Shown: positions 1 to 64,000 of the stretch, piece after piece
How positions within the stretch are numbered: the stretch's first letter is position 1
Layout of the letters: each line of letters opens with the position of its first letter
NCBI GenBank assembly: GCA_965112155.1
Contig: OZ218100.1
Reading direction: 5' to 3' (one strand)
From: Podarcis liolepis
Taxonomy: Eukaryota
DNA length: 64,000 bases
The notes under the pieces: generated by a model
The model's input: the letters and a program-made list of their open reading frames with translations, nothing else
Told to the model about the DNA's origin: nothing
Databases searched by the model: none
Program-made: the position numbers and the translations under genes

Positions 1-1741
1 CACTGCCTCCCGCAGTTTGGTCAGACTCATGTTTGTAGCTTCGAGAACACTGTCCAACCATCTCGTCCTCTGTCGTCCCCTTCTCCTTGTGCCCTCAATC
101 TTTCCCAACATCAGGGTCTTTTCCAGGGAGTCTTCTCTTCTCATAAGGTGGCCAAAGTCCTGGAGCCTCAGCTTCACGTTCTGTCCTTCCAGTGAACACT
201 CAGGGCTAATTTCCTTAAGAATGGAGAGGTTTGATCTTCTTGCAGTCCATGGGACTCTCAAGAGTCTCCTCCAGCACCATAATTCAAAAGCATCAATTCT
301 TCGGCGATCAGTTTTCTTTATGGTCCAGCTCTCACTTCTATACATTACTACATCACCCTCGCATTTTGCTTGCCTTCTCTGCCCTGCTATTTGTAAGGCC
401 TCGTTGGAGAGCCACTTTGCTTTCTTGCCTTTCCTTTTCATTGGGATGGTTTTAGTTGCTGCCTCCTGTATAATGTTACGAGCGTCCATCCATAGTTCTT
501 CAGGCACTCTGTCCACCAAATCTAAATCCTTAAACCTGTTCCTCACTTCCACTGTGTATTCATAAGGGATTTGACTTAGATTGTTTCTTACCGGCCCAGT
601 GGTTTTTCCTACTTTCTTCAGTTTAAGCTTGAATTTTGCTATAAGAAGCTGATGATCTGAGCCACAGTCGGCTCCAGGTCTTGTTTTTGCTGACTGTATA
701 GAGCTTCTCCATCTTTGGCTGCAGAGAATATAATCAATCTGATTTCGATGCTGCCCATCTGGTGATGTCCATGTGTAGAGTCGTCTCTTGTGTTGTTGGA
801 AAAGCGTGTTTGTGATGACCAGCTTGTTCTCTTGGCAGAACTCTATTAGCCTTTGCCCTGCTTCATTTTGAACTCCAAGGCCAAACTTGCCAGTTGTTCC
901 TTTTATCTCTTGACTCCCTACTTTAGCATTCCAATCCCCTATAATGAGAAGAACATCCTTCTTTGGTGTCATTTCTGTAAGGTGTTGTAAGTCTTCATAG
1001 AATTGGTCAATTTCAGTTTCTTCAGCACCAGTGGTTGGTGCATAAACTTGGATTACTGTGATGTTAAAATGTCTGCTTTGGATTCGTATCGAGATCATTC
1101 TATCATTTTTGAGATCGCATCCCAGTACAGCTTTCGCCACTCTTTTGTTGACTATGAGGGCCACTCCATTTCTTTTACGGGTTTCTTGCCCACAGTAGTA
1201 GATATGATGGTCATCCGAACTGAATTCGCCTATTCCCGTCCATTTTAGTTCACTGATGCCCAGGATGTCAATATTTATTCTTGCCATCTCATTTTTGACC
1301 ACATCCAACTTACCCAGGTTCATGGTTCTTACATTCCAGGTTCCTATGCAATATTTTTCTTTACAGCATTAGACTTTCCTTTCGCTTCCAGGCATATCCA
1401 CAACTGAGCGTCCTTTCGGCTTTGGCCCAGCCGCTTCATCAGCTCTGAATCTACTTGTACTTGTCCTCCGCTCTTCCTCAGTAGCATGTTGTACGCCTTC
1501 CGACCTGAGGGGCTCATCTTCCAGCGTCATAACTTTTATATGCCTGTTGCCTTTGTCCATGGAGTTTTCTTGGCAGGGATACTGGAGTGGCTTGCCGGTT
1601 CCTGCTCCAGGTGGATCACGTTTGGTCAAAACTCTCCACTATGACCTGTCCATCTTGGGTGGCCCTGCACGGCATAGCTCATAGCTTCTCTGAGTTATTC
1701 AAGCCCCTTCGCCACGGCAAGGCAGTGATCCATGAAGGGGC
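1..1741 (-). mobile_element. Bov-B (RTE-clade) LINE with intact 5' end and an internal deletion of the RT core; 3' end runs off the window
   Basis: Minus strand encodes an APE endonuclease (IGTWNVRTMN...ILGISELKW...VIQVYAPT, ~1030-1350) and the Bov-B C-terminus (IDAFELWCWRRLLRVPWTARRSN, ~17-345). The typical Bov-B 5' UTR (GGATCACTGCCTTG.CGTGGCGAAGGGGC) ends at ~1741. The sequence jumps at ~350 from the pre-RT region to the post-RT region. Confidence 0.9.
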
Positions 1742-4149
1742 GATATTTTTAGTCCCTGCATTCTTCCATCTCATTTTTTTATCATACCAAGTGTTGTTGT
1801 TTCCTGGAGCAATTGTTGTACATATGTATACATTAGAAGAAATTCATGCTAAAATGCTGGTACTTTTCATGAAGATTTGTTCTGAATGAGAAATTGCTGC
1901 AATTTCAAATGAGAAATTGTTGCAAAAATGTGAAGAACTGAATTTGCAGTCGGAAAAATTAGACACCAAGAGAAACAAACATTGGCATATTCATCTATCC
2001 TTACCTATAACCAATGAAAATGGAAGTATTATAGCAAGTTTTCTCAGATTTCCACTTGTTACCTATCTTTATAAAGAAATTATATGAAATATATGAGGAG
2101 CTACAATCCCCAGGCTATGTTAGTAACATCTGTTCTTCACACTACACAGAGATGCATCATAGAAATAAGAGATAAATTTTATCAATAATGCTTCTGTTTC
2201 TCAATTTTGAAAATTGTGCTATTGTGAAAGTCACAACTGGAAGTTTGAAAATGATTATTGTTGTTGCAATTATACACTAATGTATTCCTTAACTGCTGTA
2301 ATAATACCATTGCTTGTAGCCAGAAATGGGTATTGTACTTTGGAGAATTCTATTTATCCCCAACCAGGCTGTCACAGCTGTGGTGGACCTGACCAAAAAA
2401 CCTCACTTGTCTTCTTCTTTTTACCCCCTACCCAGGATAGCAGTGGTAAGATAGCAATGCATTCCACAGCCCATACTAATCAGCAGCCTCATCACTGTAG
2501 ACAAACCAGCCAATGCACAAACATTAGTTAAATTAGAATATAGGATTTCACTGCCCAACTGTTTTTAGTAATAAAAACCCACCTCCTTCCATAAAATCAA
2601 TTCAAACTGTGTCTTCTTACATTGAAATGGATTGCAATGATCACTTCCCCAGCAACAAAGGCTTAGATTGTGTGTAATTAGGCTGAAAAAATATTCCCTT
2701 GTCATTGATTGGTATCTTTTCAAAATGATATCTGCATGAAATATATCTATTCACATATATGGATAAGGGACAGAATTATGCGCTCTATAATGCTTTGGTT
2801 ACAGTATGAATAAACCAGCTGTGATGCTATAAGAACCATTTCCTCATCACTGTGCTGGTTTTCCTATATGTAACACATGTAAATCAAGAAATTCAAGCAT
2901 CTGTCTGCAAACCAGTGTGACTATAGAACACATGTGGAAAAGACTCCCATACGCAGAAATCGAAAACCGGGGGAAAGAAATCAATGGAAAGGGGTTAATG
3001 CTTTGGGATCAACAGTAATTTTATATGAAGTTGATTTATCTCTGAGGGGCTCTGGCTGCAATTCTGTACATACTTACCTGGAATTTACTTCTCAGTAGGC
3101 ATGTAGCTGGACTGGGGAACCTGCAGCCCTCCAGCATGGCTAATGATCAGAGATGATGGGAGTTGTAGTCCAACAGTATCCAGAGCACTATTTCTAGTCT
3201 TTGTTGTATAGGATTACACTGTCAATATATCAATTTCCACTTATGCTGCACTAACTGCGTGGTACAGATGATCTGCTAATGATTGCTCTGGGTACTGATT
3301 TCCCAGAGATCAGCACTGCAAACTGATCATTTTGGGCAATGTTAGAAAACAGCATGATATGAAAAAGATATCTAAAAGAAGCTTTGTATTAAATCTCCAA
3401 TCACCCAACCTGCTGTTTATCAATAAGAACCCTTCCAGCTCATTTCAGCATGTCAGGTGCTGTTATTTATTGATTATATGTTGTAAAAGGTTCGGGAACC
3501 TGATCAGTAAAATTCCAGTTGGCAACCTTATATCTTTGTCACTTTTAAATAAAATTAATCTCCAGCTACTATATTTTACTATATAGCGGTATAATGAAGG
3601 AACTTGATTGCAAGCACTCTGCAGATCAGTAGCACATCACTCTTGTTGAGCCATAATACTTTTTCCTTTTTTGGCCAATGGCATTTCAATTTCTGTTCCC
3701 TTGGGCGGGAAAGTGGGAATCAGGAGTATTAATTTGGACCTGGTACTTGAACAGCATTTCAGTTAAACTCACATTTCCTGCTCTTTGCCATTATATGCCT
3801 ATAAAAAATATGGTAGTTCTGCCCTTCTATCTCTTGGAAATCTTCCCTAGATTTGCAGCTCTTGCTTGTCTTGTGAGTAGTGAAAGAAAGTGGATTGAGT
3901 ACTCCTTCCTGTGGAGAACTTACATTTCCCATTGATGTCATTTCCAAAGTGCAGAAATGGGGCTCCTGTCCAGGAAAGCCTTTTAGAATCCCTAGAACAA
4001 TTGCCTTTATTCAAAGGCCAAAGTGGTGCCTTCCAGATGTTGTCTGACTAAAATTCCCATTATCCCTATCCATTGGCCGTGCTGGTGGGGACTGCCATGA
4101 CTCGAACAATATCTGCAGGGGACAATATGCACTTTTGGACAGTGTGGAG

Positions 4150-4284
4150 CAGGAGTGGGGAACCTGTGCCCCTCCCAATGTTCTGAACTCCAAGTCATCA
4201 GCCCCAACCAGCATGGCTTGAGGTCAGGGTTAAGGAAAGTTGCATCCCGACAACATCCACAGCAGCTCAGGTTGCCAACCCCTG
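4150..4284. mobile_element. Short hAT-like MITE; related degraded copies at ~3113-3195, 4010-4135, 15171-15305, 16866-16970, 32037-32164, 46093-46222
   Basis: Imperfect terminal inverted repeats CAGGAGTGGGGAACCTG...CAGGTTGCCAACCCCTG, with an internal CCAGATGTT...AACATCTGG-type palindromic body shared among copies. Confidence 0.6.
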
Positions 4285-5563
4285 GTAGGCAGAGACTACA
4301 GTAAACCCACCACTTGCACACATTTAACTTGTGCGCATTCAGCTTTACGGCCCTGGCCAAAAAGCAAAAAAGAGGAGTGGAAAGGAGGCGGGCATCCATG
4401 AAAAAAGACTTTGGCAATCACACCCACCATTGCACCTGATGTGTTTTGACTATACACAATTTTGGCTTTCGGTGTGATCCCTGGAACATAACCCCTGTGT
4501 AAATTACCCTATTATGAAGCAACAGCTCTTGTTGAGATTAAGCAGATGTGGCTCAGTGAGTTGCATGGATGAGGATTTTGAGAGAAAGGGAGATATAAAA
4601 GGAAGAATCCGAATTAAAGAACTGCCCCTCCTTGGTGAATTTCGCCTGTGAATGCTTTGTTGTCTTTGGGGAAGAGGCAAAAGCTATTTAATTCTTTTCC
4701 ACCCTTAATTTGTGAAGACATTTTACTGCTGCTAGCTTACCACCTTCACCCTCCTGTTTTTATACTTGCATTGCTTTACTGCTGGTGCATTTTTTAAATT
4801 GACTTTTTTTCTGAGTAAGCACATTCATACATTTGGGTTGCAGATCTTGCTCCCCCCCCCTCCAGAATATTGTAAGGATCTGAAGTTAGACAGAATACAC
4901 TGTATGTTCTCTTTCTTAGCAAATCTTTTGCCTCCTGCTTCTTATTAGTGTAACCTGGGTATTTCTCGGGGTTATATTTTTGGCAGAGTTCACCATTCTC
5001 TCAATTTTAACAATGATCCATATGAAAGCTTCTTGATAGGCTTTAGCATTTCGGAAAAAGAGCCATGTCTAACAGAGGTCAACGCAGGCCACATTTTAGG
5101 CATATGTGGGCAGCTGCAGGAAAAGATTAGAGACAGGAGTCTTGGGTAACTGCTAGGGAGAAAGGGATATGGTAGAGTAGAGAGAGCTGCTGTGTCAATA
5201 TTTGATTGAGCTGTTGGCAAGTGCTGGAATTTCCCACTTGCAGGTGACAGATGCTGCTGTGGAGGAAGAAGGACCTGGCAGGAAGGCAGCCTCTGTTTCA
5301 TCCTGCTCGTCCTGTCCTGACTGGTAGCTCCAGTGGCAGAGAATCAAAAAGCAGCAGCTGAAATAAGAACGTCCTTGGCAGAAGGTAGGGATCAGGCAGA
5401 AATTTGATTCAGTTCACGTTTGAAGGCAAACCTACCTGAATCACACTATCCAAAGCAATACATGAAGCACAGCCATCCTTCAAAATCTGCATTTCTCAGA
5501 CTTTTGATGTATTACAGTATTTTAATATTTTTTTGGAAGCCGCCCAGAGTGGCTGGGGTATAA

Positions 5564-5564
<1 letters not shown>

Positions 5565-5620
<56 letters not shown>
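5565..5620. repeat. (TTA)n microsatellite, tail of an L2-type 3' end
   Basis: Perfect TTA run preceded by GGAAGCCGCCCAGAGTGGCTGGGG, the same L2-type 3' motif seen inverted at ~24097-24140, 40845-40890 and 55460-55510. Confidence 0.85.
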
Positions 5621-5953
5621 TTGTAATGCCGTTCTCCAGAAAAGTAATATGTAGGGTAAAGTGTGCATTTAAGTGCATATATGAGTGAAAATAACTTGCA
5701 AAAATGCACAATGTTAGGGGAAATTAGCTTGCGAAAATGTTATATCAGGCAAAAGTTCATAGAAAAATGTGTGCATTAGGAGATATTCACATTATGATTT
5801 TCATGAGCAATTTATAAAAAATCACAAGCTTATGTGGAAAACTGAACTTAAGGCTGGAAAAACAAGAAAGGGGAAAAACTGAAATTGACATACTCTTACA
5901 TCCATAGGAGAAGGTGAATTATGCCTTCAAACCCCTCCCACCCAAGTAGCTTA

Positions 5954-6303
5954 AAGGTAAAGGTAAAGGGACCACTGACCATTAGGTCCAGTCGTGACCG
6001 ACTCTGGGGTTGCGGCGCTCATCTCGCTTTATTGACCGAGGGAGCCGGCGTACAGCTTCTGTCTCATGTGGCCAGCTTGACTAAGCCGCTTCTGGTGAAC
6101 CAGAGCATCACACGGAAATGCTGTTTACCTTCCTGCCGGAGCGGTACCTATTTATCTACTTGCACTTTGACGTGCTTTCGAACTGCTAGGTTGGCAGGAG
6201 CAGGGACCGAGCAACAGGAGCTCACCCCGTCGCAGGGATTCGAACTGTCGACCTTCTGATCAGCAAGTCCTAGGCTCTGTGGTTTAACCATAGTGCCACC
6301 CAC
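5954..6303 (-). mobile_element. Sauria SINE
   Basis: tRNA-like head on the minus strand, (ACCTTT)n tail reading AAGGTAAAGGTAAAGG on plus, 8-bp TSD GTAGCTTA at 5946-5953 and 6304-6311. Confidence 0.92.
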
Positions 6304-8351
6304 GTAGCTTACCTTCACCCAAACCTCTAAGCTATATGGGGTGGGGGGCTTTTTTGAGAGTTCTGCCTCTGAGTGGCTACTCAAATAAAGCTCACAAATC
6401 TGGGTTCTGCTCAGTGGGTGAATATTCTAATATCTCAAATGACACCATCAACAATTAATACCTGATGTCTTAAGAAGAACCTCTGCTGGTTTTTGAAGGA
6501 CCTCTTCAATTTTGAGGACACCCCATTTGTATGGTGGTATTGGTAACAATAAATTATAAGGAAATGTTTATAATAGTTATCCTGATCCTGGGAATGTGCT
6601 AACCTGCTCTGCAGTTATGAAATAGAATAGAAGTTATCTGGCTGATTTGTACTGTAAAGGAAACTGGCTATTTTGTATTGTCAATCTCCTGCAGCTTGAA
6701 AACTCCCTGAAGAGGAACTGCACCACTTAAGAGCCTCTTGTGCAATGCTGGCACTAAATAATTTCTAAATGGTAATAGCAAGAATAGGAGGAGGATATTA
6801 GCTGCTGTAATAAAATATTTGTACGTTACAAAACGTAAAGCAATTATATATTTAATGTATGTGCAGCACTGCTACCCTATTTATACAGGAAATACCATAA
6901 GATTGTAATTGGCTTTGGAGCATAGTAATAAACTCTGAAACAGTTTAAACTCCAAAACCTATTACTTAATTACTATTATGGAGCATAATAAAGGACAACT
7001 ACTTGACACAGGCTAACCGTAACAGTGCTTAGAATGTATTTGTGTCCCTGTACTTTATATATTGTTCACATTAAATGCACAAAAATCATTCTTTACTTCT
7101 AATAAGTACGCTAAGCTCTTGTGCTGGTCAGCAGAGGTCAAAGTTCTCTGTCTGAGTTCAAAAAGCCAGAAGGGTAACTTGGCCTGATGCTTCAGTATGA
7201 AGGCCACGACCTACTCTCTAATTACATCTGCAGAGCCCCCTGTTTAATACGCTTTTGTATATTTTTCTTTCTTTGTTATGGCTTTTCTTTGATGATTCAT
7301 TAAAAGAGGCAAACGCTTAATGATTACAGATGTCTTGTGACTTGGGAGACAAAAGGTAGATACCCTGGAATTTCTTTGTGGACAACCGGAATGTATGCTT
7401 GGAATTGCCTGCCCCCTCATTCATCCTTTTATATTCTGTGTGATTTTTTTACCCTCAAAAGAAGCATTTGAGAACCTTCAGAGTGTTGATAGTTTAGATA
7501 AGCTTTCCCTGGCCTGGTGCCTTTCAGAAGATCTGGACTGCAGGTTCCATGAACCCCAACAATCTAACAGCAAACACTGAGGTCTACTTTCTACCTGGAA
7601 GTCTAGTGTATGCGTGATTTTAAACTTGAAAGCCGAGAACAGAATTCTAACCTTTTATCAAGCTATGCTTGATAGCTGTATTCTACACTACTGCATGGCA
7701 GAATTCATATGGATTTTGTACAAAGCATGCCTTGCAACGCAGCCTATTTTCCAAACATTATAGGCCTAAGAAACAGAATGAGGTTGCTGCCTGCCCACTT
7801 AGTTTTATAAAGTGTCAGCAACAGACATTGCATGGAGTAGTTATAAGCATTCTCTTCCTTATATATTTTATCAGTGCCTCCTTCTTTCTTCCTTGGCTGC
7901 CTTTGCCTATACATTTCAAGCATCTGAATTTTATTTTATGTCATTTAGAAACAGAGGCTGATGTGAATTGCCCACCGGGGAACTCAATAGGAGCACTTGT
8001 TTATTCCATCCATATGGTTTCATTGTTGTTGTTACAAGTGAAGCCTGTTAAAAGGATACATCGGTGACAGGGGGAGGAATATTTTTACATAATACACACA
8101 TATGGGATTAACAACAGCAAAAAAATAAAAATAAAAATACACCCACAAAACCCAATGCAATTCCTAGAGACCATTTCATCAAATAATCCCATTCCAATTA
8201 CTATCCTTTTAGAATCTGTTTGCGGCACATCTTACAATGATCTCATGCCCTGATAAAGAGTAGAAGGTATCATATTGGATTGAACTGGCCCAACATTTGT
8301 TGCTAATCTAGAGATGCTTAGATCAGAGTCTCCATGAGTGGAATTCTGCCA

Positions 8352-8600
8352 GAGAGCCAGTGTGGTGTAGTGATTAAGAGCGATAGACTCGTAATCTGGT
8401 GAACCGGGTTCGCGTCTCCGCTCCTCCACATGCAGCTGCTGGGTGACCTTGGGCTAGTCACACTTCTCTGAAGTCTCTCAGCCCCACTCACCTCACAGAG
8501 TGTTTGTTGTGGGGGAGGAAGGGAAAGGAGAATGTTAGCCGCTTTGAGATTCCTTTGGGTAGTGATAAAGCGGGATATCAAATCCAAACTCTTCTTCTTT
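8352..8600 (+). mobile_element. tRNA-derived SINE (Squam3-like)
   Basis: Pol III A box (TGGTGTAGTGATT) and B box (GGTTCGCGTCT), GGGTGACCTTGGGCTAGTCAC core, L2-like 3' part and (CTT)n tail. Confidence 0.8.
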
Positions 8601-10762
8601 ATGGAATGAAGGATGGTGGGGAGGTGATGCTCATCTATTGATGCCTCTTGTTTCAGCCCCCTGTATGCCATTAAAAAAATAGTTCTAGATGGTTGGGGAA
8701 CCATCCTGAACAGTGTAGGAGTGGTGCAGGGGACTACAGGGGGAATTGGTGCAAATTATTTTGCCCCTCTTCCTCCAGGAGGAGCACACCCACTCCCCCC
8801 AATCACAGCCCTTTCCACAAATGAAAGGAACATTTTCATGTGGTTTACAGCCAGTTAAATAGAACTGCCCCTGAATTTCACCTCCAGCAAATTTTTAAGG
8901 CAGATTTGGAGACTCCAGTTCAGGCAAAATAACCAAGGGGTTTTGAGTTAAGCAAAGAATATTAACAAAGCTGGTGTAATTCCTTGGCAGTGGGATCTCT
9001 GAATTTTGATCAAAACAGTATTTTGAACTGATTTTGGAGGTTACTGCTTGGCTGAAATAAGTTTGTGGTGGATGGGAAATAATATTGTTAAGAGTATGAA
9101 CATTTTTTCAGGGGCCTTCTGTGTGAAAAGCATGTGTTCCACCAGGAAGCTATACCAACATTAGTCAGCTATTCCTGTATTGCAGGTGGTTGGACTAGAT
9201 GATCCTTGAGGTACCTTCCAACTATGCAATTTTATTATTCTATGTGGTCCCACCACCTTAATCCTTCTTAGCCACCAGTAGCTTTCTTTGCCTCTCCCCA
9301 GTATGAGGGCAAGCTGTTATAGATTATTCATATTGCACATCTTTGAAAATGATCTATACCTTTGAACTCAGAATGCTGTTTTTTAAAAAACAAAAAAAAA
9401 TTAGTTGTAACGATAGAACCATGGTTTAGCCAAACTTATTATACAGAACTTGCTTTTTATAAAGCTTCAGTTATGTAGTGATCACCTACTTTTGCTTTAC
9501 TGATATAGAGGACTGATGCAGCTATACTTCACTATTGATCTTAGTAAGTCATTATAACGTGGCAATATCAGCAGGGTGTCTAGGGGCTTTGCATTGTGGT
9601 ACATAGATAGGTGGCATTACAACCTTTATCTTTCTAACATCTGCAACCTCTCAAACGACTGACTGATTTCTCCAGTTTAATTCCCTGAGTCAGAAAGTGA
9701 TTTGGAAAGCTCAGGAGGGATAACACAAAGGTATCTTGGCTTCCTGTGCACATATATTGACAAAGGGCTTAAAATAAAATGTTTGTCAACACACTTAAAA
9801 CCACGGTGCATAGAAAGAACAGGAGCAACAGCAAATTATTTCTTTCTTTGGGCTTAAGCCCAGCCCTTCCCATCAAAAGCACCCAAGGCAGGTAACAAGA
9901 ATATACTACCTATTATACCCTGTTCATGGTCCCCCAGTATGGATAATAATGTCTTCACACCACTTTCAGAAGACAAATTAGCTTGGTCTTTGGTAAATCT
10001 CCATTGTAGAGAAACTCTAGAATGAGAGTAAGCCAATGAGAATGTCTTCCTGTTTTCACTTCCTGTCTTTCCTGCTTTGGTGCGGTGGCATAACATGGGT
10101 TGCCAGAGCTCAGGGCCACATGGAGGAGGGTGGGAGGAAGGGAAATGGACAGAGTATACATGCATCACCCAGGAGATAAGAAGAGTCATTCCGTTGTCTG
10201 GAGAGGTCACTTCCTGGTTCGCATGAAGAAGCTGTTTCAGTGGAGCCCAGCGATGGACACCCACAGCTGTATTGAGGTAGCACCGGGTGTTGAAATTTTG
10301 CGCCCCTAACAATTTTGCGCCCAGGGCAACCAACCCTGTGCCTCACCACACCATGCCACGGCTTGGGTGCACAAATTTTATAAGTAAGACCTGAGACAAA
10401 ATGCTGCAAGGTGAAGAGCTTCCATTTAGGGTGCCAGCCAGCCTTGCATTTTCCAGGATGCTTCATTCCATTTGCCCTCCTCTTGTTTGTTCATTCTTCT
10501 CACTCAGCATTTTGTGGTCACTTATTATACTCCATCCTTATTGGGGTGCTTTGTGTTCCCCCATTAGGATTTTTCCCCAAGTGGTTTTTTTTGTGTGTGT
10601 GCTTCTGTAAACTCCGCTGATATTTCACTCTTATGATTGGATGGTGATCTTTTAGCTACATAAGGATCAATGATTGGAAAATGAGTTCTCCATTTGCATA
10701 TAGGATAGTAAAGAAAGAGAGCTTAGTTAAACATAACGGTCATGGCATAACTAAGTAGACTT

Positions 10763-11170
10763 AGACTGCATATACACCATACAGTGGTACCTCAGGTTAA
10801 GAATTTAATTCGTTCTGGAGGTCCGCTATTAACCTGAAACTGTTCTTAACCTGAGGTACCACTTTAGCTAATGGGGCCTCCCACTGCTGCCGCACAATTT
10901 CTGTTCTCATCCTGAAGCAAAGTTCTTAACCCAAGGTAATATTTCTGGGTTAGCAGATTCTGTAACCTGAAGCGTATGTAACCTGAAGCGTATGTAACCT
11001 GAGGTACCACTGTATAGTGAAAGCACATGGCTTTTCTCAAAGAATCCTGGGAACTGTAACTTGTTGAGTAAGGGTGCTGGAAATTATAGCTCTGTTAGGG
11101 GAAAACTACAGCTCCCAGGATTCTTAGGGGAAAGCCATGTGTTTTAAATGTTCAGTGTGTGTGCAGCCCT
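10763..11170. mobile_element. Palindromic MITE interrupted by the 10782-11012 element
   Basis: Arms AAAGCACATGGC...AAGAATCCTGGGA and TCCCAGGATTCTT...GCCATGTGTTTT; degraded ends GACTGCATATACAC / GTGTGTGTGCAGCC. Confidence 0.6.
10782..11012. mobile_element. Tc1/mariner-pogo-type MITE
   Basis: TIRs CAGTGGTACCTCAGGTTA...TAACCTGAGGTACCACTG with TA target duplication; homologous, in opposite orientation, to 45187-45428. Confidence 0.9.
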
Positions 11171-12222
11171 GTATCCAAAAAAGCATTCATTAGCTGAATT
11201 TGTGAAAAAGTCATCTGATATTTTCATCTACTCTGTAAAGGTTTGGAATGCAGGCAGTGCCGGGACCCTTTCCTGCCATGTTTTGAAAGAGTCACTGGCC
11301 TCTGGTAATAATTGACAGTTGTGTTTTTTAAAATTAAAAAACCCAACTGTGTTTGTTTTTAATCTGAATTTCATAAGCTAAATGGCTATTAAACGTGTGT
11401 CACAGTGCCTAGTGAACAGCAGTTATTGCTTATGCCCTGCAGCTGTTTTAAAACCCTAGTGTTTCTGCTGTTCTACATTTATTTTGTTTTCTTTAAATAC
11501 CCACCGGCACTTATGGATTAAAAGTAATGATTTTTAGATATATATGTGTAGTGATTTTTGAAATGTATATATTTCATGTAGAAAATCATTAGAGGTGCAC
11601 AAAAGGGAATTCTTCTGCTTTTTCTATTTATTTTGTTGTTGTTGAAAGGACCAAATAATCCACATTAAGGAATAAAAAAAAATGTTCATACTCCCCACAT
11701 CTGTGAGTCAGTGAAGCATTTCTGGAATTAAAGTTTATAGTAAATTCGTTAATTTTAAAAAGCAGATCATAGAAGAGCCATGCTTCCTTTGTAACAGTGC
11801 AAAATTCAGATGATTTTCTATGATGTCAGACGTAACAGTAAAAGTCTTCATCAACTGAGACCGAAAGAGAAAGTTATAAAGAGTGCATGATCCACTCTCA
11901 CAGCCTGGTGTGCAAGAGAGAATTCAAATAACAATGAGTGTTGCTGTCTGCCACAGTGTCAGAAATAAATGTCAGAAATAAATGCAATAATGGCATTTGG
12001 AAAATATTTCCCAGGCCAAGGATCACATTGACCCATGGTCTACCTTTCTGGGGTGGGGGCATGTCCAAGAGGTTATGGCTGAAGTATAAAAGTATGGGTA
12101 GCAAAAACTGCCTTTTTCTGAAATTCTTTCCCATTACCTATTCTATAATACTTTAAATAATGTTTTATCAGTCATGATTCAACTAAGTAAGTAAATAAGT
12201 AGGCATTTGAGGAGATAGGAGG

Positions 12223-12224
<2 letters not shown>

Positions 12225-12258
<34 letters not shown>
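12225..12258. repeat. (GT)n microsatellite
   Basis: Direct reading. Confidence 0.95.
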
Positions 12259-12260
<2 letters not shown>

Positions 12261-13421
12261 CAATATTTCTCCTGAAAATCAAAGCTACTAATTCTAGCTA
12301 CTAACAGGTGGGCTACAGGTGCAGAACTTCAAATTTCCTTTATGTTAACAAGACTCTTAATGGAAACACTTGTCCATATAGGGGCTATAGGTCAAGCCCA
12401 TAATGGGATTCAAAAAGTAACATGAGCAAAGATCTGAGACTGGAGGATTCTGAAGAAAAAGAAAGAAAGAAAGAACCAAGAATGAAATGATCTAAGAAGA
12501 TTCAGAAATGTTTAACATTTTGTGTGTGGTGGTTATCATGGGGGCAACAACTTATTTACAGATTTCTAAGATTTTCTCCCATGAGAGTTGTAGACCTGAA
12601 GTGTCAAAACTTGTTTTGAGATAAGACAAAGAACTAACAGCAGGATCACGAAGCTTAGCCGTGCCTGTGCCAAGGCTTGTGGAAACAGCCCATTTTCAAT
12701 ATACATGCTCTGAAGCTTACTCAGACATTACCATAAATCATTCCCATATGAGCAACTTTCTGTTTGGGTAGCAGAGGGGAAATCTGTCAAAAGACACAAA
12801 AGCAGGCTTCAGTAGAAGTTAGGATATAATTGGGGTTGGAAAATAACCACACAGGATCTACACAGGCAGCACAATCTTCCATATGTTACATTAGGTTCTT
12901 GGACAGGTACGTGACCACTTTTGTTCTTGACCCTCATGGTCAAGGACATCTGGCAGGGAGAGGACTTTTAGCTGAACCGAGGAGGTAATGAATGCCTCTC
13001 TCAGAGACAGCGCGGTTCCAGACCATCTGACAGAGACAGCAGTGAGACCACTCTTTAAGAAGCCACCCTTAAAGTCAGAAGATTTAAACAAGTATAGGTC
13101 ATTTGCAAATATTCTATTCCTGAGAAAGAATGTGATAGAATATGCTTTTCTGTAGTAACCTTCCATTTATGGAAGGCTGTTGCCAGGGAGGCCCACCTGG
13201 TGCCAACCTTGTGATCAACGTTGATTTTGTTTTGTTGGGCATTTGGGCAGCGCCAATGGTACATTGTATTACAAAATCCAGTAGTAGCCGGCAGGGTGCT
13301 GCAGGTTGAGCTGTGTGGCTGGCCTGCCTTCCCAACACCACGGGTAATTGCCCCTTGCCAAGGGAGGCGGGAAGGGCAAGCCAGTGGGAACTCAGTGTGG
13401 TGCAGAAATAGCAGGGGTGTA

Positions 13422-13761
13422 GGAGACTCTTGAGAGTCCCATGGACTGCAAGAAGATCAAACCTATCCATTCTTAAGGAAATCAGCCCTTAATGCTCACT
13501 GGAAGGACAGACCGTGAAGCTGAGGCTCCAATACTTTGGCCACCTCATGAGAAGAGAATACTCCCTGGAAAAGACCCTGATGTTGGGAAAGACTGAAGGC
13601 ACAAGGAGAAGGGGACGACAGAGGACGAGATGGTTGGATAGTGTTCTCGAAGCTACCAGCATGAGTTTGACAAAACTGTGGGAGGCAGTGGAAGACAGAA
13701 GTGCCTGGCGTGCTCTAGTCCAGGGGGTCACGAAGAGTCAGACATGACTAAACAACAACAA
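13422..13761 (+). mobile_element. 5'-truncated Bov-B LINE 3' fragment
   Basis: Encodes KLRLQYFGHLMRRE.SLEKTLMLGK..., ends in an (AAC)n tail; near-identical to the reverse complement of 1-270. Confidence 0.92.
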
Positions 13762-16700
13762 AGCAGTGAGAGCAGTGGATTGGCTCTGCTGTGGTGCCCA
13801 CACTATGCTCCTGCTGCCTTGCCCCTCACCCTCTTCATAAGTGGCAGTGACATGAAGCATTGGAAAGGCAGGTCAGCAACACAGCCCCAACTACACGGCC
13901 AAACGCTGAAGGTTTATATATTTATTTCCCTTTATTTTATTTACTTTGGCTGTAAATTGCTTCAGGACTTATTCCGTGATGTATAAACTCAATCAGCCTA
14001 AACCTAGCATGGAAATGTGCACAGATGAACATGGAACATGCTTAGGCGCCTCTCATTCCCCCATGAAATAAAGAAATAAGCCCTCTTTAGATGTTCAGCT
14101 AAACATGTGGTGATTGAGTAGGGGAGCCATGTGCCAGCTCTGCCCCAACATCCCCAGGCATGCTGCTCCCTTCTGTTCAATTGCAACTTTCCCACATTGA
14201 ATGGAAAGATCTAACAGAGGCACTTTGAATATTCCCCATGATCAACTACCTCGCTAACAGAAAGCTCCTGACCATGGGGAGGTTTCTATGCACAGTCGTG
14301 TTTAGAAGCCTCTTTCAGGCCTTCCCACTCAATAAGAAAAAGCTGAAGGTGGAGTAGATGAGGACAGGAACATTGGGGATGGGCTCAGCACACTTGCTCC
14401 CTGCACAATTTATGCCTTCACAAGTTCAGCTGAATTTCTGCACAGGACATGGAACACATAATTTTAGAGTTCAATGCAGTTCAAGCTGGTGGTTCACCTC
14501 TAATGTTATTTCCATTGTAAAAGGCTCCTCAGAAAAGATACCCCACTACTTTGTGCAGAATGTTCAATCTAATTTAAGAACCTTATTCTTACACTGTGCC
14601 TATATATTGTTGATCAGTGATTAAGGAAGCCTCTACTTGAATAGGAAAGAATTGCGGAAAACCAATTTTTCCCTTTATTCACTTAAAATATTTATGAGTC
14701 ACTTTTCCGCCATAGGCACTCAAAGCAGTTTAGAACAAAGTAATCCAATTAAAAATAGTTGAAACCATAACAACAAATCTCAATCTACCACTAATTAATA
14801 ACAGCAGCAGCAGGTAAAAGAATTAAAAGGAGGGCGGGGGGAACATGACGCAACCACTATAATAAGATCAGACAGCACCAAAGGCCAAGTGAAGTAATCA
14901 GAATTGTGTGTGTGTTTGTGTGTGTATATCTCCAGCCTTCTAAATCTCCACAAATTGCTAGCCTGACAGACTTCCCTAGGAAGAGTATCCCATTACTGGG
15001 ACACCACCAAAGAAATGTACCTGTTTTGGATGTCAAGTTAATATCAATAAAGATCAGCACCCAAATCATGTCATTGATCTTAACCAGTAGGATCGTTCAG
15101 AGGAAGAGATGCTCATAAAGCTACAATGAACCCTCACCCTTCTCTGACCCCTTTGGCCCTTGTAGGAAAGGAGGTGGGGAAACTGGAGCCCTTCGGAAAT
15201 TGCTGGGCTGCAGCTCCTATAATTCCTAACCACTGGCCTGGCTGCCAAGTGCTGGTGGCAGTGACAATCTAGCAACATCTGAAGGTCCACAGGTTTCCCA
15301 ACCCTTTCACAGGACAACTCTGAAAGACATCTTGCATATGTTTCAAAGACTATTTAAACATATGTTTCTGAAACACTGTGTCATACTACTCTAGACAATG
15401 CTGATAATGTAGAGCATGAATTAAACACTAATGTCTTTGGTCAGGGATGAATAGTTTGCAAACCATGCAATAAATTTACCCTCCTTGTCTCCCACCCATT
15501 CTACCATTGTCTAAGTCCATGATAAATCAATGCAACTATTAAGGCATTGTCTGGTACATCAGGAGAATGTTACATTATGCAAAGTGTGTGGAATTTGTAA
15601 CCAAAGGCAATCAGACAAGAGACTCATCTGGAGCGCGTCTGGTGAAGAAGCTGGGGATGGGCAGGGGGTGGGAACCAAAGATTTTCATCTAAGGAACAAG
15701 AAGTGATTTTTCACCATCAATAGATACGCCTCCAATTGGTACACATCATCAGCTCAGTCAGTGAAAACTGGAAACCTGAATGAGAATGTCAAAGGAAGGA
15801 ATGTGTTCGTAAAAGAAACAAAACTAAACTGCAAAGCAAGTTTAACCCAGAAAATGTAAAGCTAAGTCACAAAATGGAAGTTAGCTTTACAGTTTCCCGC
15901 TATCAAATGGAAAGGAGATATTGTCAGGCCAAGGTGTTTGTTTTTTTTAAAAAAATCCGCACAGATGATGAAATTCTAGTTTTTATTCCTTCTTCAGAAA
16001 AGCCAGAACTTGCAGGAACTCAGTTCTGGCACCTCTCAGGTGGGTGCCATTGCCATGATAAGAGAAGAGGGGAGATGTTGATGGTGAGTTCTGGCACCTC
16101 ATTTTCAAGAAAAATAGCACTGAGAAAAGCTGGGTTATATTAAAGCACAGGATAACTTTACTAACAGAATAGGTCTTAACCAATGTAGCTTTGACCTATG
16201 GCATCCTATACTTGTGAACATAACTGATCCTTGTTTGGCATAGTTGTGATATGAGCAATTCTATGATTTGCTTTTTGTTAGGGTCAAAGTAGATGTGATG
16301 GGGCCATCATGTTTGTTTGTTTGTTTGTTACATCACATGGTGATGTTTAATGTTAGATTCAGGCAACTCTTTTTCCCTGCTATGCACTGACAAAATCAGT
16401 ACTTTATAATTTTAGGTCATGCTTGACAGATTTTTCCCATGTATGGTCAAAGGAGGCACAGAGCACAAGTCAGATTTCAATAGAAAATCCTACCTAGGAG
16501 AGTATTAACCCAAGTTAGCTTATATTTTTTATTAAAATATCAAATTAAAGGCAGTGGCTTTGTTAAAAGAATTTTTGTATTAAAAGGGTTTTATAATAAC
16601 CTTATCAGTGCCTATGAATTAAGTAGGCTTATCCTGAATGAAGAAAGGGGTTTTGTTGCTTTCTTTAGTTGGAGATTATGATAATTTTTTCCCTTCCAAA

Positions 16701-18745
16701 CCTAAAGATAGGAGTTATTATGAATGCCTTTGGTTAGTGAAATCCAGCTACCGCTACAGGTAACATCTGACAACAATGAGCTGTGTCTATGCCATATCTG
16801 GGTAGGACTGCGGAGCTAGTTGTGTGATAGACACTTAGATGTGAGCAACTGCTGTTATAAATTGGGGTCCTCCAGCTTTCATGGATCCCATCAGATGCAG
16901 CCGGCATGAACAATTATGATGTGAGTTGTAGTCAACATCAACCGGAAGGCTTCCAGATTAGAAAAGCCTGACCCAGGAGTTCACGTCCATGATCAATAAG
17001 GTAGGCAGTCACATGGACCTTCCTCGTGGGATTAGGAGTACACCGAGGGGGTGCTGATTCTGTGGGGAAGAGCCACATAAAGAACCTCACTTGTGCCTGG
17101 GTGATTTAAGCATTCTCCAAGACGAATGGAAGCTGTCCAAAGATAATGGGATTCCGAACATCTGGGAGAACATCTAAAAGGCATCTAACACCTCTTTAAT
17201 GTGTACAATATTGTACCAAAGTGCTTTGGTTTGTTTGGGGTTTTGCTTTTGTTTTTTCAAAAGTCCAAGTAAGAGTAATGTTACTTTCTACTCTTCAGAT
17301 CTCCATATCCCACAGCAATTTGCCATTTAAAAAATCCTCATGGAAATTCACCAGCAAATTTCCCCTAATACAGACATTTTGTGTGCAAGTAATTTTCCAT
17401 AGTACAATGCATTTTTGTATGTTCCTTTCACCAGTTTATGCATCATAATGGCACTTCCCTCTGTGTGTCTTTTTGTACACACAGTTTGGCTGGAGGATTT
17501 CATTGCAACTTTAGTTTGCACCTTGGTGCAGTTAAGTAGCTGAACTAAGAATAAAGTAGTTTGTCATTAAAACTCAAGCAAATTTATCTTCCATCTCTTA
17601 GAACTCGGGCTCTTAAGCACCAGAACCAAGCTGTGTGTGAGGAACATTATGCTAAAAACCGGGGTCTATCTTTTGGTTTCTGCATCAGGTGTGGTGGAAC
17701 TTTGAAGCAATAAAGTGTTCCCATTCTTCTCTAACTGCTTTAGAGCTGATAAAGGAGGGAATTTTCTTTCATTTAGAAAATACTTCCCTTTCTCACGTCG
17801 TATTCTGAGAATGATTAGTGTAAAACACTCACAGTGCTATGTGATGATTTTACACCATAGATGGTTACAGGGAAAGTCAAGACCCAAGACTTTCAAACAG
17901 TTTTTAAAACAAGCAAATTGAAACAGTACTTCAAAGGAGGCCTGCTGCACTGGATAAGATTATCTTCCTGTTTCAAACTAGCCCCCTAGTGGAGACTTTG
18001 GATGCTGGAAAAAGCAAAGAGTGGTGATGAATGGCCAAATATAAACTTTTGTTATGCATTGATGTTTAAATATAAGATATGCTAAATATCTTGGAAACAA
18101 TTATTGGTGATTAGTTCAATTTGCTGGTTCCTGAAAGATGCAGATGGTGCAGCTGCAATGATCGTAATTACAGTTCAAATGCTTTAAATCCACTTGCAGC
18201 ATGCACGCTTTTAAAAACTTCTATGAATAAAAGGGGATTAAAAGCATTTGTGCCAAAATAAAATTTCTCTTCTTCTGCATCCGGTTGTGCAGAAAAACTG
18301 GCTAAATGTCTCTCGAAATTGCATCCTATATTATACAGTAAAAGAGAATTAATATGGCTGTGATTTAGGGAAACTGTAGGGGAAGGAATCAACTTAGAGA
18401 AGAGAGTTTTGTGTTTATGAAGAGTTTGCAGTTACTATACACACAGCATTTGCGCACAGAACTGAATATTTATTGTAATTTATAGCAGCCTATAAATGTC
18501 TCCATCTGCCACTTCAGTTATTTCTGACATTTTATTTAAAGCGACACGGTTAACACCAACACAGCCGGCAGCATCAGCAACACATTTGAGAGAGGCAGAA
18601 GCTAAATCTTTGCTAAGTGTTTTGGTACAAAATCATGAAGCAACCCTCACACATAAGATGTAATATAAAGTATAGGAAGACAAACCAGAAAACATCAGAA
18701 GAAAACGGTGAAGATGATTAAGAAGTAGCCATCTGGACATCTGAG

Positions 18746-19544
18746 TTGCATGTGAAGGTCCCCAAGCCACCCCTAAAAATAATTCACAAATCACACATAA
18801 TTTTTGTTTAAGGTTTTTGGCATAATTTTGGCCACAACTTTATTAAAATACATAATCTGTGAGTGATTGGTTATGACTATCTGTCCCCCCGCCTGGGACA
18901 GAACTGACTTTCTGAACTCCTTCGGAAGCCAGTGAAGGGAAAACAATGTTGGGGATCAGTTGAGCTGAGCAACAGTCCCTCACCGCTCACCCAACCAGCT
19001 CCCCAAGGCTTGCTGGCCCTGGTCCCATTTCAGGGATTGGACGAAATCGTGGCAAGCCCCAGGATTCCTTTAACGGAATTCCCTTCCACACCACCATTGG
19101 AGGGGCAGGCGCAGCCTATCCTGACCCCTCCTCCACCAATTTTTATAATCAATGCCTAACCGCAACCTTACAAGTTCTGACGAATTGCCAAGTAATAGGC
19201 AAAAACCAAATGGCACCAGCCAATCAGCCAAATGGACAAAATTCCTACTAGCCCCCTGCCCCAATGGCAGACGACCCCATGACAGGCATGGCAAGATTAA
19301 CCGGAACACAGGGCGGGCGGGCGGGTGATCCGATGCACGCTGCGAAAGAGAAAGCAAAAGCAGAGTGCCCCCAATATTTAAAGCCTTTGGTCCCACCCAC
19401 CCAATTTGCAACATTCAATTTGCCCCAGCAACCCGGTCATCCAATCGTTGCTTCAGGCAATCTCCATTTAACCTGCCTGGCAACAGAGGGTTGGCCTTGC
19501 AGACCCCACCGCAACACATGCTCTCATTTCAGGGAGAACACGCT
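18746..19544 (-). mobile_element. Solo A-C-B terminal unit of a Ngaro-family YR retrotransposon (diverged subfamily)
   Basis: Reverse complement starts AGCGTGTTCTCC, contains the conserved C spacer and AATAAAGTTGTGGCCAAA, and ends ...CATGCAA. Collinear with 39606-40419; no ORFs. Confidence 0.9.
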
Positions 19545-20556
19545 TTAGGTATAAATGGCCACGGGCTCCTTGCATAGACACCCATCATTAAGAGGATTCA
19601 GTGTGGATAAACTTGTAACATGTGCCAAGTGGAATCCGTGGGGAGCATTTCTTCCTCTTCCTGTGTGCCACATTGTAAGGCATGGCCAAGCTTTCCTTCA
19701 TTATCGCAACATTACACCTTTTAAGTTATAGTTTCTTTGCTTGTGCACTGGCTCTTGGCATCCCTTGATATTTCAGTCCCTTTCTTTGACCTTCCTTTCC
19801 TCTGGCTTCTTCATTTATCCAGGTATCAGAGTAGCCTTGTCCACACTACACTAAATACAGATACAAACTGTCTCTATACTTCCACATAGGTTTGTCTGAT
19901 ACAGGATACACTTGTAGATTTGTGCACCTCTACACAAATAGGCTACACACTTGGTGAATGTTCCATGTGAATCACTGGCCATGATCCTGACTAAACAGCA
20001 CTCCCTTAGGATCTGCCGGTGTGTCTTGTCTTGGAATTGCATGTCATTAGTTTTATTTATTTAGAATTCAAGTTCAATGTGGTTTTCAATGTAGTCCCCT
20101 GCATTTTTACTCAAAACACTTTGAGGTAGATCAGGCTTACTGTGACTAGCCCAAGGTCATCTAGTGGGTTTTATAGAAGTTGATTTTAAGTTCTTGTATT
20201 GTTTAAGAAAATGCAAATTGGTTTGCTTTTAAATGTGAACTGAATCAAATTTCTCCCCCAATCCCTAGGTTCATTAGATGTGATAAAGTGCATAACACAC
20301 CAGTACGGCTCACCAGGATAGGTCATGATCACTGAACTGATTCTGAAAAGAGAATTTTTCCCATCACAGCATGGATGAAAAAGCTGCTTCTGAGAAGTGT
20401 GACACATTTGGGCAAAGTATTACTTGCTAAGCACCAAGTCTTGGGCAGAGTTTAACAAAGAGCCTATCAACATTAATCATACTGTACTTTACTTAGAAAG
20501 GGCCATTGCCTCCGTTTCTTTCACTTGTTAACTCTGCTCAAAGGATCTATGATTTT

Positions 20557-20706
20557 NNNNNNNNNNNNNNNNNNNNNNNNNNNNNNNNNNNNNNNNNNNN
20601 NNNNNNNNNNNNNNNNNNNNNNNNNNNNNNNNNNNNNNNNNNNNNNNNNNNNNNNNNNNNNNNNNNNNNNNNNNNNNNNNNNNNNNNNNNNNNNNNNNNN
20701 NNNNNN
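20557..20706. other. Assembly gap (150 N)
   Basis: Run of n characters. Confidence 1.
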
Positions 20707-21204
20707 GGATAGAAAAAGTTGTGACAGAGGAGAAAATTTGGTTAGAGTGGACTATTTATTTATTTAAATTTACCCGTGAAAGCATTTACAGAATGCCCTC
20801 TTGCAAAACATTGGGGTAGTGTACAGCAACCTAAACAAGCTTTCTAAATCAATACAGAACAATCTTCAAGGTGACTGGCTCATCACAAAATTAAACAGCT
20901 ACAAAGAGCTGTCAGCCTAGAAAAGGTCTTCCAGAGATTCCTGAAAGTCAAGAGTGATGATGCCTGTTGAATCTCTGCTGTTGAATCCCATCTACAGCAT
21001 GGGACTGACAACACTAAATGCTTGACTTCTAGGAGAGGCCAGCCCTACCCCCTGTAATGCAGGGGGTAAGATAAAAGTCATAAAATGTGGGGCATCCAAT
21101 GTAGCTTCACCATTTCCTCACTTAATTCCATATTCTCACAAAGACCTATTGCTATTACCAGAAACAATATTTACATATCCTGTACATTAGATTCAGGTTA
21201 GGGT

Positions 21205-21225
21205 GTGTGTGTGTGAGAGAGAGAT

Positions 21226-21257
<32 letters not shown>
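21205..21257. repeat. (GT)n(GA)n compound microsatellite
   Basis: Direct reading. Confidence 0.9.
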
Positions 21258-22225
21258 GTGGATGGAGGAGACACAAGGTGTATTTCTCTTTGAGATTCAA
21301 TATTACACCAGAATCCACACCTCAACCAATGGGACGGGGGCATTGACATTGGGTCATAATCTATTGCATATTCCAAGCCATATTATTTTAGGCTACCAAT
21401 ATTATATTTTCTCATTAGTGTTCATCATATTTTCTAGTGTTTTGTGGGAAATTAATAGAGGGCAAACCTACTTTTAGTTATATAGATACTTTATAGTTCT
21501 ATATGTCTAGAGAGAGGATTAACTATAAAGATAATTAATGGCTTTCTAATCGCTTGAAGCTAAATAATGTCAGTTATTCCAATTTAGGTCAAATGGTGGG
21601 AAACTATAATGAATATCTGAATGCCAGGCCTGTTTCTCATGTCAGTCAAGAACAAACACTGATTCTTCATGTCCAAAGAAACCAAGATTACAATTCAGGT
21701 TGATAAAAATCATTTGATTAAAAAATAGAAGATATAATCTCTATTCAAACTGAATACAAATACAAAAATCCTCATACAACCTTACAGATTGTAGATTGTG
21801 ATAATTTATTTTCCCCACAGTGTGATCTGAAGCTTAGCAATTTTTTGCTGTAGAACACCTTAATAAGAATTCCTCTCTTAAATATTGGTCTCTTAAATTC
21901 AGCTATGAGAAACGCCTCACTCATTGCTGGCATCGGTCTGTCTTTGGAGACAATGGAGAGTTGCAGTGCTTGCTGTGGCTGTAGTGACCAATAGGAGAGA
22001 GGCATGTTTTATTGCAGATGGGGCGAATGAAGACATCCGGTTTCTCTGTTACTGATTCACCAGGGCATTTATGTGCTCCTCCAGTGGACAATTCTTCTCT
22101 AGTCTCTGCTGTGGATAAACAACCTGACTGTCTGTCTCCAGGCACCATGGTCATCTGCAAGGGGTTCCCACATAGCCGGGTTAATGTTTGCAGCCTTGCC
22201 ATCATGCTTGCAGACATTTTGATAA

Positions 22226-23025
22226 AGCGTGTTCTCCTTCATGAAGAGCACGTGTTGCGGTGGGGACTGACAAGACACCCCACTGTTGCTGGGTGGGAAA
22301 ATAATGTTGGTCACTTTACAATTGGGTTCTACCTGTTGCTGGGGAGATTTAAATATTGCCATTTTGTGATTGACAGCCATAGCCTTTATATGCCCTGCAT
22401 GCAGCGTTGAGCTTCCTCTTTTCACTGCGCGCATCACCCTCCCTCCCTCCGTTGATTCAGGGTTGTTCGCTTGACCTTGGTATGCCTGTCATGGGGCCAT
22501 CTGCTTTTGGGGCAGGGGCCCGGTAGGAATTTTGTCCATTTGGCTGGTTGGATGGTGCCATTTGGTTTTTGCCTACTGCGTAGCAAATTGTCACAACTTG
22601 TAAGGTTTCAGTTAGGCATTGGTTTTATGAAATGGTTGGTGGAGGGGTATGGATTGGCCGTGCCTGCCCCTCCAAATGCTGCTACTGCAAGGGTATTCCA
22701 TTAAAGGAATCCAGGGGCTCCCCATGCTTTTGTCCAAACCCCTGTTAAGGGGCTAGGGCCACGCAAGAGCCCCTGGGAGCAGTTGAGTGCATGGCACCCA
22801 GCTCCGTCTCTCTCCCCAAAACGTTTTCTCTTTCTGACTTTGCGGCCGGTTGAATGTCAGTCTGTCCCCGTGCGGGGTCAGATAGTCACAACCAATACCT
22901 AAGCAACCACTCACATTTCTTGTATTTCAATAAAGTTGTGGCCAAAGTTATGCCAAAAACCTTAAACAAAAATTACGTGTCAATTGTGTTTTATTGGTGG
23001 GTGTCTTGGGCACCTCGACACGCAA
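22226..23025 (+). mobile_element. Solo A-C-B terminal unit of a Ngaro-family YR retrotransposon (diverged subfamily)
   Basis: Starts AGCGTGTTCTCCTTC, carries the conserved C spacer and AATAAAGTTGTGGCCAAA, ends GACACGCAA. Collinear with 39606-40419. Confidence 0.9.
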
Positions 23026-24034
23026 CACAGACTTGGTGCCTGAAACCAGCTCCACATCCATGGAGATCCTGCCATCTTCCATTCTGTGTACACTCATAAC
23101 TGAATAAAGTAATTTTTACCCTGCCTTTATATTTGCAGACTCTACAAGGCAACTCACAATGAAATTATGAAAAATAAACAAACAGTTCATATGTATGAAG
23201 AGTCATGCACTGAGAACCCAGCTGTGTAGAACTCACTCCCAGCTGAGATCAGACAGGCCCCCTCCCTACTGAACTCCAGGCACTAGACAAGGACCTCTCT
23301 ATTTCAGTGGGCACTTTCAGTAAGCTGTATTATGACTATTTTTTGAACTTCTGTTTCTACCTGCGGTTTTTTTATTGTAAAAAAATGCATTATGTATTGT
23401 TTCTTCATTGTTGTATGGATTGCTTTAGCACTGTCTATGGTGAAAAACAGTCTAGAAATGGTGGAAATAAAGTAAAACAAATAAAAACACATGCTGAACA
23501 GGAAAAAAAATAAACTGTCTACAGAAACAATGCAAAGAACTGAACTCATTAGCAGGTTTTGAGTAGACATTTACAAGTAACAAAATGTATATAAATTGTA
23601 AGATCAAATATAAAAAAAAATGATTGAGAAGGTGTTATGCAGGAAGTGATATTATGTTAAAATAAACCAGAGAGGTAGGTTGAGGGAAGTCCAGGGGGAT
23701 GGGAGGGAAGGGATAATTTGGGATTGATGAATTATGATGATGATATTTGTTACAATGAAATTTTGGAAAAAATGGAAAAATTAATAAAAATTAGAACAGC
23801 AGCACAGAACCCCAGTGCCAAAAAGAGAGAGAAGTTGGCAGAAGAGCTACAGTAAAAGCTAAGTTAAAAGCACAGGAAAATCACAGGAAAATAACATTAA
23901 CAGATACAGGTAATTAACATCCCTGTGTAAATAGTTACTCAAAGTCAAGGAACCATAACTAATAAAGTCTGTTCCCCATTAGCCACCCATTTAACTCTCA
24001 GGGCCTCAGCTGCACACCTTAAATGATGGGCAAG

Positions 24035-24376
24035 CAGACCCTCCAACATTTATCCAATGAAAATAGGGATGTCCCATACCATAATTATAATTTTACTATT
24101 TATACCCCACACATCTTACTGCCCAGCCACTCTGGGCAGCTTCCAACATATAAAAACATAGTAAAACATAAAACATTTTTTTGAAAAAACTCTTCCCTAT
24201 TCAGGATTGCCTTCAGATGGCTCAGGGTTCTGATAACTCCATACCCTCCAATATTTCTCCACTGAAAATAGGAACATCCTAAGGAAAAGTGGGACATCAT
24301 GGGATCAAATCAGAAACTGGGACACCTTCTTTAAATCAGGGATGTCTCTGGAAAATAGGGACATTTGGAGGGTCTA
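24035..24376. mobile_element. TIR-bounded MITE containing an L2-type 3' fragment
   Basis: Ends AGACCCTCCAA / TTGGAGGGTCT, internal repeated GAAAATAGGGA, inverted L2-type tail at ~24097-24230. Confidence 0.55.
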
Positions 24377-25594
24377 GGCAAGTTCATATTAAGTAAATCC
24401 TTTTAGGTCACTTAGAATGGACTTTGGTCACTTATTTGTTAAGGTAAGACAGTGGAAGTGCATCTTGGGAAGGCAGGTAATTAAAGTTAAGAGGTAAGAA
24501 TTAGATGTGCAGGAAGAAGATGAAAGAGTGAAATTGGAAAATGCTGCGCAGGAAACCCAGACAAAATGGCATATTTCTTTCACTCCCCTCCCTCATATAT
24601 TATTATGAAATGCGGTAGATGTAGCCAGCTTCCACTGTAGTGTAGCACCAATGTGAAATACACACTCTACCAAGCTCACAATGACAGGGATTCTAGCTGA
24701 TATGAGTATCCTCAAATGATGCACTTCAAATATCTCACGAGACAGAAATTTGACATTCCTAAGGGAGATGCAGAAAGAGAGGGAAAAGGTTACATCCATT
24801 ATCACTACCTGAAGCTACGGCACCATTCCCATGCACTTCTTAATTCTTGCATTCACTTGTTACACTCCTAAAGGTACTCCACAAATACTTTGCAAAAGGC
24901 AGATATGTGCTAGGTGTCTGCATTCATTGCAGACCAGCCAGCTACATTTTGCAAGTACATTTGAACATGCTGTACTGAGTTTGTATCTGGGAAAAGTCAT
25001 TCTTTGGCAAAATCTGTCCATCTATTTTTTTTTCCCCCATCTGCTATGTGACATTTCATTCTGATGTAAATTCCAAACTTCCCCGGGGCCAAGAAAGATG
25101 AGAGTAATTGTTGCACATTTTTCTTAACCACTGTGTTTGGTCTGAGCAAAGCATGTTCTGTGAGGATGTGGTATTGGCTCTTTCTTATTACATGGTGGTT
25201 ATCGAGAAGAAAGGCATATCATAGGGAAAGGATTTACTGTTGTGTATTTAGTGTTAAAATGTTTAAATGCCGGGTCTTTCCATTATGCATTTATGCATGT
25301 ATCTTTTATAGTCTCATCCAAATAGTTAGGGTAGGCATAAGAATGATAAACAAGGAACAGAAACCATTTATACATTTTCTTCACTTAACCATTACATGCA
25401 GATCAAGGCCTGAGACCACCTAAGAGATGCATTCTTTTTTTATTATTTACTTGCATGCTTGTTTTAAGAAATTGAAAGGATATTTGCAGGAGAAAAGAAA
25501 TATGTGATGTGGGCATTTCAACTCCAGCAGACTCAGCTGAATGGGTTTTGAATGCAGTAGAAGAGCCTTTAAATGACAACCTAAGAACATAAGA

Positions 25595-26020
25595 TGGACC
25601 ATAAAGAAAGCTGATCGCCGAAGAATTGATGCTTTTGAATTATGGTGCTGGATGAGACTCTTAAGAGTCCCATGGACTGCAAGAAGATCAAACCGATCCA
25701 TTCTGAAGGAAATCAGCCCTGAGTGCTCACTGGAAGGACAGATTGTGAAGCTGAGGCTCCAATACTTTGGCCACCTCATGAGAAGAGAAGACTCCCTGGA
25801 AAAGACCCTGATATTGGGAAAGATGAAGGGCACAAGGAGAAGGGGACGACAGAGGATGAGATGGTTGGATAGTGTTCTCGAGGATGAGATGGTTGGATAG
25901 TGTTCTCGAAGCTACCAGCATGAGTTTGACCAAACTGTGGGAGGCAGTGGAAGACAGAAGTGCCTGGCCGTGCTCTGGTCCAGGGGGCCATGAAAAGTCG
26001 GACACGACTAAACAACAACA
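25595..26020 (+). mobile_element. 5'-truncated Bov-B LINE 3' fragment
   Basis: Bov-B C-terminal coding sequence, (AAC)n tail, 12-bp TSD AAGAACATAAGA at 25583-25594 and 26021-26032. Confidence 0.93.
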
Positions 26021-26360
26021 AAGAACATAAGAACCACCTGCTGGATCAATGTTCTCACAGTGGCCACCCAGATGCCTGTTGGAAGGCCACAAGCTGGAAT
26101 TGACAGCAACAGCACTGCCCACCTGTAATTTCTAGCAACTGGGATTCAGAGGCATTCTGCCTCTAACAGTGGAGGCACACCATAGCTGTCATGTCTAGTA
26201 GCCTCTGATAGCCTTGTCCTTCCTCTTTTGTCTCATCCTCTCTTAAAACCATCCAAGTTGGTGGCCATCACCGCCTCCTTAGGGTGAGAGTTTCATATGT
26301 GCTGTGTGAACAAGTACTTCCTTTTTACTGTCCTGAATCTTCCAACATTCAGTTTCATTC
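26021..26360 (-). mobile_element. CR1-type LINE 3' end remnant; related copy at ~28850-29110
   Basis: Inverted tail AAGAACATAAGAA followed by CTGCTGGATCA...GTTCTCACAGTGGCCA.CCAGATG, shared with 28850-29110. Family assignment is from recollection of lizard CR1 ends. Confidence 0.6.
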
Positions 26361-28953
26361 CACATCAATTCAAGCAAATGTCAACAAGGATGTTTAGTGA
26401 GTTGGCTGCATGCAGTGGTTAGAGGATGAATTTGGATAGATGTGATTGCATTCCCTAACCAGCTGTTATGCCTGCTAGATGGTCTTAAGTAAGTCGCTGT
26501 TTCAGACTAATCATCTTCCAGGCCTAATAAGGTCAGAATTAGGCCAAGGCTTTGGGTAGGCATACTTACATCCTGATCTGGCATGTGAGTTCTCCATTTT
26601 CCTGGTAAGGAACCAAAAGCTTTAAGTGCAGAAGAAGCTGCTGTTCTGTTGACTAGGCCAGATGGAAAACCCTTGCTATTACAGTGTAGTAAACTGAGCC
26701 AGGACAGTATACTGCCTACCAATTGCAAGGGCTGCTGCATCACCCTATTCCTTTATTTTGCTAAAAAGGACCCTGAGGCAACTAGGTTGTAGGCTAGTTG
26801 CTAGCATCATACTATGAGATTCCCAGTTCAAGTCCCAGATTACCTCTCAGAATAAAATGATTTACGGATGCACCAAAATTCTATAGTTTAAGGTAGAAAA
26901 TACTTTTACTTTAACTAGAATCATGAGCATTTTTTTTATCTTGCAAAAGTGAATCTATTTTCAAAGAAGAAAAAAAGAAAAACGGAAAGCAATATATCAG
27001 CATTTACCAAACCTGACTCAACCCTGAAATTATTCAATATTTTATGTGGGCATTTTATTGTTCAACACAATAAACCTCCATTTCCTCGCTCCCTTCTCAG
27101 CCTAGTTTTTGTTGTGTTTGGGTCTTAAAATATTCATATTTAAATGGCCCCTTGAGGTTTCAAGACACTCACTGCAGCTGCAGTTGAAGGTATTCTCTCC
27201 CGCTTTTTTTGCACTCCAGTGGATTCAGAGAGTCGATTATTATTGTTGTATTCATAGCTCCCTAATTAAATCAGAGAGTGTCATTTCCTTCCAGCCATGA
27301 GTTTAGGGTGCACTGCCAACTCCTTAAAGCCATCTCCTTGATGCAAGTAGCTCTTGCACTGAATGTCTCAAGAATTATGCAGGCAGTTTAATTTTTTTTC
27401 CTTTTAAAGGTTATGATCCTTAAAGCTTCAGACAGACCCAGCTATACTTAACTCCTCTGCCTTGTCTTTATTTTCTTTCCTCAGTAAGTCCTGGTGCAAC
27501 CTCTGGTCTGTTTTTAAAACCCCTCTCTAATGAATGCATGTAGACTGATACCGTTAACAACTTAACATAGTGCTCTCGCTCTGCCAGCTGCCTGACAGTT
27601 CAGAAGCTCAATTGGTTCGAACACTTGGAGCAGAATAAATTTCCCACCGGCTTGGTGCAATTTTCAGAATGTTTTAGGCTCAGGCCTCTCTGTAGTGCCT
27701 GAGGGAATGCATTCAAGCTCACCGTGAAGAGGGCCCTATCCATATCTAAAGCTTAAAAGTTCTGAGGGGATTGTTTATCAGTGTTTGCAACACTGGTGAA
27801 AAGGTTCACTGCAACTCTAATTAAAAAAGCCTCAGGAGGCTTTGTGTTGTAAGAACAGTAAAACTCCTGGTGTGACATTTGTTAGGTATCTGGTTCGGGA
27901 TGCTATATTAGATGTGACTCAGTATTTAAGCAGGAGCTTTGGAAGCAGATACAAATGGCCTCTGCTAAAATACAAGGCACTGCTACAAATTCCACATTGT
28001 TTTCATTGTAATGTATGGGATTCTTTTAGCCATGCACACTATTTAACCATTCCTACCTATCTTTCACACTGGGTTGTATGCATTTCCCAGTAACACCGGG
28101 CATCTTTGCAGACACAGTTGATGGAAGGAGATGTGACATTGGTAGAAGGGGATAAAGTGTGAGCCAGCTCCAAATTAAACATGGCAGAGCCCTACAAGCA
28201 AACAATGCATGAACAAGGATGATGTCTCTCAGCCTAACCTACCTTAAAAGGCTCTTGAGGATAAAATGGGGTTGGTAGAATCATGTATGCCATTTTCAGC
28301 TCTTTGGAGACAAGGTGGGATGTAAATGAAAATACACAAATGAACAAACCCACCATGTCTCCTCTGTTGGTAGCACTAAAGCATAGCTGGTGAACTGTGA
28401 GGTGAGAACCTGGTGGTTGAGACATTAAGTGGGATTAAGGGGCTTGGTGCAAAATGGCATCCCTCCCTCAGCTCTCAGATAGTGAGCTAGATAGTGAGTT
28501 GAGAGGAAGCAGTGATGGGACCTAGAAGCAAAGCAGCAAGCAGAGAGCGAGAGAGAACCATGCCAGATCTCAATCCAAGACTGTGACTATGGAAGAAATC
28601 TTCTTGGGTGTTCATGCTGTGAACCCCTCCATTGTAGGCTCAGATTGTATATATGTGTAAATAAACCATATATCATAAAGATACCACAATCTCTGCTCTT
28701 CCTTATTCCAAAAGGAAAAAATGAACCTTAGGTGAGTGCCTAAAACCCATGGAATCTATCACTTCTCAGAGATTGGGGTGGCATGCAACAATATGTTACG
28801 GTCTAAGCTTTTGACACTTAAAAGGCTTAAAAACAAAAAATCCTTCTAAGAACGTAAGGTGAGTATGTTGGAACAGGTTAATCGTCCATCTGTTTCAGTA
28901 TCCTGTTTTCACAGTGGCCAACCAGATGGCCATGGGAAACCAGATGGGTGGGA

Positions 28954-28989
<36 letters not shown>
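28954..28989. repeat. (TTA)n microsatellite
   Basis: Direct reading. Confidence 0.95.
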
Positions 28990-28990
<1 letters not shown>

Positions 28991-29649
28991 CCTGCAAGCA
29001 GGATTTGACACAAGTATACACTCCCCTCTTGTGGTTTCCAGCAACTGGTATTCAGAAGCATACTATCTTCAACAGTGCAGGCAGAACACAGCTATCATGG
29101 CTAGTAGTCAATTGGCCAACTGCCCCTCTGCGCTTCTTGTTGCTTTGAATTATTACTCAAACAAAATATTGTTGAGAAATTTCAATACACCACTGTTTGC
29201 CCTCCTGTCCCAGAGAGAAAGAGAGAAAGAGAGAGAGTGCTTGCTGGATTTGTTTTCATCAGCCATTTGTTTTAGAATTTGCCGAATTCACACAAAAAGT
29301 GTTCAAGGCAGCAAAAAGCACATGAAGTTCAAAGGATTTCTATTTATCATATTACTTCACTATATACAGTGTATGTGTTTTGCTTCTAATTAAGCAATGA
29401 TATATTGGCCATTATTTGCCTTTTTTAAAATGGACATGCACAAGAAAACATATTCAGTTCATCATTTATTAAATGGACTGTTTTTTGCAAAGAAGGAAGA
29501 TTACCTCCGATATTGTCTTTGCTGTTCTTTCCCAATATACAGAACAGGCAGAGCTAGCCTGAACACACAATTATCAATGCGCTGCCCTGGTTCTCTCGAG
29601 ATTAGTGGCATATGCCTTATTAATATCACTTTTGGATTACTCTTGCACA

Positions 29650-30800
29650 CTCAGAAGCTTCAGCTGGCTCAAAGAGCTGCAATCACATTGTTGACGGGCT
29701 GGTTATAGGAAGCATATGACTCCCTTGCCGGAACAGCTCCACTGGCTACCAGTTTCTGTTTCTAAGCACAATTCAAAGTTCTGGTTATGACCTATAAAGC
29801 CCTACATGGCTTAGGTCCAAGCTATCTGAAAGATCATAATGCTGCATTTGAAACTGCCTGTGTTTTTGAGACCTTTGTGGAAGGACCTTGTCTTCATCCC
29901 ACCATCATCACAGGCACGCTTGGTAGGGATTCAGGAGAGGGCCTTCTCAGTGGCTGCTCCCACACTTTGAAACTCCGCCCTAGAATCATAGAGAAACTAG
30001 ACTGGCTCCTTCCTTGTTCTTCTACCAACAGGTGAAGACAAACAGGCTTTGGGGAACTGACTGCTATTAATTAAATGATTGGTGCCGTGCTGTTTTTATT
30101 GTAATGACTGGTATAGTTTTAATAAATTTTATATTTGTATATAGTTTCAATTTTATCAATGTTTGATTAATTTTATTGATTGTTTTTTCTGTGTTTTGAG
30201 TGGTTTTTCTTTTTATCTGTGAGCCACCTTGATTCCCGCCAGGGAAAAAAGCAGGATATAAATAAATCTATAACAACGACTACAACAAATTAGACTGCTG
30301 CAATGCATTGTACATGGGACTGCCTTTGAAGACTTATCAGAAGGTTCAGAGAGTTAAAAACACACCTAGGACTTCTACAAGGATCATAGCTCAATTCAAA
30401 ATGCTATTGATCCCCTTTAAGGCTCCAAATGGCTTCCTCAAAGGCCACCTTCTTCCACGTCAATCTGACTAAAATTTGCAATCATTATAAAAGGCTGTCA
30501 TCCAACTCCTGCTGTCTCAAGTGAGGTGGATCGTGCTGGAAGTCTTTCTCAGTTCTTGTGCCTTCTGTGTGGAATGCCCTTCTGAAGTTGCCAGATCTGA
30601 TGTCCTTATGGCAGTGAGCAAATTCCTTTGTATTTACTCAGATCTCTCAGCATGTTGTCTCAGCTGGTTTAACTGATAGTTCTATTGGCTCTGCTGGGTG
30701 CTATCATTCTATTTTGCCTAGCTGTTTTTGTGGTTTAAACATTGAATCATCCTGGATTCCATGTATTATTTTTGATGTTGTTAGCCACCGTGGGAGGCCA
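29650..30800 (+). mobile_element. Two old L2-type LINE 3' fragments in tandem
   Basis: Degraded ORF2 end (QKLQLAQRAA..LLTG; TYKALHGLGPSYLKDH), GGGCCTTCTCAGTGG motif, AT-rich 3' UTRs. Confidence 0.65.
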
Positions 30801-33134
30801 GTTTTAAAATAAATATTGGTCTCCATGTATTCCCCCGCCATCAATTGAAATCACTTGCCAAATGTGTTGTGCATATTCCAATCTTGACGTCTTTTAATCA
30901 CTTGCAATCTGTAATCCTCCTCATGTGGGAAGTGCAGGATAGAAATCAAATTCAATCAAAACAAACACAAACAAGTATAAACTTTTAGGCTTTTTGCCGG
31001 TAGTTTATGAACATTCCTGATAGCAGATAATTGTTAGCGATGGGGGAACACGCTTGTCTCAGGGGCATAGCCCACAATTCTCGACCTTTCAGTACCAGTT
31101 AGTGCTGGAAAATGAAGATAATGATTCCTAGTCAATTGGTGTGTCACACAACCCTGCCACCTTTCCTATCCTGCTGTACCAGTTTACAGCAAAAGCATAA
31201 CTATGCCTAACTCAGAAGGAAGTCCTGTTGAACTCAATAGTGCCTACACACGAGTAAGTGGGGATTGGAGTGTGATGCACTGGAAAATCCCAAACAAACC
31301 TAGGGTCCTGGATGCCGTGTGGTCCAGCAGCCACAACTGCCAAAACTGGCTAGAATAATCCCTCCCAGCCATTGAGAACAATTCATCCAAGACTAGATTT
31401 AAATCATGTTTCTTTCATTGACTCACTACTAGGTGGTCTTGCATGTAGGGCAAACTGGTTATAAACAAGCCGATGAGTAAGAAAAGAAGCCTCCATTTAT
31501 TACATTTCAAACTCTTTCCTAAGGCTTGAGGCAGGAAATGGATTTTTTTCATCTGGTTGAAAGGGACCTGGAAAAGCCGCAATGCCTGAGGTATGCTCAT
31601 CCAGCTATGCTTTCTCACGGACAAGCGTTCGATTGTACAGTTTTGTAGCTTTTCGAGAATTTCAAAACCTCTTAACCTGTTTGTTCAAGGATGATAATGG
31701 GGGGGGGGGGGAGTTCATTCAACAAGTGTGCAATTCAACAGATGAAATGGTGTGTAAGTCAACAGGTGTGCACTCTTTCCCCCAAACAGTTGTACATGTG
31801 TAGCGACAGTTTGTGTTCAACGTAACATACAGGCAAGCCTGTTAGAGAGAGAGAAAAAAAATAAATTGAACATATAACCAACCACATCTTGTGTCACCAT
31901 AACAGGGCAGTGGCATGTTCAGAGACCAAGTACATGCTTTCATGTATAGGGTCCAAAGTTCAATATCTGCCCAAAATGGGGGCAGGTGATGGGACATATC
32001 TTGTAGGGGAGGGTGTCAGGCCAATCAACATAGAGAAAATGGGGAACTTGAGAACTTCCAGATGTTGCTGGACTACAGCTCTCCCTCTCGCCAAGTATTG
32101 GCCATGCAGGCTGGGAATTATGGGAGTCCACCAACATCTGGAGAGCCATAAGCTTCCCACCACTGTTTTAAATGTTCTCAAGAACCATTGTCTGTTTTTA
32201 ATACCTTTTCTCAAGGACTGATTCATGGTTATGAGTAATACATTCAGAAATAGGTTAAGTACCATTTACGCACCAGTTTTATATCTATCATCTTCATTAA
32301 AATGTGCATTTCTTTGTAATGCTCCCTGGGACACAATATGCATTTCTTATGTGGTTCTCACTGCTCAGCAAGTTTCCCACTTCTATTCTATATAGACCAC
32401 ACTTATAAAATACCACAGATGTCTATTTCAAAAGGTTACCATTTCTCTCAGTGTATCCATTTTCAAATTAAATGTGACCAACCACTTAGAAATACAAGCA
32501 AGGAAACTTACTTGCATTAATTTAATTGAGAGTAAATAAACAAACAGAACACACGAGTTCAACACAATTCACTCATCACTGAACAGGATTAACAACTTCC
32601 TTCTTCAAGGAATAATGAAGGCAGCATTTTAAAGGGTATCCCCTGGGTATAGCTATAATTTTCAAAATTAGAATATTGGTAAACACTTCTTTTTAAGACC
32701 ATCAATTATTTTCTTGGCACAGCAACACTTCCAAGCATGTAAAGAACCACTGCATTGTGATGGTTCTATTTAAGCATTTCTTTAATTGGATCATTAAATG
32801 CTGTTGTTTTAATATCAATTTTCTTAATGCTACCGGGCAGGTTGGTATCAGACTTTGTGAAATAAGGTCACTTCCCCTCCACAGTCTGCACCTTCTGAAA
32901 AAGCAGGCAAATATGCTTTTCATTACTGAGTAATGGGGTTAAGGGGGAAAAAACAATATAAAATTGGAAAGTGGGATTTTGCCATCTCCTTCCACAAATA
33001 TGTAATGATTCAAGGTTAAGAATGCAATCCTATACTCACTTTCTTGGGAACAGACCCCACTAAACTCAATGAGGTTTAATTCAGAGTGGTGCTCAACTGG
33101 AGTTGTCTCCCTGGCAAGGCCTTCTTGGTGGCAG

Positions 33135-33349
33135 GGCGTGTTCTCCTTCAAAATGAGAGCACGTGTTGCGGTTGGGAGAATACAAGCCACCCTGCTGTTA
33201 CTAGGCAGTTTTGGATAAAGGCAGAATCCTTAAAGGGTTAATTGAGTTACTGGGGAGTTTAGCACGTTGCCAATTTCTGGAGGAGGGCAGAGGCTATAAA
33301 TACAGGTCGCTTACGTCAGGGCGTCCTCTTGGCCTCTGCATTGGATCAC
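33135..33349 (+). repeat. Split direct repeat A1 (215 bp)
   Basis: Matches 39606-39820 except one T/C difference (33342 vs 39813). Confidence 0.97.
33295..33318 (+). promoter_or_regulatory. TATA box (TATAAATA) and downstream CRE-like TTACGTCA in repeat A; duplicated in A2 at ~39766-39789
   Basis: Motif about 50 nt before the end of A; the solo copies have TTTAAATA at the equivalent position. Confidence 0.6.
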
Positions 33350-33549
33350 GGAGCAGATCGTGTCTGGAGCCGGTTGTATTTTAAGCGTATATTTTCGCTG
33401 CTTCTAATTACTGCTTGTTTTCTCTTAAGTCCCCTTCTGCCTTTGTTCCTTCCTCCTTTTGTCTTAATTCCCTCCCACACTCCCTCCCTTTATTTTCCCG
33501 TTTATTTGCCTACCTTTTCCTGAGTTAATTTTAATTGTGTTTAAACAGC

Positions 33550-34130
33550 GTTTTACCGGGAGTGGACTCCGCCCCCCCCCCAGCCCGGGGGAGGCTTTCC
33601 TCCCGGCCTCGGGGAAGCCCCCGCGCTCTTACCGGGCCGCGGCCCACTCTTCCATTCCCCCCCTCCAAGCTCCGTAGTTGCGGAGCGCCCCCGGGGAACC
33701 CTCCTCCTTCCCTCCCACCGCCGCGTGGCCGGCGCTTACCTGGATTCACTGCGTGGGTGGCCGGATTAGGCCCTATTCTCTCCTGGGGGCCGTTACCGCG
33801 TGCGGCGGTCTCCCGGCGTTCCAGGCCGGGCCCGCGCGGCTGCGCCACGGCGCCGAGGGAGCGCTTGCCGGCGGGGTTTCCACAGGCCTCATTTTGAGCG
33901 CTTGAACGGCCCGCCTGTCCCGCGCTAACGCGCAAGGGCTTGCCGGACCCGGGGTGTCGTCGCCGCTGCGGCCTGAGCCCGCTGCGGCCTGGTAACATTT
34001 TTGCTGCGTAATCCCGGTTAGCTCCGCCATTTTCTTTGTGTCTTGCCGGCGTGGTGCTCCCCCTGGTGGCGCTGAGGGGTACTGCGCCTCTGTTGGATTG
34101 ATTGAGGAGCTAGGCCGCACCTCCTTCCTA
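33550..34130. promoter_or_regulatory. CpG island in the Ngaro leader with YY1 (34024-34033) and CTCF (34056-34070) motifs
   Basis: Very high GC/CpG content; CCGCCATTTT; GCTCCCCCTGGTGGC (reverse complement GCCACCAGGGGGAGC). Confidence 0.55.
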
Positions 34131-34285
34131 CCCCCCCTGCTGGCCGTTTGGGTACTGCACCCTGTCTATTTGCTTTATTTAAGCTGGTCAAGCATAATTG
34201 TTGCCTGGTATTGTTTTTTCTTGCCTCTGGGCCGGCTCTGAGGCCTCACAGGTTGGCTCCAGCGCTTAGGAGAGTTTAGTTAGTG

Positions 34286-34286
<1 letters not shown>

Positions 34287-34319
<33 letters not shown>
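34287..34319. repeat. (GATA)n microsatellite inside the Ngaro leader
   Basis: Direct reading. Confidence 0.9.
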
Positions 34320-34525
34320 TAGTTATTTAGACATACCTTTGGGCTAACATTTGGCCAAGAGTTATTATTTATTTATAACTTCTGCATAGATTGCAATTGA
34401 AGAGGGCTACTGAGTAGTAGCTGGTGGTAGGCCCAACAGTGGGTAGTGGTTGGAGGTTGCTAGCGGTTTATCTGCTGTATTGCTGGGAATTTAACTGGTT
34501 TTGATTTTATTTCCTGCTAGCAGGT

Positions 34526-36052
34526 ATGGCTCCAAAGAAAGCTGCTGCTCGCTCCAGCTCTGCTATCACTTCAAAACGGCCTATTAGAGGTCCATCCCAG
34601 GCGCTTCGTTCACCCCCTTCCAGCCAACCAGTGGGGCGAGTGCAATCATTGGTGGAAGGCATGGCCGGTGACCCTGCAGCTTTATCTCGCTTCGCAGCGG
34701 ATTTGGACGCCTTCTTGCAGCATCGTTCCGCCCAACCGTCCACATCTGGAAGGCTGCCCTCCTCAACATTGGTGGCGTCTACGGTTTCATCATCATCTAG
34801 CGAGGATGAGGGGGAGGGATCGTCGCCACAGGGTTTAATTTTGAATCCACAGTTATCCCAGTCCCCTGATGTACCTGCAATTCGGAACCAGCCTCGGAGG
34901 TCGGGCCGCCTCTCCGGGCGGGCCTCCAGAAAAAGTGCCCCTTTGGCCGCATCCACTCGCCGGCGTACGCCCGCCCGGTCTCCCACGGATGGGGCATCCG
35001 CTTCTGGTATCTCACGTGTTCTCTCTATGCAGTCTGTTTCAGTTCCGCCTCAACCGAATCCCGATTCGGAGTCCTCTAACGAAGACAGTCTACCGGTCCC
35101 TGCCAGGAGGTCGCTGGGAGGGAAGCGTCGCCACAAGAGGTCATCCCGAAAGCGTGCAAAGCGGAGGAAGGATGACTCTTCTTCCTCTCTTTCGGGTACG
35201 TCTTCCTCTAGTTCTGACGATGAGGGTAGTCATATGGAACTTTATTGGGGTTTTGGCGAATCGGTTTCAGGGCTTCCTCGGTGGGCTTGGGAGCGCAGGT
35301 CCAACACGCATCGGGCGAAATATGGAGCTGTTCAGGAATGCAGGGATGGCGTGTTGGTTCCTGACGTTAAAGTCTCAACTAACTCGGCCAGGGACATCAT
35401 TCCGGGCTCACATTTGTCATCGAAATTGCGTTCCCGGATATTAAATGGACGTTACGTGGACATGTTCAAACTGGCCCCACCTTCTGAGGAACAAGAGAAG
35501 GGGAGTGTTTCAACCAAAAAACGCTCAGGGGTCTCTGCGGCAGGCAGGACTTTTGAACATTGGCTTGACTCCTTTCAGGTCTTTGCTGGTATAGTTATGG
35601 CAGCCTATCCGCGTAGGTCCCTTCATTTGTTGGTTTATTTATCCATCGTGCGCTCTGCCTTTACCAAGGCTGGGGAAAAAGCTGCGATCAAATATGATGA
35701 GAATTTTAGGCGTCGTGCGGCTAAGATTCCCTCCGCACGCTGGGATCGGAAAGATCTAGATGTGTGGACTACTTACGTGGCTCCGCTTATTGACAAAAAG
35801 GTGCCGGAGCAACAGAAATTGGGTATCTCTCCTTTTAGGCCTGGCCGTCGGTTGCCTTGTTGGGATTTTAACAGGGCTTCTTGTCAGCGTTCAACATGTA
35901 GATTTGCGCACACTTGTGAGAAATGCAATGGATTGCATCCGGCTTCCTCTTGTTTTGGTGGGCGGCGGCCCTTTCGTGGAGGAAAAGGGGGCTCTCAACA
36001 ACCCCCCAAGTCAGTCCCCCCCACACCCTCAACCTCAGGTACAGCAAAATAA
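34526..36052 (+). CDS. gag: Ngaro ORF1, Gag-like protein (508 aa)
   Basis: Ser/Arg-rich N-terminus with a basic NLS-like patch, YDENFRRR core, C-terminal CX7CX4CX3H and CX2CX3HX4C zinc fingers; first AUG after the promoter. Confidence 0.88.
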   Translation: MAPKKAAARSSSAITSKRPIRGPSQALRSPPSSQPVGRVQSLVEGMAGDPAALSRFAADLDAFLQHRSAQPSTSGRLPSSTLVASTVSSSSSEDEGEGSSPQGLILNPQLSQSPDVPAIRNQPRRSGRLSGRASRKSAPLAASTRRRTPARSPTDGASASGISRVLSMQSVSVPPQPNPDSESSNEDSLPVPARRSLGGKRRHKRSSRKRAKRRKDDSSSSLSGTSSSSSDDEGSHMELYWGFGESVSGLPRWAWERRSNTHRAKYGAVQECRDGVLVPDVKVSTNSARDIIPGSHLSSKLRSRILNGRYVDMFKLAPPSEEQEKGSVSTKKRSGVSAAGRTFEHWLDSFQVFAGIVMAAYPRRSLHLLVYLSIVRSAFTKAGEKAAIKYDENFRRRAAKIPSARWDRKDLDVWTTYVAPLIDKKVPEQQKLGISPFRPGRRLPCWDFNRASCQRSTCRFAHTCEKCNGLHPASSCFGGRRPFRGGKGGSQQPPKSVPPTPSTSGTAK

Positions 36053-37658
36053 GGTGCTGACTTCCTTGGCCCAGACTCCCATACGTCTGCCGGCCCTTAA
36101 AAAGTGGCTCAGGTTTTACCCAGATAGGGAGGCCGCTCGTTACCTGAGCGATGGTTTTTCTGTTGGTTTTCGGATTCCAGTAGCCATGCCCCCCGTGGCT
36201 CGGAATTCGGCTAATCAGAAATCAGTTCGTGAATTGCCCGAAATTGCCCGAAAAAAGATCACAAAGGAGGTGGCTATGCATCGGATGGCTGGCCCCTTTT
36301 GTGCCCCTCCATTTCCAAAATTGCATGTTTCCCCATTGGGCATCGTGCCAAAGAAAGCCCCTGGTGAATTCCGTTTGATTCATAATTTATCACACCCTAG
36401 GGGTACTTCAGTTAACGATGTGATTCCTCCAGAGCTTTGCTCAGTTAAGTATGCCTCTCTTGATCACGCGATCAAGATGATTCGAAAATTTGGACCAGCT
36501 GCTTTATTGGCAAAATGCGACATAGAGTCGGCATTCCGTTTGCTGCCGATTCATCCTGAGGATTTTTGGCTGCTCGGTTTCCAGTTTGAGGGAAAATACT
36601 ATTTTGACAAAGCCATGCCCATGGGTTGTTCAATAGCGTGCGCAGCTTTTGAATCTTTCAGCACCTTTTTGGAATGGGCCCTCAAGTTGAAAACCGGGTT
36701 GGATGGGGTTACTCATTATTTGGATGATTTTTTATTGGCTTCTGATTGTAATACTGACAATTGCTCGGTTCTGTTGCGTGCTTTAGCTGCCCTTACTGAG
36801 GAAATAGGGGTCCCGTTAGCGGCGGAAAAGACTGAGGGTCCCTCGACTCAGCTTACGTATTTGGGTATCCTTTTGGATACGGTGTCTCAAACTTCCAGCT
36901 TGCCTAAGGATAAGCTGGTGGCTTTAAAAAAGGTTATAGAGGAATTGCTTCCCTTAAAGAAGGTGTCCCTACTGCAAATCCAATCGCTGTTAGGTCACCT
37001 GAATTTTGCCTGTAGGGTGGTGGCCCCGGGTCGCCCCTTTTGCTCTCGTTTGGCTCGCCTCACGGTGGGCTTGAAGGCCCCGCATCATCGTGTCCGTCTT
37101 TCTAGGGAGGTGAGGGCTGATCTCAGCATATGGCTTGAATTTTTGGAGGAATTCAATGGGGTATCGCTATGGCAAGACACTTTGAACTTGCAGAACGATT
37201 TTCAGGTGCATTCAGACGCAGCAGGGTCCCAAGGTTTTGGCCTATATTGGATGGGCAGGTGGTGTGCCAAGCGCTGGCCTCTTGATTGGCAGGGAACAGC
37301 CATTACGCGGGACCTAACTTTTCTTGAGTTCTTTCCCATTGCAGTGGCAGTGCACTTGTGGGTCGAAGAGTTCAGGGACCGACGCGTCTGCTTCTGGACT
37401 GATAACCAGGCGGTGGTGAATGTGCTGGCCAAGCTGTCGTCCCGCTCTCCTAGGGTGTCGGCCCTTTTGCGGGCTTTTGTTTTACATTGTTTACGTTATA
37501 ACATAGTGTTTTCTGCTCGTTTTGTTCCGGGGGTGTCTAACGAAATTGCCGATGCTCTGTCCCGTTTTCAGATGGAGCGGTTCAGACTTCTGGTTCCAGA
37601 GGCTCGGAAACGTCCGGAATGTTTCCCGGATCATCTCTGGAGCCTTGGCAGGAGCTAG
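35760..37658 (+). CDS. pol: Ngaro ORF2, reverse transcriptase/RNase H (true start uncertain)
   Basis: RT motifs PKK..G.FRLIHNLS, KCDIESAF, MPMG, YLDDF; RNase H motifs SDAAGS.G.G, LEFFP, TDNQ, NEIADALSR. Confidence 0.95.
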   Translation: MCGLLTWLRLLTKRCRSNRNWVSLLLGLAVGCLVGILTGLLVSVQHVDLRTLVRNAMDCIRLPLVLVGGGPFVEEKGALNNPPSQSPPHPQPQVQQNKVLTSLAQTPIRLPALKKWLRFYPDREAARYLSDGFSVGFRIPVAMPPVARNSANQKSVRELPEIARKKITKEVAMHRMAGPFCAPPFPKLHVSPLGIVPKKAPGEFRLIHNLSHPRGTSVNDVIPPELCSVKYASLDHAIKMIRKFGPAALLAKCDIESAFRLLPIHPEDFWLLGFQFEGKYYFDKAMPMGCSIACAAFESFSTFLEWALKLKTGLDGVTHYLDDFLLASDCNTDNCSVLLRALAALTEEIGVPLAAEKTEGPSTQLTYLGILLDTVSQTSSLPKDKLVALKKVIEELLPLKKVSLLQIQSLLGHLNFACRVVAPGRPFCSRLARLTVGLKAPHHRVRLSREVRADLSIWLEFLEEFNGVSLWQDTLNLQNDFQVHSDAAGSQGFGLYWMGRWCAKRWPLDWQGTAITRDLTFLEFFPIAVAVHLWVEEFRDRRVCFWTDNQAVVNVLAKLSSRSPRVSALLRAFVLHCLRYNIVFSARFVPGVSNEIADALSRFQMERFRLLVPEARKRPECFPDHLWSLGRS

Positions 37659-38542
37659 TTTTTCAGGGAGTAATGGCTTCTATTTCCCCTTCTACTCTCA
37701 GGTCATACACCAAAGCATGGACTGATTTTTTGTCCTTTACATATCAGCCAGCCGGGGAGCAAAGGTGGACTTCCCCCTCCACTTCTCAGGTGCTAAAATA
37801 TTTGGCGCACCTGTTTCAGTTGGGACGTGCAGCTAAGACGCTAAGAATTCAGGCAGCTGCTATTGCCTTTTTCTGCAAAGCTTATTTCGACAAAGATCCT
37901 TGCGCTAAGTTTGCCGTGCGTAAGGCCCTGGAGGGATGGGGTAGGCTTTGTCCTTCCCAGCCAGCTACTAGGCACCCTATCTCATATGATTTGCTGTGCA
38001 AGATGCGCAAAGAGTTGAGGAAGGTTTGCTGGTCCAGGTATGAGGCTCGCCTTTTTTCTGCGGCCTTTTCTATTGCTTTCTTCGGAGCACTAAGGGTGGG
38101 TGAGCTCGTATGGGAGGAGCACAAAAATGGCCGTTCTAGGGGATTATTGCTTCAGGATGCGCAGCTATCTCCGGATGAGCTGAGACTCCTCATTAGGAAC
38201 TCAAAAACGGATCAGGGTGGAAGGGGAGCCCTCATTCGTCTCCCGGCTACAAGGGAGGTGGGACCGTGTCCGGTCAAAGATGTCAGGAAGTACTTGTCCA
38301 TCCGGGCCCCGGGGGAAGGTCCACTGTTGCAGCATGAAGATGGGTCGCCTCTGTCTAGGCGACAGTTTGCAAGGGTGATGCGGAAGGCCATTGCGGCTTG
38401 TGGTGATTCTGCTAGTGGTTTTGCCCCACACTCTTTCAGGATTGGGGCTGCCACGACGGCAGCGCATTGGGGCCTGTCTGCAGGCAGAATAAAGAATTTG
38501 GGTCGCTGGAAGTCGAACGCGTTTCGAGGCTATGTTCGCTAA
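37619..38542 (+). CDS. Ngaro ORF3, tyrosine recombinase
   Basis: Complete catalytic set: R (ALRVGEL), K (SKTDQ), HxxR (HSFRIG), W (GRW), Y (FRGYVR). Confidence 0.95.
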   Translation: MFPGSSLEPWQELVFQGVMASISPSTLRSYTKAWTDFLSFTYQPAGEQRWTSPSTSQVLKYLAHLFQLGRAAKTLRIQAAAIAFFCKAYFDKDPCAKFAVRKALEGWGRLCPSQPATRHPISYDLLCKMRKELRKVCWSRYEARLFSAAFSIAFFGALRVGELVWEEHKNGRSRGLLLQDAQLSPDELRLLIRNSKTDQGGRGALIRLPATREVGPCPVKDVRKYLSIRAPGEGPLLQHEDGSPLSRRQFARVMRKAIAACGDSASGFAPHSFRIGAATTAAHWGLSAGRIKNLGRWKSNAFRGYVR

Positions 38543-38576
38543 CATGATGTTTTTTGTATTTTGTTGTCTATACCAG

Positions 38577-39151
38577 GTTTAGCAGCCGTACGCATATGGA
38601 TGGTGGGGCACAGTATCGTACATTGGGCCGGCGTTGGAGCCAGGCAGCTCAGATTGGGACCAGGTCTTGGCCTTCCTCCTCACGTGCACGTATCTTGGCT
38701 GGCCAGAAGGGGAATGTCCTGGACAGAGTTTCTGCCACTGATTCGTAGGCAGCTGGCTGAGAAAGGGTCGCCCACGGCCATCGTGGTGCAGCTGGGTGAG
38801 AATGACCTGGTTTCTATGGACTGTGCTTCGTTACGTGCAGCTATCCTGGGTGATCTTGAAGTGCTGCGAGCAATGGTGCCGGCAGCAAAAATTTTCTGGT
38901 CAAAGCTTTTGCAAAGGCGCAGTTGGAGAGGCAGTCGTTGCCCAACTGCCACCGAAAGGGCTAGGAAGCGGATCAATTCGGCGGTCTCAAAAAAGGTTTT
39001 TGAGTTGGGAGGTGACGTGATTTCCCATCCTGAGATTCTGGCCAGGGATGAATCACTTTTCAGAGATGATGGGGTGCATCTTTCAGCTTTAGGGAACAAG
39101 GCGTGGCTGGGTGCTGTGGTGGCTAAGCTAAGGTCTTGGCTGGGTTTGTGA
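38577..39151 (+). CDS. Ngaro ORF4, SGNH/GDSL hydrolase (esterase), probably entered through a splice acceptor at 38576/38577
   Basis: Block I WMVGHSI, block II RRG, block III QLGEND, block V DGVH; open to TGA at 39149-39151; no AUG upstream of the block I strand. Confidence 0.85.
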
Positions 39152-39179
39152 GTGGTTTGGCGGCGAGCGTAGGGCTCCA

Positions 39180-39605
39180 TTGGCGGTTAGGCATTGGTTA
39201 AAATTGGTTGGTCGAGGGGTAAGTGCCTACCCCTCCAATGGTGGTGTGAAAAAGGGAATTCCGTTAAAGGAATCCAGGGGCTTGCCATTCATTCGTCCTT
39301 GTCCCCGGAGTCGGACCTGGGCCGTGCAAGCCCCACAGGAACATGAGGGTGAGAGGTGTGGGACTGTTACCCAGCTTCACCTTCTCACCCAATACTTGTT
39401 TCCCAGGCTGGCTTCCGCTGGAATCCGGAAGGCCAGCCCTGTCCATGGGCGAGGACAGATAGTCATAACCAATGCCTAAGCAACCACTCACGTATTTGTA
39501 TTTTAATAAAGTTGTGGCCAAAATCATGCCAAAAACCTTAAACAAAATTAACGTGTGAAGTGTGAATTATTTGGTGAGGGTGGCTTTGTGGGACTCAACA
39601 CGCAA
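39180..39605 (+). repeat. Split direct repeat B1 (426 bp)
   Basis: Identical by eye to 39994-40419 (offset 814). Confidence 0.97.
39505..39510 (+). terminator. Polyadenylation signal AATAAA in B1; second copy at 40319-40324 in B2
   Basis: AATAAAGTTGTGGCCAAA is conserved in all four B copies and followed by a GT-rich tract. Confidence 0.6.
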
Positions 39606-39820
39606 GGCGTGTTCTCCTTCAAAATGAGAGCACGTGTTGCGGTTGGGAGAATACAAGCCACCCTGCTGTTACTAGGCAGTTTTGGATAAAGGCAGAATCC
39701 TTAAAGGGTTAATTGAGTTACTGGGGAGTTTAGCACGTTGCCAATTTCTGGAGGAGGGCAGAGGCTATAAATACAGGTCGCTTACGTCAGGGCGTCCTCT
39801 TGGCCTCTGCATCGGATCAC
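39606..39820 (+). repeat. Split direct repeat A2
   Basis: Copy of 33135-33349. Confidence 0.97.
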
Positions 39821-39993
39821 CCGCCCACCCTCCCTTTTATAAGGGGGGGTTTCTGGTTATTTGACCTTGCTATGCCTGTCATGGGGTCGTCCGCCTTGGT
39901 GCGGGGGCCTGGTAGGAATTTACCATTTGGCTGATTGGCTGGTGCCATTTGGGTTTCGCCTACTGCGTAGCAAATAAGTCACAACTTGTAAGG

Positions 39994-40419
39994 TTGGCGG
40001 TTAGGCATTGGTTAAAATTGGTTGGTCGAGGGGTAAGTGCCTACCCCTCCAATGGTGGTGTGAAAAAGGGAATTCCGTTAAAGGAATCCAGGGGCTTGCC
40101 ATTCATTCGTCCTTGTCCCCGGAGTCGGACCTGGGCCGTGCAAGCCCCACAGGAACATGAGGGTGAGAGGTGTGGGACTGTTACCCAGCTTCACCTTCTC
40201 ACCCAATACTTGTTTCCCAGGCTGGCTTCCGCTGGAATCCGGAAGGCCAGCCCTGTCCATGGGCGAGGACAGATAGTCATAACCAATGCCTAAGCAACCA
40301 CTCACGTATTTGTATTTTAATAAAGTTGTGGCCAAAATCATGCCAAAAACCTTAAACAAAATTAACGTGTGAAGTGTGAATTATTTGGTGAGGGTGGCTT
40401 TGTGGGACTCAACACGCAA
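39994..40419 (+). repeat. Split direct repeat B2
   Basis: Copy of 39180-39605. Confidence 0.97.
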
Positions 40420-40720
40420 CTACCCATTTGTGAAACACCCTCCCTGGTGCAATGCATCTGTTTCCCTCATTATTAACTTTTAGGACACATAAACACATTT
40501 CTGTTCACGTAAGCATTTGACGTATGAAAGGGATGCTTCTTGGCAACTTTGCAATTATTAGCTATGAAGGTATTTTGACAGTTTCATATGTTTTTAGATA
40601 GTCTTAGCGTTTTTAAGATGATTTTAAATTTTAAATTTTCAATTCTGCTGTTTTACCCTTTTGCTGTTTGCCACCCTTGGCTCCTTTGAGAGGAAGGGTG
40701 GAATAGAAATTTTAATTATA
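40420..40720 (+). mobile_element. Old L2-type 3' fragment interrupted by the Ngaro insertion; left part at ~33100-33134
   Basis: Joining the flanks gives GGCCTTCTTGGTGGCAG|CTACCCATTTGTGAAACACCCTCCC, resembling the L2-type motif at ~29940. Confidence 0.6.
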
Positions 40721-40796
40721 TAATGCTGATGCATAGAACTACACTGTAAGTCCATCATAATGAATAATGAACATTAACTGCAATTGTGCTACATGT

Positions 40797-40797
<1 letters not shown>

Positions 40798-40846
<49 letters not shown>

Positions 40847-40890
40847 CCCACCCATCTGGCTGAGTTTCCCCAGCTACTCTGGGCGGCTAT
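40798..40890 (-). repeat. (AAT)n microsatellite plus inverted L2-type 3' tip
   Basis: AAT run followed by ACCCCACCCATCTGGCTG...CTCTGGGCGGCT. Confidence 0.8.
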
Positions 40891-41096
40891 TAAAATACAG
40901 TAGTCTGTTCAGTTGCAATCCTTTTTAGTGCAGAAGGGTGCAATAACCTGTTTGTTTTTTTAAGGGTCTGAATGAGCACTGGCATATCTATCTCTACCTG
41001 CCTATATATACCTGCATATATCTGTAGCTATACTCATGCACACATATATATTCAAAATATGCATTTCTTACTGTGTTTTGTACGTGCACACACATT

Positions 41097-41437
41097 AAAG
41101 TTAAAGGGACCCCTAACCATTAGGTCCAGTCGTGACCGACTCTGGGATTGCGGCGCTCGTCTCGCTTTATTGGCCGAGGGAGCCAGTGTACAGCTTCCGG
41201 GTCATGTGGCCAGCATGACTAAACTGCTTCTGGCGAACCAGAGCAGTGCACGGAAACGCCATTTACCTACCCGCTAGAGCGGTACCTATTTATCTACTTG
41301 CACTTTGACGTGCTTTCAAACTGCTAGGTTGGCAGGAGCAGGGACCGAGCAACAGGAGCTCACCCAGTCGCAGGGATTCGAACCGCCGACCTTCTGATCA
41401 GCAAGTCCTAGGCTCTGTGGTTTAACCCACAGCGCCA
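41097..41437 (-). mobile_element. Sauria SINE
   Basis: Closely similar to 5954-6303 over its full length. Confidence 0.92.
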
Positions 41438-44400
41438 TACAGTTTTAAATATATTTTTATCTGTTTCTCAGGCTGTTGCTGTGCTGTAACACAGAAGCTT
41501 CAGAAGAGCTCCATTCCTAATGAATTTTGCAAGTCTCTATAAGTACAAAGGGCTTGGGCAGGTTCACATGTAAGAAGATGGTTTCCTGGCCATCATATCT
41601 TCATTTCACAATGAGCTCTTTCTACTTTATCCTTTTTAACATAGAGATTTGCACCTTAAATGATGATGGCTATTAAAATAATCTGCTCTTCTGTACATCT
41701 CATGCTAAACTGGCAGAGATATGCTGAGGACACCTGTTCAAGATTAAGCTCTTAGACAGAAGCCCACAGAAGTCACAGAGGTAGTGCCCATATATAGAAG
41801 TGTGCAGAGGTTCACTTTGTTTGGCAAACACACAGATCCACAAGCTTCATCTCCGGCAGCATGCATATATCTAGAAAAGGCAGAGGGCAAATAAACTTCA
41901 ATGCCCTGGTCAGATGCAAGCTTGCCAAAAAGAACCCCAATGTTTTACTTAATGTAATTGGATTTAATGTTGCACCAATTCCATAACAGAGATTTCCTAC
42001 TTATATGCATAACATGAAAATCCTTTAAATATAAATAAAGTTAATGTGAAATGTAAGCATATATATCTGTACAAATAAAATATGAGGTACAAGTACATTA
42101 AGTATATATTAGGGCTGCACACTAATCACAAAATTCATGTTGTATTGTAGCACTGGAAGCAACCTGATCTGTTCTCTCTTTCCAATTTGCCTTGTTGTTT
42201 AGGTTTCATTCCAATATGTTAAATTCAAAGCTCTATTGCTACCACCACTACTGACTATAATGGGGAATTTAAAAAAGGGTGTGTCATCTTCTTTCCCCCC
42301 CTTTGCACAGAAGTGGATGGAATTTGCAAGCAAAGGTGCCCCTTCACAGTGGGTTTACCTTGCCACGTTGCAGGTAGATTAATCCAGATGAGTTTGTGCA
42401 GGAAACCTTGAATATTCTTTTCAAATAAACAAAAAGCAAGTCACTAATTGGAATTGATGTAGTTTGCAAGCATGGCTGTCCCTTCTAAGGTGATGAAGCC
42501 TGTCATCCTTCAGAACGATAGGTGTAAGCAGTTGTCCCACAAGGGAAGATGTTACCATTTGAGGGGGAGTTAAATAGAAATTGCTTAACCTCCCCTTGCT
42601 TGCTAGGAAATAGAAAGTGATTGGGAAGGATACAAGCCTCCCCTAACCCTCCCCTAAATCACTGTGATTGGAATGCCCTGAGAAAATAATCACTATGATT
42701 AAAACCTAGACCTGTCTATCAAAATGAAAGATTTCCCTATCTCTCCCCTATCTAAGCGAGCACAGAGTATTTCCCTAGCTAGTTTGGTTTCAATTTTAAA
42801 TGAATGAATGAATGAATGAAGCAGTCTGTCTGTTTTTAAGGACAAAATGTAATATTTGTGGGGGGGGGACTGAATCCACAAAGCAACTTGGAACCTTAGG
42901 GAGTCCCTGATCCAACTCAGGGTGCCTTGTTGATGGCACAAGCTGCCTGGGACATGTGAAAACTAGAGCCAAATTGCCCCTGTTCACTGCATAATTCACC
43001 TTGCACAGGGAGCCAATGCACACCTCTAATATATGCACAGCAGAATCCACTCTGAATGGCACCTTAGTAGTGCAAGCTTATGGAAGCTTTCTTAGAAGAC
43101 TGCACTTAATGGGCCTTACTTCCTAGTAAGGAATTAGGATTTAGGACTGCATTCTAAGTGTTCTGAAACATTCTATGGAATTCTAGCACAACAATATTAT
43201 TCAGTGTAACAATAACACTAAAAAAGAAGCTTCTAATCCTAAATGCCCACAAGCAGATTTGCCTTCCTCCTGCATGTTGCAATATTCAGGTGACACTTGG
43301 ACCTTCCTTCCCTGAGTATTGTGGTCCTGTTGAAAGTTTCATATCCATCAGTAGATATAATTCCAAGAAGGAAACTATGCATTTTGTGTCATTTGCCATT
43401 GAGAAGCAGTTCTACAGGGACTTTCAACCAACTGCTAATCCTTTATTTGTTTATTTTGACATTTCAAGGGTGCCATTCAGGGCAAAGCCTTCACAAGGCA
43501 GCTTCCATAAAACAGAAAACTGAAATTTACAGCTGGGGGGGGGGGAGAAAATGGAGAGAAGCTGCAACTGACAGATTTATTCCCTTTGGTTGTTAGGCAG
43601 CCACTGGCAGGCCACAAAACATGCTGGCAGGCCTAAGCTGGCAGGGGGCCCCACCAGGAACCTGCTGGACTTACACTGTCATGTCAAGAGTGCCATGTGC
43701 CTTCAAGCCAGCCGGTGACTTAATGGGTAACAGGCCAGTCCCTGTCTGTATACCCTGCAAAGCTTCAATAGTAAAATCTGGACCTGCGCCACTGCGTACT
43801 AGCATGTAACTTCAGATCAGGTTAGGTGCAAGCATCATGGTGGCACATCTCATGAGCAAGACTCCTGCGCCAGGCCTTAGACAAGCTCTGCACAGGTCTG
43901 CCTGATGGGCTATGTTCAGTTTGGTTGCATGAGAAGTTGTGCTGGCCTGCTTTCTAGCAGCTCCCCATTTTTATCATGTTGTTTTTTTTAATGTCTCCAT
44001 CTCTAAAGAGGGTCATGTTTTGTGCGTGGGCTTCTTGTGGTCAGGAGCGAGCAAAAGTTGAAAGGGATGTTGAAATTGAAAATAACTGTTCGCTGCAGAG
44101 GCTTGTAAGCAGAGCCATTTCCACAGAGATAAGATCTAGCTTTTCAATTTGCAAAAAGTAAAACAATATAAAAATGTTTCATTTTAATGTGCTCCATGTG
44201 TCACTGATGAACAAAATATAATAGGTTTTTCTACATGGGTTTATAAAAACATCCAGAGGCTCAGATGCTTCATAATATCCAGGTTTCTGAAAATATATTG
44301 TAGGTTAGGAGGATTAATTCAACCACTTATCACAGCAATTGACAACAATCTGAAATAGCATTTGAAGTAACAAAAACATTCTTATTACAGCTATCTCATA

Positions 44401-45186
44401 TTCTGTGTGTCAGAGAGCCAAGTCTGCAGTATCTTGATTTATGCACTAAATGGCAAAGCATTGTATACCAAAGCTGCTCTTTTCTATTGTTGCAGCTTCA
44501 GGAGCACGCAATAGGTAATCTCACCAGTGTTTCGGTTCCATTTTAAGTGTTTTAATTATGTCTAATTTTAGTTGCACAAACAACTGATTGTTATTACAAA
44601 AAGATAATATGCTAAAATGTGAAGTGACTCCCTTTCAGTGTGCTTAAACAAGAAGTGAAGTGGGTAAGTGTGGTGATGTTGGTTTTGCTAGTGCTGGGAA
44701 GAGGTCAGAACAAGGTTACAGCCCTATAGCTTCATATATCAGCATTTTTCTGCCGGTAGCTTCAATACCAGAGGTTCCCTACTCTTCTGTGAAAATTAGT
44801 GGTGAACGTGATTCATGTGCATCTTTAAAGTAACATGGGAAATAGCCAAAGAAAAGGAGAAGAGAGAGAAATATATGAAAGAAGACTTGAGACTGAATGC
44901 GTCAGCTGTTTCTGCACTTAGTGGCCCAGTTTTGACGTGGTGTTAAACCATCGTTAAAAATAAGCTATTGTTCAAAGTGAAGAAGCTGCTCAAAAGCTTC
45001 TGCTCTTATGTACTCTGCTCTTATGTTATGGGCACATCAGGGAGTAAACAGCCTCAAGTTGGCTTCACCTCACTTGCAAATTAGTACTTGATTTCTGCTC
45101 ATGGTTGCTTTGGTAAGAAACAAACTATGGGTGGAATTCAATGTCACACCTTCCAATCCCCAAGGGTGGTAGTCAAATACATTTTA

Positions 45187-45428
45187 CAGTGGTACCTCGG
45201 GTTACATACGCTTCAGGTTACATATGCTTCAGGTTACAGACTCTGCTAACCCAGAAATAGTGCTTCAGGTTAAGAACTTTGCTTCAGGATGAGAACAGAA
45301 ATTGTGCTCTGGCGGCGCGGCGGCAGCAGGAGGCCCCATTAGCTAAAGTGGTGCTTCAGGTTAAGAACATTTTCAGGTTAAGAACGGACCTCCAGAATTA
45401 ATTAAGTACTTAACCTGAGGTACCACTG
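45187..45428. mobile_element. Tc1/mariner-pogo-type MITE
   Basis: TA-CAGTGGTACCTC...GAGGTACCACTG-TA; same family as 10782-11012. Confidence 0.9.
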
Positions 45429-46652
45429 TACTCAGAACAGACCCAGTGAAATAAAAGAACAAGCCTAAGGTTCAATAAGTCTACTATGAACAAAAGGTAG
45501 TCAAATTACACCCTATGAGTGCCGTTTCACAGTTAACATGAAGCTGTTAACATGAAAATGTGTGTAGGCCTGTACTGCAAGATTTTCAATTTGAGAAGCC
45601 TTCTGAAAAGCAACAGAGAAATAAAATAAATAAAATAAGTTAAGGTTGAGTCACATACCACTCTCTGACTTATCATGTGATGACTCACAGACAAAACACA
45701 ATGAAATGAAGTGTCTTGGAAGTAATGAGGAGCAATGTAAAAATGGAGCTTGTGTTTCCTCATAGCTAAGTCATCACTTGCTTGGTGTTGAAGTTGACAA
45801 GACACAAATGCATGTGTGAATTCACCTTGGGAGGGATGGTGGATAGATCATTAGCCTTTTGCAAGCAGATTACATGAATGGTTTGTCCTCAATACTTTAA
45901 TTTTCTCTGCTGGATTCTGAAATAGTTCAAGATTTTTAGCAGCAGAAGACTCCTGCATCCCCTGTTCTTCATATAAACATCCCATCTTTTTTTTTTTTTT
46001 AATTGAATTTATATACCGCCTTATACCTGATGGTCTCAGGGCGGCTCTCAGAAAAGAGTTTCCTAAACACTGTGTATATATAGCAGCCTTTTTCAACGTG
46101 CATGGTGCCCTCCAGGTGTTTGGACTACAACTTCACCATCCTTGATCTTTGGCCATGCTGCCTGAGGGTGATATTAATTATAGTCCAAAACACCTGAGGG
46201 GAATGAGGTTGGAGCAGGCTGGTCTATACAAACACACACAAACTAAAAACAGCTTTCATATTGCATTTATCAGCTGAAGCCAAGGTATGAGGTAGCTCAT
46301 ACAAACAAGTGTTTTGCAGGTAAAAAACTGCCTTGTCATAGGACAATGCTTTTTTGTGTGTGCAGGGGGTGGTTCCTTCCCAAAGTTCCATGTATTTAAT
46401 TTAGTATTTTAAGAGAGAGAGGAAAGTAGCTTTGATCACTGTTGACCAGAAGGATTTTGACTTATTAACAAATGCTTATTACTACCAGGTGCCATCAATT
46501 CAGTCCTAGTGTTGGCGTATGCCATGTGCCAAATGCGTGCAGCTCCCTAAGCATGTAGGTTCATGGCAGTGCAGTTTCATGCTGGAAGAAATTCAGTCAG
46601 ACTCCAACTTTGCAGTCAGTTCAGTCCAAAGCATTAAGGCAATTTCACTATA

Positions 46653-46876
46653 CAGTGGAACCTCGGTTGTCGAACATAATCCGTTCTGGAAGACCGTTCA
46701 ACTTCTGAAATGTTCAATAACCAAGGCTCAATAGATGGTCGCCAAAATCCATTGAAAAAATGGAGAAACATGCCTCAGAGGCACATTCAAAAATGGAAGC
46801 ATTCACTTCCGGGTTGTTGGCATTTGGGTTCCAAATTGTTTGGCTTCCGAAGCGTTCAACAACCGGGGTTCCACTG
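46653..46876. mobile_element. Tc1/mariner-pogo-type MITE
   Basis: TA-CAGTGGAACCTCGGTTGT...ACAACCGGGGTTCCACTG-TA. Confidence 0.85.
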
Positions 46877-46883
46877 TATACAC

Positions 46884-47019
46884 CAGGCTTCCTCAAACTC
46901 GGTCCTCCAGATGTTTTGAGACTACAATTCCCAACATCCCTGACCACTGGTCCTGCTAGCTAGGGATCATGGGAGTTGTAGGCCAAAAACATGTGGAAGG
47001 CCAAGTTTGAGGAAGCCTG
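46884..47019. mobile_element. hAT-type MITE
   Basis: 16-bp TIR CAGGCTTCCTCAAACT / AGTTTGAGGAAGCCTG; flanking 8-mers GTATACAC / GTATACAG. Confidence 0.85.
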
Positions 47020-49314
47020 GTATACAGGCTTCCACTCCTTAGTAGAAGATGCAGGCTTCAAATGCAAAGCAAGAACAACCCACAGCATACATACAGCACA
47101 GAGTTCCGTATCAATCTGGCAGAGCTTCCTTGCAGCGAAGCAAAGAGGCAATGTACAGCCCCCTCTTAATATAGGCAAGAATGACCACACCCTTGGCTGG
47201 TTGCAAGATCACAGTGATCTACTTGGCTGGTTGCCAGGTCAGTGACCTTCAAACACTAATCACAAGACCTTCAGGTACAAGATAAGGGAAGCACATGCAC
47301 AAGATTTTCCTTAACAGCAATTAAAGGAACCTCAACCCCTAGTTCTTTATTCCCCCCTAATCTTAATAGGTATTGCATGAAGGTGACATTCAGGAGATAG
47401 TGCCAATTGTCTGCTAATTCTTTTTTCTAGAAGAAGCAGAAGGAAACAACAACAACACAGTGATTAATGCTACTAATATTATCAATCATTTCATTAAATT
47501 TTGACATTGGATAAGTGGTGGAAAGAGGGAGAATGCAGAGAAGAACCTTACAAGCATGTCTACAGCAGAAGTGGCTCATTGGCCAACTGTTTCTATCTGG
47601 GTCTTGGCACTCCCCCTAGGACAAACTGTCCTCCCTCAACCACTCTCCTCCTTATCTATACACCATCGTTGAATGCTTTTGTCTGGTAGGCATGTGTCCT
47701 TGAACTGTGATAATGCCAGTGGCATGCATGCCTTGAAGGCTGCTCAAGCTGAAATTAGTTTTCCACCCTTTGTTTACAATATGTAGACTGAGGGACAGGT
47801 TGAAAATGGCGACTGTTTTAGATGACAGACCACATTTCAGTTTAACACTAGTGTTCACCTGGATATAAGGAATCCTCAGATGGCTCAGGAAGTAAACTTC
47901 ATTTACACTGGGGTTTTTAAAAAATGTAAATAAGTTTATAGGAAATGTTTTAATTACATCCGCTTCTTCGTGCGGATGTGGCATATGTTGTTGTTGTTAA
48001 CTTTGCTGCCTGGTCTTTGACCACAATAAAGACTGATTGATTTGCACTGGGATAAATAGTTCCTCAGTAGAAGTTTGAGCTTTCATACAAAAGCCAATTT
48101 GAATTGGTGTTCTCTTTACTTTATGACTTCTCAGTTTGAAGCTGTATAAGCACATAATTATGTTAACCGATATAATTCTCTGATGAGTGACACACTGTTT
48201 GATCCTTGTGGCTTCTATTTTGATTTTCAAGCCATATTGATGCAGCTTCTTACTTCATTCTAGTCAGAATGAAGTAGAATCTTTATGAAGATTTTCTGTG
48301 TGTGCGTGTGTGTGTGTGTGTCCCAGTTTTACTCTCTGTGATCCTTCTGTAGTGACCCAGGATAGAACATGTGGGGCTTTCTCCTTACATAGCTTGTGAT
48401 CTACTGCTAAACTCTTCCTATCTTTAGGCTCGAGGATTTCAGACTGATTATTAAATTTAATTTAAAAATATTACATTTGAAGAGCTTCCAGATTTCTGAT
48501 TTAGCTAGTTTGGTTTGTATATGTGGCTTCTTCTCTCTCACTGAACACAATTTCCTCTGACTAAATGATAATTTATCTTAAATGTTTGCAGTTTCGTATC
48601 ACACAATTTCTTTACAAAACACACACACACAACCACCCTTAATAGATAATTAGATTTCTAATAACTCTAGTTATTATCAAGGGAATTATGCACGGGAACT
48701 CTCTTATCAGCAAAATTAAAGGGTAAAGTACTTAATACGTTATTTGATGTTTTATGTTTCAGTGATTTTTCTCTCCTTTTCTCTCTCCACACAGGAACAC
48801 CATTTGCAAAGGATGCAGGAGTATAGTCTTGTTGGTTTCTGCATTTCAGACCATATATAAATAGTACCTAGGCATACCTATATTTCTTGTTATTGTGGCA
48901 CAAACAACATATGGAATTTTCTTTTAAACACTACAGTTTTGCAAGGTAAGCTTCCTTATATCCATGCGCAGGTCTCTGAACCTAATTGTGAACCTTGCCA
49001 TCTTCCCCTGCAACACCAGAAAAACCTGGAATGGTGCTCCTGGAAAGGCTATGAATTCTTTGTCAGGGTATGATTTTCAGTTCACACATCCAAATCATTG
49101 TCAACACTCACGTCAAGCATGTGAACAGCCAAATAGTGACAGGGGCAAGAGAATCCATGCTGGAGAACCTGTCAGATCCAAATCTCTAGTGAGCAAACAC
49201 CAGCAGGGTGAAACCTTTGTCTTTGCTCTCCCTTGCTGTTCTGCACTCCTTTGTTTTTCTTTGTTGGAATTTCCCCTTCCTTTTGGTGCAATAGGAATGA
49301 AAATGTATTATTAT

Positions 49315-49635
49315 TAATCATTTTCCCCACAAAATACAATCAATAAAAGCCTAAATGTACATATATAACACATACAAAAAGGCCACAAATGCCTGAAAAC
49401 CCCCCATTTAAGGGCCAGAAGCCTGAGTAAACAGGAAAGCTTGGTGCCTGAAAATAAAGATGGAAGAAGGTATGCCACCTTGGGGAGATGATCCCTCAAA
49501 TAAGGGCCCATCACTGAGAAGGCCCGTTCTCACGTTGCCCACTTCCAAATCTCCCATAGAGGAGGTACATGAAGGACCTTAGATGACTGTTATAGGGTAC
49601 AGGTTGGTTCATGTATGGAGAGGGGTAGGTCTTCC
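49315..49635 (-). mobile_element. L2-type LINE 3' fragment
   Basis: Minus strand reads GP-YLRDHL-like sequence and the GGGCCTTCTCAGTG motif. Confidence 0.55.
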
Positions 49636-51034
49636 TCTCCGCCCATAGACAAGGAGAGCCACAATACCCTAAGCCCTCTGAGACACCTTCCCTTGGAGCA
49701 GTGGGTTGTATTCCAGTTATTTCCAGTCCACTTAAAAATACATTCCTGTGAAAATACTACAAAACATCAGTCCTTAGTTCAGTTTTTAGGCTTTTCATCG
49801 AAAGCTAATTTTCACCTGCAGTAATTGTAAAAAATTGGTGTGCAAAGTCTTTTGTAATATACCACAAATGGAGTTAAGTGAAGATTCATATGCTTTAGGG
49901 GGAGAAAGAAATGCAATCTTCTATCTTTTCTCCCTTGTTAGAATGAAAGAAGAATTATGTTTTTGAAATCCTGATATGACAAGCCATATAAACCACTGAG
50001 CATATTCCTATTTTGTTAATATTGTCAGCCACTTGGAAGATTATATTTATATGTACAAATGTTATAATGAACATCAGGAAAAATTGGAAAGAAAGGATGG
50101 ATGGATGACATTATTTCAGAGCTCCACATAATTGCATCCAGGCAGTCTATTTGCAACCATTTCTGGCCAGACAAAATGAATCTCTTTAGATGTGGAGATG
50201 CTTGTCATTTCTCTTTCAGTGAATCTTTAGTCAAACTGAGTCTCTTTGACTTGTGTTTCTGTATTGTTTGTTCTATGTTAAATTAGCAAATGAAAAATTA
50301 TCTTTGTTTCGCCATGTCAATGGAAGTTTGTTTTTGGACCCGTAGGTTCAAAGGAAATTATCTTCCCTGTTATTAATAGGATAGATTTTAAAAGAAAACC
50401 CAAATTTAGACACATAGGGTTGCATTCAACTTAGCCCCAGTCAGAGTAAGACACATTGAAATTAATAACCCTACATTAGTTGTGTCCATTAAGTTCAATG
50501 TGTAGGGCTAGTGCTGGCTGCCACCCATAGTGGTGACAAAAAGCAACTTTGCTTCCTGCTGCAAGGAGTGATTGTGGCATCTGTATTTTTCAATCTATTT
50601 TTATGTCTATTAAGATATGCATGCAAAAATGCAGCACTGTTAATCCATCTTGCTTGCACTTCAGACCCTCTCCTCTCGCCTTTCATTAAGCTAGGATTAA
50701 TGCTGTCCCAAGGTGCTGGTGATCTTGGGGAGTGATTTTTTTGCTAATAAGTATTGATTTTTTTCCTTTTAGAATTTCGCCCAAAGGGCACAAAAATGCC
50801 AATAAGGGTACTTGCTATAATCTGTGTAGTTTCTCAGATAATCTTTGCAACTAATTTTCAGATTGCCCATGTGCTTACACTTTCAACTGGATCATTGCAG
50901 CGTGTTGTTTGACCATGACTTTTTCATTTTAGGCTTACATCTTCTCATTAGGATAATGGATCATTCAAGATACAGAGTGATAAAGAAAATATCTTCTGCT
51001 CTAATGGCAGACCCTCACAAGTTATCTAGATCAT

Positions 51035-51372
51035 AGGTCAAGGGACCCCTGACCATTAGGTCCAGTCGTGGCCGACTCTGGGGTTGCGGCGCTCATCTTG
51101 CTTTATTGGCTGAGGGAGCCAGCGTACAGATTCCGGGTCATGTGGCCACCATGACTAAGCCACTTCTGGCAAACCAGAGCAGTGCACGGAAATGTCGTTT
51201 ACCTTCCTGCTAGAGCGGTACCTATTTACCTACTTGCCCTTTGACGTGCTTTCAAACTGCTAAGTTGGCAAGAGCCGGGGTCGAGCAATGGGAGCTCACC
51301 CCGTCATGGGGATTCAAACTGCCGACCTTCTGATCGGCAAGTCCTAGGCTCTGTGGTTTAACCCACAGTGCC
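51035..51372 (-). mobile_element. Sauria SINE
   Basis: Closely similar to 5954-6303 and 41097-41437. Confidence 0.92.
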
Positions 51373-51381
51373 TGGCAGGGA

Positions 51382-51473
51382 CCAACCCTCTGCAATGCTG
51401 GAATCTTTTCTCCCAACATGGGGCTTGAACCTACAACCCTGAGATTAAGAATCTCATCCAACTGAGCTATCTC
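51382..51473 (-). mobile_element. tRNA-Lys(CTT)-derived SINE or tRNA pseudogene with a CR1-like tail
   Basis: Reverse complement GATAGCTCAGTTGG-ATGAGATTCTTAATCTCAGGGTTGTAGGTTCAAGCCCCATGTTGGG resembles tRNA-Lys(CTT) with a D-arm deletion, followed by AGATTCCAGCATTGCAGAGGGTTGG. Confidence 0.7.
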
Positions 51474-51854
51474 AGGGATGGAGTTTAAGAGGCTCATCTT
51501 ATGTTATTCACCACTAATTCACAAAAGATTTCAACAAGAAATACAACATATATTTTGTTTAAAATGTAATTTTATATGTAGCAAAAGGTTCATAGGACAA
51601 CCACCTATGGAGTAGCCTCCTAGATCTCCACCTATTATATACCTTCCCTGAGCCCAACAAAACTGATGCTTCCCTAGCATCTTGCAGAGATACTTAAAAA
51701 GACTAATAGTTATAGCTGCTGTGTATATTTAATGAAAAATTGTTCATTTCATGTGGAAAAAAATACAAACACAAAACTAAGTGAAGATCTAGCTTGAATT
51801 ATATGCTCATTGTACTTGAACACACTAACTGTTAATCAGGAAAAATCAATTCTG

Positions 51855-52140
51855 AAGTTGGATACACCAGAAAAACCGGGGCATCCCATTTTTTCTCTCA
51901 CAAGAGAACAGCAGCCATTTTGGTTGCTGTGATCTCTCACAATTTTGCAGCACTGCTTCATCCATATAAGGTGCTTTTTCATGATTTTGGGTATCATGTC
52001 TGAAAAAGGTTTTTTTGGGGGGGGGTCATCATGCAAAATCATGCAAGATCATAGCAACCAAAATGGCTGCTGTGCTTTCACAATAAAAAATGGGCAGATG
52101 GCATCTGGGAAGATGGTGTCCCGGAATCTGGCTTCAAAGT
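51855..52140. repeat. Long imperfect palindrome, probably an old MITE
   Basis: CAGCAGCCATTTTGGTTGCTGTGATCT (~51910-51936) pairs with AGATCATAGCAACCAAAATGGCTGCTG (~52047-52073), with further flanking complementarity. Confidence 0.65.
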
Positions 52141-55100
52141 ATTGGAGGTGAAAATAAAGATTGCAAATAAAATAAATTTTAAATTAGAGAGTTTTTATCA
52201 AACCTATAATATTGTATTTTTTCTTTATTCTGAGTGTAAGTGTTCCTGGGATTTTCCATATGTGTTAAGCTTCCATTGAGCCAGGTGGGAATTCTAGTTG
52301 TCTGATAACACCATTTGCTTCAAGTTCCTGGCTGTTTATAATGGCTATATCGTACTTTTGCAATATTCTTTTGCCACTGCTACTTCGCTTTAACTTCTGC
52401 TTAGTACACTCTAAACTCTGATTTCATTTTATTATTAAAAAATTGTGTTACATAGTACCTAGAATATTCAATAAAGAACAGGATCCCATTATTAAAAAAG
52501 AAAGGCAGTCCTTACCTTTGTTAATTCAGAAAGGTATAAAAAAGCTAATATATATTAGTTTCTTCGATGTAAAATTGTAATTCTAAACATGCAAAAAGCA
52601 TGAATGCTTTGATCTAAAGCAGCATGAACAGAGGAACCAAGAGTGTGCGTTTTGACCCCTTTTCAACCCCTTTCTGTCAATCAGTTGTTTGGCAGACAAA
52701 GGGGTTAGGTTGGAGGGTTCCATACTCTCTCTCTCAAATAGCTAAGTGTCAGAATTTTAACCTATATGAAAAAAAAACTCTCTGCATAAAGCCCCAGCTG
52801 TTGGATCACAGAGAAGAACCATGTATGTAGCAGCTATTTGTATATAGGGTTCCCTATTTAGCTGCAGCTATGGGTACATAAACTTGTATTATTTATTTAT
52901 ATAGTGCTCAGTGACAGAACTGGTTTTAGATAGCACATGTGTTGATAGTAAGCTCCTCAGAACAGGGACTACTCTTTTGTACATTGTAAAGTGCTCTACA
53001 CACAGAAGGAGCTGTATAAATAATAAGAAATAGTAATAGGTGGGAGAGGCATTACCATCAATGACCATGCCACTGGCATATCCATTGGTACCGATGGGAT
53101 AGAAGGCAGAGAGGCCAACAGTACATGAAGCCAGAGCGAACAACGGGCAGAGCCCATTAATTCTAGGTTTGTCCCCATCCTCCTTCCTGCTGAGTTTTGC
53201 AAGGGAAACCCTTAGATGTGACAGGCCGAGCCACCCCCTGGACTGGACGCAAGTGAGAAGACAGGCAGGTGGGGGCTGGCTGAGGACAGATTGGTATGGC
53301 AGTGCCCAACTTGCCCCAACTGACCTGCCTCCATTGGGTATATCTGTGGTGGCACAATGGTTGCACTGGTGAAATGTTCCACTAACATCTCTGAGCTGTT
53401 CTACCAGGGTATCTTTTGTGATGGTGGAATAGCTTCTGTGGAAGTGGCATAGTGGGTCTTCTTCCATCTCCTAAAGGTCCTCAGCTGGAGTAACTGAAGT
53501 ACTGAATTGTGCCCCTAGGCTTCTTTTCAGTTGTGTAAAGCCAAGCAAAGTGACTATGGAAAAGGCAGAGTTGTTGTTGTTGTTGTCATCATCATCATCA
53601 TCTTTCTATATTTATACCCCACCTTCCCCCCTGTTGGGACTTATGGCTTATGAGGTGGCTTATGAGAAGGGTTTTAAAGGAAAAAAGAAATAAGGCTGAC
53701 ATCATCCAACTTTTAAAAGAGGAGTTCATCAGTATAAAGGGTAGTACAAGAGAGTGGGAGGGGCTCTGTACAAGAGCAGAAGACTTCAGGATGGCAGAAC
53801 ACAGGAAGTTACCTGATGCCAAGTCATCTAACTCTGAAGTGTCTGTAGTAACTGACAGTGACTTTGCCTCCAAGGTTTTAAAGAGGGCTCTTTCTCGATC
53901 TTACCTGGAGATGTGAGGGACTGAACAGGGGTCTCCATCATCTGTTCCACCATTGATCTATGACCCTTCATGCAGGGGAAATGGTGGAGCTGAAGGATCA
54001 GGGTCACTGACAGAGGTATAAGAGCAGAGAAATCAGAGCAGAGAAATCAGAGAGGACAAGACTGTGGACAGTTAAAAAAAAATAAGGCTAAGGAGTTCAT
54101 GCTGGATGTAGAAGAAGATTTTAAGTGCAAGGTTTTAAGGTGGGGCATCACATGGTCCCTCAACAGGAGTCAAATAATCAAAGTCTAGTGTGAATTATTG
54201 CCAAGTGCAAAAAAGAAAATCAGAATTCACAAATAAATATTATTCACAGAATGCAAAGTGAAATAATATGGAAAAATGTGTTTGATGATAATATGGAATA
54301 ATTACTTTAATGAAAAAATCAAAATGAGTATCATCCAGGAAAATAACGATTTAAACAGATGTAGATGGGGCACAAGGACAGAGGTTACATTTCAAGGGAA
54401 AGCATGGAATGATGTCAAGCAGGCTTTAAATCTGCCTTTTCTGGGAATCTTTGCTGCACTACAGCATCTGTGACGGGCCTCATGTGTAATCCAGCCAACA
54501 GTGGAGGTCAAGAGAGATCTCAATATAAATAGTGTGATAACTTGTGGAAAAGAAATATCTTGGGATGTACAGATGGAGAGCTTATAGGAGACTAAATTAA
54601 GTCAAGAAAAATGAAAATCTAATTTACTCCATGCTCCTTGTTGATGCAATTGGCACATTTTACTGGTCTCTGATAAGAATCTGAAATAAGTTAAAATTAA
54701 AAAGAAAAGACCCGCAAAAAAAGTCAGTGGAAGAAACAGAAAGCTCCCAGATAAAAGATAGCCTAGCATTATGCAGCACTATAAAGCCGAGGTGGCTTCT
54801 GAATCAGGGCGTGTTATCTGTATAGGTCAGGTACACCTGTTTGGGACAGAGCTTGCTTTAACTTTAATTCATGAAGACGGCCCTCCTTTGGCCTTCATGG
54901 TAACTCTGAAATCTTCTAGAATGCTAAAACCTAAGTTTGATTAACATCCTCCTGTAAAAAAAAATACATTGAAAGAATACTATCACGATACCAGCAAAGC
55001 CCTTTGAAATGTATGTATTCCTGTTTTCAACTAATATTCATTTGACGATATTAGCGAGTCTGCTCTTAGAAAGCATATAATGCTAAGATAATTGTACAAA

Positions 55101-55177
55101 ATGCAAGCAAATAGCAGACCTATCAACCTGAGCAATCTGATTCATTCTGATCTTGGTCGATTTCCTCTTTTGACTTT

Positions 55178-55178
<1 letters not shown>

Positions 55179-55219
<41 letters not shown>
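55179..55219. repeat. (CA)n microsatellite
   Basis: Direct reading. Confidence 0.95.
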
Positions 55220-55221
<2 letters not shown>

Positions 55222-55439
55222 TTGCCATTTTTAATTGAACAGTGCCTTCTTTCTATGCATAAAACTGATCCAAATCAAATCTATGCTGTTCTTCTCACCA
55301 TTTGATTTCCTAGGTTCCTTTGGAAGGAAGGGTAGAATATATATCGGTATATGTGTATGTGTATGTGTATGTGTTTGTGTGTGTGTGTATGCTGCATGCT
55401 GCATTCAGATGTGGAATTTATCATGCTAGTTTTACAGGT

Positions 55440-55750
55440 AATAATAATATTTTTTTATTTATACCCTACTCATCTTGCTGGGTTTCCCCGGCCATTCTGG
55501 GCGGCTTACAGCATGTATAAAAAATTGTAATACATCAGACATAAAAAACTTCATGGTACAGGGCTGCTTTCAGATGTCTTCTAAAAGTCAGATACTTGTT
55601 TATTTCCTTGACATCTGGTGGTAGGGCATACCACACGGCAGGCACCACTACCGAAAAGGCCCTCTGCCTCCTGGTAATCTTACTTCTTGCAGTGAGGGAA
55701 CTGCCAGAAGACCTTCGGAGCTGAACTTCAGTGTCTGGGCTGAACAACGG
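55440..55750 (-). mobile_element. L2-type LINE 3' end
   Basis: Minus strand RAFSVVVPAVWYALP...FRRHLKAAL (L2-type ORF2 C-terminus) plus tail motif. Confidence 0.8.
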
Positions 55751-57281
55751 TTAAAATGTTCATGCTACTGTTCTGATTTTTAATGTTTCTTTTACATTAC
55801 AGTATCTGTTTTGATATGGAACTGTGGCTTCTTGATGGACAGGCCATCATGCTGCGCTAAGTCTTAAATGGCAGGAAAGAATGGTATGCTGGGATACTGC
55901 CCCAGATTTCATGACATGGCAATGCAAAACTCCCATGATTTTTTAACAGGCTTGCAAACAGACTTTTTCTAACACAGAAATTAGGACTAAACTTCCACTA
56001 GATTCCACCAGGTTTCCAGAAGTGGCTTTTACATTGTGTGCAAGACCACATAAAACACAGATATGATCAGGTAAAGACACATCAGGAAACCAGAATAAAG
56101 TGATGTCTGTTTGCAGCCTAAGTTGTGGAGAAGACACATTGAGCACACTAAGAGATACTCAGACCTGGTAGCAGTTGGCAAATATCAGCTGCTTCTCACT
56201 CTATGAATATATCACAGGTAATGGGGGTGAGGGGCTGCCACTGACATTGGTGTAAATGAAGAGTATTTTCAATCAAGCCGCTGTAATCAGGCCAGCTTAA
56301 AGCCCATTTAAGTGAGAGACAAATCAGGTACAGTGAGTAGGTTCATACTGCAATCAATAATTCCTTGATTTCCTTGATTCACCCAAGAAGGTTAGCTGTA
56401 AAATCAATTTACAATCAAATTGGGGTGTCTTGCATTTGCAGGAGAAACAACTCTAAGTTGCCAATCAAAATCAGTTATTTCTGATCTCCTTGACAGCTTC
56501 TCGGCTTTCAAGCTATTCAGGCAGCTTAGGTTTCATTGGCAAATTAAAACAAGCAAATGTCCACTGAGACTTTGGGAGGTTTTGTTGTTTATTTTTTGCC
56601 AAATCCGACAGACTTTGATGTCCATGTCAGAAGGAGAAAGATGCTAAACAGAGTAAATAACATTTTGACTTGGGTTGACCAGGGCTGAACTGCTGGTGCT
56701 AAGGTAGGACATTGGCAAGGCACTAGACATATGTTCTACATTATTTGAAATATGTAAAATGAGAAAACAGTATGTGTCGAGGTTTCATTTTGCACCTCTT
56801 ATGATTATTTTGATCTTGCCTATCAAAAGGATATCACCTGAGCTCATTCAAAATAAGTGCTTAGAGAGGAGCAAGGAAATAAATCCAGCATAATTAGGTA
56901 TGCTCAGTGATCACACCAAGATCACCCGCCATTTCAGCTTCCCTTATGTTAGTCTTGCAGTATTATTGGGTGTGTGTGAAATATTAGAATGGGCAGATAT
57001 GGCTGGGACACTGCCAGGCAATTGAAACCAGAGGTCTATATTTATTTTGGTTTCATCACTTTTGGGGTTGAACTCTGGATGGTAGGAAAGATTGTGGCAA
57101 ATGAATGAATGAATATGTTGTGTCTCTTCTTGTCTCCCACATAATGTCCAGCAATACAAAATTTGTGATGGTTCATGCTGTAATTTTTTTTAGCCCCTAC
57201 CTCTTCATTGGCCAATCTCCCTGGGGTAAGACTCACAGTGCTGTCACATGACATCACATGACACATGGTATCTTTAGATGT

Positions 57282-57283
<2 letters not shown>

Positions 57284-57330
<47 letters not shown>
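57284..57330. repeat. (GA)n microsatellite
   Basis: Direct reading. Confidence 0.95.
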
Positions 57331-57337
<7 letters not shown>

Positions 57338-57786
57338 AAATGGGAAGCAGTGATTTCAGAAGCAACATGATACCTAATTCTAGCCTCAACAGCTATATAT
57401 TGGGGATAGTATTACTGTTTAGCATTTGTTAACACTTTCATATTTAGAAAATGTTTTAAAGTCACAAACAAAATAGTCCCACTTTATTTTAAGCTAGTCA
57501 GATGTTACCTGGAGTAGTGTGTCCAGTTTGTGGTTCCAAACTTTGACCGAACTCAAATGGGCTATAGAGGAGAGCAATGAAGGTGGTTAAGTGTGTGTGG
57601 AAAACCAGGGGTGGTCCAATACATTTTACTGCTTGAGTTTAAGGACAAGATGGAACACACACCCACACTCCCATATACAGAAGCTGACTGGTGGGCGAAT
57701 TTTATGTCAATATTGGCGATGGGGCAATGGACTCCAGTGTACCTGAGAACAACAAGCTAGATTAAGATGGTGTAGGAAAGAAAATA

Positions 57787-58035
57787 CAGTCATACCTCTA
57801 GTTGCATTAGGTTCATGTTTCGGATTTTTGGGTTGTGAATACAGCAAACCTGGAAGTGTATACTTCCAGGTTTTGCCACTTGCACCTGCACAGAAGTGTT
57901 CTGCACACTTCACGCATGCGCAGGAGTGCTCTATCGCATCATGCTCACACGCAGAAGAAGCGATCTACTAATGGACTTTTCGGGGTGTGAATGGCACCCC
58001 GAAACGGATCATGTCCATAAGTAGAGGTACCACTG
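57787..58035. mobile_element. Tc1/mariner-pogo-type MITE within an old CR1-like fragment (~57500-58470)
   Basis: TA-CAGTCATACCTCTA...TAGAGGTACCACTG-TA; flanks carry degraded CR1-like sequence (GTCCAGTTTGTGG; CTGGAGGTCTTTAAGCAGAGGCTGGAC). Confidence 0.7.
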
Positions 58036-59765
58036 TATACCACAAACAGCCCTGCCCCCCAACATCTGACTGCTTCTCCTAAGCATCTTACACATTACAC
58101 AAAAACTTCACTCTGCCCAATAGGAGGTCCATCTTGCAGAAAACAAGTCCTTTGATGAAAGGTTGTAAGAACTGAGTATTTTAACCTGAAGAAGAGAAGA
58201 CTGAAAGGCAACACAATAGCAGCCTTATGTTTAAGTGTCTTAAGGGCACTGCAAACAAGAGGGTGGAACATTCATTTTCAGCTGCCCCAAATGGCAGGCC
58301 TAGGTCTAAAAGGCATGTGTCACAGGAAGGTAGCTTTTGATTGACGTTAGAAGAAAATTCCTAATGGTGGAATCAATTTAATAGTGGAACAAAGTCGCTG
58401 GGCTGGTTGGCTCACTATCACTGGAGGTCTTTAAGCAGAGGCTGGACATCCATTGGTTGGACATATTCTATTATTTCAGGAAGTACAAAATAGGAAGGGT
58501 CACATTCAAATGCAAACTGAACCAAATTTCTCCCTCTTTTCTATTTAGCAGAAATGTCTTGAGCATCCACAAGTGCGTCTACAAACATATCAAACCCACA
58601 AAACCATGTCTATAAACTGAAATGACATCCTGGGCCACATGATTATTTGGTCTTTCATAAAGAGCTACAAAATGTTGCAGAATCAGTCAAGTGTACCACA
58701 AGTTGAAAATGCTCCAAGAATTGTGCTTTCATCTGTAGGGGCTGGATAAGCCAACATCTTTTTCATCAATTTGGCTTCTCATCACAGAGGTCAATGAATC
58801 TGACATATCATTAGCCATGTTTTGAAGAATATGTAGATATTTCCCCAAGGGGTAATTTATCAATATTATGGCACTTTCGTCCATAACGAAACTTCATTAA
58901 GCATTCATCTTTGTTCATGAGGGGCAGCCATCAAACAGTTTAAAAAAGGTCCAGCTGGTGGGATAAGGAGTTTTCTGCGATGGCATTAAGCATCTGAGAA
59001 TACCGCAATTTGCTCTTGCTGTAGCACATGAACTACAACTGACTACAATACACGTTTTCTTAAGCATTCAACAAGAGGAAATAAACTTCACCCCCCACAA
59101 CCCTTTTCAGAAGTGTCTGAACACAGCTTTATAAAGTATTATGTGCATTATTTCTGCATTCAGGACAAAGTAAGCATCATATGTAGCAGTCCTGATTTCT
59201 TAATTAGCAAATAAATTAACATGGTTAAAGGATTTGTAGGTTTGGCCATGGTTAAGGACTGTGTCTCTACAGACCCAAATCATACTTACCTTATAAAGCT
59301 TTGCATTTTTAACCAGGATTTCAAACCACAATTTGGAACGGTTTTGCAAACCCTAATTAAAAAGAAATCTAGAAAGGTTAGCCATGGTTAACTTGTTAGC
59401 GACATTAAGATTGTTAGGGGAAAGCTTAGAATTTATTGTGAAAGAGCTTGAATGTTTACTTCCAGCTTGTTCAACATGGTTAAGTTGAAATTGGGGACAA
59501 ATGTTATGTCAGCAACAGTCTTTTATGTTATCAGCAAAATTAGCCTCTTAACTTTGACCAAGATTGTGGTACTATATCCAAATCTAGGGCAAATTAGTGG
59601 CAGATCCGCTTATTTTGAGAACACACATAAAATGTACACACCAGCTTTTCTCCTGGCCACAACAGTTACTAAAATTACTGTCAACCATACTTTGATAACG
59701 CAGTTCACACATTTCATCCACACAAGTAAGCAACAACAACAATTTGTTGGTGTTTTCTTCCAATA

Positions 59766-60039
59766 CAGTGGTACCTCGCAAGACGAATGCCTCGCAAGAC
59801 GAAAAACTCACAAGACGAAAGAGTTTTTCGTTTTTTGAGTTGCTTCGCAAGACGAATTTCCCTATGGGCTTGCTTCGCAGGACGAAAATGTCTTGCGAGT
59901 TTATTTCCTTTTTCTTAAAACCCAGGGTGCATTGCTTGAAGAGGTGCAGTTGCGACTTGACCGTGCTTTGCAAGACGAAAAATTCGCAAGACGAAAAAAC
60001 TCGCAGAACGAATTAATTTCATCTTGCGAGGCACCACTG
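59766..60039. mobile_element. Tigger/pogo-like MITE with internal CGCAAGACGAA repeats
   Basis: TA-CAGTGGTACCTCGCAAGACGAA...TTCATCTTGCGAGGCACCACTG-TA. Confidence 0.88.
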
Positions 60040-61059
60040 TAAATTAATAGGTAACAAATCAAATTTAATTAGTGTTCTATACATTAACTGGTTTAGGGAT
60101 TGGGTTTATCCGTATCGCTTATCAGAATCAAACGAATACTCAGCACATTTGCCTCACAATTAAATGGTTTCCAGTTTTCTGAATCATTCTCTCACACAAG
60201 CAGTTTAAAAGATTACTACCCTGATGCATGGCTGTCTTTTAATGAGTAAGCTGTGTAAAAGGAACAGGTGTACACAGACATTTCAGCAAGTATCAAACCA
60301 TAAACATATATTAACATTGCCAAATAACTTGCCTGTCTCCCAAAATTGTCATTTGAATACAAGTGCCAAAACACCTGGTTGATGCAAAGTGTTTGGCTTA
60401 ATCCCCATAGTTTTACTACCATGTCCATAATAACATTTAGCATTGCAACTGCATGCAAAGAAACATTTCCCTAAGCAGGAGATATAGAGTTACGGCAATA
60501 GCTTAAAGAGCAACACAGATCACTTATATGAGTTAAAGCAATATAACCCCATGAGTTAACTATTACAGTTCCATCAATGCCGTGTGCTGGGACAGATAAA
60601 GAGAGCTACCATAATTAATTGCTGTCTTTTACTCTTCATTTGGCACTCAGTTTCACTTTGCATTCTCAAACATGAAATGATTCCCTTTATTACTCCATCT
60701 TACTTCCTTTATATGTCCCCACTTTGAAATTACTTAGGCCATTGAGGGCATGGTGGACTACTTATTGTGAGCTGGAATTGCAGAATGTTCTTTATTGACT
60801 GGTTTGGGAAGGGTTCCACTACAATGTTTGATGCGGCATGAAACATGAAAGCAGGCCCACAAAACTGCTCCTCTACATTTAGGGCATATTCTTAAACATG
60901 AATAATTTGGGTAAATTATAACCAAAATGTACATATGAGCAGTGCTTTTTTTTCTGGGGGGACGCAGGGGTACACATACCCCTAAACATTTTGTGAATCT
61001 AAGTTTGGCCTCATTGTGGGGCACTATTTCAATATGAGTAGGAAAATGAGAGTACTCCT

Positions 61060-61061
<2 letters not shown>

Positions 61062-61113
<52 letters not shown>
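61062..61113. repeat. (CA)n(GA)n microsatellite
   Basis: Direct reading. Confidence 0.9.
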
Positions 61114-61114
<1 letters not shown>

Positions 61115-64000
61115 CAGTGCTGCTTATGAGTGTGCATGCATGTGTGGTTGTACATATACACTATCCTACAGTTGCTCTCTCTAAACAGCTCCAGGTGTGT
61201 GGCCAAGAAGAGATCACAGGGGTGTGGCCAAGTTGTTTTGGTTTACCCCGATCCTCCTCCTTTGCAAAAATACTGTGGATATTTAGGCATTGCAGTTTTA
61301 CAAAAAGTTAGTACCCAAAGAAATTGAAAAATGTATTACATTGATTCAGAAAGGGGTTCCTGCTTTTATAGTCATTCTCTTTTGAGAGAGAAGTTATCTG
61401 CCACCTAACCTGTTCTGGTTCTTTCCCCATCCTCCTCCTTTGCAAAACAAAACAGTGGGCACTTAAACAATTGGTTTAATCACTGCTTAGGAAACTGAGC
61501 TTGGCTCAGATGGGAGCCAAAAACGTGGGATAAGGTAGAGGGCTATTACATAGATTAGGACCTGAGAGATTATGTTTAAAATCAGCAATGAAGCTCACTG
61601 TGTAGCACTGTGATATTAGCCACCATTAGGCCAGCAGTAGATGAAGAGTATAGGGGTTTAAAGTCCACCACACAATTGTGTGTCCCAGAGAGGTAACTCC
61701 TTGAGGACTCTAGGAACTTGTATGGCAATGTGTTAGCTTGAAATGTTATTGATTGGCAGGAGTTTCAACATCCTTCTGACTGGAAGTGCCCATTGTCCCC
61801 ATTGTTCTAAAAGCATTCCGCCCCCCGAACGTATCTTCAGTGTTTATGTCCATGCAAGTCCTGCAGCAATCCATGGTTGTTTCAACTTGCCTCTGCAGAT
61901 ACTCAGTTCCTTCCAAATGGGCCCCATACGGCTCAGGCCTCAGCCAAATCAGGCGCAGTGTCCTACTGCCTTCATGCCAATTCCTCAAACCCGGCTCTCA
62001 AATTTACAGTGGGTAATACCATCACATTGTACAACAGTTCTGAATTTGGCATTGGCCTTTAAAAAAAAAGCAAGCTCATTTACATAACTTTAATCTACAG
62101 TATAAAAACCATTGGAAACATTCCATCATTTCTTTCGCTCTTTGCTTTTGGTTTTGAAGAATATGCATCTTTCTACAACATTTAATGGGAGAGAAAAGCA
62201 CTGTCCATATGTGGCCACAAGAAGAACATCTGGAAACACCAATGAAGCAGGGAAATGCATTTGCTTTCTCCTGGCACAGAAAACCTTCTCCTGGAAGGCT
62301 TATAGAGGAGGGAACCAGAGTCTGTAAGAAATTAAGTCAGACAGCTGGCACTGACCAAGAGACTGATCTCAGTGGTAACCAAAAAGCAATTTGCAATGGC
62401 CTCTTCCTCATTAAATACAGTTGTAAATTGATAAGTTGCATTTCTTATCATAAGACACTATAAAAGGCACATGAAGGTTTTGAAGAGGAGATGCAATAGA
62501 TGCAATAGGTCATTCATCTAGTGCATAGCAGCAAAGAAACTGCTTTGCAGCCTATGGATGCCCACCCAGAAATAAGTTCAGTGGGTTCAGTGGGTCATAT
62601 TCCCAAATAAGTATGTATTGAATTGCAAGCCAAGCTGTCCATCAAACCTTTGTATTATCCAAAGATAGCCTTACTAACAGAGCAATCCAACATGCATGCA
62701 CACACACACAAACACACACACACACGTACGTCCGTCTCCGTCCCCCCCACTTTGCATCAGCCTTGTGAAAGGCTTGGATTGGGAAGAGGCGTCCTCAGGC
62801 TCTGGCATTTGGCCCAGCCCTAAACAATGTTGGGAGACTGACGTAATGGATTTACAACTGTATGGCTGTTTATAGGTCTAACTGTCAATGCTGTAAACCG
62901 TCAGTGCTCAAATTGTCCCAAAATATGGGATCATGACCCACAGTGAGATCATTAAAGGATGAAGTAGGGTGCCAAAAATACTTTATTTCTGTTGGCCCTG
63001 TTACTTGATGTTTGAGATATAAGTGATGAGGTGTAATAAATTGTTTAGGATCCATGTGAATCAAAAGTCAGCTTTCCTTCAGTAAACTCCCCACTCCCCA
63101 CCCCGCATCTTAACCCTATTCACATTCCTGTGGGTGACCTTCTTTACCTTCTACCTTATTCTGATTATGATGACCCGTCTAAATACAGGTATGTACAGGT
63201 TTGACATTTTCTGACCCCAAGGGACTAACAATCTGAAAAGAGACAGAAGGAAACAGCAGATGAAGGTGAGGGAAATGAAGTGAAAACAAGGGACGAATAT
63301 GTGATTGAACTGCTGAACCATGGAATAGTTGAATCATTTAGCACAATACAGTTTTCTTCAAATGTCAGCAACTATCCAGTGCCTCAGGCCAAGGTCTTTT
63401 TCAACTCTGCTACACGAGAGGCTTTCTTTTGATGGGAAAGGCAGGAACTGAACCCCTCACTTTCTACATGCAAAATACATTTGATGTCTTTAGGGCACTA
63501 GGGCCCTGAGTAGCCATTCCAAATAGTCAAGCCTGGGATATAACTCCTAACTAGGACCACACCAGGATTCCTTTCTCTCTCTCTTTCCTTTTTAACATAT
63601 TTTCTGCCTGATGCCCGAATGAAAGCCAGAAAGTCTAAGTGCTTGCTGAAGATGAATCAGGCTCCACTGAGCACCAAGAGGAGGGGGGGGGGAATATGAT
63701 GCTTAATTTGTTGTAAACATAATTACTTTCATTCAAACACAAGAGAAAACAAGAAGAATTGATGTTTGCCAAACGCCACCATCCACAGAGCTGTAAGTAA
63801 ATGATTAGAAGCAGAAATAAAATCTCCCAGACTATTCAATTTCTAAGTGAGATAGCATCAGCCATCTATGTGGACTGGAGACAAAGGCGGTGGAAGAAAG
63901 TAACTGATGCCAGAGCCTGAATAAAATGTTGCATAAATAACAAGAGGAGAAAATAAGATGGTCAACATGATAACGCAGGTAAGATAGGTAAAGCATAGAA

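Follow-up and report, generated by a model that had tools for sequence, protein, structure and literature searches.

At positions 33135-40419 of the window, i.e. the whole 64,000-nt stretch of Podarcis liolepis DNA analysed here (contig OZ218100.1 of assembly GCA_965112155.1), lies an element that is almost certainly a recently inserted Ngaro retrotransposon. It is 7,285 nt long, its limits are exactly those given in a preliminary description of this DNA, and it is laid out as a left repeat (A1), four open reading frames (ORFs), the internal repeats B1 and A2, a spacer and a right repeat (B2). The features of the element, and two solo units found in the same window, are the following:

18746-19544, minus strand: solo unit (A-spacer-B) from a related subfamily, 75% identical to 39606-40419, with no ORFs alongside
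22226-23025, plus strand: second solo A-spacer-B unit, 71% identical both to 39606-40419 and to the first solo
33135-33349, plus strand: A1 repeat, 215 nt, found by repeat comparison; TATAAA at 33295
33350-34525, plus strand: leader, rich in GC and CpG (CpG observed/expected 0.79)
34526-36052, plus strand: ORF1, Gag-like, 508 aa (stop-free from 34505), from ORF calling, Pfam, motif search and a structure model
35193-35201, plus strand: predicted splice donor of ORF1, phase 1 (exon end 35195, after 223 codons and 1 nt)
35760-37658, plus strand: ORF2, reverse transcriptase (RT) with RNase H, in the +1 frame relative to ORF1, from Pfam and motifs
35969-35977, plus strand: predicted +1 frameshift site CCC_UUU_CGU from ORF1 into ORF2, the sole in-frame TTT_CGN of ORF1
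37541-38542, plus strand: ORF3, tyrosine recombinase (YR), from ORF calling, Pfam and motifs
37549-37571, plus strand: predicted phase-1 acceptor for the recombinase, within the RNase H codons L-S-R-F-Q
38543-39151, plus strand: ORF4, SGNH/GDSL hydrolase, from complete S, G, N and D-x-x-H motifs and Pfam
38554-38576, plus strand: predicted phase-1 acceptor for the hydrolase, from gene-model joins and the YAG phase of relatives
39180-39605, plus strand: B1 repeat, 426 nt, found by repeat comparison; AATAAA at 39505
39596-39612, plus strand: internal B1/A2 junction, 7-bp perfect inverted arms with a 3-nt core, a candidate recombinase attachment site
39606-39820, plus strand: A2 repeat, 215 nt, found by repeat comparison; second TATAAA at 39766
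39821-39993, plus strand: spacer, unique, 173 nt, between A2 and B2; candidate cis signal
39994-40419, plus strand: B2 repeat, 426 nt, found by repeat comparison; AATAAA at 40319

As had been described, B1 and B2 are identical over their 426 nt (zero differences), A1 and A2 differ at a single CpG position (33342 T against 39813 C, a CpG-to-TpG change), and the CpGs of the element are preserved, with an observed/expected ratio of 0.69 versus 0.23 and 0.22 in the two flanks. Transcription probably starts near 33325, from the TATAAA of A1, and the region 33320-34525 contains no ATG at all, while 1000 dinucleotide shuffles of it gave a mean of 12.0 and a minimum of 5. The 173-nt spacer is absent from the preliminary description. 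Conservation among the three copies in the window is 85-89% over the 3' 133 nt of the spacer, and the fold z-score of 39797-40010 (the spacer and its edges) is -2.7; the consensus fold of the three spacer copies has a covariation term of only -0.43 with compensatory changes at 3 of 47 pairs, and thus gives no evidence of structure. A search for long complementarity between the spacer and the rest of the element found none, and Rfam returned no match at E up to 1.

All four ORFs are free of stops (34505-36052, 35760-37658, 37541-38542 and 38543-39151), and the RT, RNase H, YR and SGNH motifs were all located in them, so the claims of uninterrupted frames and complete catalytic motifs, and thereby of an intact copy, hold. 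In stop-to-stop numbering, the motifs are D254 and YLDD 320-323 of the RT, D486, E523, D548 and D598 of the RNase H, R185, K222, H297-x-x-R300, W323 and Y331 of the YR, and S24, G57, N87 and D176/H179 of the hydrolase, which we take to be the catalytic residues. The Pfam match of ORF2 is strong (RVT_1, E 7e-13), and those of the other ORFs fall below the cut-off: zf-CCCH in ORF1 (E 0.036), Phage_integrase and its N-terminal domain in ORF3 (both about 2e-4) and GDSL lipase in ORF4 (E 2e-6). ORF1 consists of a basic, Ser/Arg-rich N-terminal part of 223 aa, a helical core, a CCCH finger and a CCHC zinc knuckle; its structure model has a pLDDT of 81. In a search for a retroviral-type capsid fold, Foldseek matched the core to nothing in PDB or among viral models (E up to 0.001), and the best VIA-align Z was 4.3; the Atlas matches of the core are unnamed eukaryote clusters. 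ORF4 had no sequence match among solved structures at E up to 1 save one chance hit. The nearest labelled proteins to the RT come from Podarcis muralis (86-91%) and Zootoca vivipara, which points to a lacertid host, and a quick RT tree, from which the short L079 was left out and which contains no reference Ngaro (e.g. zebrafish Ngaro1), places the element among squamate and then amphibian proteins. The viral_contigs set yielded no relatives.

The assignment to Ngaro rests on the split direct repeats (A1...B1-A2-B2), the order of gag-like, RT/RNase H and YR genes on one strand with the internal repeats downstream of the YR, the optional SGNH ORF after it, the flanks, which share no direct repeat at the junctions, i.e. 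no target-site duplication, and the lack of a methyltransferase after the RNase H (ORF2 ends 30 aa past the last RNase H motif and has no such Pfam match at E up to 0.1). A PAT-like element would have the split direct repeats, but the methyltransferase domain is absent; a DIRS-like one is rejected as there is no terminal inverted repeat, the longest reverse-complement match of A or B in the element being 14 nt. The element is an additional member of a known four-ORF Ngaro family: four-ORF Ngaros that are potentially active and whose repeats are 100% identical have been described from Xenopus (PMC9210276), so the rarity implied by the preliminary description was overstated. The Xenopus elements share the layout A1-[gag, RT/RH, YR, SGNH]-B1A2B2, the lack of a methyltransferase and the signs of recent amplification; the lizard copy differs in its amniote host, in the length of B (426 nt versus 152) and in ORF3 and ORF4, which abut here and overlap in Xenopus (PMC9210276).

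Several lines of evidence indicate that the insertion is recent. Besides the near-identity of the repeats, left-flank contigs from two related runs (X1 and X3) cease to match the window at exactly 33134, where they continue into sequence other than A1. In X3 (contig of 1630 nt), letters 1-1356 correspond to 31805-33134 and a further 274 follow; in X1 (contig of 3182 nt), the matched part is 31200-33134, beyond which the contig extends by at least 57 letters. The letters past 33134 are known only as non-A1, and we infer from them that the site is empty in both runs, hence that the insertion is recent and not fixed in these relatives. X1 differs from the window flank at 18 of 1935 sites, and therefore represents another individual or lineage; it also holds a 313-nt contig identical to 33578-33890, inside the element, which implies a near-identical paralogue elsewhere. 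A fixed insertion with no such paralogue, named in the preliminary description as the observation that would speak against youth, is thus not what was found. The raw-read runs X21 and X22 have zero depth on the flank and are hence uninformative on polymorphism. Whether the element is still mobile today is an even bet.

How ORF2 is expressed can be approached through its frame. Of the 69 loci that could be analysed, the window among them, 63 have ORF2 in +1 relative to ORF1; a -1 slip is rejected for this reason. A slip at the stop of ORF1 (AAA_TAA here) was also rejected, the pre-stop codon being AAA in only 5 of 45 loci. A +1 slip at UUU_CGN, a motif class as defined in PMC3498833, appears likely for the family. 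An in-frame UUU_CGN with ORF2 open in +1 is present in ORF1 of this copy, and slippage at 35972 is fairly probable here; it would yield an ORF1-ORF2 fusion of 1043 aa. Among 44 distinct distant relatives (80 loci less 9 with no ORF1, 3 with no knuckle, 17 near-duplicates, 4 with another offset and 3 with no overlap), an in-frame TTT_CG occurs within the overlap in 34 and is absent in 10. The other frames have it in 3 and 5 loci, and an upstream window of equal size in 12 of 37; with the protein fixed, 18.7 loci are expected (maximum 30 in 2000 draws). These relatives come from metagenome sets and are not mutually independent, and the split repeats are mostly collapsed in their contigs; counted by clusters at 60% RT identity (window included), the motif is found in 17 of 24. 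In 29 of the 34 loci the first match falls within the opening third of the overlap, the A-site codon is CGU in 19 of them, and the E-site codon is not conserved. Furthermore, Phe-Arg is encoded by TTT_CGN in 45 of 60 cases in the overlap versus 73 of 180 elsewhere (Fisher p 5e-6), a codon bias that protein selection does not explain. Of 123 ORF1 tails beyond the knuckle, 66 contain Phe-Arg, against a mean of 21 after shuffling, and close relatives keep PFR in ORF1 and PF[V/A/G/E] in ORF2 at the slip place. The motif test was initially limited to the post-knuckle stretch, where it gave 6 of 44, and was then widened to the whole overlap. Counter to the proposal, residues coded by GNN are not enriched after Phe in a wide RT protein set (37 of 98, background 34%). 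In this copy, moreover, the slip site lies late in the overlap (0.72 along), and ORF2 is open for 212 nt upstream of it, a stretch that contains two ATGs (35760 and 35928) and an acceptor of compatible phase (35838).

The preliminary description treated the ORFs as separate units, but the evidence points to their fusion with ORF1, by the frameshift and by splicing. It is highly probable from the comparative data that splicing joins the N-terminus of ORF1 to the YR and to the SGNH hydrolase, the predicted junctions being 35195-37572 and 35195-38577 and the predicted products 546 and 414 aa, respectively. In lizard RefSeq gene models a shared first exon terminates at the ORF1 donor; the RefSeq introns concerned include those of XP_077789928.1, XP_060139102.1, XP_034965332.2 and XP_028584265.2. 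Among the longer hydrolase proteins, 18 of 28 (from 17 loci in P. muralis, P. raffonei and Zootoca) carry an ORF1-type basic tail joined at ORF4 residue 12, and 4 join YR to SGNH in other ways; isoforms X1 and X2 of Zootoca LOC118082278 consist of one common 207-aa N-terminus followed by YR or SGNH. The same join of the ORF1 N-terminus was detected by script in 5 of 23 lacertid YR models, with two more by eye, and at least 16 of the 23 begin otherwise. All 34 Gln codons that follow the RNase H motif AD.LSR.x in unrelated metagenome contigs are CAG, against 292 of 661 Gln codons elsewhere in ORF2. Among 23 distinct loci, the best YAG before the hydrolase stands in phase 1 in 20, at 14-29 nt ahead of the catalytic motif, and 13 of the 23 have no in-frame Met. 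Scored crudely for pyrimidines, neither acceptor is conspicuous among the 74 YAG sites of the element. The donor phase in relatives (12, 3 and 0 of 44 for phases 1, 0 and 2) was not counted because Gly GGT codons confound it.

Two other accounts of expression have to be weighed. It is improbable, though worth considering, that the splicing proposal holds while the lizard RT/RNase H is made through a third splice (35195 to the acceptor at 35838) or from the internal AUG at 35760, Phe-Arg being kept for the protein. The 35838 acceptor is a pyrimidine-rich TAG, in phase 1 in ORF2, and scores equal to the YR acceptor; ORF2 is open from 35760, homology with P0004 and P0008 sets in near that point, and one Zootoca model (P0005) consists of the ORF1 N-terminus and RT. 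However, of the RT homologues listed, 120 in number, none has an ORF1 match attached to ORF2 around residue 27, and whereas an ORF2-frame ATG precedes the RT in 32 of 44 relatives, the remaining 12 have none. Moreover, selection for the protein leaves the choice of TTT_CGN in the overlap unexplained, and the paired conservation of PFR and PF[V/A/G/E] also speaks against an RT made without a frameshift. Very unlikely, in our judgement, is an ordinary intact but silenced copy, its ORFs translated separately by leaky scanning, reinitiation or read-through and its signals artefacts of prediction or composition. ORF1, ORF3 and ORF4 do share one frame, with ORF4 directly after the ORF3 stop, but the first Met of ORF4 is only two residues ahead of the catalytic motif. 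Gene predictors are also known to bridge ORFs, as the variable ORF1-ORF2 joins witness; the CAG and phase-1 patterns, on the other hand, come from raw contig DNA, and one and the same join, which passes over 3.4 kb of open frames, is found at 17 loci. We therefore retain the frameshift and the two alternative splices as the preferred reading.

The solo units raise a separate question. That they are non-autonomous elements moved by the enzymes of full copies, with their own TATA in A and poly(A) signal in B, or by cDNA excision between two B/A junctions, seems to us doubtful. Two of different subfamilies with exact ends occur in 64 kb, the spacer and ends are conserved blockwise, and the raw reads of X21 (35) and X22 (79) fall almost all on B (4 and 6 of 30 bins covered), but such an excess also reflects conserved blocks gathering many subfamilies at 90% likeness. 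Contig depths give a hint of a B excess, not copy numbers, in X1 (flank 65.6, leader 87-109, B end 236,406) and X3 (flank 10, leader 11, B end 51,178). Recombination of A1 with A2 yields an identical structure and is the published reading for the solo AB repeats of Cafeteria (PMC8547959), and an RNA of a mobile solo would have to restore its ends without an internal B/A junction. A like question is open for SIRE of the Trypanosoma VIPER element, according to PMC6681497.

Ngaro types 1-4 of Cafeteria burkhardae also have split direct repeats and solo AB repeats scattered in the genome, but have three ORFs and 10-25 copies per strain (PMC8547959); SIRE/VIPER of Trypanosoma cruzi offers a short A-internal-B unit from a split-repeat YR retrotransposon, but of another superfamily and in a kinetoplastid host (PMC6681497). 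The predicted slip site resembles UCC_UUU_CGU of influenza A PA-X (PMC3498833) and UUU_CGN of amalgaviruses (PMC5052127) in P-site re-pairing of UUU_C, A-site CGN with CGU commonest, the +1 frame and a polymerase made at low level, and differs in belonging to a retrotransposon and in its unconserved E-site codon. The predicted hydrolase fusion is like ORF1p of ZfL2-1, a CR1/L2 LINE, which has a basic arginine-rich stretch and a catalytically complete SGNH in one chain (PMC3905857), but it would arise from splicing, in a YR element. DIRS-1 of Dictyostelium (PMC7192593) and DIRS1-like elements (PMC3266345) share YR integration at a 3-bp junction, no target duplication and an unknown primer, but their inverted repeats, internal complementary region and methyltransferase are absent here. 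The circular intermediate, given as known in the preliminary description, is only a model, since DIRS-1 cDNA is reported in PMC7192593 to be mostly linear and single-stranded. PMC9210276 does not contain the string 'splic' and gives the hydrolase no function, and the main text of PMC8547959 mentions neither frameshift nor splicing. Term look-ups in the available text of PMC9210276, PMC8547959, PMC3783388, PMC3266345, PMC6681497 and PMC5009743 found no splicing or frameshifting in Ngaro, and no report of either, nor a lacertid Ngaro study, was found in the literature searched, key reviews lying outside that search.

Taken as a whole, the locus is probably best explained as a recent, structurally complete Ngaro with a slip-and-splice expression plan. 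The RNA would start late in A1, cross the AUG-free leader and end in B2. Unspliced RNA would yield ORF1, a few ribosomes slipping +1 at UUU_CGU would yield ORF1-RT/RNase H, and one phase-1 donor in ORF1 with two alternative phase-1 acceptors would fuse the basic N-terminal 223 aa to YR or SGNH, tagging both with one piece, probably for RNA binding or particle loading. The details of replication are more tentative: the internal B1/A2 junction may template the ends that the RNA lacks, the recombinase may insert the cDNA at the 3-nt core with its 7-bp inverted arms without a target-site duplication, and A-spacer-B solos would remain in large numbers. There is perhaps an equal chance either way that animal Ngaros in general share this unreported plan, with a PA-X type +1 slip at UUU_CGN giving Gag-RT and alternative phase-1 splicing of the basic Gag N-terminus to YR or SGNH esterase recreating a CR1/L2-like ORF1p-esterase, and that a ZNF638-like gene of lacertids took up and retained a catalytically dead copy of the esterase by way of the same acceptor.

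The element alone, without its expression signals, would be ordinary; what is new is the probable expression plan, for which the evidence is comparative. The expression of overlapping ORFs in YR retrotransposons, the role of the extra hydrolase and the rebuilding of the ends are described as open in PMC9210276, PMC6681497 and PMC7192593, and the junctions and slip site predicted here are small, exactly placed and open to testing. If the plan is true, YR and hydrolase carry a common basic N-terminal tag, and work on the bare ORFs would therefore be done with the wrong proteins. A genuine slip site would mean that a widespread class of nuclear mobile elements, too, uses a signal otherwise known chiefly from RNA viruses. 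In lizards, the family would leave behind many solos with a TATA box and a poly(A) signal, and a host gene model may owe one of its exons to it.

The four-ORF Ngaro element lies exactly at 33135-40419, as proposed in the preliminary description, and its repeats are arranged as follows:

33135-33349, + strand, A1 repeat
39180-39605, + strand, B1 repeat
39606-39820, + strand, A2 repeat
between A2 and B2, unique spacer of 173 nt
39994-40419, + strand, B2 repeat

The features from which its youth had been argued were all recovered: A1 and A2 differ by a single CpG-to-TpG mismatch, B1 and B2 are identical over all 426 nt, ORF1-ORF4 are stop-free on the + strand with every expected catalytic motif, and CpG is preserved (observed/expected ratio 0.69 in the element vs 0.22-0.23 in the flanks). 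The ORFs match reverse transcriptase (RT), tyrosine recombinase (YR), GDSL/SGNH hydrolase and zinc finger, only the RT above the curated cut-off. The element fits the Ngaro structural definition, by which it is classed; the definitions of PAT-like and DIRS-like elements are both failed by it. The RTs nearest to ORF2 among labelled proteins are from Podarcis muralis (86-91%), and a quick tree places the RT with lacertid, then other squamate, then amphibian proteins. Four-ORF, potentially active Ngaros have been described in Xenopus (PMC9210276), and the element is an intact, recent new member of this known family. Ngaro is called absent from lizards in a passage of one paper (PMC4746887), against which stand Ngaro homologues annotated as unnamed genes across squamates. 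The ORF1 core (35225-36013) is confidently predicted (pLDDT 81) to form three long helices followed by two zinc sites; it has 3022 relatives at E up to 0.001, and its predicted fold found no structural match among the PDB and viral models searched.

The repeats differ at 1/641 positions (0.16%, 95% interval 0.004-0.87%), which at an assumed rate of 2e-9 per site per year gives an age of about 0.4, at most about 2 million years. The mismatch, at 33342, sits 3' of the predicted transcription start, and may therefore date from the parent copy instead of having arisen after insertion. Four sequencing runs were compared against 31200-39605. A left-flank contig of organism B (assembled run X3) ceases to match at 33134 and continues for 274 letters that are not A1, and one of organism A (X1) does so at the same position, with at least 57 further letters, again not A1. 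We infer that the site is empty in both, and a departure at exactly 33134 bears out the recent insertion claimed earlier. X1 is from another individual or lineage than the window, since 18/1935 flank sites differ; because it also contains, beside a second, more distant leader variant, a contig of 313 nt that matches the element leader without a difference, the subfamily occupies other sites too. Matches in the raw-read runs X21 and X22 are nearly all on B, and none of these reads covers the flank.

Two solo A-spacer-B units were also found in the window:

18746-19544, - strand, solo A-spacer-B unit
22226-23025, + strand, solo A-spacer-B unit

Their identity to the young copy, and to one another, is 71-75%, with an assembly gap of 150 N (20557-20706) between them. 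In blocks chosen post hoc from the alignment, conservation among the three copies is 85-89% in the spacer, 88-93% in the poly(A) block and 49-58% in mid-A; the blockwise conservation of the spacer makes it a likely candidate cis signal. Solo AB repeats are known in Cafeteria (PMC8547959), and SIRE, whose mobility is left open in the source, offers a trypanosome parallel (PMC6681497). Across the break, the sequence is AG|C at the insertion site of the young copy (33130-33140/40415-40425) and AA|C at those of the two solos (18740-18750/19540-19550 and 22220-22230/23020-23030); in these three cases the triplet agrees with a 3-nt core of the kind seen at the B|A junction. The window further contains LINE pieces that are related to each other, have internal deletions and include an endonuclease-type frame (1-1368 on the - strand, 13418-13763, 25592-26023), presumably RTE/BovB-like, and three copies, 88-91% identical, of a 340-nt repeat (5958-6298, 41096-41437, 51035-51372) which we take to be Sauria-SINE-like.

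The internal B1|A2 junction carries a 7-bp perfect inverted pair flanking three bases, and resembles the 3-bp junction reported for DIRS1-like elements (PMC3266345). With a TATAAA in the later part of A and an AATAAA in B, the RNA would run from late A1 to mid B2 and lack both element ends; following the DIRS model, B1|A2 would be the single template in this RNA for restoring them. DIRS-1 cDNA is reported to be mostly linear (PMC7192593). B2 also contains a perfect 14-nt inverted repeat (40001-40014 and 40280-40293), likewise present in B1, and the B repeat has five CCAAT boxes, both strands counted. The 1.2-kb leader contains 0 ATG (shuffle mean 12, minimum 5), which fits ribosome scanning to the ORF1 start. 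A pyrimidine-rich acceptor-like site (34501-34523) ends two bases 5' of the ORF1 ATG; a search of the leader upstream of ORF1 found no strong donor.

Within ORF1, a donor-like site at 35195|35196 follows 223 codons and one base, and is the joint-best consensus match among the 84 GT of ORF1 and the best of the 35 in phase 1. Two acceptor-like sites, not outstanding by a crude score, share its phase:

37571|37572, phase 1, acceptor-like site before ORF3 residue 11
38576|38577, phase 1, acceptor-like site before ORF4 residue 12

Splicing would fuse the N-terminal 223 aa of ORF1 (ORF1N) to YR or SGNH. Among 28 gene models of hydrolase-containing proteins longer than 335 aa, 18, from 17 loci of P. 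muralis, P. raffonei and Zootoca, have an ORF1-type basic, Ser-rich tail joined at ORF4 residue 12, several being 413-414 aa long vs 414 predicted for the window element; the others comprise 4 YR-SGNH by other joins, 5 host-type and 1 unclear. A P. muralis YR model has 544 aa vs 546 predicted for ORF1N-YR, a join present in 5/23 lacertid YR models by script and in two more by eye, and at one Zootoca locus two model isoforms join the same 207-aa start to YR or SGNH. For the splice and frameshift counts, metagenome relatives were taken from raw contigs (37-52% RT identity). In these, CAG encodes the Gln that follows the RNase H motif AD.LSR.x in 34/34 cases (36 distinct sites, 2 without Gln) vs 292/661 of the other ORF2 Gln codons. 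Upstream of the hydrolase motif, the best YAG is in phase 1 at 20/23 distinct loci, and an in-frame Met is lacking at 13 of these loci. Three lines of evidence, independent of one another, agree on the predicted pairing of donor 35195 with phase-1 acceptors for YR and SGNH. The predicted ORF1N-SGNH can be likened to ZfL2-1 ORF1p, whose arginine-rich motif and esterase are proposed to target membranes (PMC3905857); spliced extra ORFs are described as usual in LTR elements (PMC5408684).

The SGNH hydrolase extends beyond amphibian-like elements, since 26/80 metagenome loci have an ORF4 homologue (D-x-x-H in 20/23 distinct ones). Two RT homologues (P0090 and P0098, 47%) lie on short contigs of a bin labelled as the bacterial symbiont Candidatus Thiodiazotropha, and are probably animal host DNA. 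The long host-type models P0139 (P. muralis XP_077789831.1) and P0141-P0143 (Zootoca) terminate with a Ngaro SGNH exon whose junction falls at the Gly used by the element itself; this exon is 84% identical between P. muralis and Zootoca, vs 68-74% for the host part, and in both genera DGVN replaces DGVH, with loss of the catalytic His. Domestication of this exon is possible. In P0140 the terminal Ngaro SGNH is a different one that has the His (85% to P0137). P0143 is labelled zinc finger protein 638-like; ZNF638 helps silence retroelements.

ORF2 is in the +1 frame relative to ORF1 in 63/69 analysable loci, the window element among them. CCC_TTT_CGT at 35969-35977, the sole in-frame TTT_CGN of ORF1, encodes PFR in ORF1 and PFV in ORF2, and this predicted slip site belongs to the same motif class as influenza PA-X, where tRNA-Phe is reported to slip from UUU to UUC at a rate of about 1% when CGN occupies the A site (PMC3498833). 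A test confined to the stretch 3' of the zinc knuckle gave TTT_CG at 6/44 loci; over the whole ORF1-ORF2 overlap it is the top in-frame 5-mer (34/44 distinct loci, absent from 10), vs 3 and 5 loci in the other two frames, 12/37 in an equal-length control window upstream, and 18.7 expected (maximum 30 in 2000 draws) when codons are redrawn with the protein fixed. Phe-Arg pairs are coded TTT_CGN in 45/60 cases in the overlap vs 73/180 elsewhere, and the motif occurs in 17/24 clusters at 60% RT identity, the window element counted. At 29/34 loci the first TTT_CG falls within the initial third of the overlap, as expected if ORF2 need be open only past the slip. In the window element the slip site comes late in the overlap, and RT/RNase H might be reached differently, from an ATG at 35760 or through an acceptor at 35838; a wide RT protein set likewise carries no slip-site signal, but PFR and PF[V/A/G/E] are kept in the element's close relatives.

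The literature searched, with the main reviews and Repbase outside its scope, held no report of a splicing or +1 frameshift signal in Ngaro. The value of the element would lie in the exact, testable expression signals predicted for it and exposed by comparison.

Follow-up and report, generated by a model that had tools for sequence, protein, structure and literature searches.

A 5′ splice site in the middle of gag (35195|35196), used in part of the transcripts and joined to two phase-1 acceptors, probably generates an esterase fusion protein and a recombinase fusion protein from the Ngaro retrotransposon described here, as indicated by gene models, by the conservation of the junctions and by the splice signals. 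The splice would occur in Podarcis liolepis itself, the lizard from which the element comes.

The Ngaro element and its ORFs

The window, which is the whole stretch of 64,000 nt of Podarcis liolepis DNA that was analysed, contains one Ngaro copy, with the following features:
33131..40293, + strand, whole Ngaro element, with four ORFs and split direct repeats
33131-33349 (A1) and 39602-39820 (A2), split direct repeat A, 219 nt, 99% identical
39180-39479 (B1) and 39994-40293 (B2), split direct repeat B, 300 nt, 100% identical
34526-36052, + strand, gag ORF
35760-37658, + strand, pol ORF (RT/RNase H ORF; RVT_1, E 7e-13)
37619-38542, + strand, YR ORF (weak matches to the Phage_integrase and SAM-like domains)
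38540-38542, + strand, YR stop TAA, the sole stop between YR and ORF4, which share a frame here
38561-39151, + strand, SGNH ORF (ORF4)

The order of the repeats, A1...B1-A2-B2, is as expected for Ngaro. A tyrosine recombinase ORF stands in the place of a DDE integrase, and many of its 1008 homologues are annotated as integrase/recombinase XerD homolog. The Pfam analysis of pol gives RVT_1 alone, and the methyltransferase domain, which distinguishes Ngaro from DIRS/PAT, is absent. The reverse transcriptase, the YR, the split repeats and this absence all fit a Ngaro, a YR retrotransposon of the order DIRS, and the element is a young one.

The SGNH esterase encoded by ORF4

The catalytic blocks I (GHS), III (GEND) and V (DGVH) are found in ORF4 of the window, and G-H-S, G-E-N-D and D-G-V-H are invariant in 19-20 relatives, which implies that ORF4 is translated. 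The match to Lipase_GDSL_2 (28.7 bits, E 2e-6) is below the curated Pfam cut-off of 32.9, and a search of the ORF4 sequence against PDB chains gave nothing significant; judged by its sequence, ORF4 is a divergent SGNH/GDSL hydrolase. In the AF2 model of the homologous protein P0026, the SGNH domain begins three residues past the fusion junction described below, and the pLDDT is >90 over residues 225-414. With this model, Foldseek finds TesA, GDSL lipases and PAF-AH (TM 0.66-0.76, target-normalised), the best fold matches being bacterial TesA-like enzymes and PAF-AH. As modelled, the α/β/α SGNH fold is intact. Its substrates may be lipids or acyl groups, by analogy with the LINE ORF1p esterase.

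The predicted esterase acceptor

The signals at the start of the esterase exon are the following:
38539..38576, + strand, esterase 3′ splice signals (CTAAC 38539-38543, AG-free T-rich tract, CCAG 38573-38576)
38577..39151, + strand, esterase exon (190 SGNH codons and the stop, preceded by the final two bases of the Gly codon)
38600..38602, + strand, only in-frame ATG of ORF4, within β-strand 1

An acceptor in front of ORF4 had been proposed in the initial annotation, and each of its parts is in place: GCTAAC at 38538-38543 overlaps the YR stop, the T-rich tract that follows is AG-free for 34 nt, and CCAG|G at 38576/38577 is in phase 1 of the ORF4 frame. The element has seven CTAAC pentamers, just two of which precede an AG-free stretch of >12 nt, and the first AG downstream coincides exactly with the ORF4 acceptor in one case (34 nt) and with a YR acceptor in the other (31 nt). 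The ORF4 acceptor is better than chance; by crude scoring both acceptors rank merely 12th-20th of the 367 AG sites. Related copies have 2-nt and 4-nt indels at 38553-38558, and the tract is therefore non-coding. When the unspliced ORF4 readings P0049, P0052, P0062, P0063 and P0125 are compared, only T-rich codons are common 5′ of the junction Gly, and the conservation of the protein begins exactly at this Gly.

These observations also bear on read-through of the YR stop, by which a YR-SGNH fusion would be made without splicing. The YR and ORF4 frames are identical in the window copy, separated by the TAA at 38540-38542, and the ORFs of P0125, P0069, P0117 and P0165 continue from the YR C-terminus into SGNH. 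However, the frame relation is lost in related copies through the indels between the stop and the acceptor, the 11 codons from the stop to the acceptor are wholly unconserved, and most lacertid models use the gag donor, so that read-through is most improbable.

Nor does ORF4 appear to provide its own start. It had been stated that there is no AUG before its first catalytic strand; taken literally this does not hold, as there is an in-frame ATG at 38600 (IW-M-VGHS), but it holds in substance, this sole ATG being inside strand 1, with no usable AUG ahead of it. Strand 1 spans residues 228-234 (VRTWMVG) in the AlphaFold model of P0026, a homologue, where the Met is at position 232. A stand-alone ORF4 protein would have to arise from unspliced or other RNA by internal initiation or re-initiation, either at this ATG, whose Met is found in many relatives, or at a non-AUG codon (TTG 38561). 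A product starting at the Met, which lies in the middle of strand 1, would miss half of the first core strand; many other relatives have L or I instead of the Met (RIWLVGHS, RIWIVGHS), and the ATG is >4 kb from the 5′ end with three ORFs ahead of it. This route is considered very unlikely.

Fusion models in related lizards

In >20 annotated proteins of Podarcis muralis, P. raffonei, P. lilfordi and Zootoca vivipara, Gag 1-223 is joined directly onto the esterase, the lacertid junction being ...SSS-x-S-G|LAAVRIWMVGHS. The fusion models have lengths of 414 aa (P0026, P0029, P0031, P0034), 413 aa (P0033, P0037, P0038) and 412 aa (P0044, P0045), and others are P0043 and P0325 (P. raffonei / P. muralis), P0040 (P. 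lilfordi) and P0053, P0054 and P0064 (Zootoca). They consist of Gag 1-223 and SGNH 1-190, with the junction ...S-G|(L/R/Q/P)A.VRIW.VGHS. The same architecture is seen in P0068 (Zootoca), with the junction ...EDDS|EKLVNIW.

Alternative isoforms are annotated at single Zootoca loci, sharing the gag N-terminus and continuing into gag, recombinase or esterase. For LOC132592812, the fusion isoform X1 (461 aa) and the Gag isoform X2 (438 aa) agree at every position over 149 residues, up to ...TTSG, and then differ. For LOC118082278, X1 (Gag N-terminus and YR, 533 aa) and X2 (Gag N-terminus and SGNH, 397 aa) have 207 residues in common and split at S|DGPLPL (X1) versus S|EKLVNIW (X2). In P0046, P0048, P0050 and P0051, inner YR pieces are joined to the same esterase acceptor instead, so the donor choice in such gene models can vary or be artefactual.

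The probable donor in mid-gag

The splice sites and segments on the gag side are the following:
35193..35201, + strand, supported 5′ splice site CGG|GTACGT (phase 1; 35195 is the last exon base; Gly codon split as G|GT)
34526..35195, + strand, exon 1, coding part (gag codons 1-223, then the G that opens the junction Gly codon)
35196..38576, + strand, predicted intron of the esterase mRNA (3381 nt; holds the gag core, pol and YR)
36036..36044, + strand, donor CAG|GTACAG of the initial annotation (phase 1, unsupported as a used site)

The intron was deduced from the junctions of the database models together with the GT..AG ends in the window. Joining 34526-35195 to 38577-39148 gives exactly 414 codons, the length of five P. 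muralis models, and the GT..AG ends follow from the phase-1 cut alone. Only the length of this joined window product was computed; the searches were run with its exons, and for the fusion itself natural homologues from the databases were used. When the matches to a 9-position consensus are counted across the 356 GT sites of the element, donor 35195 agrees at 7/9 positions and is in the top 8. At the corresponding position of the Gag homologues, G is followed by T, M or S in 22/22, all compatible with G|GTA; the conservation of donor and acceptor across relatives was read at the protein level. Exon 1 encodes a module with 60-72% identity to residues 1-223 of P0026, P0029 and P0031. Most of this Gag N-terminal module is disordered, apart from a helical hairpin at approximately residues 35-68 (AF2, P0026), and it contains a long Ser/Arg-rich disordered region and an NLS-like basic cluster, KRRHKRSSRKRAKRRK, immediately before the donor.

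In the initial annotation a different donor was joined to 38577, namely 36038|36039, giving a full-length Gag-SGNH protein of ~695 aa. The site CAG|GTACAG is indeed found at 36038/36039, in phase 1 of gag and four codons before its stop, and the joining arithmetic is correct, with a frame that is open over 695 codons and reads ...PSTS-G-LAAVRIWMVGHS. The phase match is real, but it is no more than expected by chance, with 35 phase-1 GT sites in gag. Despite its CAG|GTA context, the site has no G at +5 and reaches 6/9, a score equalled or exceeded by 49/356 GT sites, and with 16/20 upstream pyrimidines it is at least as acceptor-like. The Gly-Thr at the Gag C-termini is unconserved, and at least 7 of the 20 Gag homologues have another residue in place of the Gly (...SAAGK, ...PAAGK, ...PSAGK, ...AASGK, ...TAPGK, ...AGASK, ...ASTSK). 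No protein combining the Gag C-terminal half with SGNH was found in the database searches (279-889-aa range; length-unrestricted HMMER), and the >20 annotated lacertid proteins join Gag 1-223, not 1-504, to the esterase. Use of 36038 can hence be given hardly any credence. The predicted product has 414 aa and is without the conserved Gag core and zinc fingers; therefore, it is not a hydrolase on a complete Gag. What is supported is the general proposal that the esterase is reached by a phase-1 splice into 38576/38577, with a Gag-derived N-terminus and with pol and YR skipped. The initial annotation itself called its donor weak and allowed for a different one further upstream.

The predicted recombinase acceptor

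The mid-gag donor 35195 seems to serve the recombinase gene as well, through this site:
37537..37572, + strand, second phase-1 acceptor (recombinase), CTAAC 37537-37541 and TTTTCAG|AT

At 37571/37572 is the first AG, 31 nt past the branch A, and the exon starts from 37572, where G+AT gives Asp. This junction agrees with those of P0229/P0337 (...SSSST|DGVVQVPGSRG) and P0216, and the predicted Gag(1-223)-Asp-recombinase has 546 codons, compared with 544 aa for P0337. The acceptor-like site 37666 before the YR core was rejected, being in phase 0 and having upstream AGs. Models with the Gag N-terminus and YR are also found in Anolis, Hemicordylus and Pristimantis frogs, which suggests that this arrangement may be old.

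Splicing versus artefactual gene models

The fusion models could also be ab initio or homology-propagated artefacts, with no functional splice and with ORF4 expressed otherwise or never. They come mainly from one pipeline (NCBI Gnomon), some have the odd YR-internal donors described above, and the P. lilfordi model was rejected as independent support, the pipeline for that genome having taken P. muralis proteins as evidence. The six sequencing runs holding the element have it only in short, genomic-DNA-looking contigs and showed no RNA reads, and one possible RNA run has almost nothing of the element in it. A contiguous fusion-encoding contig was not found among the Logan/ENA contigs, in which P0052, P0062, P0063 and P0327-P0329 are unspliced ORF4 readings and P0112 resembles another family, its N-terminus being coiled-coil-like. 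The joints 35195>38577, 35195>37572 and 36038>38577 are absent in the short genomic-looking contigs of four runs, and no processed DNA copies are evident. Against an artefact, the same junction recurs across families that are merely 45-60% identical, and the window, which was not used in those models, has a GT..AG pair at exactly those positions. Furthermore, alternative isoforms are annotated at single loci, the boundary of conservation at the acceptor is sharp, a branch point with an AG-free zone is found at the two acceptors only, and the invariant catalytic motifs imply translation of ORF4. An artefactual origin is thus unlikely, though less so than the other alternatives weighed here.

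Discussion

Neither accessory enzyme has a conserved start codon to itself, and the proposed mid-gag splicing would provide one for each. The element would be transcribed into one RNA, and the sub-optimal 5′ splice site 35195|35196 (phase 1) would act in part of the transcripts, with two alternative acceptors. Joined to 38576|38577, it would give an mRNA whose first ORF encodes Gag(1-223)-Gly-SGNH esterase of 414 aa, and joined to 37571|37572, it would give Gag(1-223)-Asp-recombinase of 546 aa. The unspliced RNA would yield Gag (and pol) and serve as the template for reverse transcription. Esterase and recombinase would each obtain the same module, with its helical hairpin, Ser/Arg-rich disorder and basic NLS-like cluster, and this common part may direct both of them to the nucleus or to Gag assemblies. 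In a broader reading, which is favoured with some reserve, one mid-gag 5′ splice site is a hub in tetrapod Ngaro elements, grafting the common Gag N-terminal module (helical hairpin and basic NLS-like disordered region) onto recombinase and esterase. It would act in the manner of Gag-Pol frameshifting, by providing start codons, setting the protein ratio and bringing both enzymes to the Gag particle or into the nucleus.

In avian leukosis/sarcoma virus, the env and src mRNAs reportedly carry the first six Gag codons, the donor being inside gag. The predicted Ngaro arrangement is similar in having one early 5′ splice site with several acceptors, in taking the start codon and the N-terminal residues from gag and in needing incomplete splicing to keep genomic RNA. 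It differs in that the transferred part would be a conserved module of 223 Gag codons (44% of Gag) instead of six codons, received by a recombinase and an esterase rather than by an envelope protein. Spliced sub-genomic gag RNA is also known for Ty1/copia elements, in Drosophila copia and in Arabidopsis (PMC5580714). There too, alternative splicing within a retrotransposon sets a protein ratio, but in copia the outcome of removing pol is more Gag, and no new fusion proteins arise.

Ngaro elements with a fourth, hydrolase ORF have been described (Goodwin and Poulter 2004, via PMC9210276 and PMC7192593), with DIRS-53_XT / DIRS-54_XT in Xenopus. According to these accounts, they share with the lizard element the gag, RT/RH and YR ORFs, the SGNH ORF after YR and the repeat order A1...B1-A2-B2, and the hydrolase function is putative in both. 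PMC9210276 and PMC7192593 speak of four ORFs with overlapping frames and leave splicing unmentioned, whereas on the present reading the lizard hydrolase is exon 2 of a Gag(N)-fusion mRNA. No report of Ngaro splicing was found in the literature searched, outside of which are the original Goodwin and Poulter 2004 and Poulter and Butler 2015.

Catalytic activity and binding to negatively charged phospholipids have been reported for the esterase of ZfL2-1 ORF1p, pointing to a role in connection with lipids or membranes (Schneider et al. 2013, PMC3905857). Both in such CR1/L2 ORF1 proteins and in the predicted lizard fusion, an SGNH esterase is C-terminal to a multimerising or targeting N-terminal part. 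In the LINEs, which are non-LTR elements, the coiled coil and the esterase are in one uninterrupted ORF1, whereas in the lizard YR element a separate 3′ esterase ORF would be joined by splicing to a module that also joins a recombinase. An identity as a LINE esterase-type ORF1p is ruled out, the element being a YR retrotransposon with the esterase as a separate 3′ ORF. Given a conserved splice, the Ngaro esterase would compare to the lipid-binding L2/CR1 ORF1p esterase, with the architecture reached via a different route.

A conserved splice would explain how recombinase and esterase are translated, and it suggests a route for them to the particle or the nucleus. To our knowledge, the way in which the overlapping, start-codon-less ORFs of YR retrotransposons are expressed has never been shown. 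Hundreds of lizard database entries named 'uncharacterized protein LOC...' would be such isoforms. If the mid-gag splice site is indeed a hub, the expression of Ngaro ORFs would so far have been misread as frame overlap or frameshifting.

The Ngaro element

The stretch in question lies within a single Ngaro retrotransposon, which is very young and is organized as follows:

33131-40293, + strand: Ngaro retrotransposon
33131-33349 and 39602-39820: copies A1 and A2 of split direct repeat A, 99% identical
39180-39479 and 39994-40293: copies B1 and B2 of split direct repeat B, 100% identical
34526-36052, + strand: gag, 508 aa, without a Pfam match
35760-37658, + strand: pol, RVT_1
37619-38542, + strand: YR, tyrosine recombinase
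38561-39151, + strand: ORF4, divergent GDSL/SGNH hydrolase
37537-37572, + strand: CTAAC branch point followed by another phase-1 acceptor

The pol frame is +1 relative to gag. No second copy of the element is present within the window, and its closest protein relatives are lacertid, with identities of at most 80-85%. The AATAAA at 39505-39510, 26 nt past repeat B1 and ahead of A2, could serve as the poly(A) signal of the transcripts considered here. At the C terminus of Gag (35860-35960), a CCCH-type finger (CWDFNRASCQRSTCRFAH) closes the Gag core, with a CCHC-like knuckle (CEKCNGLHPASSC) after it. Neither motif is present in the spliced fusion proteins described below.

The esterase acceptor and the start of ORF4

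The acceptor described in the initial annotation is present, with GCTAAC (38538-38543) lying over the YR stop codon, followed by a T-rich tract and CCAG/G at 38576/38577 in phase 1. ORF4 has indeed no AUG ahead of its first strand, although one in-frame ATG exists, at 38600. In the AlphaFold model of the homologous database protein P0026, which was used for the structure (for the joined window model only the length was computed), Met232 is in the middle of the first β-strand (residues 228-234, VRTWMVG). Since the methionine is inside this strand and is often replaced by Leu or Ile in relatives, ATG 38600 is not a credible start of ORF4.

The pentamer CTAAC occurs seven times in the element. 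Five occurrences are followed by an AG within 5-12 nt, and a long AG-free stretch is found only after those at 37537 and 38539, where the first AG after the branch A (at 31 and 34 nt, respectively) is exactly that of the two acceptors. When five readings of ORF4 from unspliced DNA (P0049, P0052, P0062, P0063 and P0125) are compared, they share upstream of the junction Gly only Phe/Leu/Cys-rich translations of the T-tract, and conservation starts at this Gly. Related genomic copies have 2-nt and 4-nt deletions at 38553-38558, and the tract before the acceptor is therefore non-coding. These deletions also bear on the possibility that a YR-SGNH protein is made by read-through of the YR stop codon: in the window copy YR and ORF4 are in one frame, with TAA alone between them, but this shared frame is not kept in the related copies, which argues against read-through.

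A probable mid-gag donor and a predicted 414-residue fusion

The Gag search finds full-length Gag proteins together with NCBI models 412-414 aa long, in which the first 223 residues are the Gag N terminus and the last 190 the esterase, joined at ...SSS-x-S-G/LAAVRIWMVGHS; versions of 369/370 aa begin at an internal Met. As shown by a search with one fusion model and an alignment of 20, the same junction occurs in several Podarcis muralis families that are mutually only 50-80% identical, in P. raffonei and P. lilfordi (the annotation of the latter took P. muralis proteins as evidence) and in the Zootoca vivipara models P0053, P0054 and P0064. A further Zootoca model, P0068, is built in the same way but is joined at ...EDDS/EKLVNIW.

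In the window, the Gag residues …DDSSSSLSG/TSSSS place the donor at CGG/GTACGT, 35195/35196. GT..AG ends result here from a cut in phase 1 but in no other phase, and the combined length of exons 34526-35195 and 38577-39148 is exactly 414 codons. The donor scores 7/9 in a nine-position consensus count, and only eight sites are as good. At the protein level, the residues at this donor are Gly followed by Thr, Met or Ser, each compatible with G/GTA, in 22 of 22 Gag homologues. A phase-1 splice into 38577 thus very probably generates a Gag-derived esterase fusion without pol and YR, as initially proposed; the donor and the length differ, the predicted product being Gag(1-223)-SGNH of 414 aa rather than a 695-aa whole-Gag fusion.

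In the group P0005-P0009 and P0030, which comprises Podarcis Gag proteins of 560-565 aa and one fusion of 471 aa, a unit of about 55 aa (EDSLPVPAR...KRAKRRR...SSSY) is tandemly duplicated immediately ahead of the donor, with the G-T donor residues kept in the second duplicate only.

The donor originally favored, CAG/GTACAG at 36038/36039, is in phase 1, four codons ahead of the gag stop, and computation confirms that joining it to 38577 gives 695 codons. Its use is not borne out. It scores 6/9, equalled or beaten by 49 of the 356 GT sites, and at least 7 of 20 Gag homologues have another residue in place of its Gly. No protein combining the C-terminal half of Gag with SGNH was found in the Gag search (proteins of 279-889 aa) or in a HMMER search of 1.84 billion representatives of any length. 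There are 35 phase-1 GT sites within gag, and the phase match is not remarkable. Judged by its likeness to an acceptor, the same site (36016-36041) also ranks with the best in the element, reading CAG/G after 16/20 upstream pyrimidines; 36039 opens a pol-frame codon (phase 0), a mismatch with the phase-1 gag donor.

A proposed single donor for two acceptors

The YR search finds models with the Gag N terminus joined to YR in P. muralis (P0229, 499 aa; earlier version P0337, 544 aa), Zootoca, Anolis, Hemicordylus and Pristimantis frogs. In Zootoca LOC118082278, isoforms X1 (XP_060139102.1, 533 aa, YR) and X2 (XP_034965332.2, 397 aa, SGNH) are identical over 207 residues and then diverge (S/DGPLPL... 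versus S/EKLVNIW...). LOC132592812 encodes a fusion isoform, X1 (461 aa), and a Gag isoform, X2 (438 aa), with the same 149 residues as far as ...TTSG and different ones thereafter. The P. muralis junction, ...SSSST/DGVVQVPGSRG, corresponds in the window to TTTTCAG/AT at 37571/37572, in phase 1 (G+AT = Asp), continuing as DGAVQTSGSRG. The YR ATG (37619), which is not conserved, comes 48 nt after this acceptor, and the predicted Gag-recombinase product has 546 codons. The acceptor agrees with the junction seen in annotated proteins that combine the Gag N terminus with YR in Podarcis, Zootoca and others. From these junctions, the esterase splice is predicted to belong to a programme with two acceptors, the other of which serves the recombinase. 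In the literature, no description of such splicing in YR retrotransposons was found.

At 37230-37627 (core 37518-37585) the summed contig depth is 10-30 times that of neighboring bins in three DNA runs, each of which has loose ends at 37518 and 37585; a piece of about 68 nt is therefore common to far more abundant repeats of these genomes. This piece codes for the RNase H C-terminal motif NEIADALSRFQ and contains the YR branch point and acceptor.

The sequencing runs on record include no RNA run containing the element; the four runs mapped gave short genomic-looking contigs only, with none of the joints 35195^38577, 35195^37572 and 36038^38577. The fusion models come mostly from Gnomon, in which alternative isoforms need transcript support. 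In six models (P0046, P0048, P0050, P0051, P0069 and P0070), inner recombinase parts are joined to the esterase acceptor, which could be due either to the use of other donors within YR or to models having been built on 5'-truncated copies. P0046, P0048, P0050 and P0051 support this acceptor more firmly than any single donor.

The esterase and the shared N-terminal module

For the shared N-terminal module, disorder is predicted everywhere except in a helical hairpin (residues ~35-68), and the module ends, directly before the donor, with the conserved cluster EDSLPVPAR-x-S-GGKRR...RKRAKRRK. A signal for nuclear import or for association with Gag may be located in this module. In the esterase part, GHS, GEND and DGVH are invariant among 19-20 relatives, and the predicted structure (pLDDT >90) has the SGNH fold, matching TesA, GDSL lipases and PAF acetylhydrolase. 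The esterase of L2 ORF1p has been shown to be active and to bind acidic phospholipids (PMC3905857). By analogy with the L2 protein, the substrate of the Ngaro esterase may be a lipid or an acyl ester.

Follow-up and report, generated by a model that had tools for sequence, protein, structure and literature searches.

The question raised by this locus is what a retrotransposon does with an extensively folded segment in one of its split repeats. A 64,000-nt window of Podarcis liolepis DNA, by which we mean the whole stretch analyzed here, contains an intact, very young Ngaro-type retrotransposon of 7.3 kb, whose repeat B is predicted to fold into a 293-nt multihairpin domain. For the DIRS order, the primer of reverse transcription has yet to be established, with a 3′ hairpin proposed in the case of DIRS-1 (PMC7192593); split-repeat elements are thought to replicate via annealing between repeat portions (PMC6681497). 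A sequence-only reading of the locus had described the domain as supported by compensatory changes and as favoring the plus strand, and had suggested that it may serve in priming, packaging, export, or the control of read-through. We examined the fold, its fate in diverged copies and related species, and the functions it might have. Our preferred reading, to which we give about an even chance, is that the domain is a selectively maintained cis-acting nucleic acid structure, a platform in the sense RNA for the RT or Gag that possibly aids strand transfer from B2 to B1.

An Intact Ngaro-Type Element and Two Solo Units

A BLAST search of the window against itself gave the element the layout A1-ORFs-B1-A2-C-B2 (Table 1), with split direct repeats as in Ngaro: A1 lies at the 5′ end, and B1, A2, and B2 lie at the 3′ end. 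The ORF set comprises a Gag-like protein, an RT, a tyrosine recombinase, and a putative SGNH/GDSL hydrolase. No Pfam match was obtained for the Gag-like ORF. The RT ORF (35760-37658) matched RVT_1 with 49.1 bits (cut-off 29.6), and the recombinase ORF (37619-38542) gave Phage_integrase and SAM-like matches, both slightly under the Pfam cut-offs. The latter also had 635 homologues at E <= 1e-10, many of them labeled integrase/recombinase xerD homolog and originating from lizards and amphibians; the nearest named homologues, at 53-63% identity, came from the lacertids Podarcis, Lacerta, and Zootoca. The SGNH ORF, which follows the recombinase, covered 176 of the 178 profile positions of Lipase_GDSL_2 (E 2.2e-6; 28.7 bits, below the cut-off of 32.9).

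Ngaro-like elements with split repeats A1-B1A2B2 and an SGNH hydrolase ORF have been described from fish and amphibians (PMC9210276). The lizard element has in common with them the RT, tyrosine recombinase, and putative SGNH/GDSL ORFs, the A1...B1-A2-B2 layout, and near-identical repeat pairs; it differs in having an extra 173-nt spacer, C, between A2 and B2. In other respects it is a typical Ngaro-like element (DIRS order).

Two solo A-C-B units, the 19-kb and 22-kb copies, share their termini with the full element. Searches of the window with an nhmmer profile of B and with tblastn using the four ORFs yielded no further B copies or fragments. A run of 150 N at 20557-20706 (assembly gap or masked sequence) lies between the two solo units. 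Just 3′ of the element is a tandem or low-complexity repeat (40798-40859) that has 91-100% identity with 5544-5620 and 28940-28990 and is unrelated to the Ngaro repeats. Repeat A2 carries a TATAAATA box at 39766-39773, ~50 nt before the end of A (the A1 equivalent is at ~33295-33302), so A2 could give rise to a short transcript that crosses C and B2 and reaches the second AATAAA (40319-40324).

Table 1. Repeats, solo units, and predicted structural features of the Ngaro-type element (window coordinates)
Feature	Position	Strand	Description
Repeat A1	33131-33349		99% identity with A2 (39602-39820); self-BLAST
Repeat B1	39180..39605	+	426 nt; self-BLAST; order: 7 nt, structured domain, poly(A) module, 5′ arm of B/A junction hairpin
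Repeat B2	39994..40419	+	3′ end of element; 100% identity with B1
Spacer C	between A2 and B2		173 nt, unique
Solo A-C-B unit, 19-kb copy	19546-18744	-	B part ~75% identity with B1
Solo A-C-B unit, 22-kb copy	22224-23026	+	B part ~71% identity with B1
Structured domain of B1	39187..39479	+	293 nt; 14-bp closing stem enclosing six hairpin modules, ~95 predicted pairs
Second domain copy, in B2	40001..40293	+	100% identity; offset 814 nt
Homologous domain, 19-kb solo	18858..19160	-	~75% identity with B1
Homologous domain, 22-kb solo	22612..22902	+	~71% identity with B1
Closing stem	39187-39200 / 39466-39479		14 nt, 100% complementary; arms 265 nt apart
Hairpin 1 (GAGGGGTA/TACCCCTC)	39214..39235	+	helix 39214-21 / 39228-35
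Hairpin 2 (GGAATTCC...GGAATCC)	39255..39275	+	helix 39255-62 / 39269-75
Hairpin 3	39277..39334	+	9-bp outer helix 39277-85 / 39326-34; two 4-bp helices nested
Hairpin 3, nested helices	39295-98 / 39319-22 and 39301-04 / 39313-16
Variable hairpin	39338..39402	+	near-perfect 24-pair stem in intact copy; includes 39347-56 / 39381-90
Hairpin 5	39406..39438	+	helix 39406-17 / 39426-38
Hairpin 6 (CTGTCC/GGACAG)	39439..39458	+	helix 39439-44 / 39453-58
Poly(A) module (putative)	39497..39575	+	TGTA, AATAAA (39505-39510), GT-rich stretch 39553-39575

Repeat B Contains an Exceptionally Stable Domain

The domain starts 36 nt 3′ of the last stop codon, 7 nt inside the left edge of repeat B (39180), and ends 26 nt upstream of AATAAA; it therefore accounts for most of the 3′ UTR that separates the stop of the putative SGNH hydrolase ORF from the TGTA, AATAAA, and GT-rich motifs, which we take to be a poly(A) signal. 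Every helix named in the sequence-only reading, including the perfect 14-bp closing stem, was found at the place assigned to it; the helix of hairpin 2 (39255-62 / 39269-75) is an addition to that list. The domain folds clearly better than dinucleotide shuffles. With RNA parameters, the plus strand reached -133.0 kcal/mol compared with -102.7 +/- 5.7 for the shuffles (z -5.31), and 0 of 200 shuffles were as good; the minus strand reached -132.8 kcal/mol (z -6.79), and its z with DNA parameters was -6.47. The centroid structure was about the same as the minimum-energy structure. When the element was scanned from end to end in sliding 300-nt windows, z fell below -3.4 only at B and at the B/A junction. 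Windows over B reached z -5, and coding and leader windows remained mostly within +/-1.5, with extremes of -3.0 and +3.4.

The B/A junction has a structure of its own, a near-perfect hairpin of ~35 pairs (39577-39664) that extends across the B1/A2 boundary (39602-39605). Its 5′ arm consists of the end of B and the first bases of A, its 3′ arm lies within A, and the window 39480-39680, which holds it, has z -5.0. Joining the end of B2 to the start of A1 in a circle would rebuild this palindrome, which fits the idea of a recombination site. At the base of the 293-nt domain, ATTGG/CCAAT motifs occur five times (39178-39210, 39235-39239, and 39469-39473), with both arms of the closing stem included; these could be CCAAT-box-like protein sites or simply pairing partners.

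Several other identities for the segment were considered and rejected. A stop-free frame of 99-110 codons (39150-39479, +1 relative to ORF4), present in the intact copy only, extends over the entire domain and overlaps the ORF4 stop codon; because this frame is broken in both solo copies and has no codon-position pattern (codon periodicity, p 0.28 and 0.29), it is probably due to chance, and we dismissed protein coding. The candidate tRNA primer-binding site TGGTGGTG (39239-39246) was, judged by eye, a poor candidate for pairing with a tRNA 3′ end, and the 22-kb copy has not conserved it. Rfam 15 returned no match at E <= 1 for either strand of 33000-40600, a result that speaks against a tRNA- or 7SL-derived SINE head in B or C and agrees with the earlier statement that no described structured RNA in Ngaro split repeats was known. 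The literature that we searched on Ngaro-like elements likewise contained no description of a folded B-repeat domain.

Most Hairpins Are Retained in Diverged Copies While Loops Change

We folded the homologous segments of every copy separately, which amounts to three distinct sequences (intact, 19-kb, and 22-kb). Five hairpins recur at homologous places in the solo copies, at 71-75% identity. Hairpins 1, 2, 3 (with its nested helices), and 6 are present again in both solo copies; hairpin 5 is retained in the 19-kb copy, and the 22-kb copy keeps its outer CTGAC/GTCAG helix alone (z -0.3). The retained hairpin segments have z values of their own of about -1.5 to -3.8. In both solo copies the apex of hairpin 1 is 9 nt longer, and in hairpin 2 all 7 of 7 pairs are invariant across the three copies, with changes confined to the bulge and the loop. 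Hairpin 6 has z -2.4 to -3.8 in the three copies; the 19-kb copy has a longer version of it, and the 22-kb copy has rebuilt it with an internal mismatch. The claim that the inner helices persist in the solo copies is thus borne out for most hairpins, but the variable hairpin and the closing stem decay. The former is degraded in both solo copies, with a 10-nt deletion in the 22-kb copy. For the latter, the reported partial deletion in the 19-kb copy is real (11 nt, together with one A-C mismatch), but the 22-kb copy has two mismatches rather than the single one reported. Both cases are decay, not covariation.

Differences from the intact copy are two to three times rarer at paired than at unpaired sites (p about 1e-5 to 2e-4). 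With sites classified by the pairs of the intact copy, the per-site difference in the 19-kb copy was 0.169 for paired and 0.414 for unpaired sites (Fisher p 1.4e-5), and in the 22-kb copy it was 0.239 and 0.485 (Fisher p 5.3e-5). This contrast survives removal of columns within 3 of a gap and removal of the variable hairpin. By a visual count in the alignment, about 8 of 12 indels lie in unpaired segments (p 0.026). Expressed as identity between the solo copies and the intact element, stems within B stand at ~76-83% and loops at ~51-59%; A is ~70% identical or unalignable. Neutral decay after insertion would be even, and so this uneven divergence indicates that much of the difference arose in active lineages under differing constraint. 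The slow evolution of the stems could also reflect sequence-specific protein binding instead of pairing.

The poly(A) module directly 3′ of the domain is the best conserved and, in the contigs of related species, the deepest-covered part of B. Together with C, it has 83-87% identity in the solo copies, a DNA-level conservation above that of the ORFs or A.

Best-Supported Differences in Four Related Species Are Unpaired or Form G-U

Contigs of four related species were mapped on 38561-39993, with at least 80% likeness needed for placement. Summed depth over B (39185-39568) and C (39857-39993) was 20-100 times that over ORF4 and A2; it peaked at the poly(A) module and dipped at the variable hairpin. 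Because placement requires 80% likeness, this depth reflects both copy number and conservation, and it identifies B and C as the parts of the family that are either best conserved or most abundant. It is no demonstration that B and C circulate alone, and both solo units in the window retain a diverged A. The deepest segments were C (39857-39993) and the 39473-39568 part of B, with depths up to ~1 million versus a few thousand to ~30 thousand over ORF4.

Seven majority differences within the domain were best supported across the four species. Five are at unpaired positions, and two convert G-C to G-U (39381 and 39438); taken alone, the unpaired share of these seven gives p about 0.06. With the majority letter G that the four species have at 39213, hairpin 1 would gain a G-C pair to 39236.

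Parts of the stretch were matched as DNA by 20 runs from nine organisms, the four species above among them, and a search of sequencing runs found no RNA run with the stretch. In collections without lizard DNA, a 22-nt invariant pattern was absent from GTDB genomes and IMG/VR, a recombinase-based locus search of IMG/VR returned nothing, and the 42 metagenome contigs matching an 18-nt conserved pattern were chance matches, none being related by nhmmer. A blastn search against phage records also returned nothing.

Compensatory Changes Fit the Fold and Are Few

The individual changes cited by the sequence-only reading exist. GGGGCTC/GAGCCCC is present in the 22-kb copy, where it requires an indel of 2 nt and leaves a helix of 7 bp in place of 9; CTGAC/GTCAG occurs in the 22-kb copy with the G-T intermediate in the 19-kb copy; and TCTGTCCC/GGGACAGA is found in the 19-kb copy. 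At the level of single pairs, the three copies have G-C, G-T, and A-T at 39411-39433; at 39407-39437, the intact copy has G-C and the 19-kb copy A-T; and, in hairpin 3, 39302-39315 changes from T-A to C-G in the 22-kb copy, and G-C becomes G-U twice in the 19-kb copy. A contig from another species has CCCC...GGGG at the inner part of hairpin 3, where the window has GTCC...GGAC.

The support that these changes lend was, however, overstated. An RNAalifold consensus of the three sequences had 74 pairs and a covariation term of +3.79, which is a net penalty; by pair count, 90.5% of cells in the consensus structure were paired. Five double-changed pairs were counted compared with 1.6 +/- 1.0 in column shuffles (1/500) and 0-3 in slid-partner controls. 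The structure used had itself been derived from these sequences, and of the five pairs, three sit where the variable hairpin aligns poorly. We also redistributed the substitutions of each solo copy among sites with the same reference base. Under this permutation, broken pairs were fewer than expected (19 vs. 27.6, p 0.006; 22 vs. 32.3, p 0.003); the broken-pair counts are somewhat inflated because MAFFT misaligns two helices of the 22-kb copy. Neither changed-but-kept pairs (8 vs. 13.5 and 9 vs. 13.4 expected) nor double changes (2 observed vs. 2.3 and 3.7 expected) were in excess. With only three distinct sequences, covariation has no statistical power. The stems are conserved and the loops are free, and a few compensatory changes agree with the fold, but these do not amount to proof of covariation.

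These results bear on whether the structure is selected at all. The domain might instead be a patchwork of inherited palindromes, left by old inverted duplications or by a foldback/MITE-like insertion bounded by the 14-bp inverted repeat, with stems that appear conserved for causes other than pairing. The lack of a significant excess of compensated pairs would agree with this, as would the decay of the closing stem and variable hairpin in the solo copies and the restriction of near-perfect stems to the very young copy. However, the stem-versus-loop rate difference is strong and robust, and hairpins are re-made in other letters (TCCC/GGGA, CCCCT/AGGGG, CCCC/GGGG, and GTCC/GGAC). The loop-only indels and loop-only majority differences fit a pairing constraint. 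Moreover, the 14-bp arms are not flanked by a target-site duplication, and every copy has the domain, even at 25-29% divergence; on these two grounds we rejected a recent MITE insertion, and we see no sign of a recent foldback insertion. We consider it unlikely that the structure is unselected.

RNA or Single-Stranded cDNA

G-T pairs on the sense strand had been taken to favor folding of the plus strand. We could not uphold this preference: in the intact copy both strands have equal fold energy, and at the pairs of the intact copy, the solo copies show 13 G-U-type versus 9 A-C-type outcomes, which is not significant. The summed hairpin energies of the solo copies favor the plus strand slightly. 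The only hint of a plus-strand preference comes from the other species, in which C to T changes at 39381 and 39438 turn G-C into G-U on the plus strand. As both strands fold equally well, RNA is indistinguishable from single-stranded cDNA by folding, and it is by inference that we assign the domain to RNA.

Integron attC sites recombine as folded single strands, and the B domain might likewise work as single-stranded DNA, in second-strand priming, in circle formation, or as a folded substrate of the tyrosine recombinase. The minus strand folds as well as or better than the plus strand (z -6.8 with RNA and -6.5 with DNA parameters), the G-U and A-C outcomes lack a clear plus-strand bias, and the B/A junction hairpin (39577-39664) shows that DNA-level palindromes are part of the design of the element. 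DIRS-1, moreover, amplifies via linear single-stranded cDNA (PMC7192593). In contrast, on the minus strand the G-C to G-U changes at 39381 and 39438 would produce A-C mismatches, the spacers of known recombinase core sites are short compared with the 265 nt here, and several unrelated palindromes are unlikely to be the binding sites of one protein. Taking both sides together, we judge a role as single-stranded DNA to be rather unlikely.

A Candidate Platform in the 3′ UTR

Under the preferred reading of a selected platform in the sense RNA, the place of the domain inside repeat B means that every transcript ending in B1 or B2 carries it, and read-through of B1 would yield a transcript with two copies. 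The element's own RT or Gag would recognize the domain, and first-strand cDNA synthesis would thereby be started or guided; the domain may additionally aid homologous strand transfer between both copies of B. We infer this function from the position of the domain, its predicted fold, and its retained stems.

The same position invites a different interpretation, in which the domain regulates 3′-end formation, by influencing the use of the B1 versus the B2 poly(A) site or read-through, or acts on the stability or export of unspliced RNA. Retroviral upstream elements, the CTE, and ENE-type 3′ elements are models for such a role. A complete and highly conserved poly(A) module directly follows the domain, and the repeat-annealing model of replication (PMC6681497) would call for a transcript running through B1 into B2. 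However, the domain alone cannot distinguish two sites whose repeats, B1 and B2, are identical, and there is no poly(A) signal inside any helix or occluded by one. We judge regulation of 3′ ends, RNA stability, or export to be quite unlikely.

A more specific proposal can be framed around the preferred reading and the single-stranded alternative: the domain would be the RT initiation platform of tyrosine-recombinase retrotransposons, through RT recruitment or as a self-primer, or its folded single-stranded cDNA would be the recombinase substrate, a eukaryotic counterpart of attC. We put this forward tentatively, as a possibility on the unlikely side.

Comparison with Known Systems

Hairpins of the retroviral R region, such as HIV-1 TAR and the poly(A) hairpins, assist minus-strand transfer. 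The B repeat resembles R in being a repeated segment with a putative poly(A) signal and stable hairpins that would occur twice in genomic RNA in a scheme that needs repeat annealing. It differs in that both B copies are close to the 3′ end, whereas the retroviral repeats occupy opposite ends of the RNA, and in that AATAAA lies outside the helices; there is no sequence relation.

In R2 and stringent-type LINEs, a structured 3′ UTR is recognized by the RT, and target-primed reverse transcription proceeds with an endonuclease. The likeness here consists of a predicted folded domain near the RNA 3′ terminus whose structure is conserved above its sequence, with no sequence shared. Ngaro, however, uses a tyrosine recombinase and repeat annealing. 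The LINE stem-loop is also mentioned in a published account (PMC5135761).

Within the tyrosine-recombinase retrotransposons, the hairpin proposed as the DIRS-1 primer offers a parallel (PMC7192593). That structure is a single short hairpin at the extreme 3′ terminus, whereas the lizard element has a 293-nt multihairpin domain upstream of its putative poly(A) site. The solo A-C-B units have the same make-up as SIRE, a VIPER derivative in Trypanosoma cruzi that consists of A2, a short unique piece, and B2 (PMC6681497), although superfamily and host differ. The far greater depth of related-lizard contigs on C and B than on the ORFs extends this parallel. The lizard solo units, like SIRE, may be either recombination remnants or mobile units.

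Implications

Sharp bounds, unusual stability, a place in a repeat that takes part in annealing, and an adjoining putative poly(A) signal make the B domain a concrete candidate for a cis element. The way in which DIRS-order elements, Ngaro included, begin reverse transcription and restore their repeats has yet to be established (PMC7192593), and if the domain is a platform or a recombinase substrate, a priming or integration step of the order would become directly testable. If it is merely inherited, it would serve as a caution that a few compensatory-looking changes among three repeat copies are not evidence of covariation. The B domain and C can be used as annotation markers for the family and for its SIRE-like solo units.

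What the first reader, a model, noticed from the sequence alone, without database searches (positions are those of the whole stretch)
39766..40345. Second transcription unit: A2 promoter, C spacer, B2, poly(A) as a candidate ~550-nt element-encoded ncRNA
Seen: A2 duplicates the TATA box, is followed by the structured C and B2 regions and then AATAAA (40319-40324), with no ORF conserved across the three copies. B1 carries the same AATAAA upstream of A2, so genomic RNA must read through it. Inference: the element may make a long coding RNA plus a short, highly structured RNA acting with the RT (primer, second template or bridge for circularisation), an RT-plus-ncRNA system loosely reminiscent of retrons. 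Solo units could supply this RNA in trans.
Basis: inference. Interest (0 to 1): 0.75.

Follow-up and report, generated by a model that had tools for sequence, protein, structure and literature searches.

The report
Conserved folded RNA in Ngaro retrotransposon
The stretch is the right-hand end of an intact jumping gene whose duplicated promoter is a routine part of its design, but it holds a short non-coding piece that is better conserved than the element's own reverse transcriptase gene and is predicted to fold into a four-armed RNA that likely acts on the element's own full-length RNA, giving a handle on how this class copies itself.

Summary
The coordinates hold: A2 TATA 39766, C 39821-39993, B2 with AATAAA 40319, the same hexamer in B1, no conserved ORF. 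They belong to an intact Ngaro-type tyrosine-recombinase retrotransposon (A1-gag-RT-YR-SGNH-B1-A2-C-B2). The second TATA is no evidence of a second gene: A2 is the template for A1 (A1 tracks A2 after module swaps). The predicted short RNA lacks the B|A junction, so it cannot splint the ends. No usable RNA data were found. What is real and undescribed in my searches: the C core diverges 5.5% where synonymous sites diverge 43% and RT codon positions 1+2 7.5%, folds as a four-way junction with compensatory changes, and is kept in cis even by copies lacking gag and RT; the B1|A2 junction is a covarying hairpin. Best reading: cis-acting signal at the 3' end of the read-through genomic RNA. Solo A-C-B units are most likely deletion products, as known for SIRE and solo AB repeats. 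An earlier scan note on another genome reported a folded Ngaro tail (e1-7557041).

The parts
33135..33349 (+). A1, left repeat; TATA at 33295, inferred start of long RNA about 33325
   Evidence: start site inferred
34505..36052 (+). ORF1, gag-like (stop-to-stop frame), weak CCCH zinc finger
   Evidence: E 0.036
35760..37658 (+). ORF2, reverse transcriptase (RNase H inferred, no Pfam hit)
   Evidence: (RVT_1 E 7e-13)
37541..38542 (+). ORF3, tyrosine recombinase
   Evidence: (Phage_integrase E 1.7e-4, below gathering score)
38543..39151 (+). ORF4, SGNH/GDSL hydrolase
   Evidence: (E 2.4e-6)
39147..39157 (+). arm at the ORF4 stop, complementary to B just upstream of the poly(A) signal; partner changes in step across clades
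39180..39605 (+). B1, with AATAAA at 39505
39594..39647 (+). B1|A2 junction hairpin; element ends meet at 39605|39606 in a small internal loop
39606..39820 (+). A2, template copy of the promoter; TATA at 39766
39821..39993 (+). C spacer, unique in the element; 156-183 nt in 27 of 28 full-length copies
39861..39987 (+). C core: predicted four-way RNA junction under strong purifying selection; 3' end complementary to the bases after AATAAA
39994..40419 (+). B2, multi-branched fold closed by a long stem; AATAAA 40319-40324; cleavage inferred near 40345
22225..23025 (+). solo A-C-B unit, older subfamily
18744..19545 (-). solo A-C-B unit, older subfamily

Best explanation
A2-C-B2 is the 3' end of a Ngaro-type retrotransposon, and C is a conserved four-way RNA junction that likely works in cis on the long read-through RNA as the signal that recruits Gag/RT and sets up reverse transcription. 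Shown: architecture, conservation, compensatory changes, A1 tracking A2, C kept by non-autonomous copies. Inferred: the RNA starts about 30 nt after the A1 TATA and ends after the B2 AATAAA, so it lacks the promoter and the last 75 nt of B; both are rebuilt from the internal B1|A2 junction, whose hairpin would hold the element's two ends. Only RNA that has read through B1 carries both that junction and C, so C would mark the replicable RNA apart from B1-terminated mRNA. cDNA would begin at the junction, jump from B1 to B2, copy C, A2, B1 and the ORFs, then jump to A2 to rebuild A1. Solo A-C-B and tail-less A-ORFs-B copies would be deletions between A1/A2 and B1/B2. Any 550-nt RNA from A2 or solos would be a by-product, like transcripts of solo LTRs.
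For: C core p-distance 0.055 within clade I (105 pairs) against 0.43 at four-fold sites and 0.075 at RT positions 1+2; 0.11 against 0.60 and 0.14 between clades (copies found by ORF4 protein, not by C). 31 pairs, 96.8% of cells paired, 7 pairs with double changes; on a tree 9 of 38 changes are double, background 1.7%. UUCG and GNRA loops and G-U pairs point to the sense RNA. Junction hairpin: 11 of 21 pairs with double changes. L413 and L121 are 97% alike after A1 but 79% in A1, each A1 100% to its own A2. L413/L414, 99% alike at two loci, lack gag and most of RT yet keep B1-A2-C-B2. Where a close full-length relative was sampled, all segments of a solo match one subfamily, down to 0 of 773 differences. 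Both deletion classes occur: 19 of 30 C-found loci solo, 9 of 30 ORF4-found loci tail-less.
Against: No transcript, cDNA or binding data: the role of C (packaging, priming or 3'-end choice) is not discriminated. Structures were drawn from these sequences, so the controls lean their way; the helices P1b and most of P4 and the C-to-poly(A) helix are invariant and show no covariation; a 10-bp helix of that kind arises in 161 of 1000 shuffles of C. Predicted accessibility of AATAAA does not differ between B1 and B2 (17 of 40, p 0.58), so read-through is unexplained. C folds in the short-RNA context too (P4 probability 0.71 against 0.85). Solos are already 4 of 8 in a family about 1% diverged, which direct production would also give. 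All evidence is from one genome.
Confidence: 0.62

Rival explanations
1. A2 and solo promoters make a 550-nt RNA that is itself reverse-transcribed, gets its ends from a helper's B1|A2 junction and integrates, so solos are a trans-mobilised short element rather than deletions.
For: Solos are abundant (3294 first-look candidates for C; 48 of 78 A-found loci), have precise ends and the same target preference as full copies, and carry TATA-like box, C and AATAAA. Some solos are closer to other solos than to any sampled full copy (11 against 21 differences). The same question is left open for SIRE (PMC6681497, passages).
Against: No mosaics of helper ends with an older C were seen; A-defined subfamilies are small (2-9 hits at 95% or more), no burst of solo-only copies; the reciprocal tail-less class is common, as expected of deletion.
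Confidence: 0.15
2. C's job is 3'-end choice: it pairs with the bases after AATAAA and so sets poly(A) use at B2 against B1, while the ORF4-end arm closes B1.
For: C 3' end can form 9 or more pairs with the poly(A) region in 38 of 40 copies; in the distant clades the ORF4 end pairs 10-12 bp over the UGUA element and start of the hexamer, with matched changes; those bases are more paired in B2 in 35 of 40.
Against: No covariation in the C helix; two young copies break it (L113, L115); hexamer accessibility equal; does not explain the four-way junction.
Confidence: 0.15
3. One reading: a separate short RNA is an obligatory RT partner in trans (primer or bridge), retron-like.
For: Intact promoter, conserved fold and poly(A) signal in register in most families; TOC1 is recalled to make 420-450-nt poly(A) RNAs from its equivalent unit (recalled, paper not held).
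Against: Short RNA lacks the junction; same sense as template; selection on C in every lineage and retention in non-autonomous copies imply cis action; the promoter copy is explained as template; no TATA-like match by my pattern in 4 of 32 copies from distant clades.
Confidence: 0.08

Closest known systems
Ngaro retrotransposons with SGNH ORF (Xenopus DIRS-53_XT, DIRS-54_XT; PMC9210276, passages)
   Same: A1-ORFs-B1-A2-B2 split direct repeats, gag, RT, YR, then SGNH hydrolase
   Different: The passages read describe B1, A2, B2 without a spacer or any RNA structure; here a conserved 160-180 nt C lies between A2 and B2
SIRE of Trypanosoma cruzi VIPER (PMC6681497, passages)
   Same: A + an exclusive internal piece + B, dispersed, equal to the A2-B2 region; origin by mobility or remnant left open
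   Different: Spacer about 30 bp, different superfamily, no structure reported in the passages read
Solo AB repeats of Cafeteria Ngaro (PMC8547959, passages)
   Same: Isolated AB units ascribed to recombination of 5' and 3' repeats, likened to solo LTRs
   Different: No spacer described
TOC1 of Chlamydomonas (recalled; original papers not held)
   Same: Recalled: 217- and 237-bp split repeats around a unique 123-bp spacer, 577-bp solo LTRs, short 420-450-nt poly(A) RNAs
   Different: PAT-type, non-autonomous; no function or conserved fold recalled; not verified here
DIRS-1 ICR and 3' hairpin (PMC7192593, passages)
   Same: Internal copy of the end junction restores termini; primer unknown, a 3' hairpin proposed
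   Different: Inverted repeats and complementary ICR instead of direct repeats
Retrons (established knowledge)
   Same: RT associated with a structured RNA
   Different: Here the RNA is part of the mobile genome; no msr/msd, branch or effector shown

Membership tests
Ngaro | Split direct repeats A1...B1 A2 B2, identical pairs | tested here: met
   (with spacer C between A2 and B2)
Ngaro | RT ORF | tested here: met
   RVT_1 E 7e-13
Ngaro | Tyrosine recombinase after RT, no DDE integrase | tested here: met
   (three YR models, E 2e-4 to 4e-4, under gathering)
Ngaro | No methyltransferase domain | tested here: met
   no such Pfam hit at E 0.1 in any ORF, (absence by one library)
Ngaro (vertebrate type) | SGNH hydrolase ORF after YR | tested here: met
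Ngaro | RNase H domain | tested here: inconclusive
   no Pfam hit
Ngaro | RT groups with reference Ngaro in a tree | not tested
   no reference sequences on hand
Ngaro | No long target duplication, 2-3 nt shared at ends | tested here: met
   left flank ends in AA in 31 of 38 solos and 13 of 17 A1
Retron | Separate ncRNA (msr-msd) reverse-transcribed into branched msDNA | not testable with these tools
   no transcript or cDNA data
Retron | Match to known retron or other RNA families | tested here: not met
   0 Rfam matches at E 1 over 33000-40600
Independent Pol II ncRNA gene | 5' ends near 39795 on RNAs containing C | tested here: inconclusive
   only assembled contigs available

The most novel reading that the evidence does not exclude
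C-B is a dedicated RT-binding RNA domain (an epsilon- or msr-like start signal for YR retrotransposons) that is also released as a 550-nt Pol II RNA from A2 and from thousands of solo copies, where it acts as a trans template or as a decoy that titrates the element's RT.
Probability: 0.15. Interest if true: 0.78.

Novelty: new variant of a known kind. Interest (0 to 1): 0.5.

Why it matters
How tyrosine-recombinase retrotransposons prime reverse transcription and rebuild their ends is unsolved (PMC7192593: no primer determined for DIRS-1), and nothing experimental was found for split-repeat elements. This genome holds many young intact copies, and the comparison names three base-paired modules with matched changes (C four-way junction, B1|A2 hairpin, ORF4-end arm) that can be broken and repaired one at a time in a marked assay. 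The fold has no Rfam match and may sit in thousands of solo copies per genome.

Tried and rejected
Expression: no RNA holder listed. Four guessed-RNA contig sets cover C and B and hardly mid-A, but a DNA run shows the same profile (A 5' to C depth 0.05 in DNA, 0.06-0.20 in RNA; ORF4 low in all), so divergence explains it; contigs of two studies stop at 40348, 24 nt after AATAAA, a weak hint only, the DNA run was not checked for that stop. Ribozyme or known RNA: no Rfam match. Poly(A) occlusion in B1: not borne out for the hexamer. Fold differing between short and long RNA: seen for the window copy, not general (its P1b column was mis-indexed for some copies and is disregarded). Permuted elements expected of a circle with two equal junctions: 0 of 32. 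Distant relatives with ends: 4 metagenome contigs too short, none in viral contigs; a 15-mer scan gave 80 listed loci taken as chance and not analysed. Splicing within C: no such joint. [quoted passage not shown] Supplements were not read.

Full report
Context. The finding is the right end of a 7.3-kb element at 33135-40419. Four overlapping ORFs encode a gag-like protein, RT, a tyrosine recombinase and an SGNH hydrolase. Self-comparison gives A1 at the left and B1-A2-C-B2 at the right; A1/A2 differ at 1 of 215 bases and B1/B2 at none. This is the Ngaro layout described for Xenopus families (PMC9210276, passages), plus the spacer C. Two solo A-C-B units lie at 22225-23025 and 18744-19545.

Observation. 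TATA, C, B2, both AATAAA and the lack of a conserved ORF are as stated. The 551-nt stretch folds better than all 100 shuffles; C alone is marginal. Rfam has no match.

Family survey in the own genome. A search with C gave 3294 first-look candidates; of 30 loci, 11 (the window's included) were full-length ends and 19 solos. Of 30 loci found with the ORF4 protein, 21 carried A2-C-B2 and 9 ended at B1; 30 of 30 loci found with the older solo had no ORF4 within 1.5 kb. Of 78 loci found with A, 48 were solos, 11 A2, 19 A1 or other. In 40 more distant ORF4 loci 12 had the tail. Every full-length copy examined had C: 156-183 nt in 27 of 28, 540 nt in one with an insertion, across families whose SGNH is only 46-50% identical. 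One set of tail-less copies on contig C20 shares its flank and is a segmental amplification.

Why A2 has a TATA. An RNA starting after the A1 TATA cannot carry that promoter; A2 is the only copy on it. Natural swaps show the copying: L413 and L121 are 97% alike in the 250 bases after A1 but 79% in A1, L098's A1 is 95% like another clade's, and each A1 is identical to its own A2. So the duplicated TATA is obligatory and says nothing about a second transcript. The predicted short RNA would begin near 39795, about 190 nt after the B1|A2 junction at 39605|39606, and end before the B tail, so it holds neither end of the element and cannot splint them (sequence).

C is the most constrained non-coding part. 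Among 23 young full-length copies chosen by ORF4 hits, the C core differs by 0.055 within clade I, 0.061 within clade II and 0.11 between, against 0.43, 0.39 and 0.60 at RT four-fold sites and 0.075, 0.067 and 0.138 at RT positions 1+2; mid-A differs by 0.31-0.48, B 5' by 0.09-0.25. Its alignment folds as a four-way junction. On 27 copies, 96.8% of cells pair and 7 of 31 pairs show changes on both sides, 0 of 500 shuffles reaching the covariation score; counted as independent changes on a tree, 9 of 38 are double against a background of 1.7%. Distant clades cap two arms with UUCG and GNRA loops, typical of RNA. Caveat: the structure was derived from these sequences, and 13 pairs never vary.

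Other paired modules. The B1|A2 junction folds as a long hairpin in 9 of 9 copies tested (RNA z -1.1 to -6.1), with 11 of 21 pairs doubly changed on 26 copies (tree count 11 of 37); the crossover point sits in its small internal loop. The ORF4 stop region pairs with B next to the poly(A) signal with matched changes between clades, and C's 3' end can pair 9-11 bases with the sequence overlapping and following AATAAA in 38 of 40 copies; the last is invariant and not beyond chance on its own (161 of 1000 shuffles). Hexamer accessibility is the same in B1 and B2, so read-through of B1 remains unexplained.

Cis or trans. If C-B RNA could be borrowed from the many solos, a copy with a damaged C would still move and C would drift; it does not. 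A non-autonomous lineage without gag or most of RT, 99% alike between loci, keeps B1-A2-C-B2 and has swapped in 3' modules of different families. Solos with a close full-length relative match it in every segment. These point to action in cis (inference). They do not exclude that A2 or solos are transcribed; contig data could not decide (see Tried and rejected).

Mechanism (inferred). Long RNA from A1; part ends at B1 as mRNA, part reads through to B2. Only the latter has the junction hairpin and C. C-B2 recruits Gag/RT; cDNA starts at the junction, jumps B1 to B2, copies the body, jumps to A2 to rebuild A1; the recombinase joins the paired ends to a target ending in AA. No permuted copy was seen in 32, which fits a linear or end-paired intermediate better than a circle with two equal junctions; DIRS-1 cDNA is reported mostly linear (PMC7192593, passages). 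L110, 5'-truncated with a complete B end, fits cDNA starting at the B end.

Known comparisons. SIRE is A + about 30 bp + B of VIPER (PMC6681497, passages); solo AB repeats occur in Cafeteria (PMC8547959, passages); TOC1's 123-bp spacer, solo LTRs and short poly(A) RNAs are recalled only. Other papers seen as passages without bearing: PMC4157794, PMC3783388, PMC9940879, PMC3623635, PMC9910619, 10.1101/2022.08.29.505686. An earlier scan note reported a folded Ngaro tail after the last ORF in another genome, in line with the ORF4-end/B pairing tested here.

Verdict. Observation confirmed; the retron-like second unit is unlikely (0.08); a strongly selected cis-acting RNA fold in a known element class is well supported, its exact role is open. 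New variant of a known kind, interest 0.5.

Noticed in passing
L107:6342-8361: Mini element A1-SGNH-B1-A2-C-B2 with identical A copies, lacking gag, RT and YR; A1 joins just before the ORF4 splice-acceptor-like tract.
   Followed up: partly
L413, L414, L415, L416, L418, L419, L420, L098, L121: Non-autonomous lineage with decayed RT/YR and internal tandem repeats that has captured 3' modules (YR, SGNH, B-A-C-B) from different autonomous families.
   Followed up: partly
window 38543-38590: Pyrimidine tract and AG before ORF4 in several clades, suggesting the hydrolase is expressed by splicing.
   Followed up: no
L110 (oriented 6475-8468): 5'-truncated copy with complete B2 end flanked by an 82-bp duplication, unlike recombinase insertions.
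   Followed up: partly
contig C20, L393-L403, L108, L256, L268: One tail-less copy amplified at least 12 times with its flank; C20 is rich in these elements.
   Followed up: partly
L417:5711-9001: A Ty3/gypsy-type gag ORF inserted downstream of an A1 copy.
   Followed up: no
window 41094-41393, 5956-6255, 51030-51329: Three copies of a 300-nt SINE-like repeat at 88-90% identity (family name not tested).
   Followed up: no
window 20557-20706: 150-base run of N.
   Followed up: no

Follow-up and report, generated by a model that had tools for sequence, protein, structure and literature searches.

A covarying RNA fold in the A2-B2 spacer of a Podarcis liolepis Ngaro-type retrotransposon: a candidate start signal for reverse transcription

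The element, its repeats and its copies

The window, a stretch of 64,000 nucleotides of Podarcis liolepis DNA (assembly GCA_965112155.1, contig OZ218100.1), carries at 33131-40418 an element that is assigned, by its repeat layout together with its gene content, to the Ngaro-type tyrosine-recombinase (YR) retrotransposons and is intact (Table 1). Self-alignment of the element revealed split direct repeats in the order A1...B1 A2 B2, fitting the Ngaro layout, and four overlapping open reading frames (ORFs) encode a Gag-like protein, a reverse transcriptase (RT)/RNase H (RH), a tyrosine recombinase and an SGNH hydrolase; a Pfam search of these ORFs gave no match to a methyltransferase. Relatives of ORF2 were found in squamates, amphibians and other records, with LTR/foamy-type RTs as the nearest solved structures. 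The top matches of ORF4 were from Podarcis, and the closest proteins of the element as a whole were from Podarcis and Zootoca. A GATA microsatellite is located at 34286-34319, within the long 5' untranslated region. The B1-A2 junction, where both element ends match the junction sequence, is a putative att-like circle junction, and A2, with its TATAAATA, may drive a short a'-C-B RNA. In the Chlamydomonas element TOC1, a unique spacer of 123 bp is present between A2 and B2.

Table 1. Coordinates of the features in the window
Feature	Position	Strand	Remarks
Solo A-C-B copy, "19 kb"	18745..19546	-	C core 19153-19300
Solo A-C-B copy, "22 kb"	22229..23026	+	C core 22471-22618
Repeat A1, left end	33131..33349	+	Promoter-like, TATA near 3' end; 99% identity with A2 (2 differences in 219)
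ORF1, Gag-like	34505..36052	+	Inferred from position and a C-terminal Cys/His cluster; no Pfam match
ORF2, reverse transcriptase/RNase H	35760..37658	+	RVT_1, E 7e-13
ORF3, tyrosine recombinase	37541..38542	+	Phage_integrase and SAM-like matches under curated cut-off
ORF4, SGNH/GDSL hydrolase	38543..39151	+	Lipase_GDSL_2, E 2e-6 (SGNH under curated cut-off)
B1 5' flank	39158..39186	+	TGGCGG, covarying hairpin, TGGCGG; same layout in full elements
Repeat B1	39180..39604	+	425 nt, identical to B2
B1-A2 junction	39597..39613	+	Inverted repeat around AAG
Repeat A2	39602..39820	+	TATAAATA at 39766-39773
Four CCC runs	39820..39834	-	At A2-C boundary; G-quadruplex motif on minus strand (predicted)
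Spacer C	39821-39993		Between A2 and B2
C core fold	39861..39987	+	P0 39862-65/39978-81; P1 39867-74/39966-73; small hairpin 39875-84
C core P2 and P3		+	P2 39885-94/39901-09 with bulged G39889; P3a 39910-16/39959-65; P3b 39923-31/39944-52 with tandem U-U
U-rich internal loop of P3	39917..39958	+	ENE-like; 39917-22 opposite 39953-58
Long-range helix, template side	39978..39987	+	GTCACAACTT; competes with P0
Repeat B2, right end	39994..40418	+	AATAAA 40319-40324; closing stem 40001-40011/40283-40293; conserved CCA 40343-40345
Long-range helix, 3'-end side	40323..40332	+	AAGTTGTGGC; complementary to 39978-39987

The Ngaro layout, within the DIRS order, has been described for Xenopus DIRS-53_XT and Cafeteria Ngaro (PMC9210276, PMC8547959), and the window element shares with them the A1-ORFs-B1-A2-B2 repeats, the Gag-RT/RH-YR-SGNH gene order and the occurrence of solo AB copies; the accessible parts of these descriptions give no A2-B2 spacer structure, long-range helix or boundary motifs. 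VIPER/SIRE of Trypanosoma cruzi likewise has a unique A2-B2 stretch and a short A-spacer-B element, although the SIRE spacer is about 30 bp and the accessible part of the report describes no structure or priming role for it (PMC6681497).

Spacer C's element has thousands of relatives in the host genome: the B motif gave 8222 exact genome matches versus 2 for a control, and the C motif pattern gave 5710 versus 11. Copies were sampled in three ways, namely by three DNA searches with C as query (a sample biased to C), by a B pattern irrespective of C (99 copies analysed among the first 100 matches listed, on contig 1), and, for full elements, through SGNH searches, with the spacer delimited from self-alignment alone. 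Extraction with a hidden Markov model yielded 190 distinct C cores with a mean identity of 74%; a loose pattern with many false matches was discarded. Statistics were calculated on 185 of the 190 cores, leaving out 5 broken or very diverged rows, and 64 representative cores were aligned on sequence alone. A metagenome pattern scan gave 52 matches, none with RT, YR or SGNH, which were taken as chance, and no relative was found in the viral contigs searched. Three metagenome contigs (L261, L287 and L289) carried an unrelated repeated hairpin that matches the 3' arm of the search pattern and has no RT nearby.

Among the 99 listed B-selected copies, 74 had a whole C, 7 a partial C, 3 lay behind SGNH and 15 had neither, and just one of the 99 was contained in a full element. 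A-C-B solos therefore dominate, although recombination between B1 and B2 is expected to be easier than between A1 and A2; copying of the solos in trans would explain this dominance, and selection against long copies could also explain it. Several elements (L216, L220, L221, L225 and L234) stop cleanly at the B1 end behind SGNH, without A2-C-B2, and are regarded as the reciprocal product of A-C-B solos, via B1-B2 recombination or via the recombinase at the inner junction.

The fold of spacer C

Conservation of C was measured in the 66 of the 99 B-selected copies that had a whole C at the usual distance. Mean column identity was 0.745 at 39863-39995, compared with 0.60 for B and 0.50 for A, so that C is the best long stretch; the claim of the initial annotation that it is the most conserved non-coding segment holds to that extent, but the best 133-nt window begins at 39903, and the B motifs at 40283-40333 are equally conserved.

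The helices P1, P2 and P3 lie where they had been placed before, and the 30 base pairs proposed then were paired in 93.1% of cells in the 64 representatives, compared with 37-50% for slid controls. Double changes occurred at 13 of the 30 pairs, in 106 cells versus 35 in shuffled alignments. In a tree-aware test, whose null preserves tree, composition and rates, 14-18 same-branch compensations were counted in these pairs, versus a null of 2.8 +/- 1.9 with a maximum of 11 in 2000 runs, so that P2 and P3 covary across families and not solely in the three copies from which their covariation had been claimed. On internal branches the pair was kept in 58 of 81 changes, with 42 expected. Paired columns changed about half as often as unpaired columns on internal branches (1.56 versus 3.07) and nearly as often on terminal branches (3.36 versus 3.61), which is the pattern that selection during copying, rather than after insertion, should produce. 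Furthermore, paired columns contained 219 G-U cells versus 38 A-C cells, an excess that indicates sense-strand RNA. P1 is nearly invariant and hardly covaries, and the T-A to C-G swap that had been cited for it is private to the 19 kb copy (1/91 and 1/64).

Single-copy folding was weak, with z only -1.0 to -1.2; the RNAalifold consensus comprised 16 pairs only, limited to P1, P3a and three P2 pairs; and an R-scape-like all-pairs test on the 185 of 190 cores (about 31 effective sequences) placed no single pair under E 0.05, the best being E 4.7, although the top 3 of its 9453 pairs were all among those proposed in the initial annotation. Taken together, the C core fold is real and covaries across diverged families. 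P0, P1, P2, the U-rich loop and CACAACT are all present in an old family (L303-L322) whose copies are 75-83% alike, and the fold therefore predates the active families.

A three-way junction had been proposed. A junction is indeed part of the covarying fold, but the core is predicted to form mostly a four-way junction, and a three-way form appears only in one family with a 4-nt linker. The additional arm is the small hairpin at 39875-84, which covaries, two of its pairs showing 26 double changes each. The junction strand that had been called invariant, CTGTCATGG, occurs in only 16 of the 64 representatives and in most families belongs to a hairpin of 2-4 bp. A pseudoknot with the P3 loop was not conserved, reaching 4.1 bp versus 3.8 bp in shuffles, and the alternative stem suggested as a switch attained its 8 bp in only 22 of 64.

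Conservation of C might instead reflect factor-binding sites in DNA (CCAAT, YY1-like and antisense TATA); the minus strand of the window copy does carry CAGCCAATCAG at 39930-40 and TATAAAAG at 39836-43. However, the CCAAT-like ATTGG of the P3 loop is present in only 37 of 64 representatives and missing from intact families, and the antisense TATA is missing in both solos. The compensatory changes found by the tree-aware test and the excess of G-U over A-C contradict this explanation, which is scarcely credible as the cause of the conservation.

The covariation also supports the view of C as a new compact RNA motif, and Rfam searches gave no match in the window (E up to 5) or in seven family loci; hammerhead and HDV ribozymes were, as noted earlier, among the motifs without a match. 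Ribozymes are common in retroelements, and a compact, covarying multi-way junction within one would suit a self-cleaving ribozyme of a new class. The junction strands, however, vary in both length and letters and contain almost no conserved unpaired bases, no known ribozyme motif was found by Rfam, and a cut within C would part the 3' end from its template. Self-cleavage, which had been one of two functions proposed for C, is thus very improbable.

The internal loop of P3 is composed of AA and a U run facing a U run and YG, between G-C helices. At least three U are present on each side in 60 of 64 representatives and at least four in 46, a content that agrees with the U-rich definition of ENE elements; A39917 and U39955 are present in all 64. 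G-C pairs flank the loop on both sides in 50-61 of 64, with AA and YG separating the lower pairs from the U runs, and the tandem U-U of P3b moves its position yet persists across families. ENE and double ENE elements have been described in KSHV PAN, rice TWIFB1 and Arabidopsis Evade (PMC7583470, PMC13541005, PMC12501189), and the P3 loop resembles them, its triplex being putative; differently from an ENE, spacer C has short U runs, extra AA and YG, and a multi-way-junction setting. The accessible parts of the ENE reviews name plant, fungal, slime mould and stickleback elements and no YR elements.

It can be argued on this basis that C is a stability element only, in which the fold and the long-range helix described below would retain the poly(A) tail through triple-helix formation and delay decay of the full-length RNA, while priming follows another route. 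The U-rich loop between G-C helices and the second, tandem U-U agree with such a role, and ENEs sit in the 3' regions of retrotransposons, where they are reported to raise mobility (PMC12501189, PMC7583470). On the other hand, the U runs are short, with at most three U on one side in 18 of 64 (AAUUUA/GUUUCG in the window copy), the conserved AA and YG can close the loop through non-canonical pairs, and the upper domain is missing in one family. The invariant P1, CACAACT and the fixed place at the B boundary are not needed by an ENE alone. We therefore consider stabilization as the sole function unlikely.

The long-range helix and the repeat boundaries

The most invariant letters of C form CACAACTT (39980-87), which is complementary to a motif behind the AATAAA of B2. 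Its CACAACT (39980-86) comprises the most invariant unpaired letters, with positions kept in 60-64 of 64 representatives, and complements AGTTGTG directly behind AATAAA. When the 8-mers conserved in 70% or more of 236 units were compared, no other complementary pair was present (0.0009 expected). The 3' end of the RNA is accordingly predicted by thermodynamic folding to fold back onto C through a long-range helix, which was contained in the minimum free energy (MFE) fold of 12 of 19 copies, lay within 0.7 kcal of it in 15 and within 2.7 kcal in all (2.3-2.7 kcal above the MFE in four), and had a probability of 0.82 in the window copy. When the partner was scrambled, the helix was lost in 12 of 12 cases (0.23-0.99 decreasing to 0-0.43). 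Because the helix is invariant, covariation cannot test its pairing except in one copy of 212: in the old copy L307 both sides are altered in step, the sole matched double change among the 212.

The long-range helix closes the B domain, in which a nested inner stem covaries, and the a'-C-B RNA as a whole folded with z -4.3. The linker between the helix and B varied most, occurring in 92 forms among 235 copies, which would suit a joint. GTC is kept at the U-G of the helix in nearly all copies, and the end of C is therefore not simply recopied from the primer. In L362, L367, L371 and L384, the T run behind CACAAC differs in length between close relatives, covering 4-12 nt. Further hairpins are found in B at 40072-40086 and 40223-40250, and one of the conserved 7-mers of B, TAAAGGA, is a loop sequence. 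Roughly 20 nt 3' of AATAAA, a CCA recurs across families, and its copy at 40343-40345 is a predicted cleavage site; since this site lies about 13 nt past the helix, priming would require a trimming step. In contigs from presumed-RNA runs, C and B are covered and coverage falls off from about 40360-40380 onward with no poly(A) end, a pattern confounded by copy divergence. The P3 loop is about 370 nt 5' of the presumed poly(A) tail in sequence and adjacent to it in the predicted fold.

Pairing next to AATAAA could also act as an RNA-processing switch that, together with an acceptor-like pyrimidine-AG, tunes splicing or the choice between the poly(A) sites of B1 and B2. The helix covers the last two bases of AATAAA, only B2 has an upstream partner whereas B1 has none, and a strong 3'-splice-acceptor-like sequence lies 5' of the C core in several families (L395 and L396, where it is tandemly repeated; L113, L116, L124 and L334). 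Nevertheless, the AG is absent from several intact families (the acceptor-like sequence is missing in L227-L229 and L235), and a four-way junction with an invariant P1 exceeds what site masking needs, so that we consider a switch of this kind improbable.

The ends of the repeats are marked as well. In 26 of the 31 elements compared, including one from outside lizards, A1 and A2 cease to be identical no more than 5 nt from four CCC runs (background 0.00035); in the remaining 5 the CCC runs are bulged or shortened. Read as GGG on the minus cDNA, these runs form a predicted G-quadruplex motif; in the RNA they could instead be bound by poly(C) proteins. Identity between B1 and B2 begins at or inside TGGCGG, just after C, and the B1 5' flank is a candidate plus-strand start. 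In full elements with RT identity down to 62%, the spacer measured 156-183 nt and B began 2-20 nt behind CACAACTT. The sequence just 3' of A1 (33350-33400 in the window) varies even between closely related elements and in many cases duplicates the final bases of A, which may be a remnant of strand transfer.

Outside lizards, TGTGGCGG was found behind SGNH in 4 of 5 contigs examined. Both boundary motifs are also present in the contig L404, whose RT is 44% identical and which is filed in a bacterial metagenome-assembled genome and is probably host DNA, and there the offset of the CCC runs from the A end is 0. The lizard C core model gave no match in 14 non-lizard loci, including the 1258-nt spacer of L404. 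In L404, a long hairpin at 5892-5930, near the likely B-A junction, has an arm complementary over 9 nt to the C-B2 boundary (7441-7449), not clearly above chance. In L414, GGTTGTGGC follows SGNH at 4438-4450, and its complement GCCACAACC follows AATAAA about 600 nt downstream. This pair has the letters of the lizard long-range helix with the two sides exchanged, is present in one of five contigs and may be due to chance.

A candidate start signal for reverse transcription

On the basis of the fold, the complementarity and the boundaries, we suggest that spacer C is likely a reverse-transcription start signal that holds the 3' end of its own RNA, the likely primer, a reading to which we assign a probability of about 0.5. 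C would be present only in RNA that reads through B1 and the B1-A2 junction, or that started in A2, and would therefore tag copyable RNA. In such RNA, B would fold as one long domain that is closed by the long-range helix, so that the 3' end comes to lie next to P1; the U-rich loop would receive the poly(A) tail in the manner of ENE elements. RT would bind the junction and P1, and the 3' end would be trimmed, with RNase H as the candidate, and then extended, so that minus-strand DNA would begin at the 3' edge of C. Synthesis of plus-strand DNA would set out from the GCGG boundary of B1 and be halted by the minus-strand G-quadruplex formed by the CCC runs; the stalled B1-A2 fragment would transfer to a'1, which would render both repeat pairs identical, and the recombinase would insert the circle. 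The same signal is present in short A-C-B RNAs, for which copying in trans would be possible. We infer all steps from the capture of the 3' end onward.

Both repeat pairs stay identical within an element while families diverge widely, and therefore each pair stems from one template per cycle. A retrovirus-like scheme would suffice for this if the minus strand starts at the 3' edge of C and the plus strand runs from the B1 boundary to the A2-C boundary. A more complete version, in which Ngaro RT is primed on a folded-back 3' end with a long-range helix, a poly(A) triple helix, a four-way junction and a G-quadruplex stop, C is a complete replication origin and the solos are its parasites, is put forward tentatively and is rather doubtful as a whole.

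Hepadnaviral epsilon is a structured RNA that tags copyable RNA and sets the start of minus-strand DNA, and the initial annotation had likened C to it in proposing an RT priming signal. Although this was the stronger of its two proposals, the evidence favors capture of the RNA's own 3' end over epsilon-type protein priming. With protein priming, C would serve as a packaging or RT-loading signal at whose bulge RT primes itself before moving to the C-B edge. The sequence-invariant P1 and the bulged G39889, kept in 56 of 64 representatives, would suit recognition by a protein, and C would mark only copyable RNA. However, epsilon is an unbranched stem-bulge-stem-loop whereas C is a three- or four-way junction near the 3' end; the terminal-protein domain of epsilon's partner RT has no counterpart in any of 75 RTs searched (Pfam, at sequence level only); and the nearest solved RT relatives are LTR-type. 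Protein priming would also leave the invariant complementarity to the 3' end unexplained, and we regard it as quite unlikely.

Among elements that prime without a tRNA, fission yeast Tf1 self-primes using its RNA 5' end; the model proposed for spacer C likewise relies on the RNA's own end, but on the 3' end. For DIRS-1, the primer is stated to be unknown, a proposal of self-priming from a 3' hairpin has been cited, and RT acts in trans (PMC7192593, accessible part). The DIRS-1 proposal and the model for C are thus alike in using the RNA's own end as primer and no tRNA, but DIRS-1 has inverted repeats and a local hairpin, whereas spacer C has a predicted helix to a site 345 nt away and a conserved four-way junction. 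A literature search, mostly without subscription papers, found no Ngaro spacer structure, ribozyme, ENE or G-quadruplex, and the original Ngaro descriptions may mention the spacer or the boundary motifs. The element and the anatomy of its spacer are already known; that search gave no description of the C fold, its long-range helix or the G-runs at the boundary.

The 130-nt covarying RNA, the 10-bp helix and the 15-nt G-run motif are given here with exact coordinates. They offer a candidate start signal for tyrosine-recombinase retrotransposons, in which the start of reverse transcription has been stated to be unknown (PMC7192593, accessible part), and the proposed model accounts for the repeat pairs staying identical as well as for their end points. 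With spacer C, an animal YR element may join those known to carry an ENE-like structure. Moreover, the origin and mobility of the short A-spacer-B element SIRE are described as open (PMC6681497, accessible part), and the findings may bear on the origin of both solo A-B and SIRE elements.
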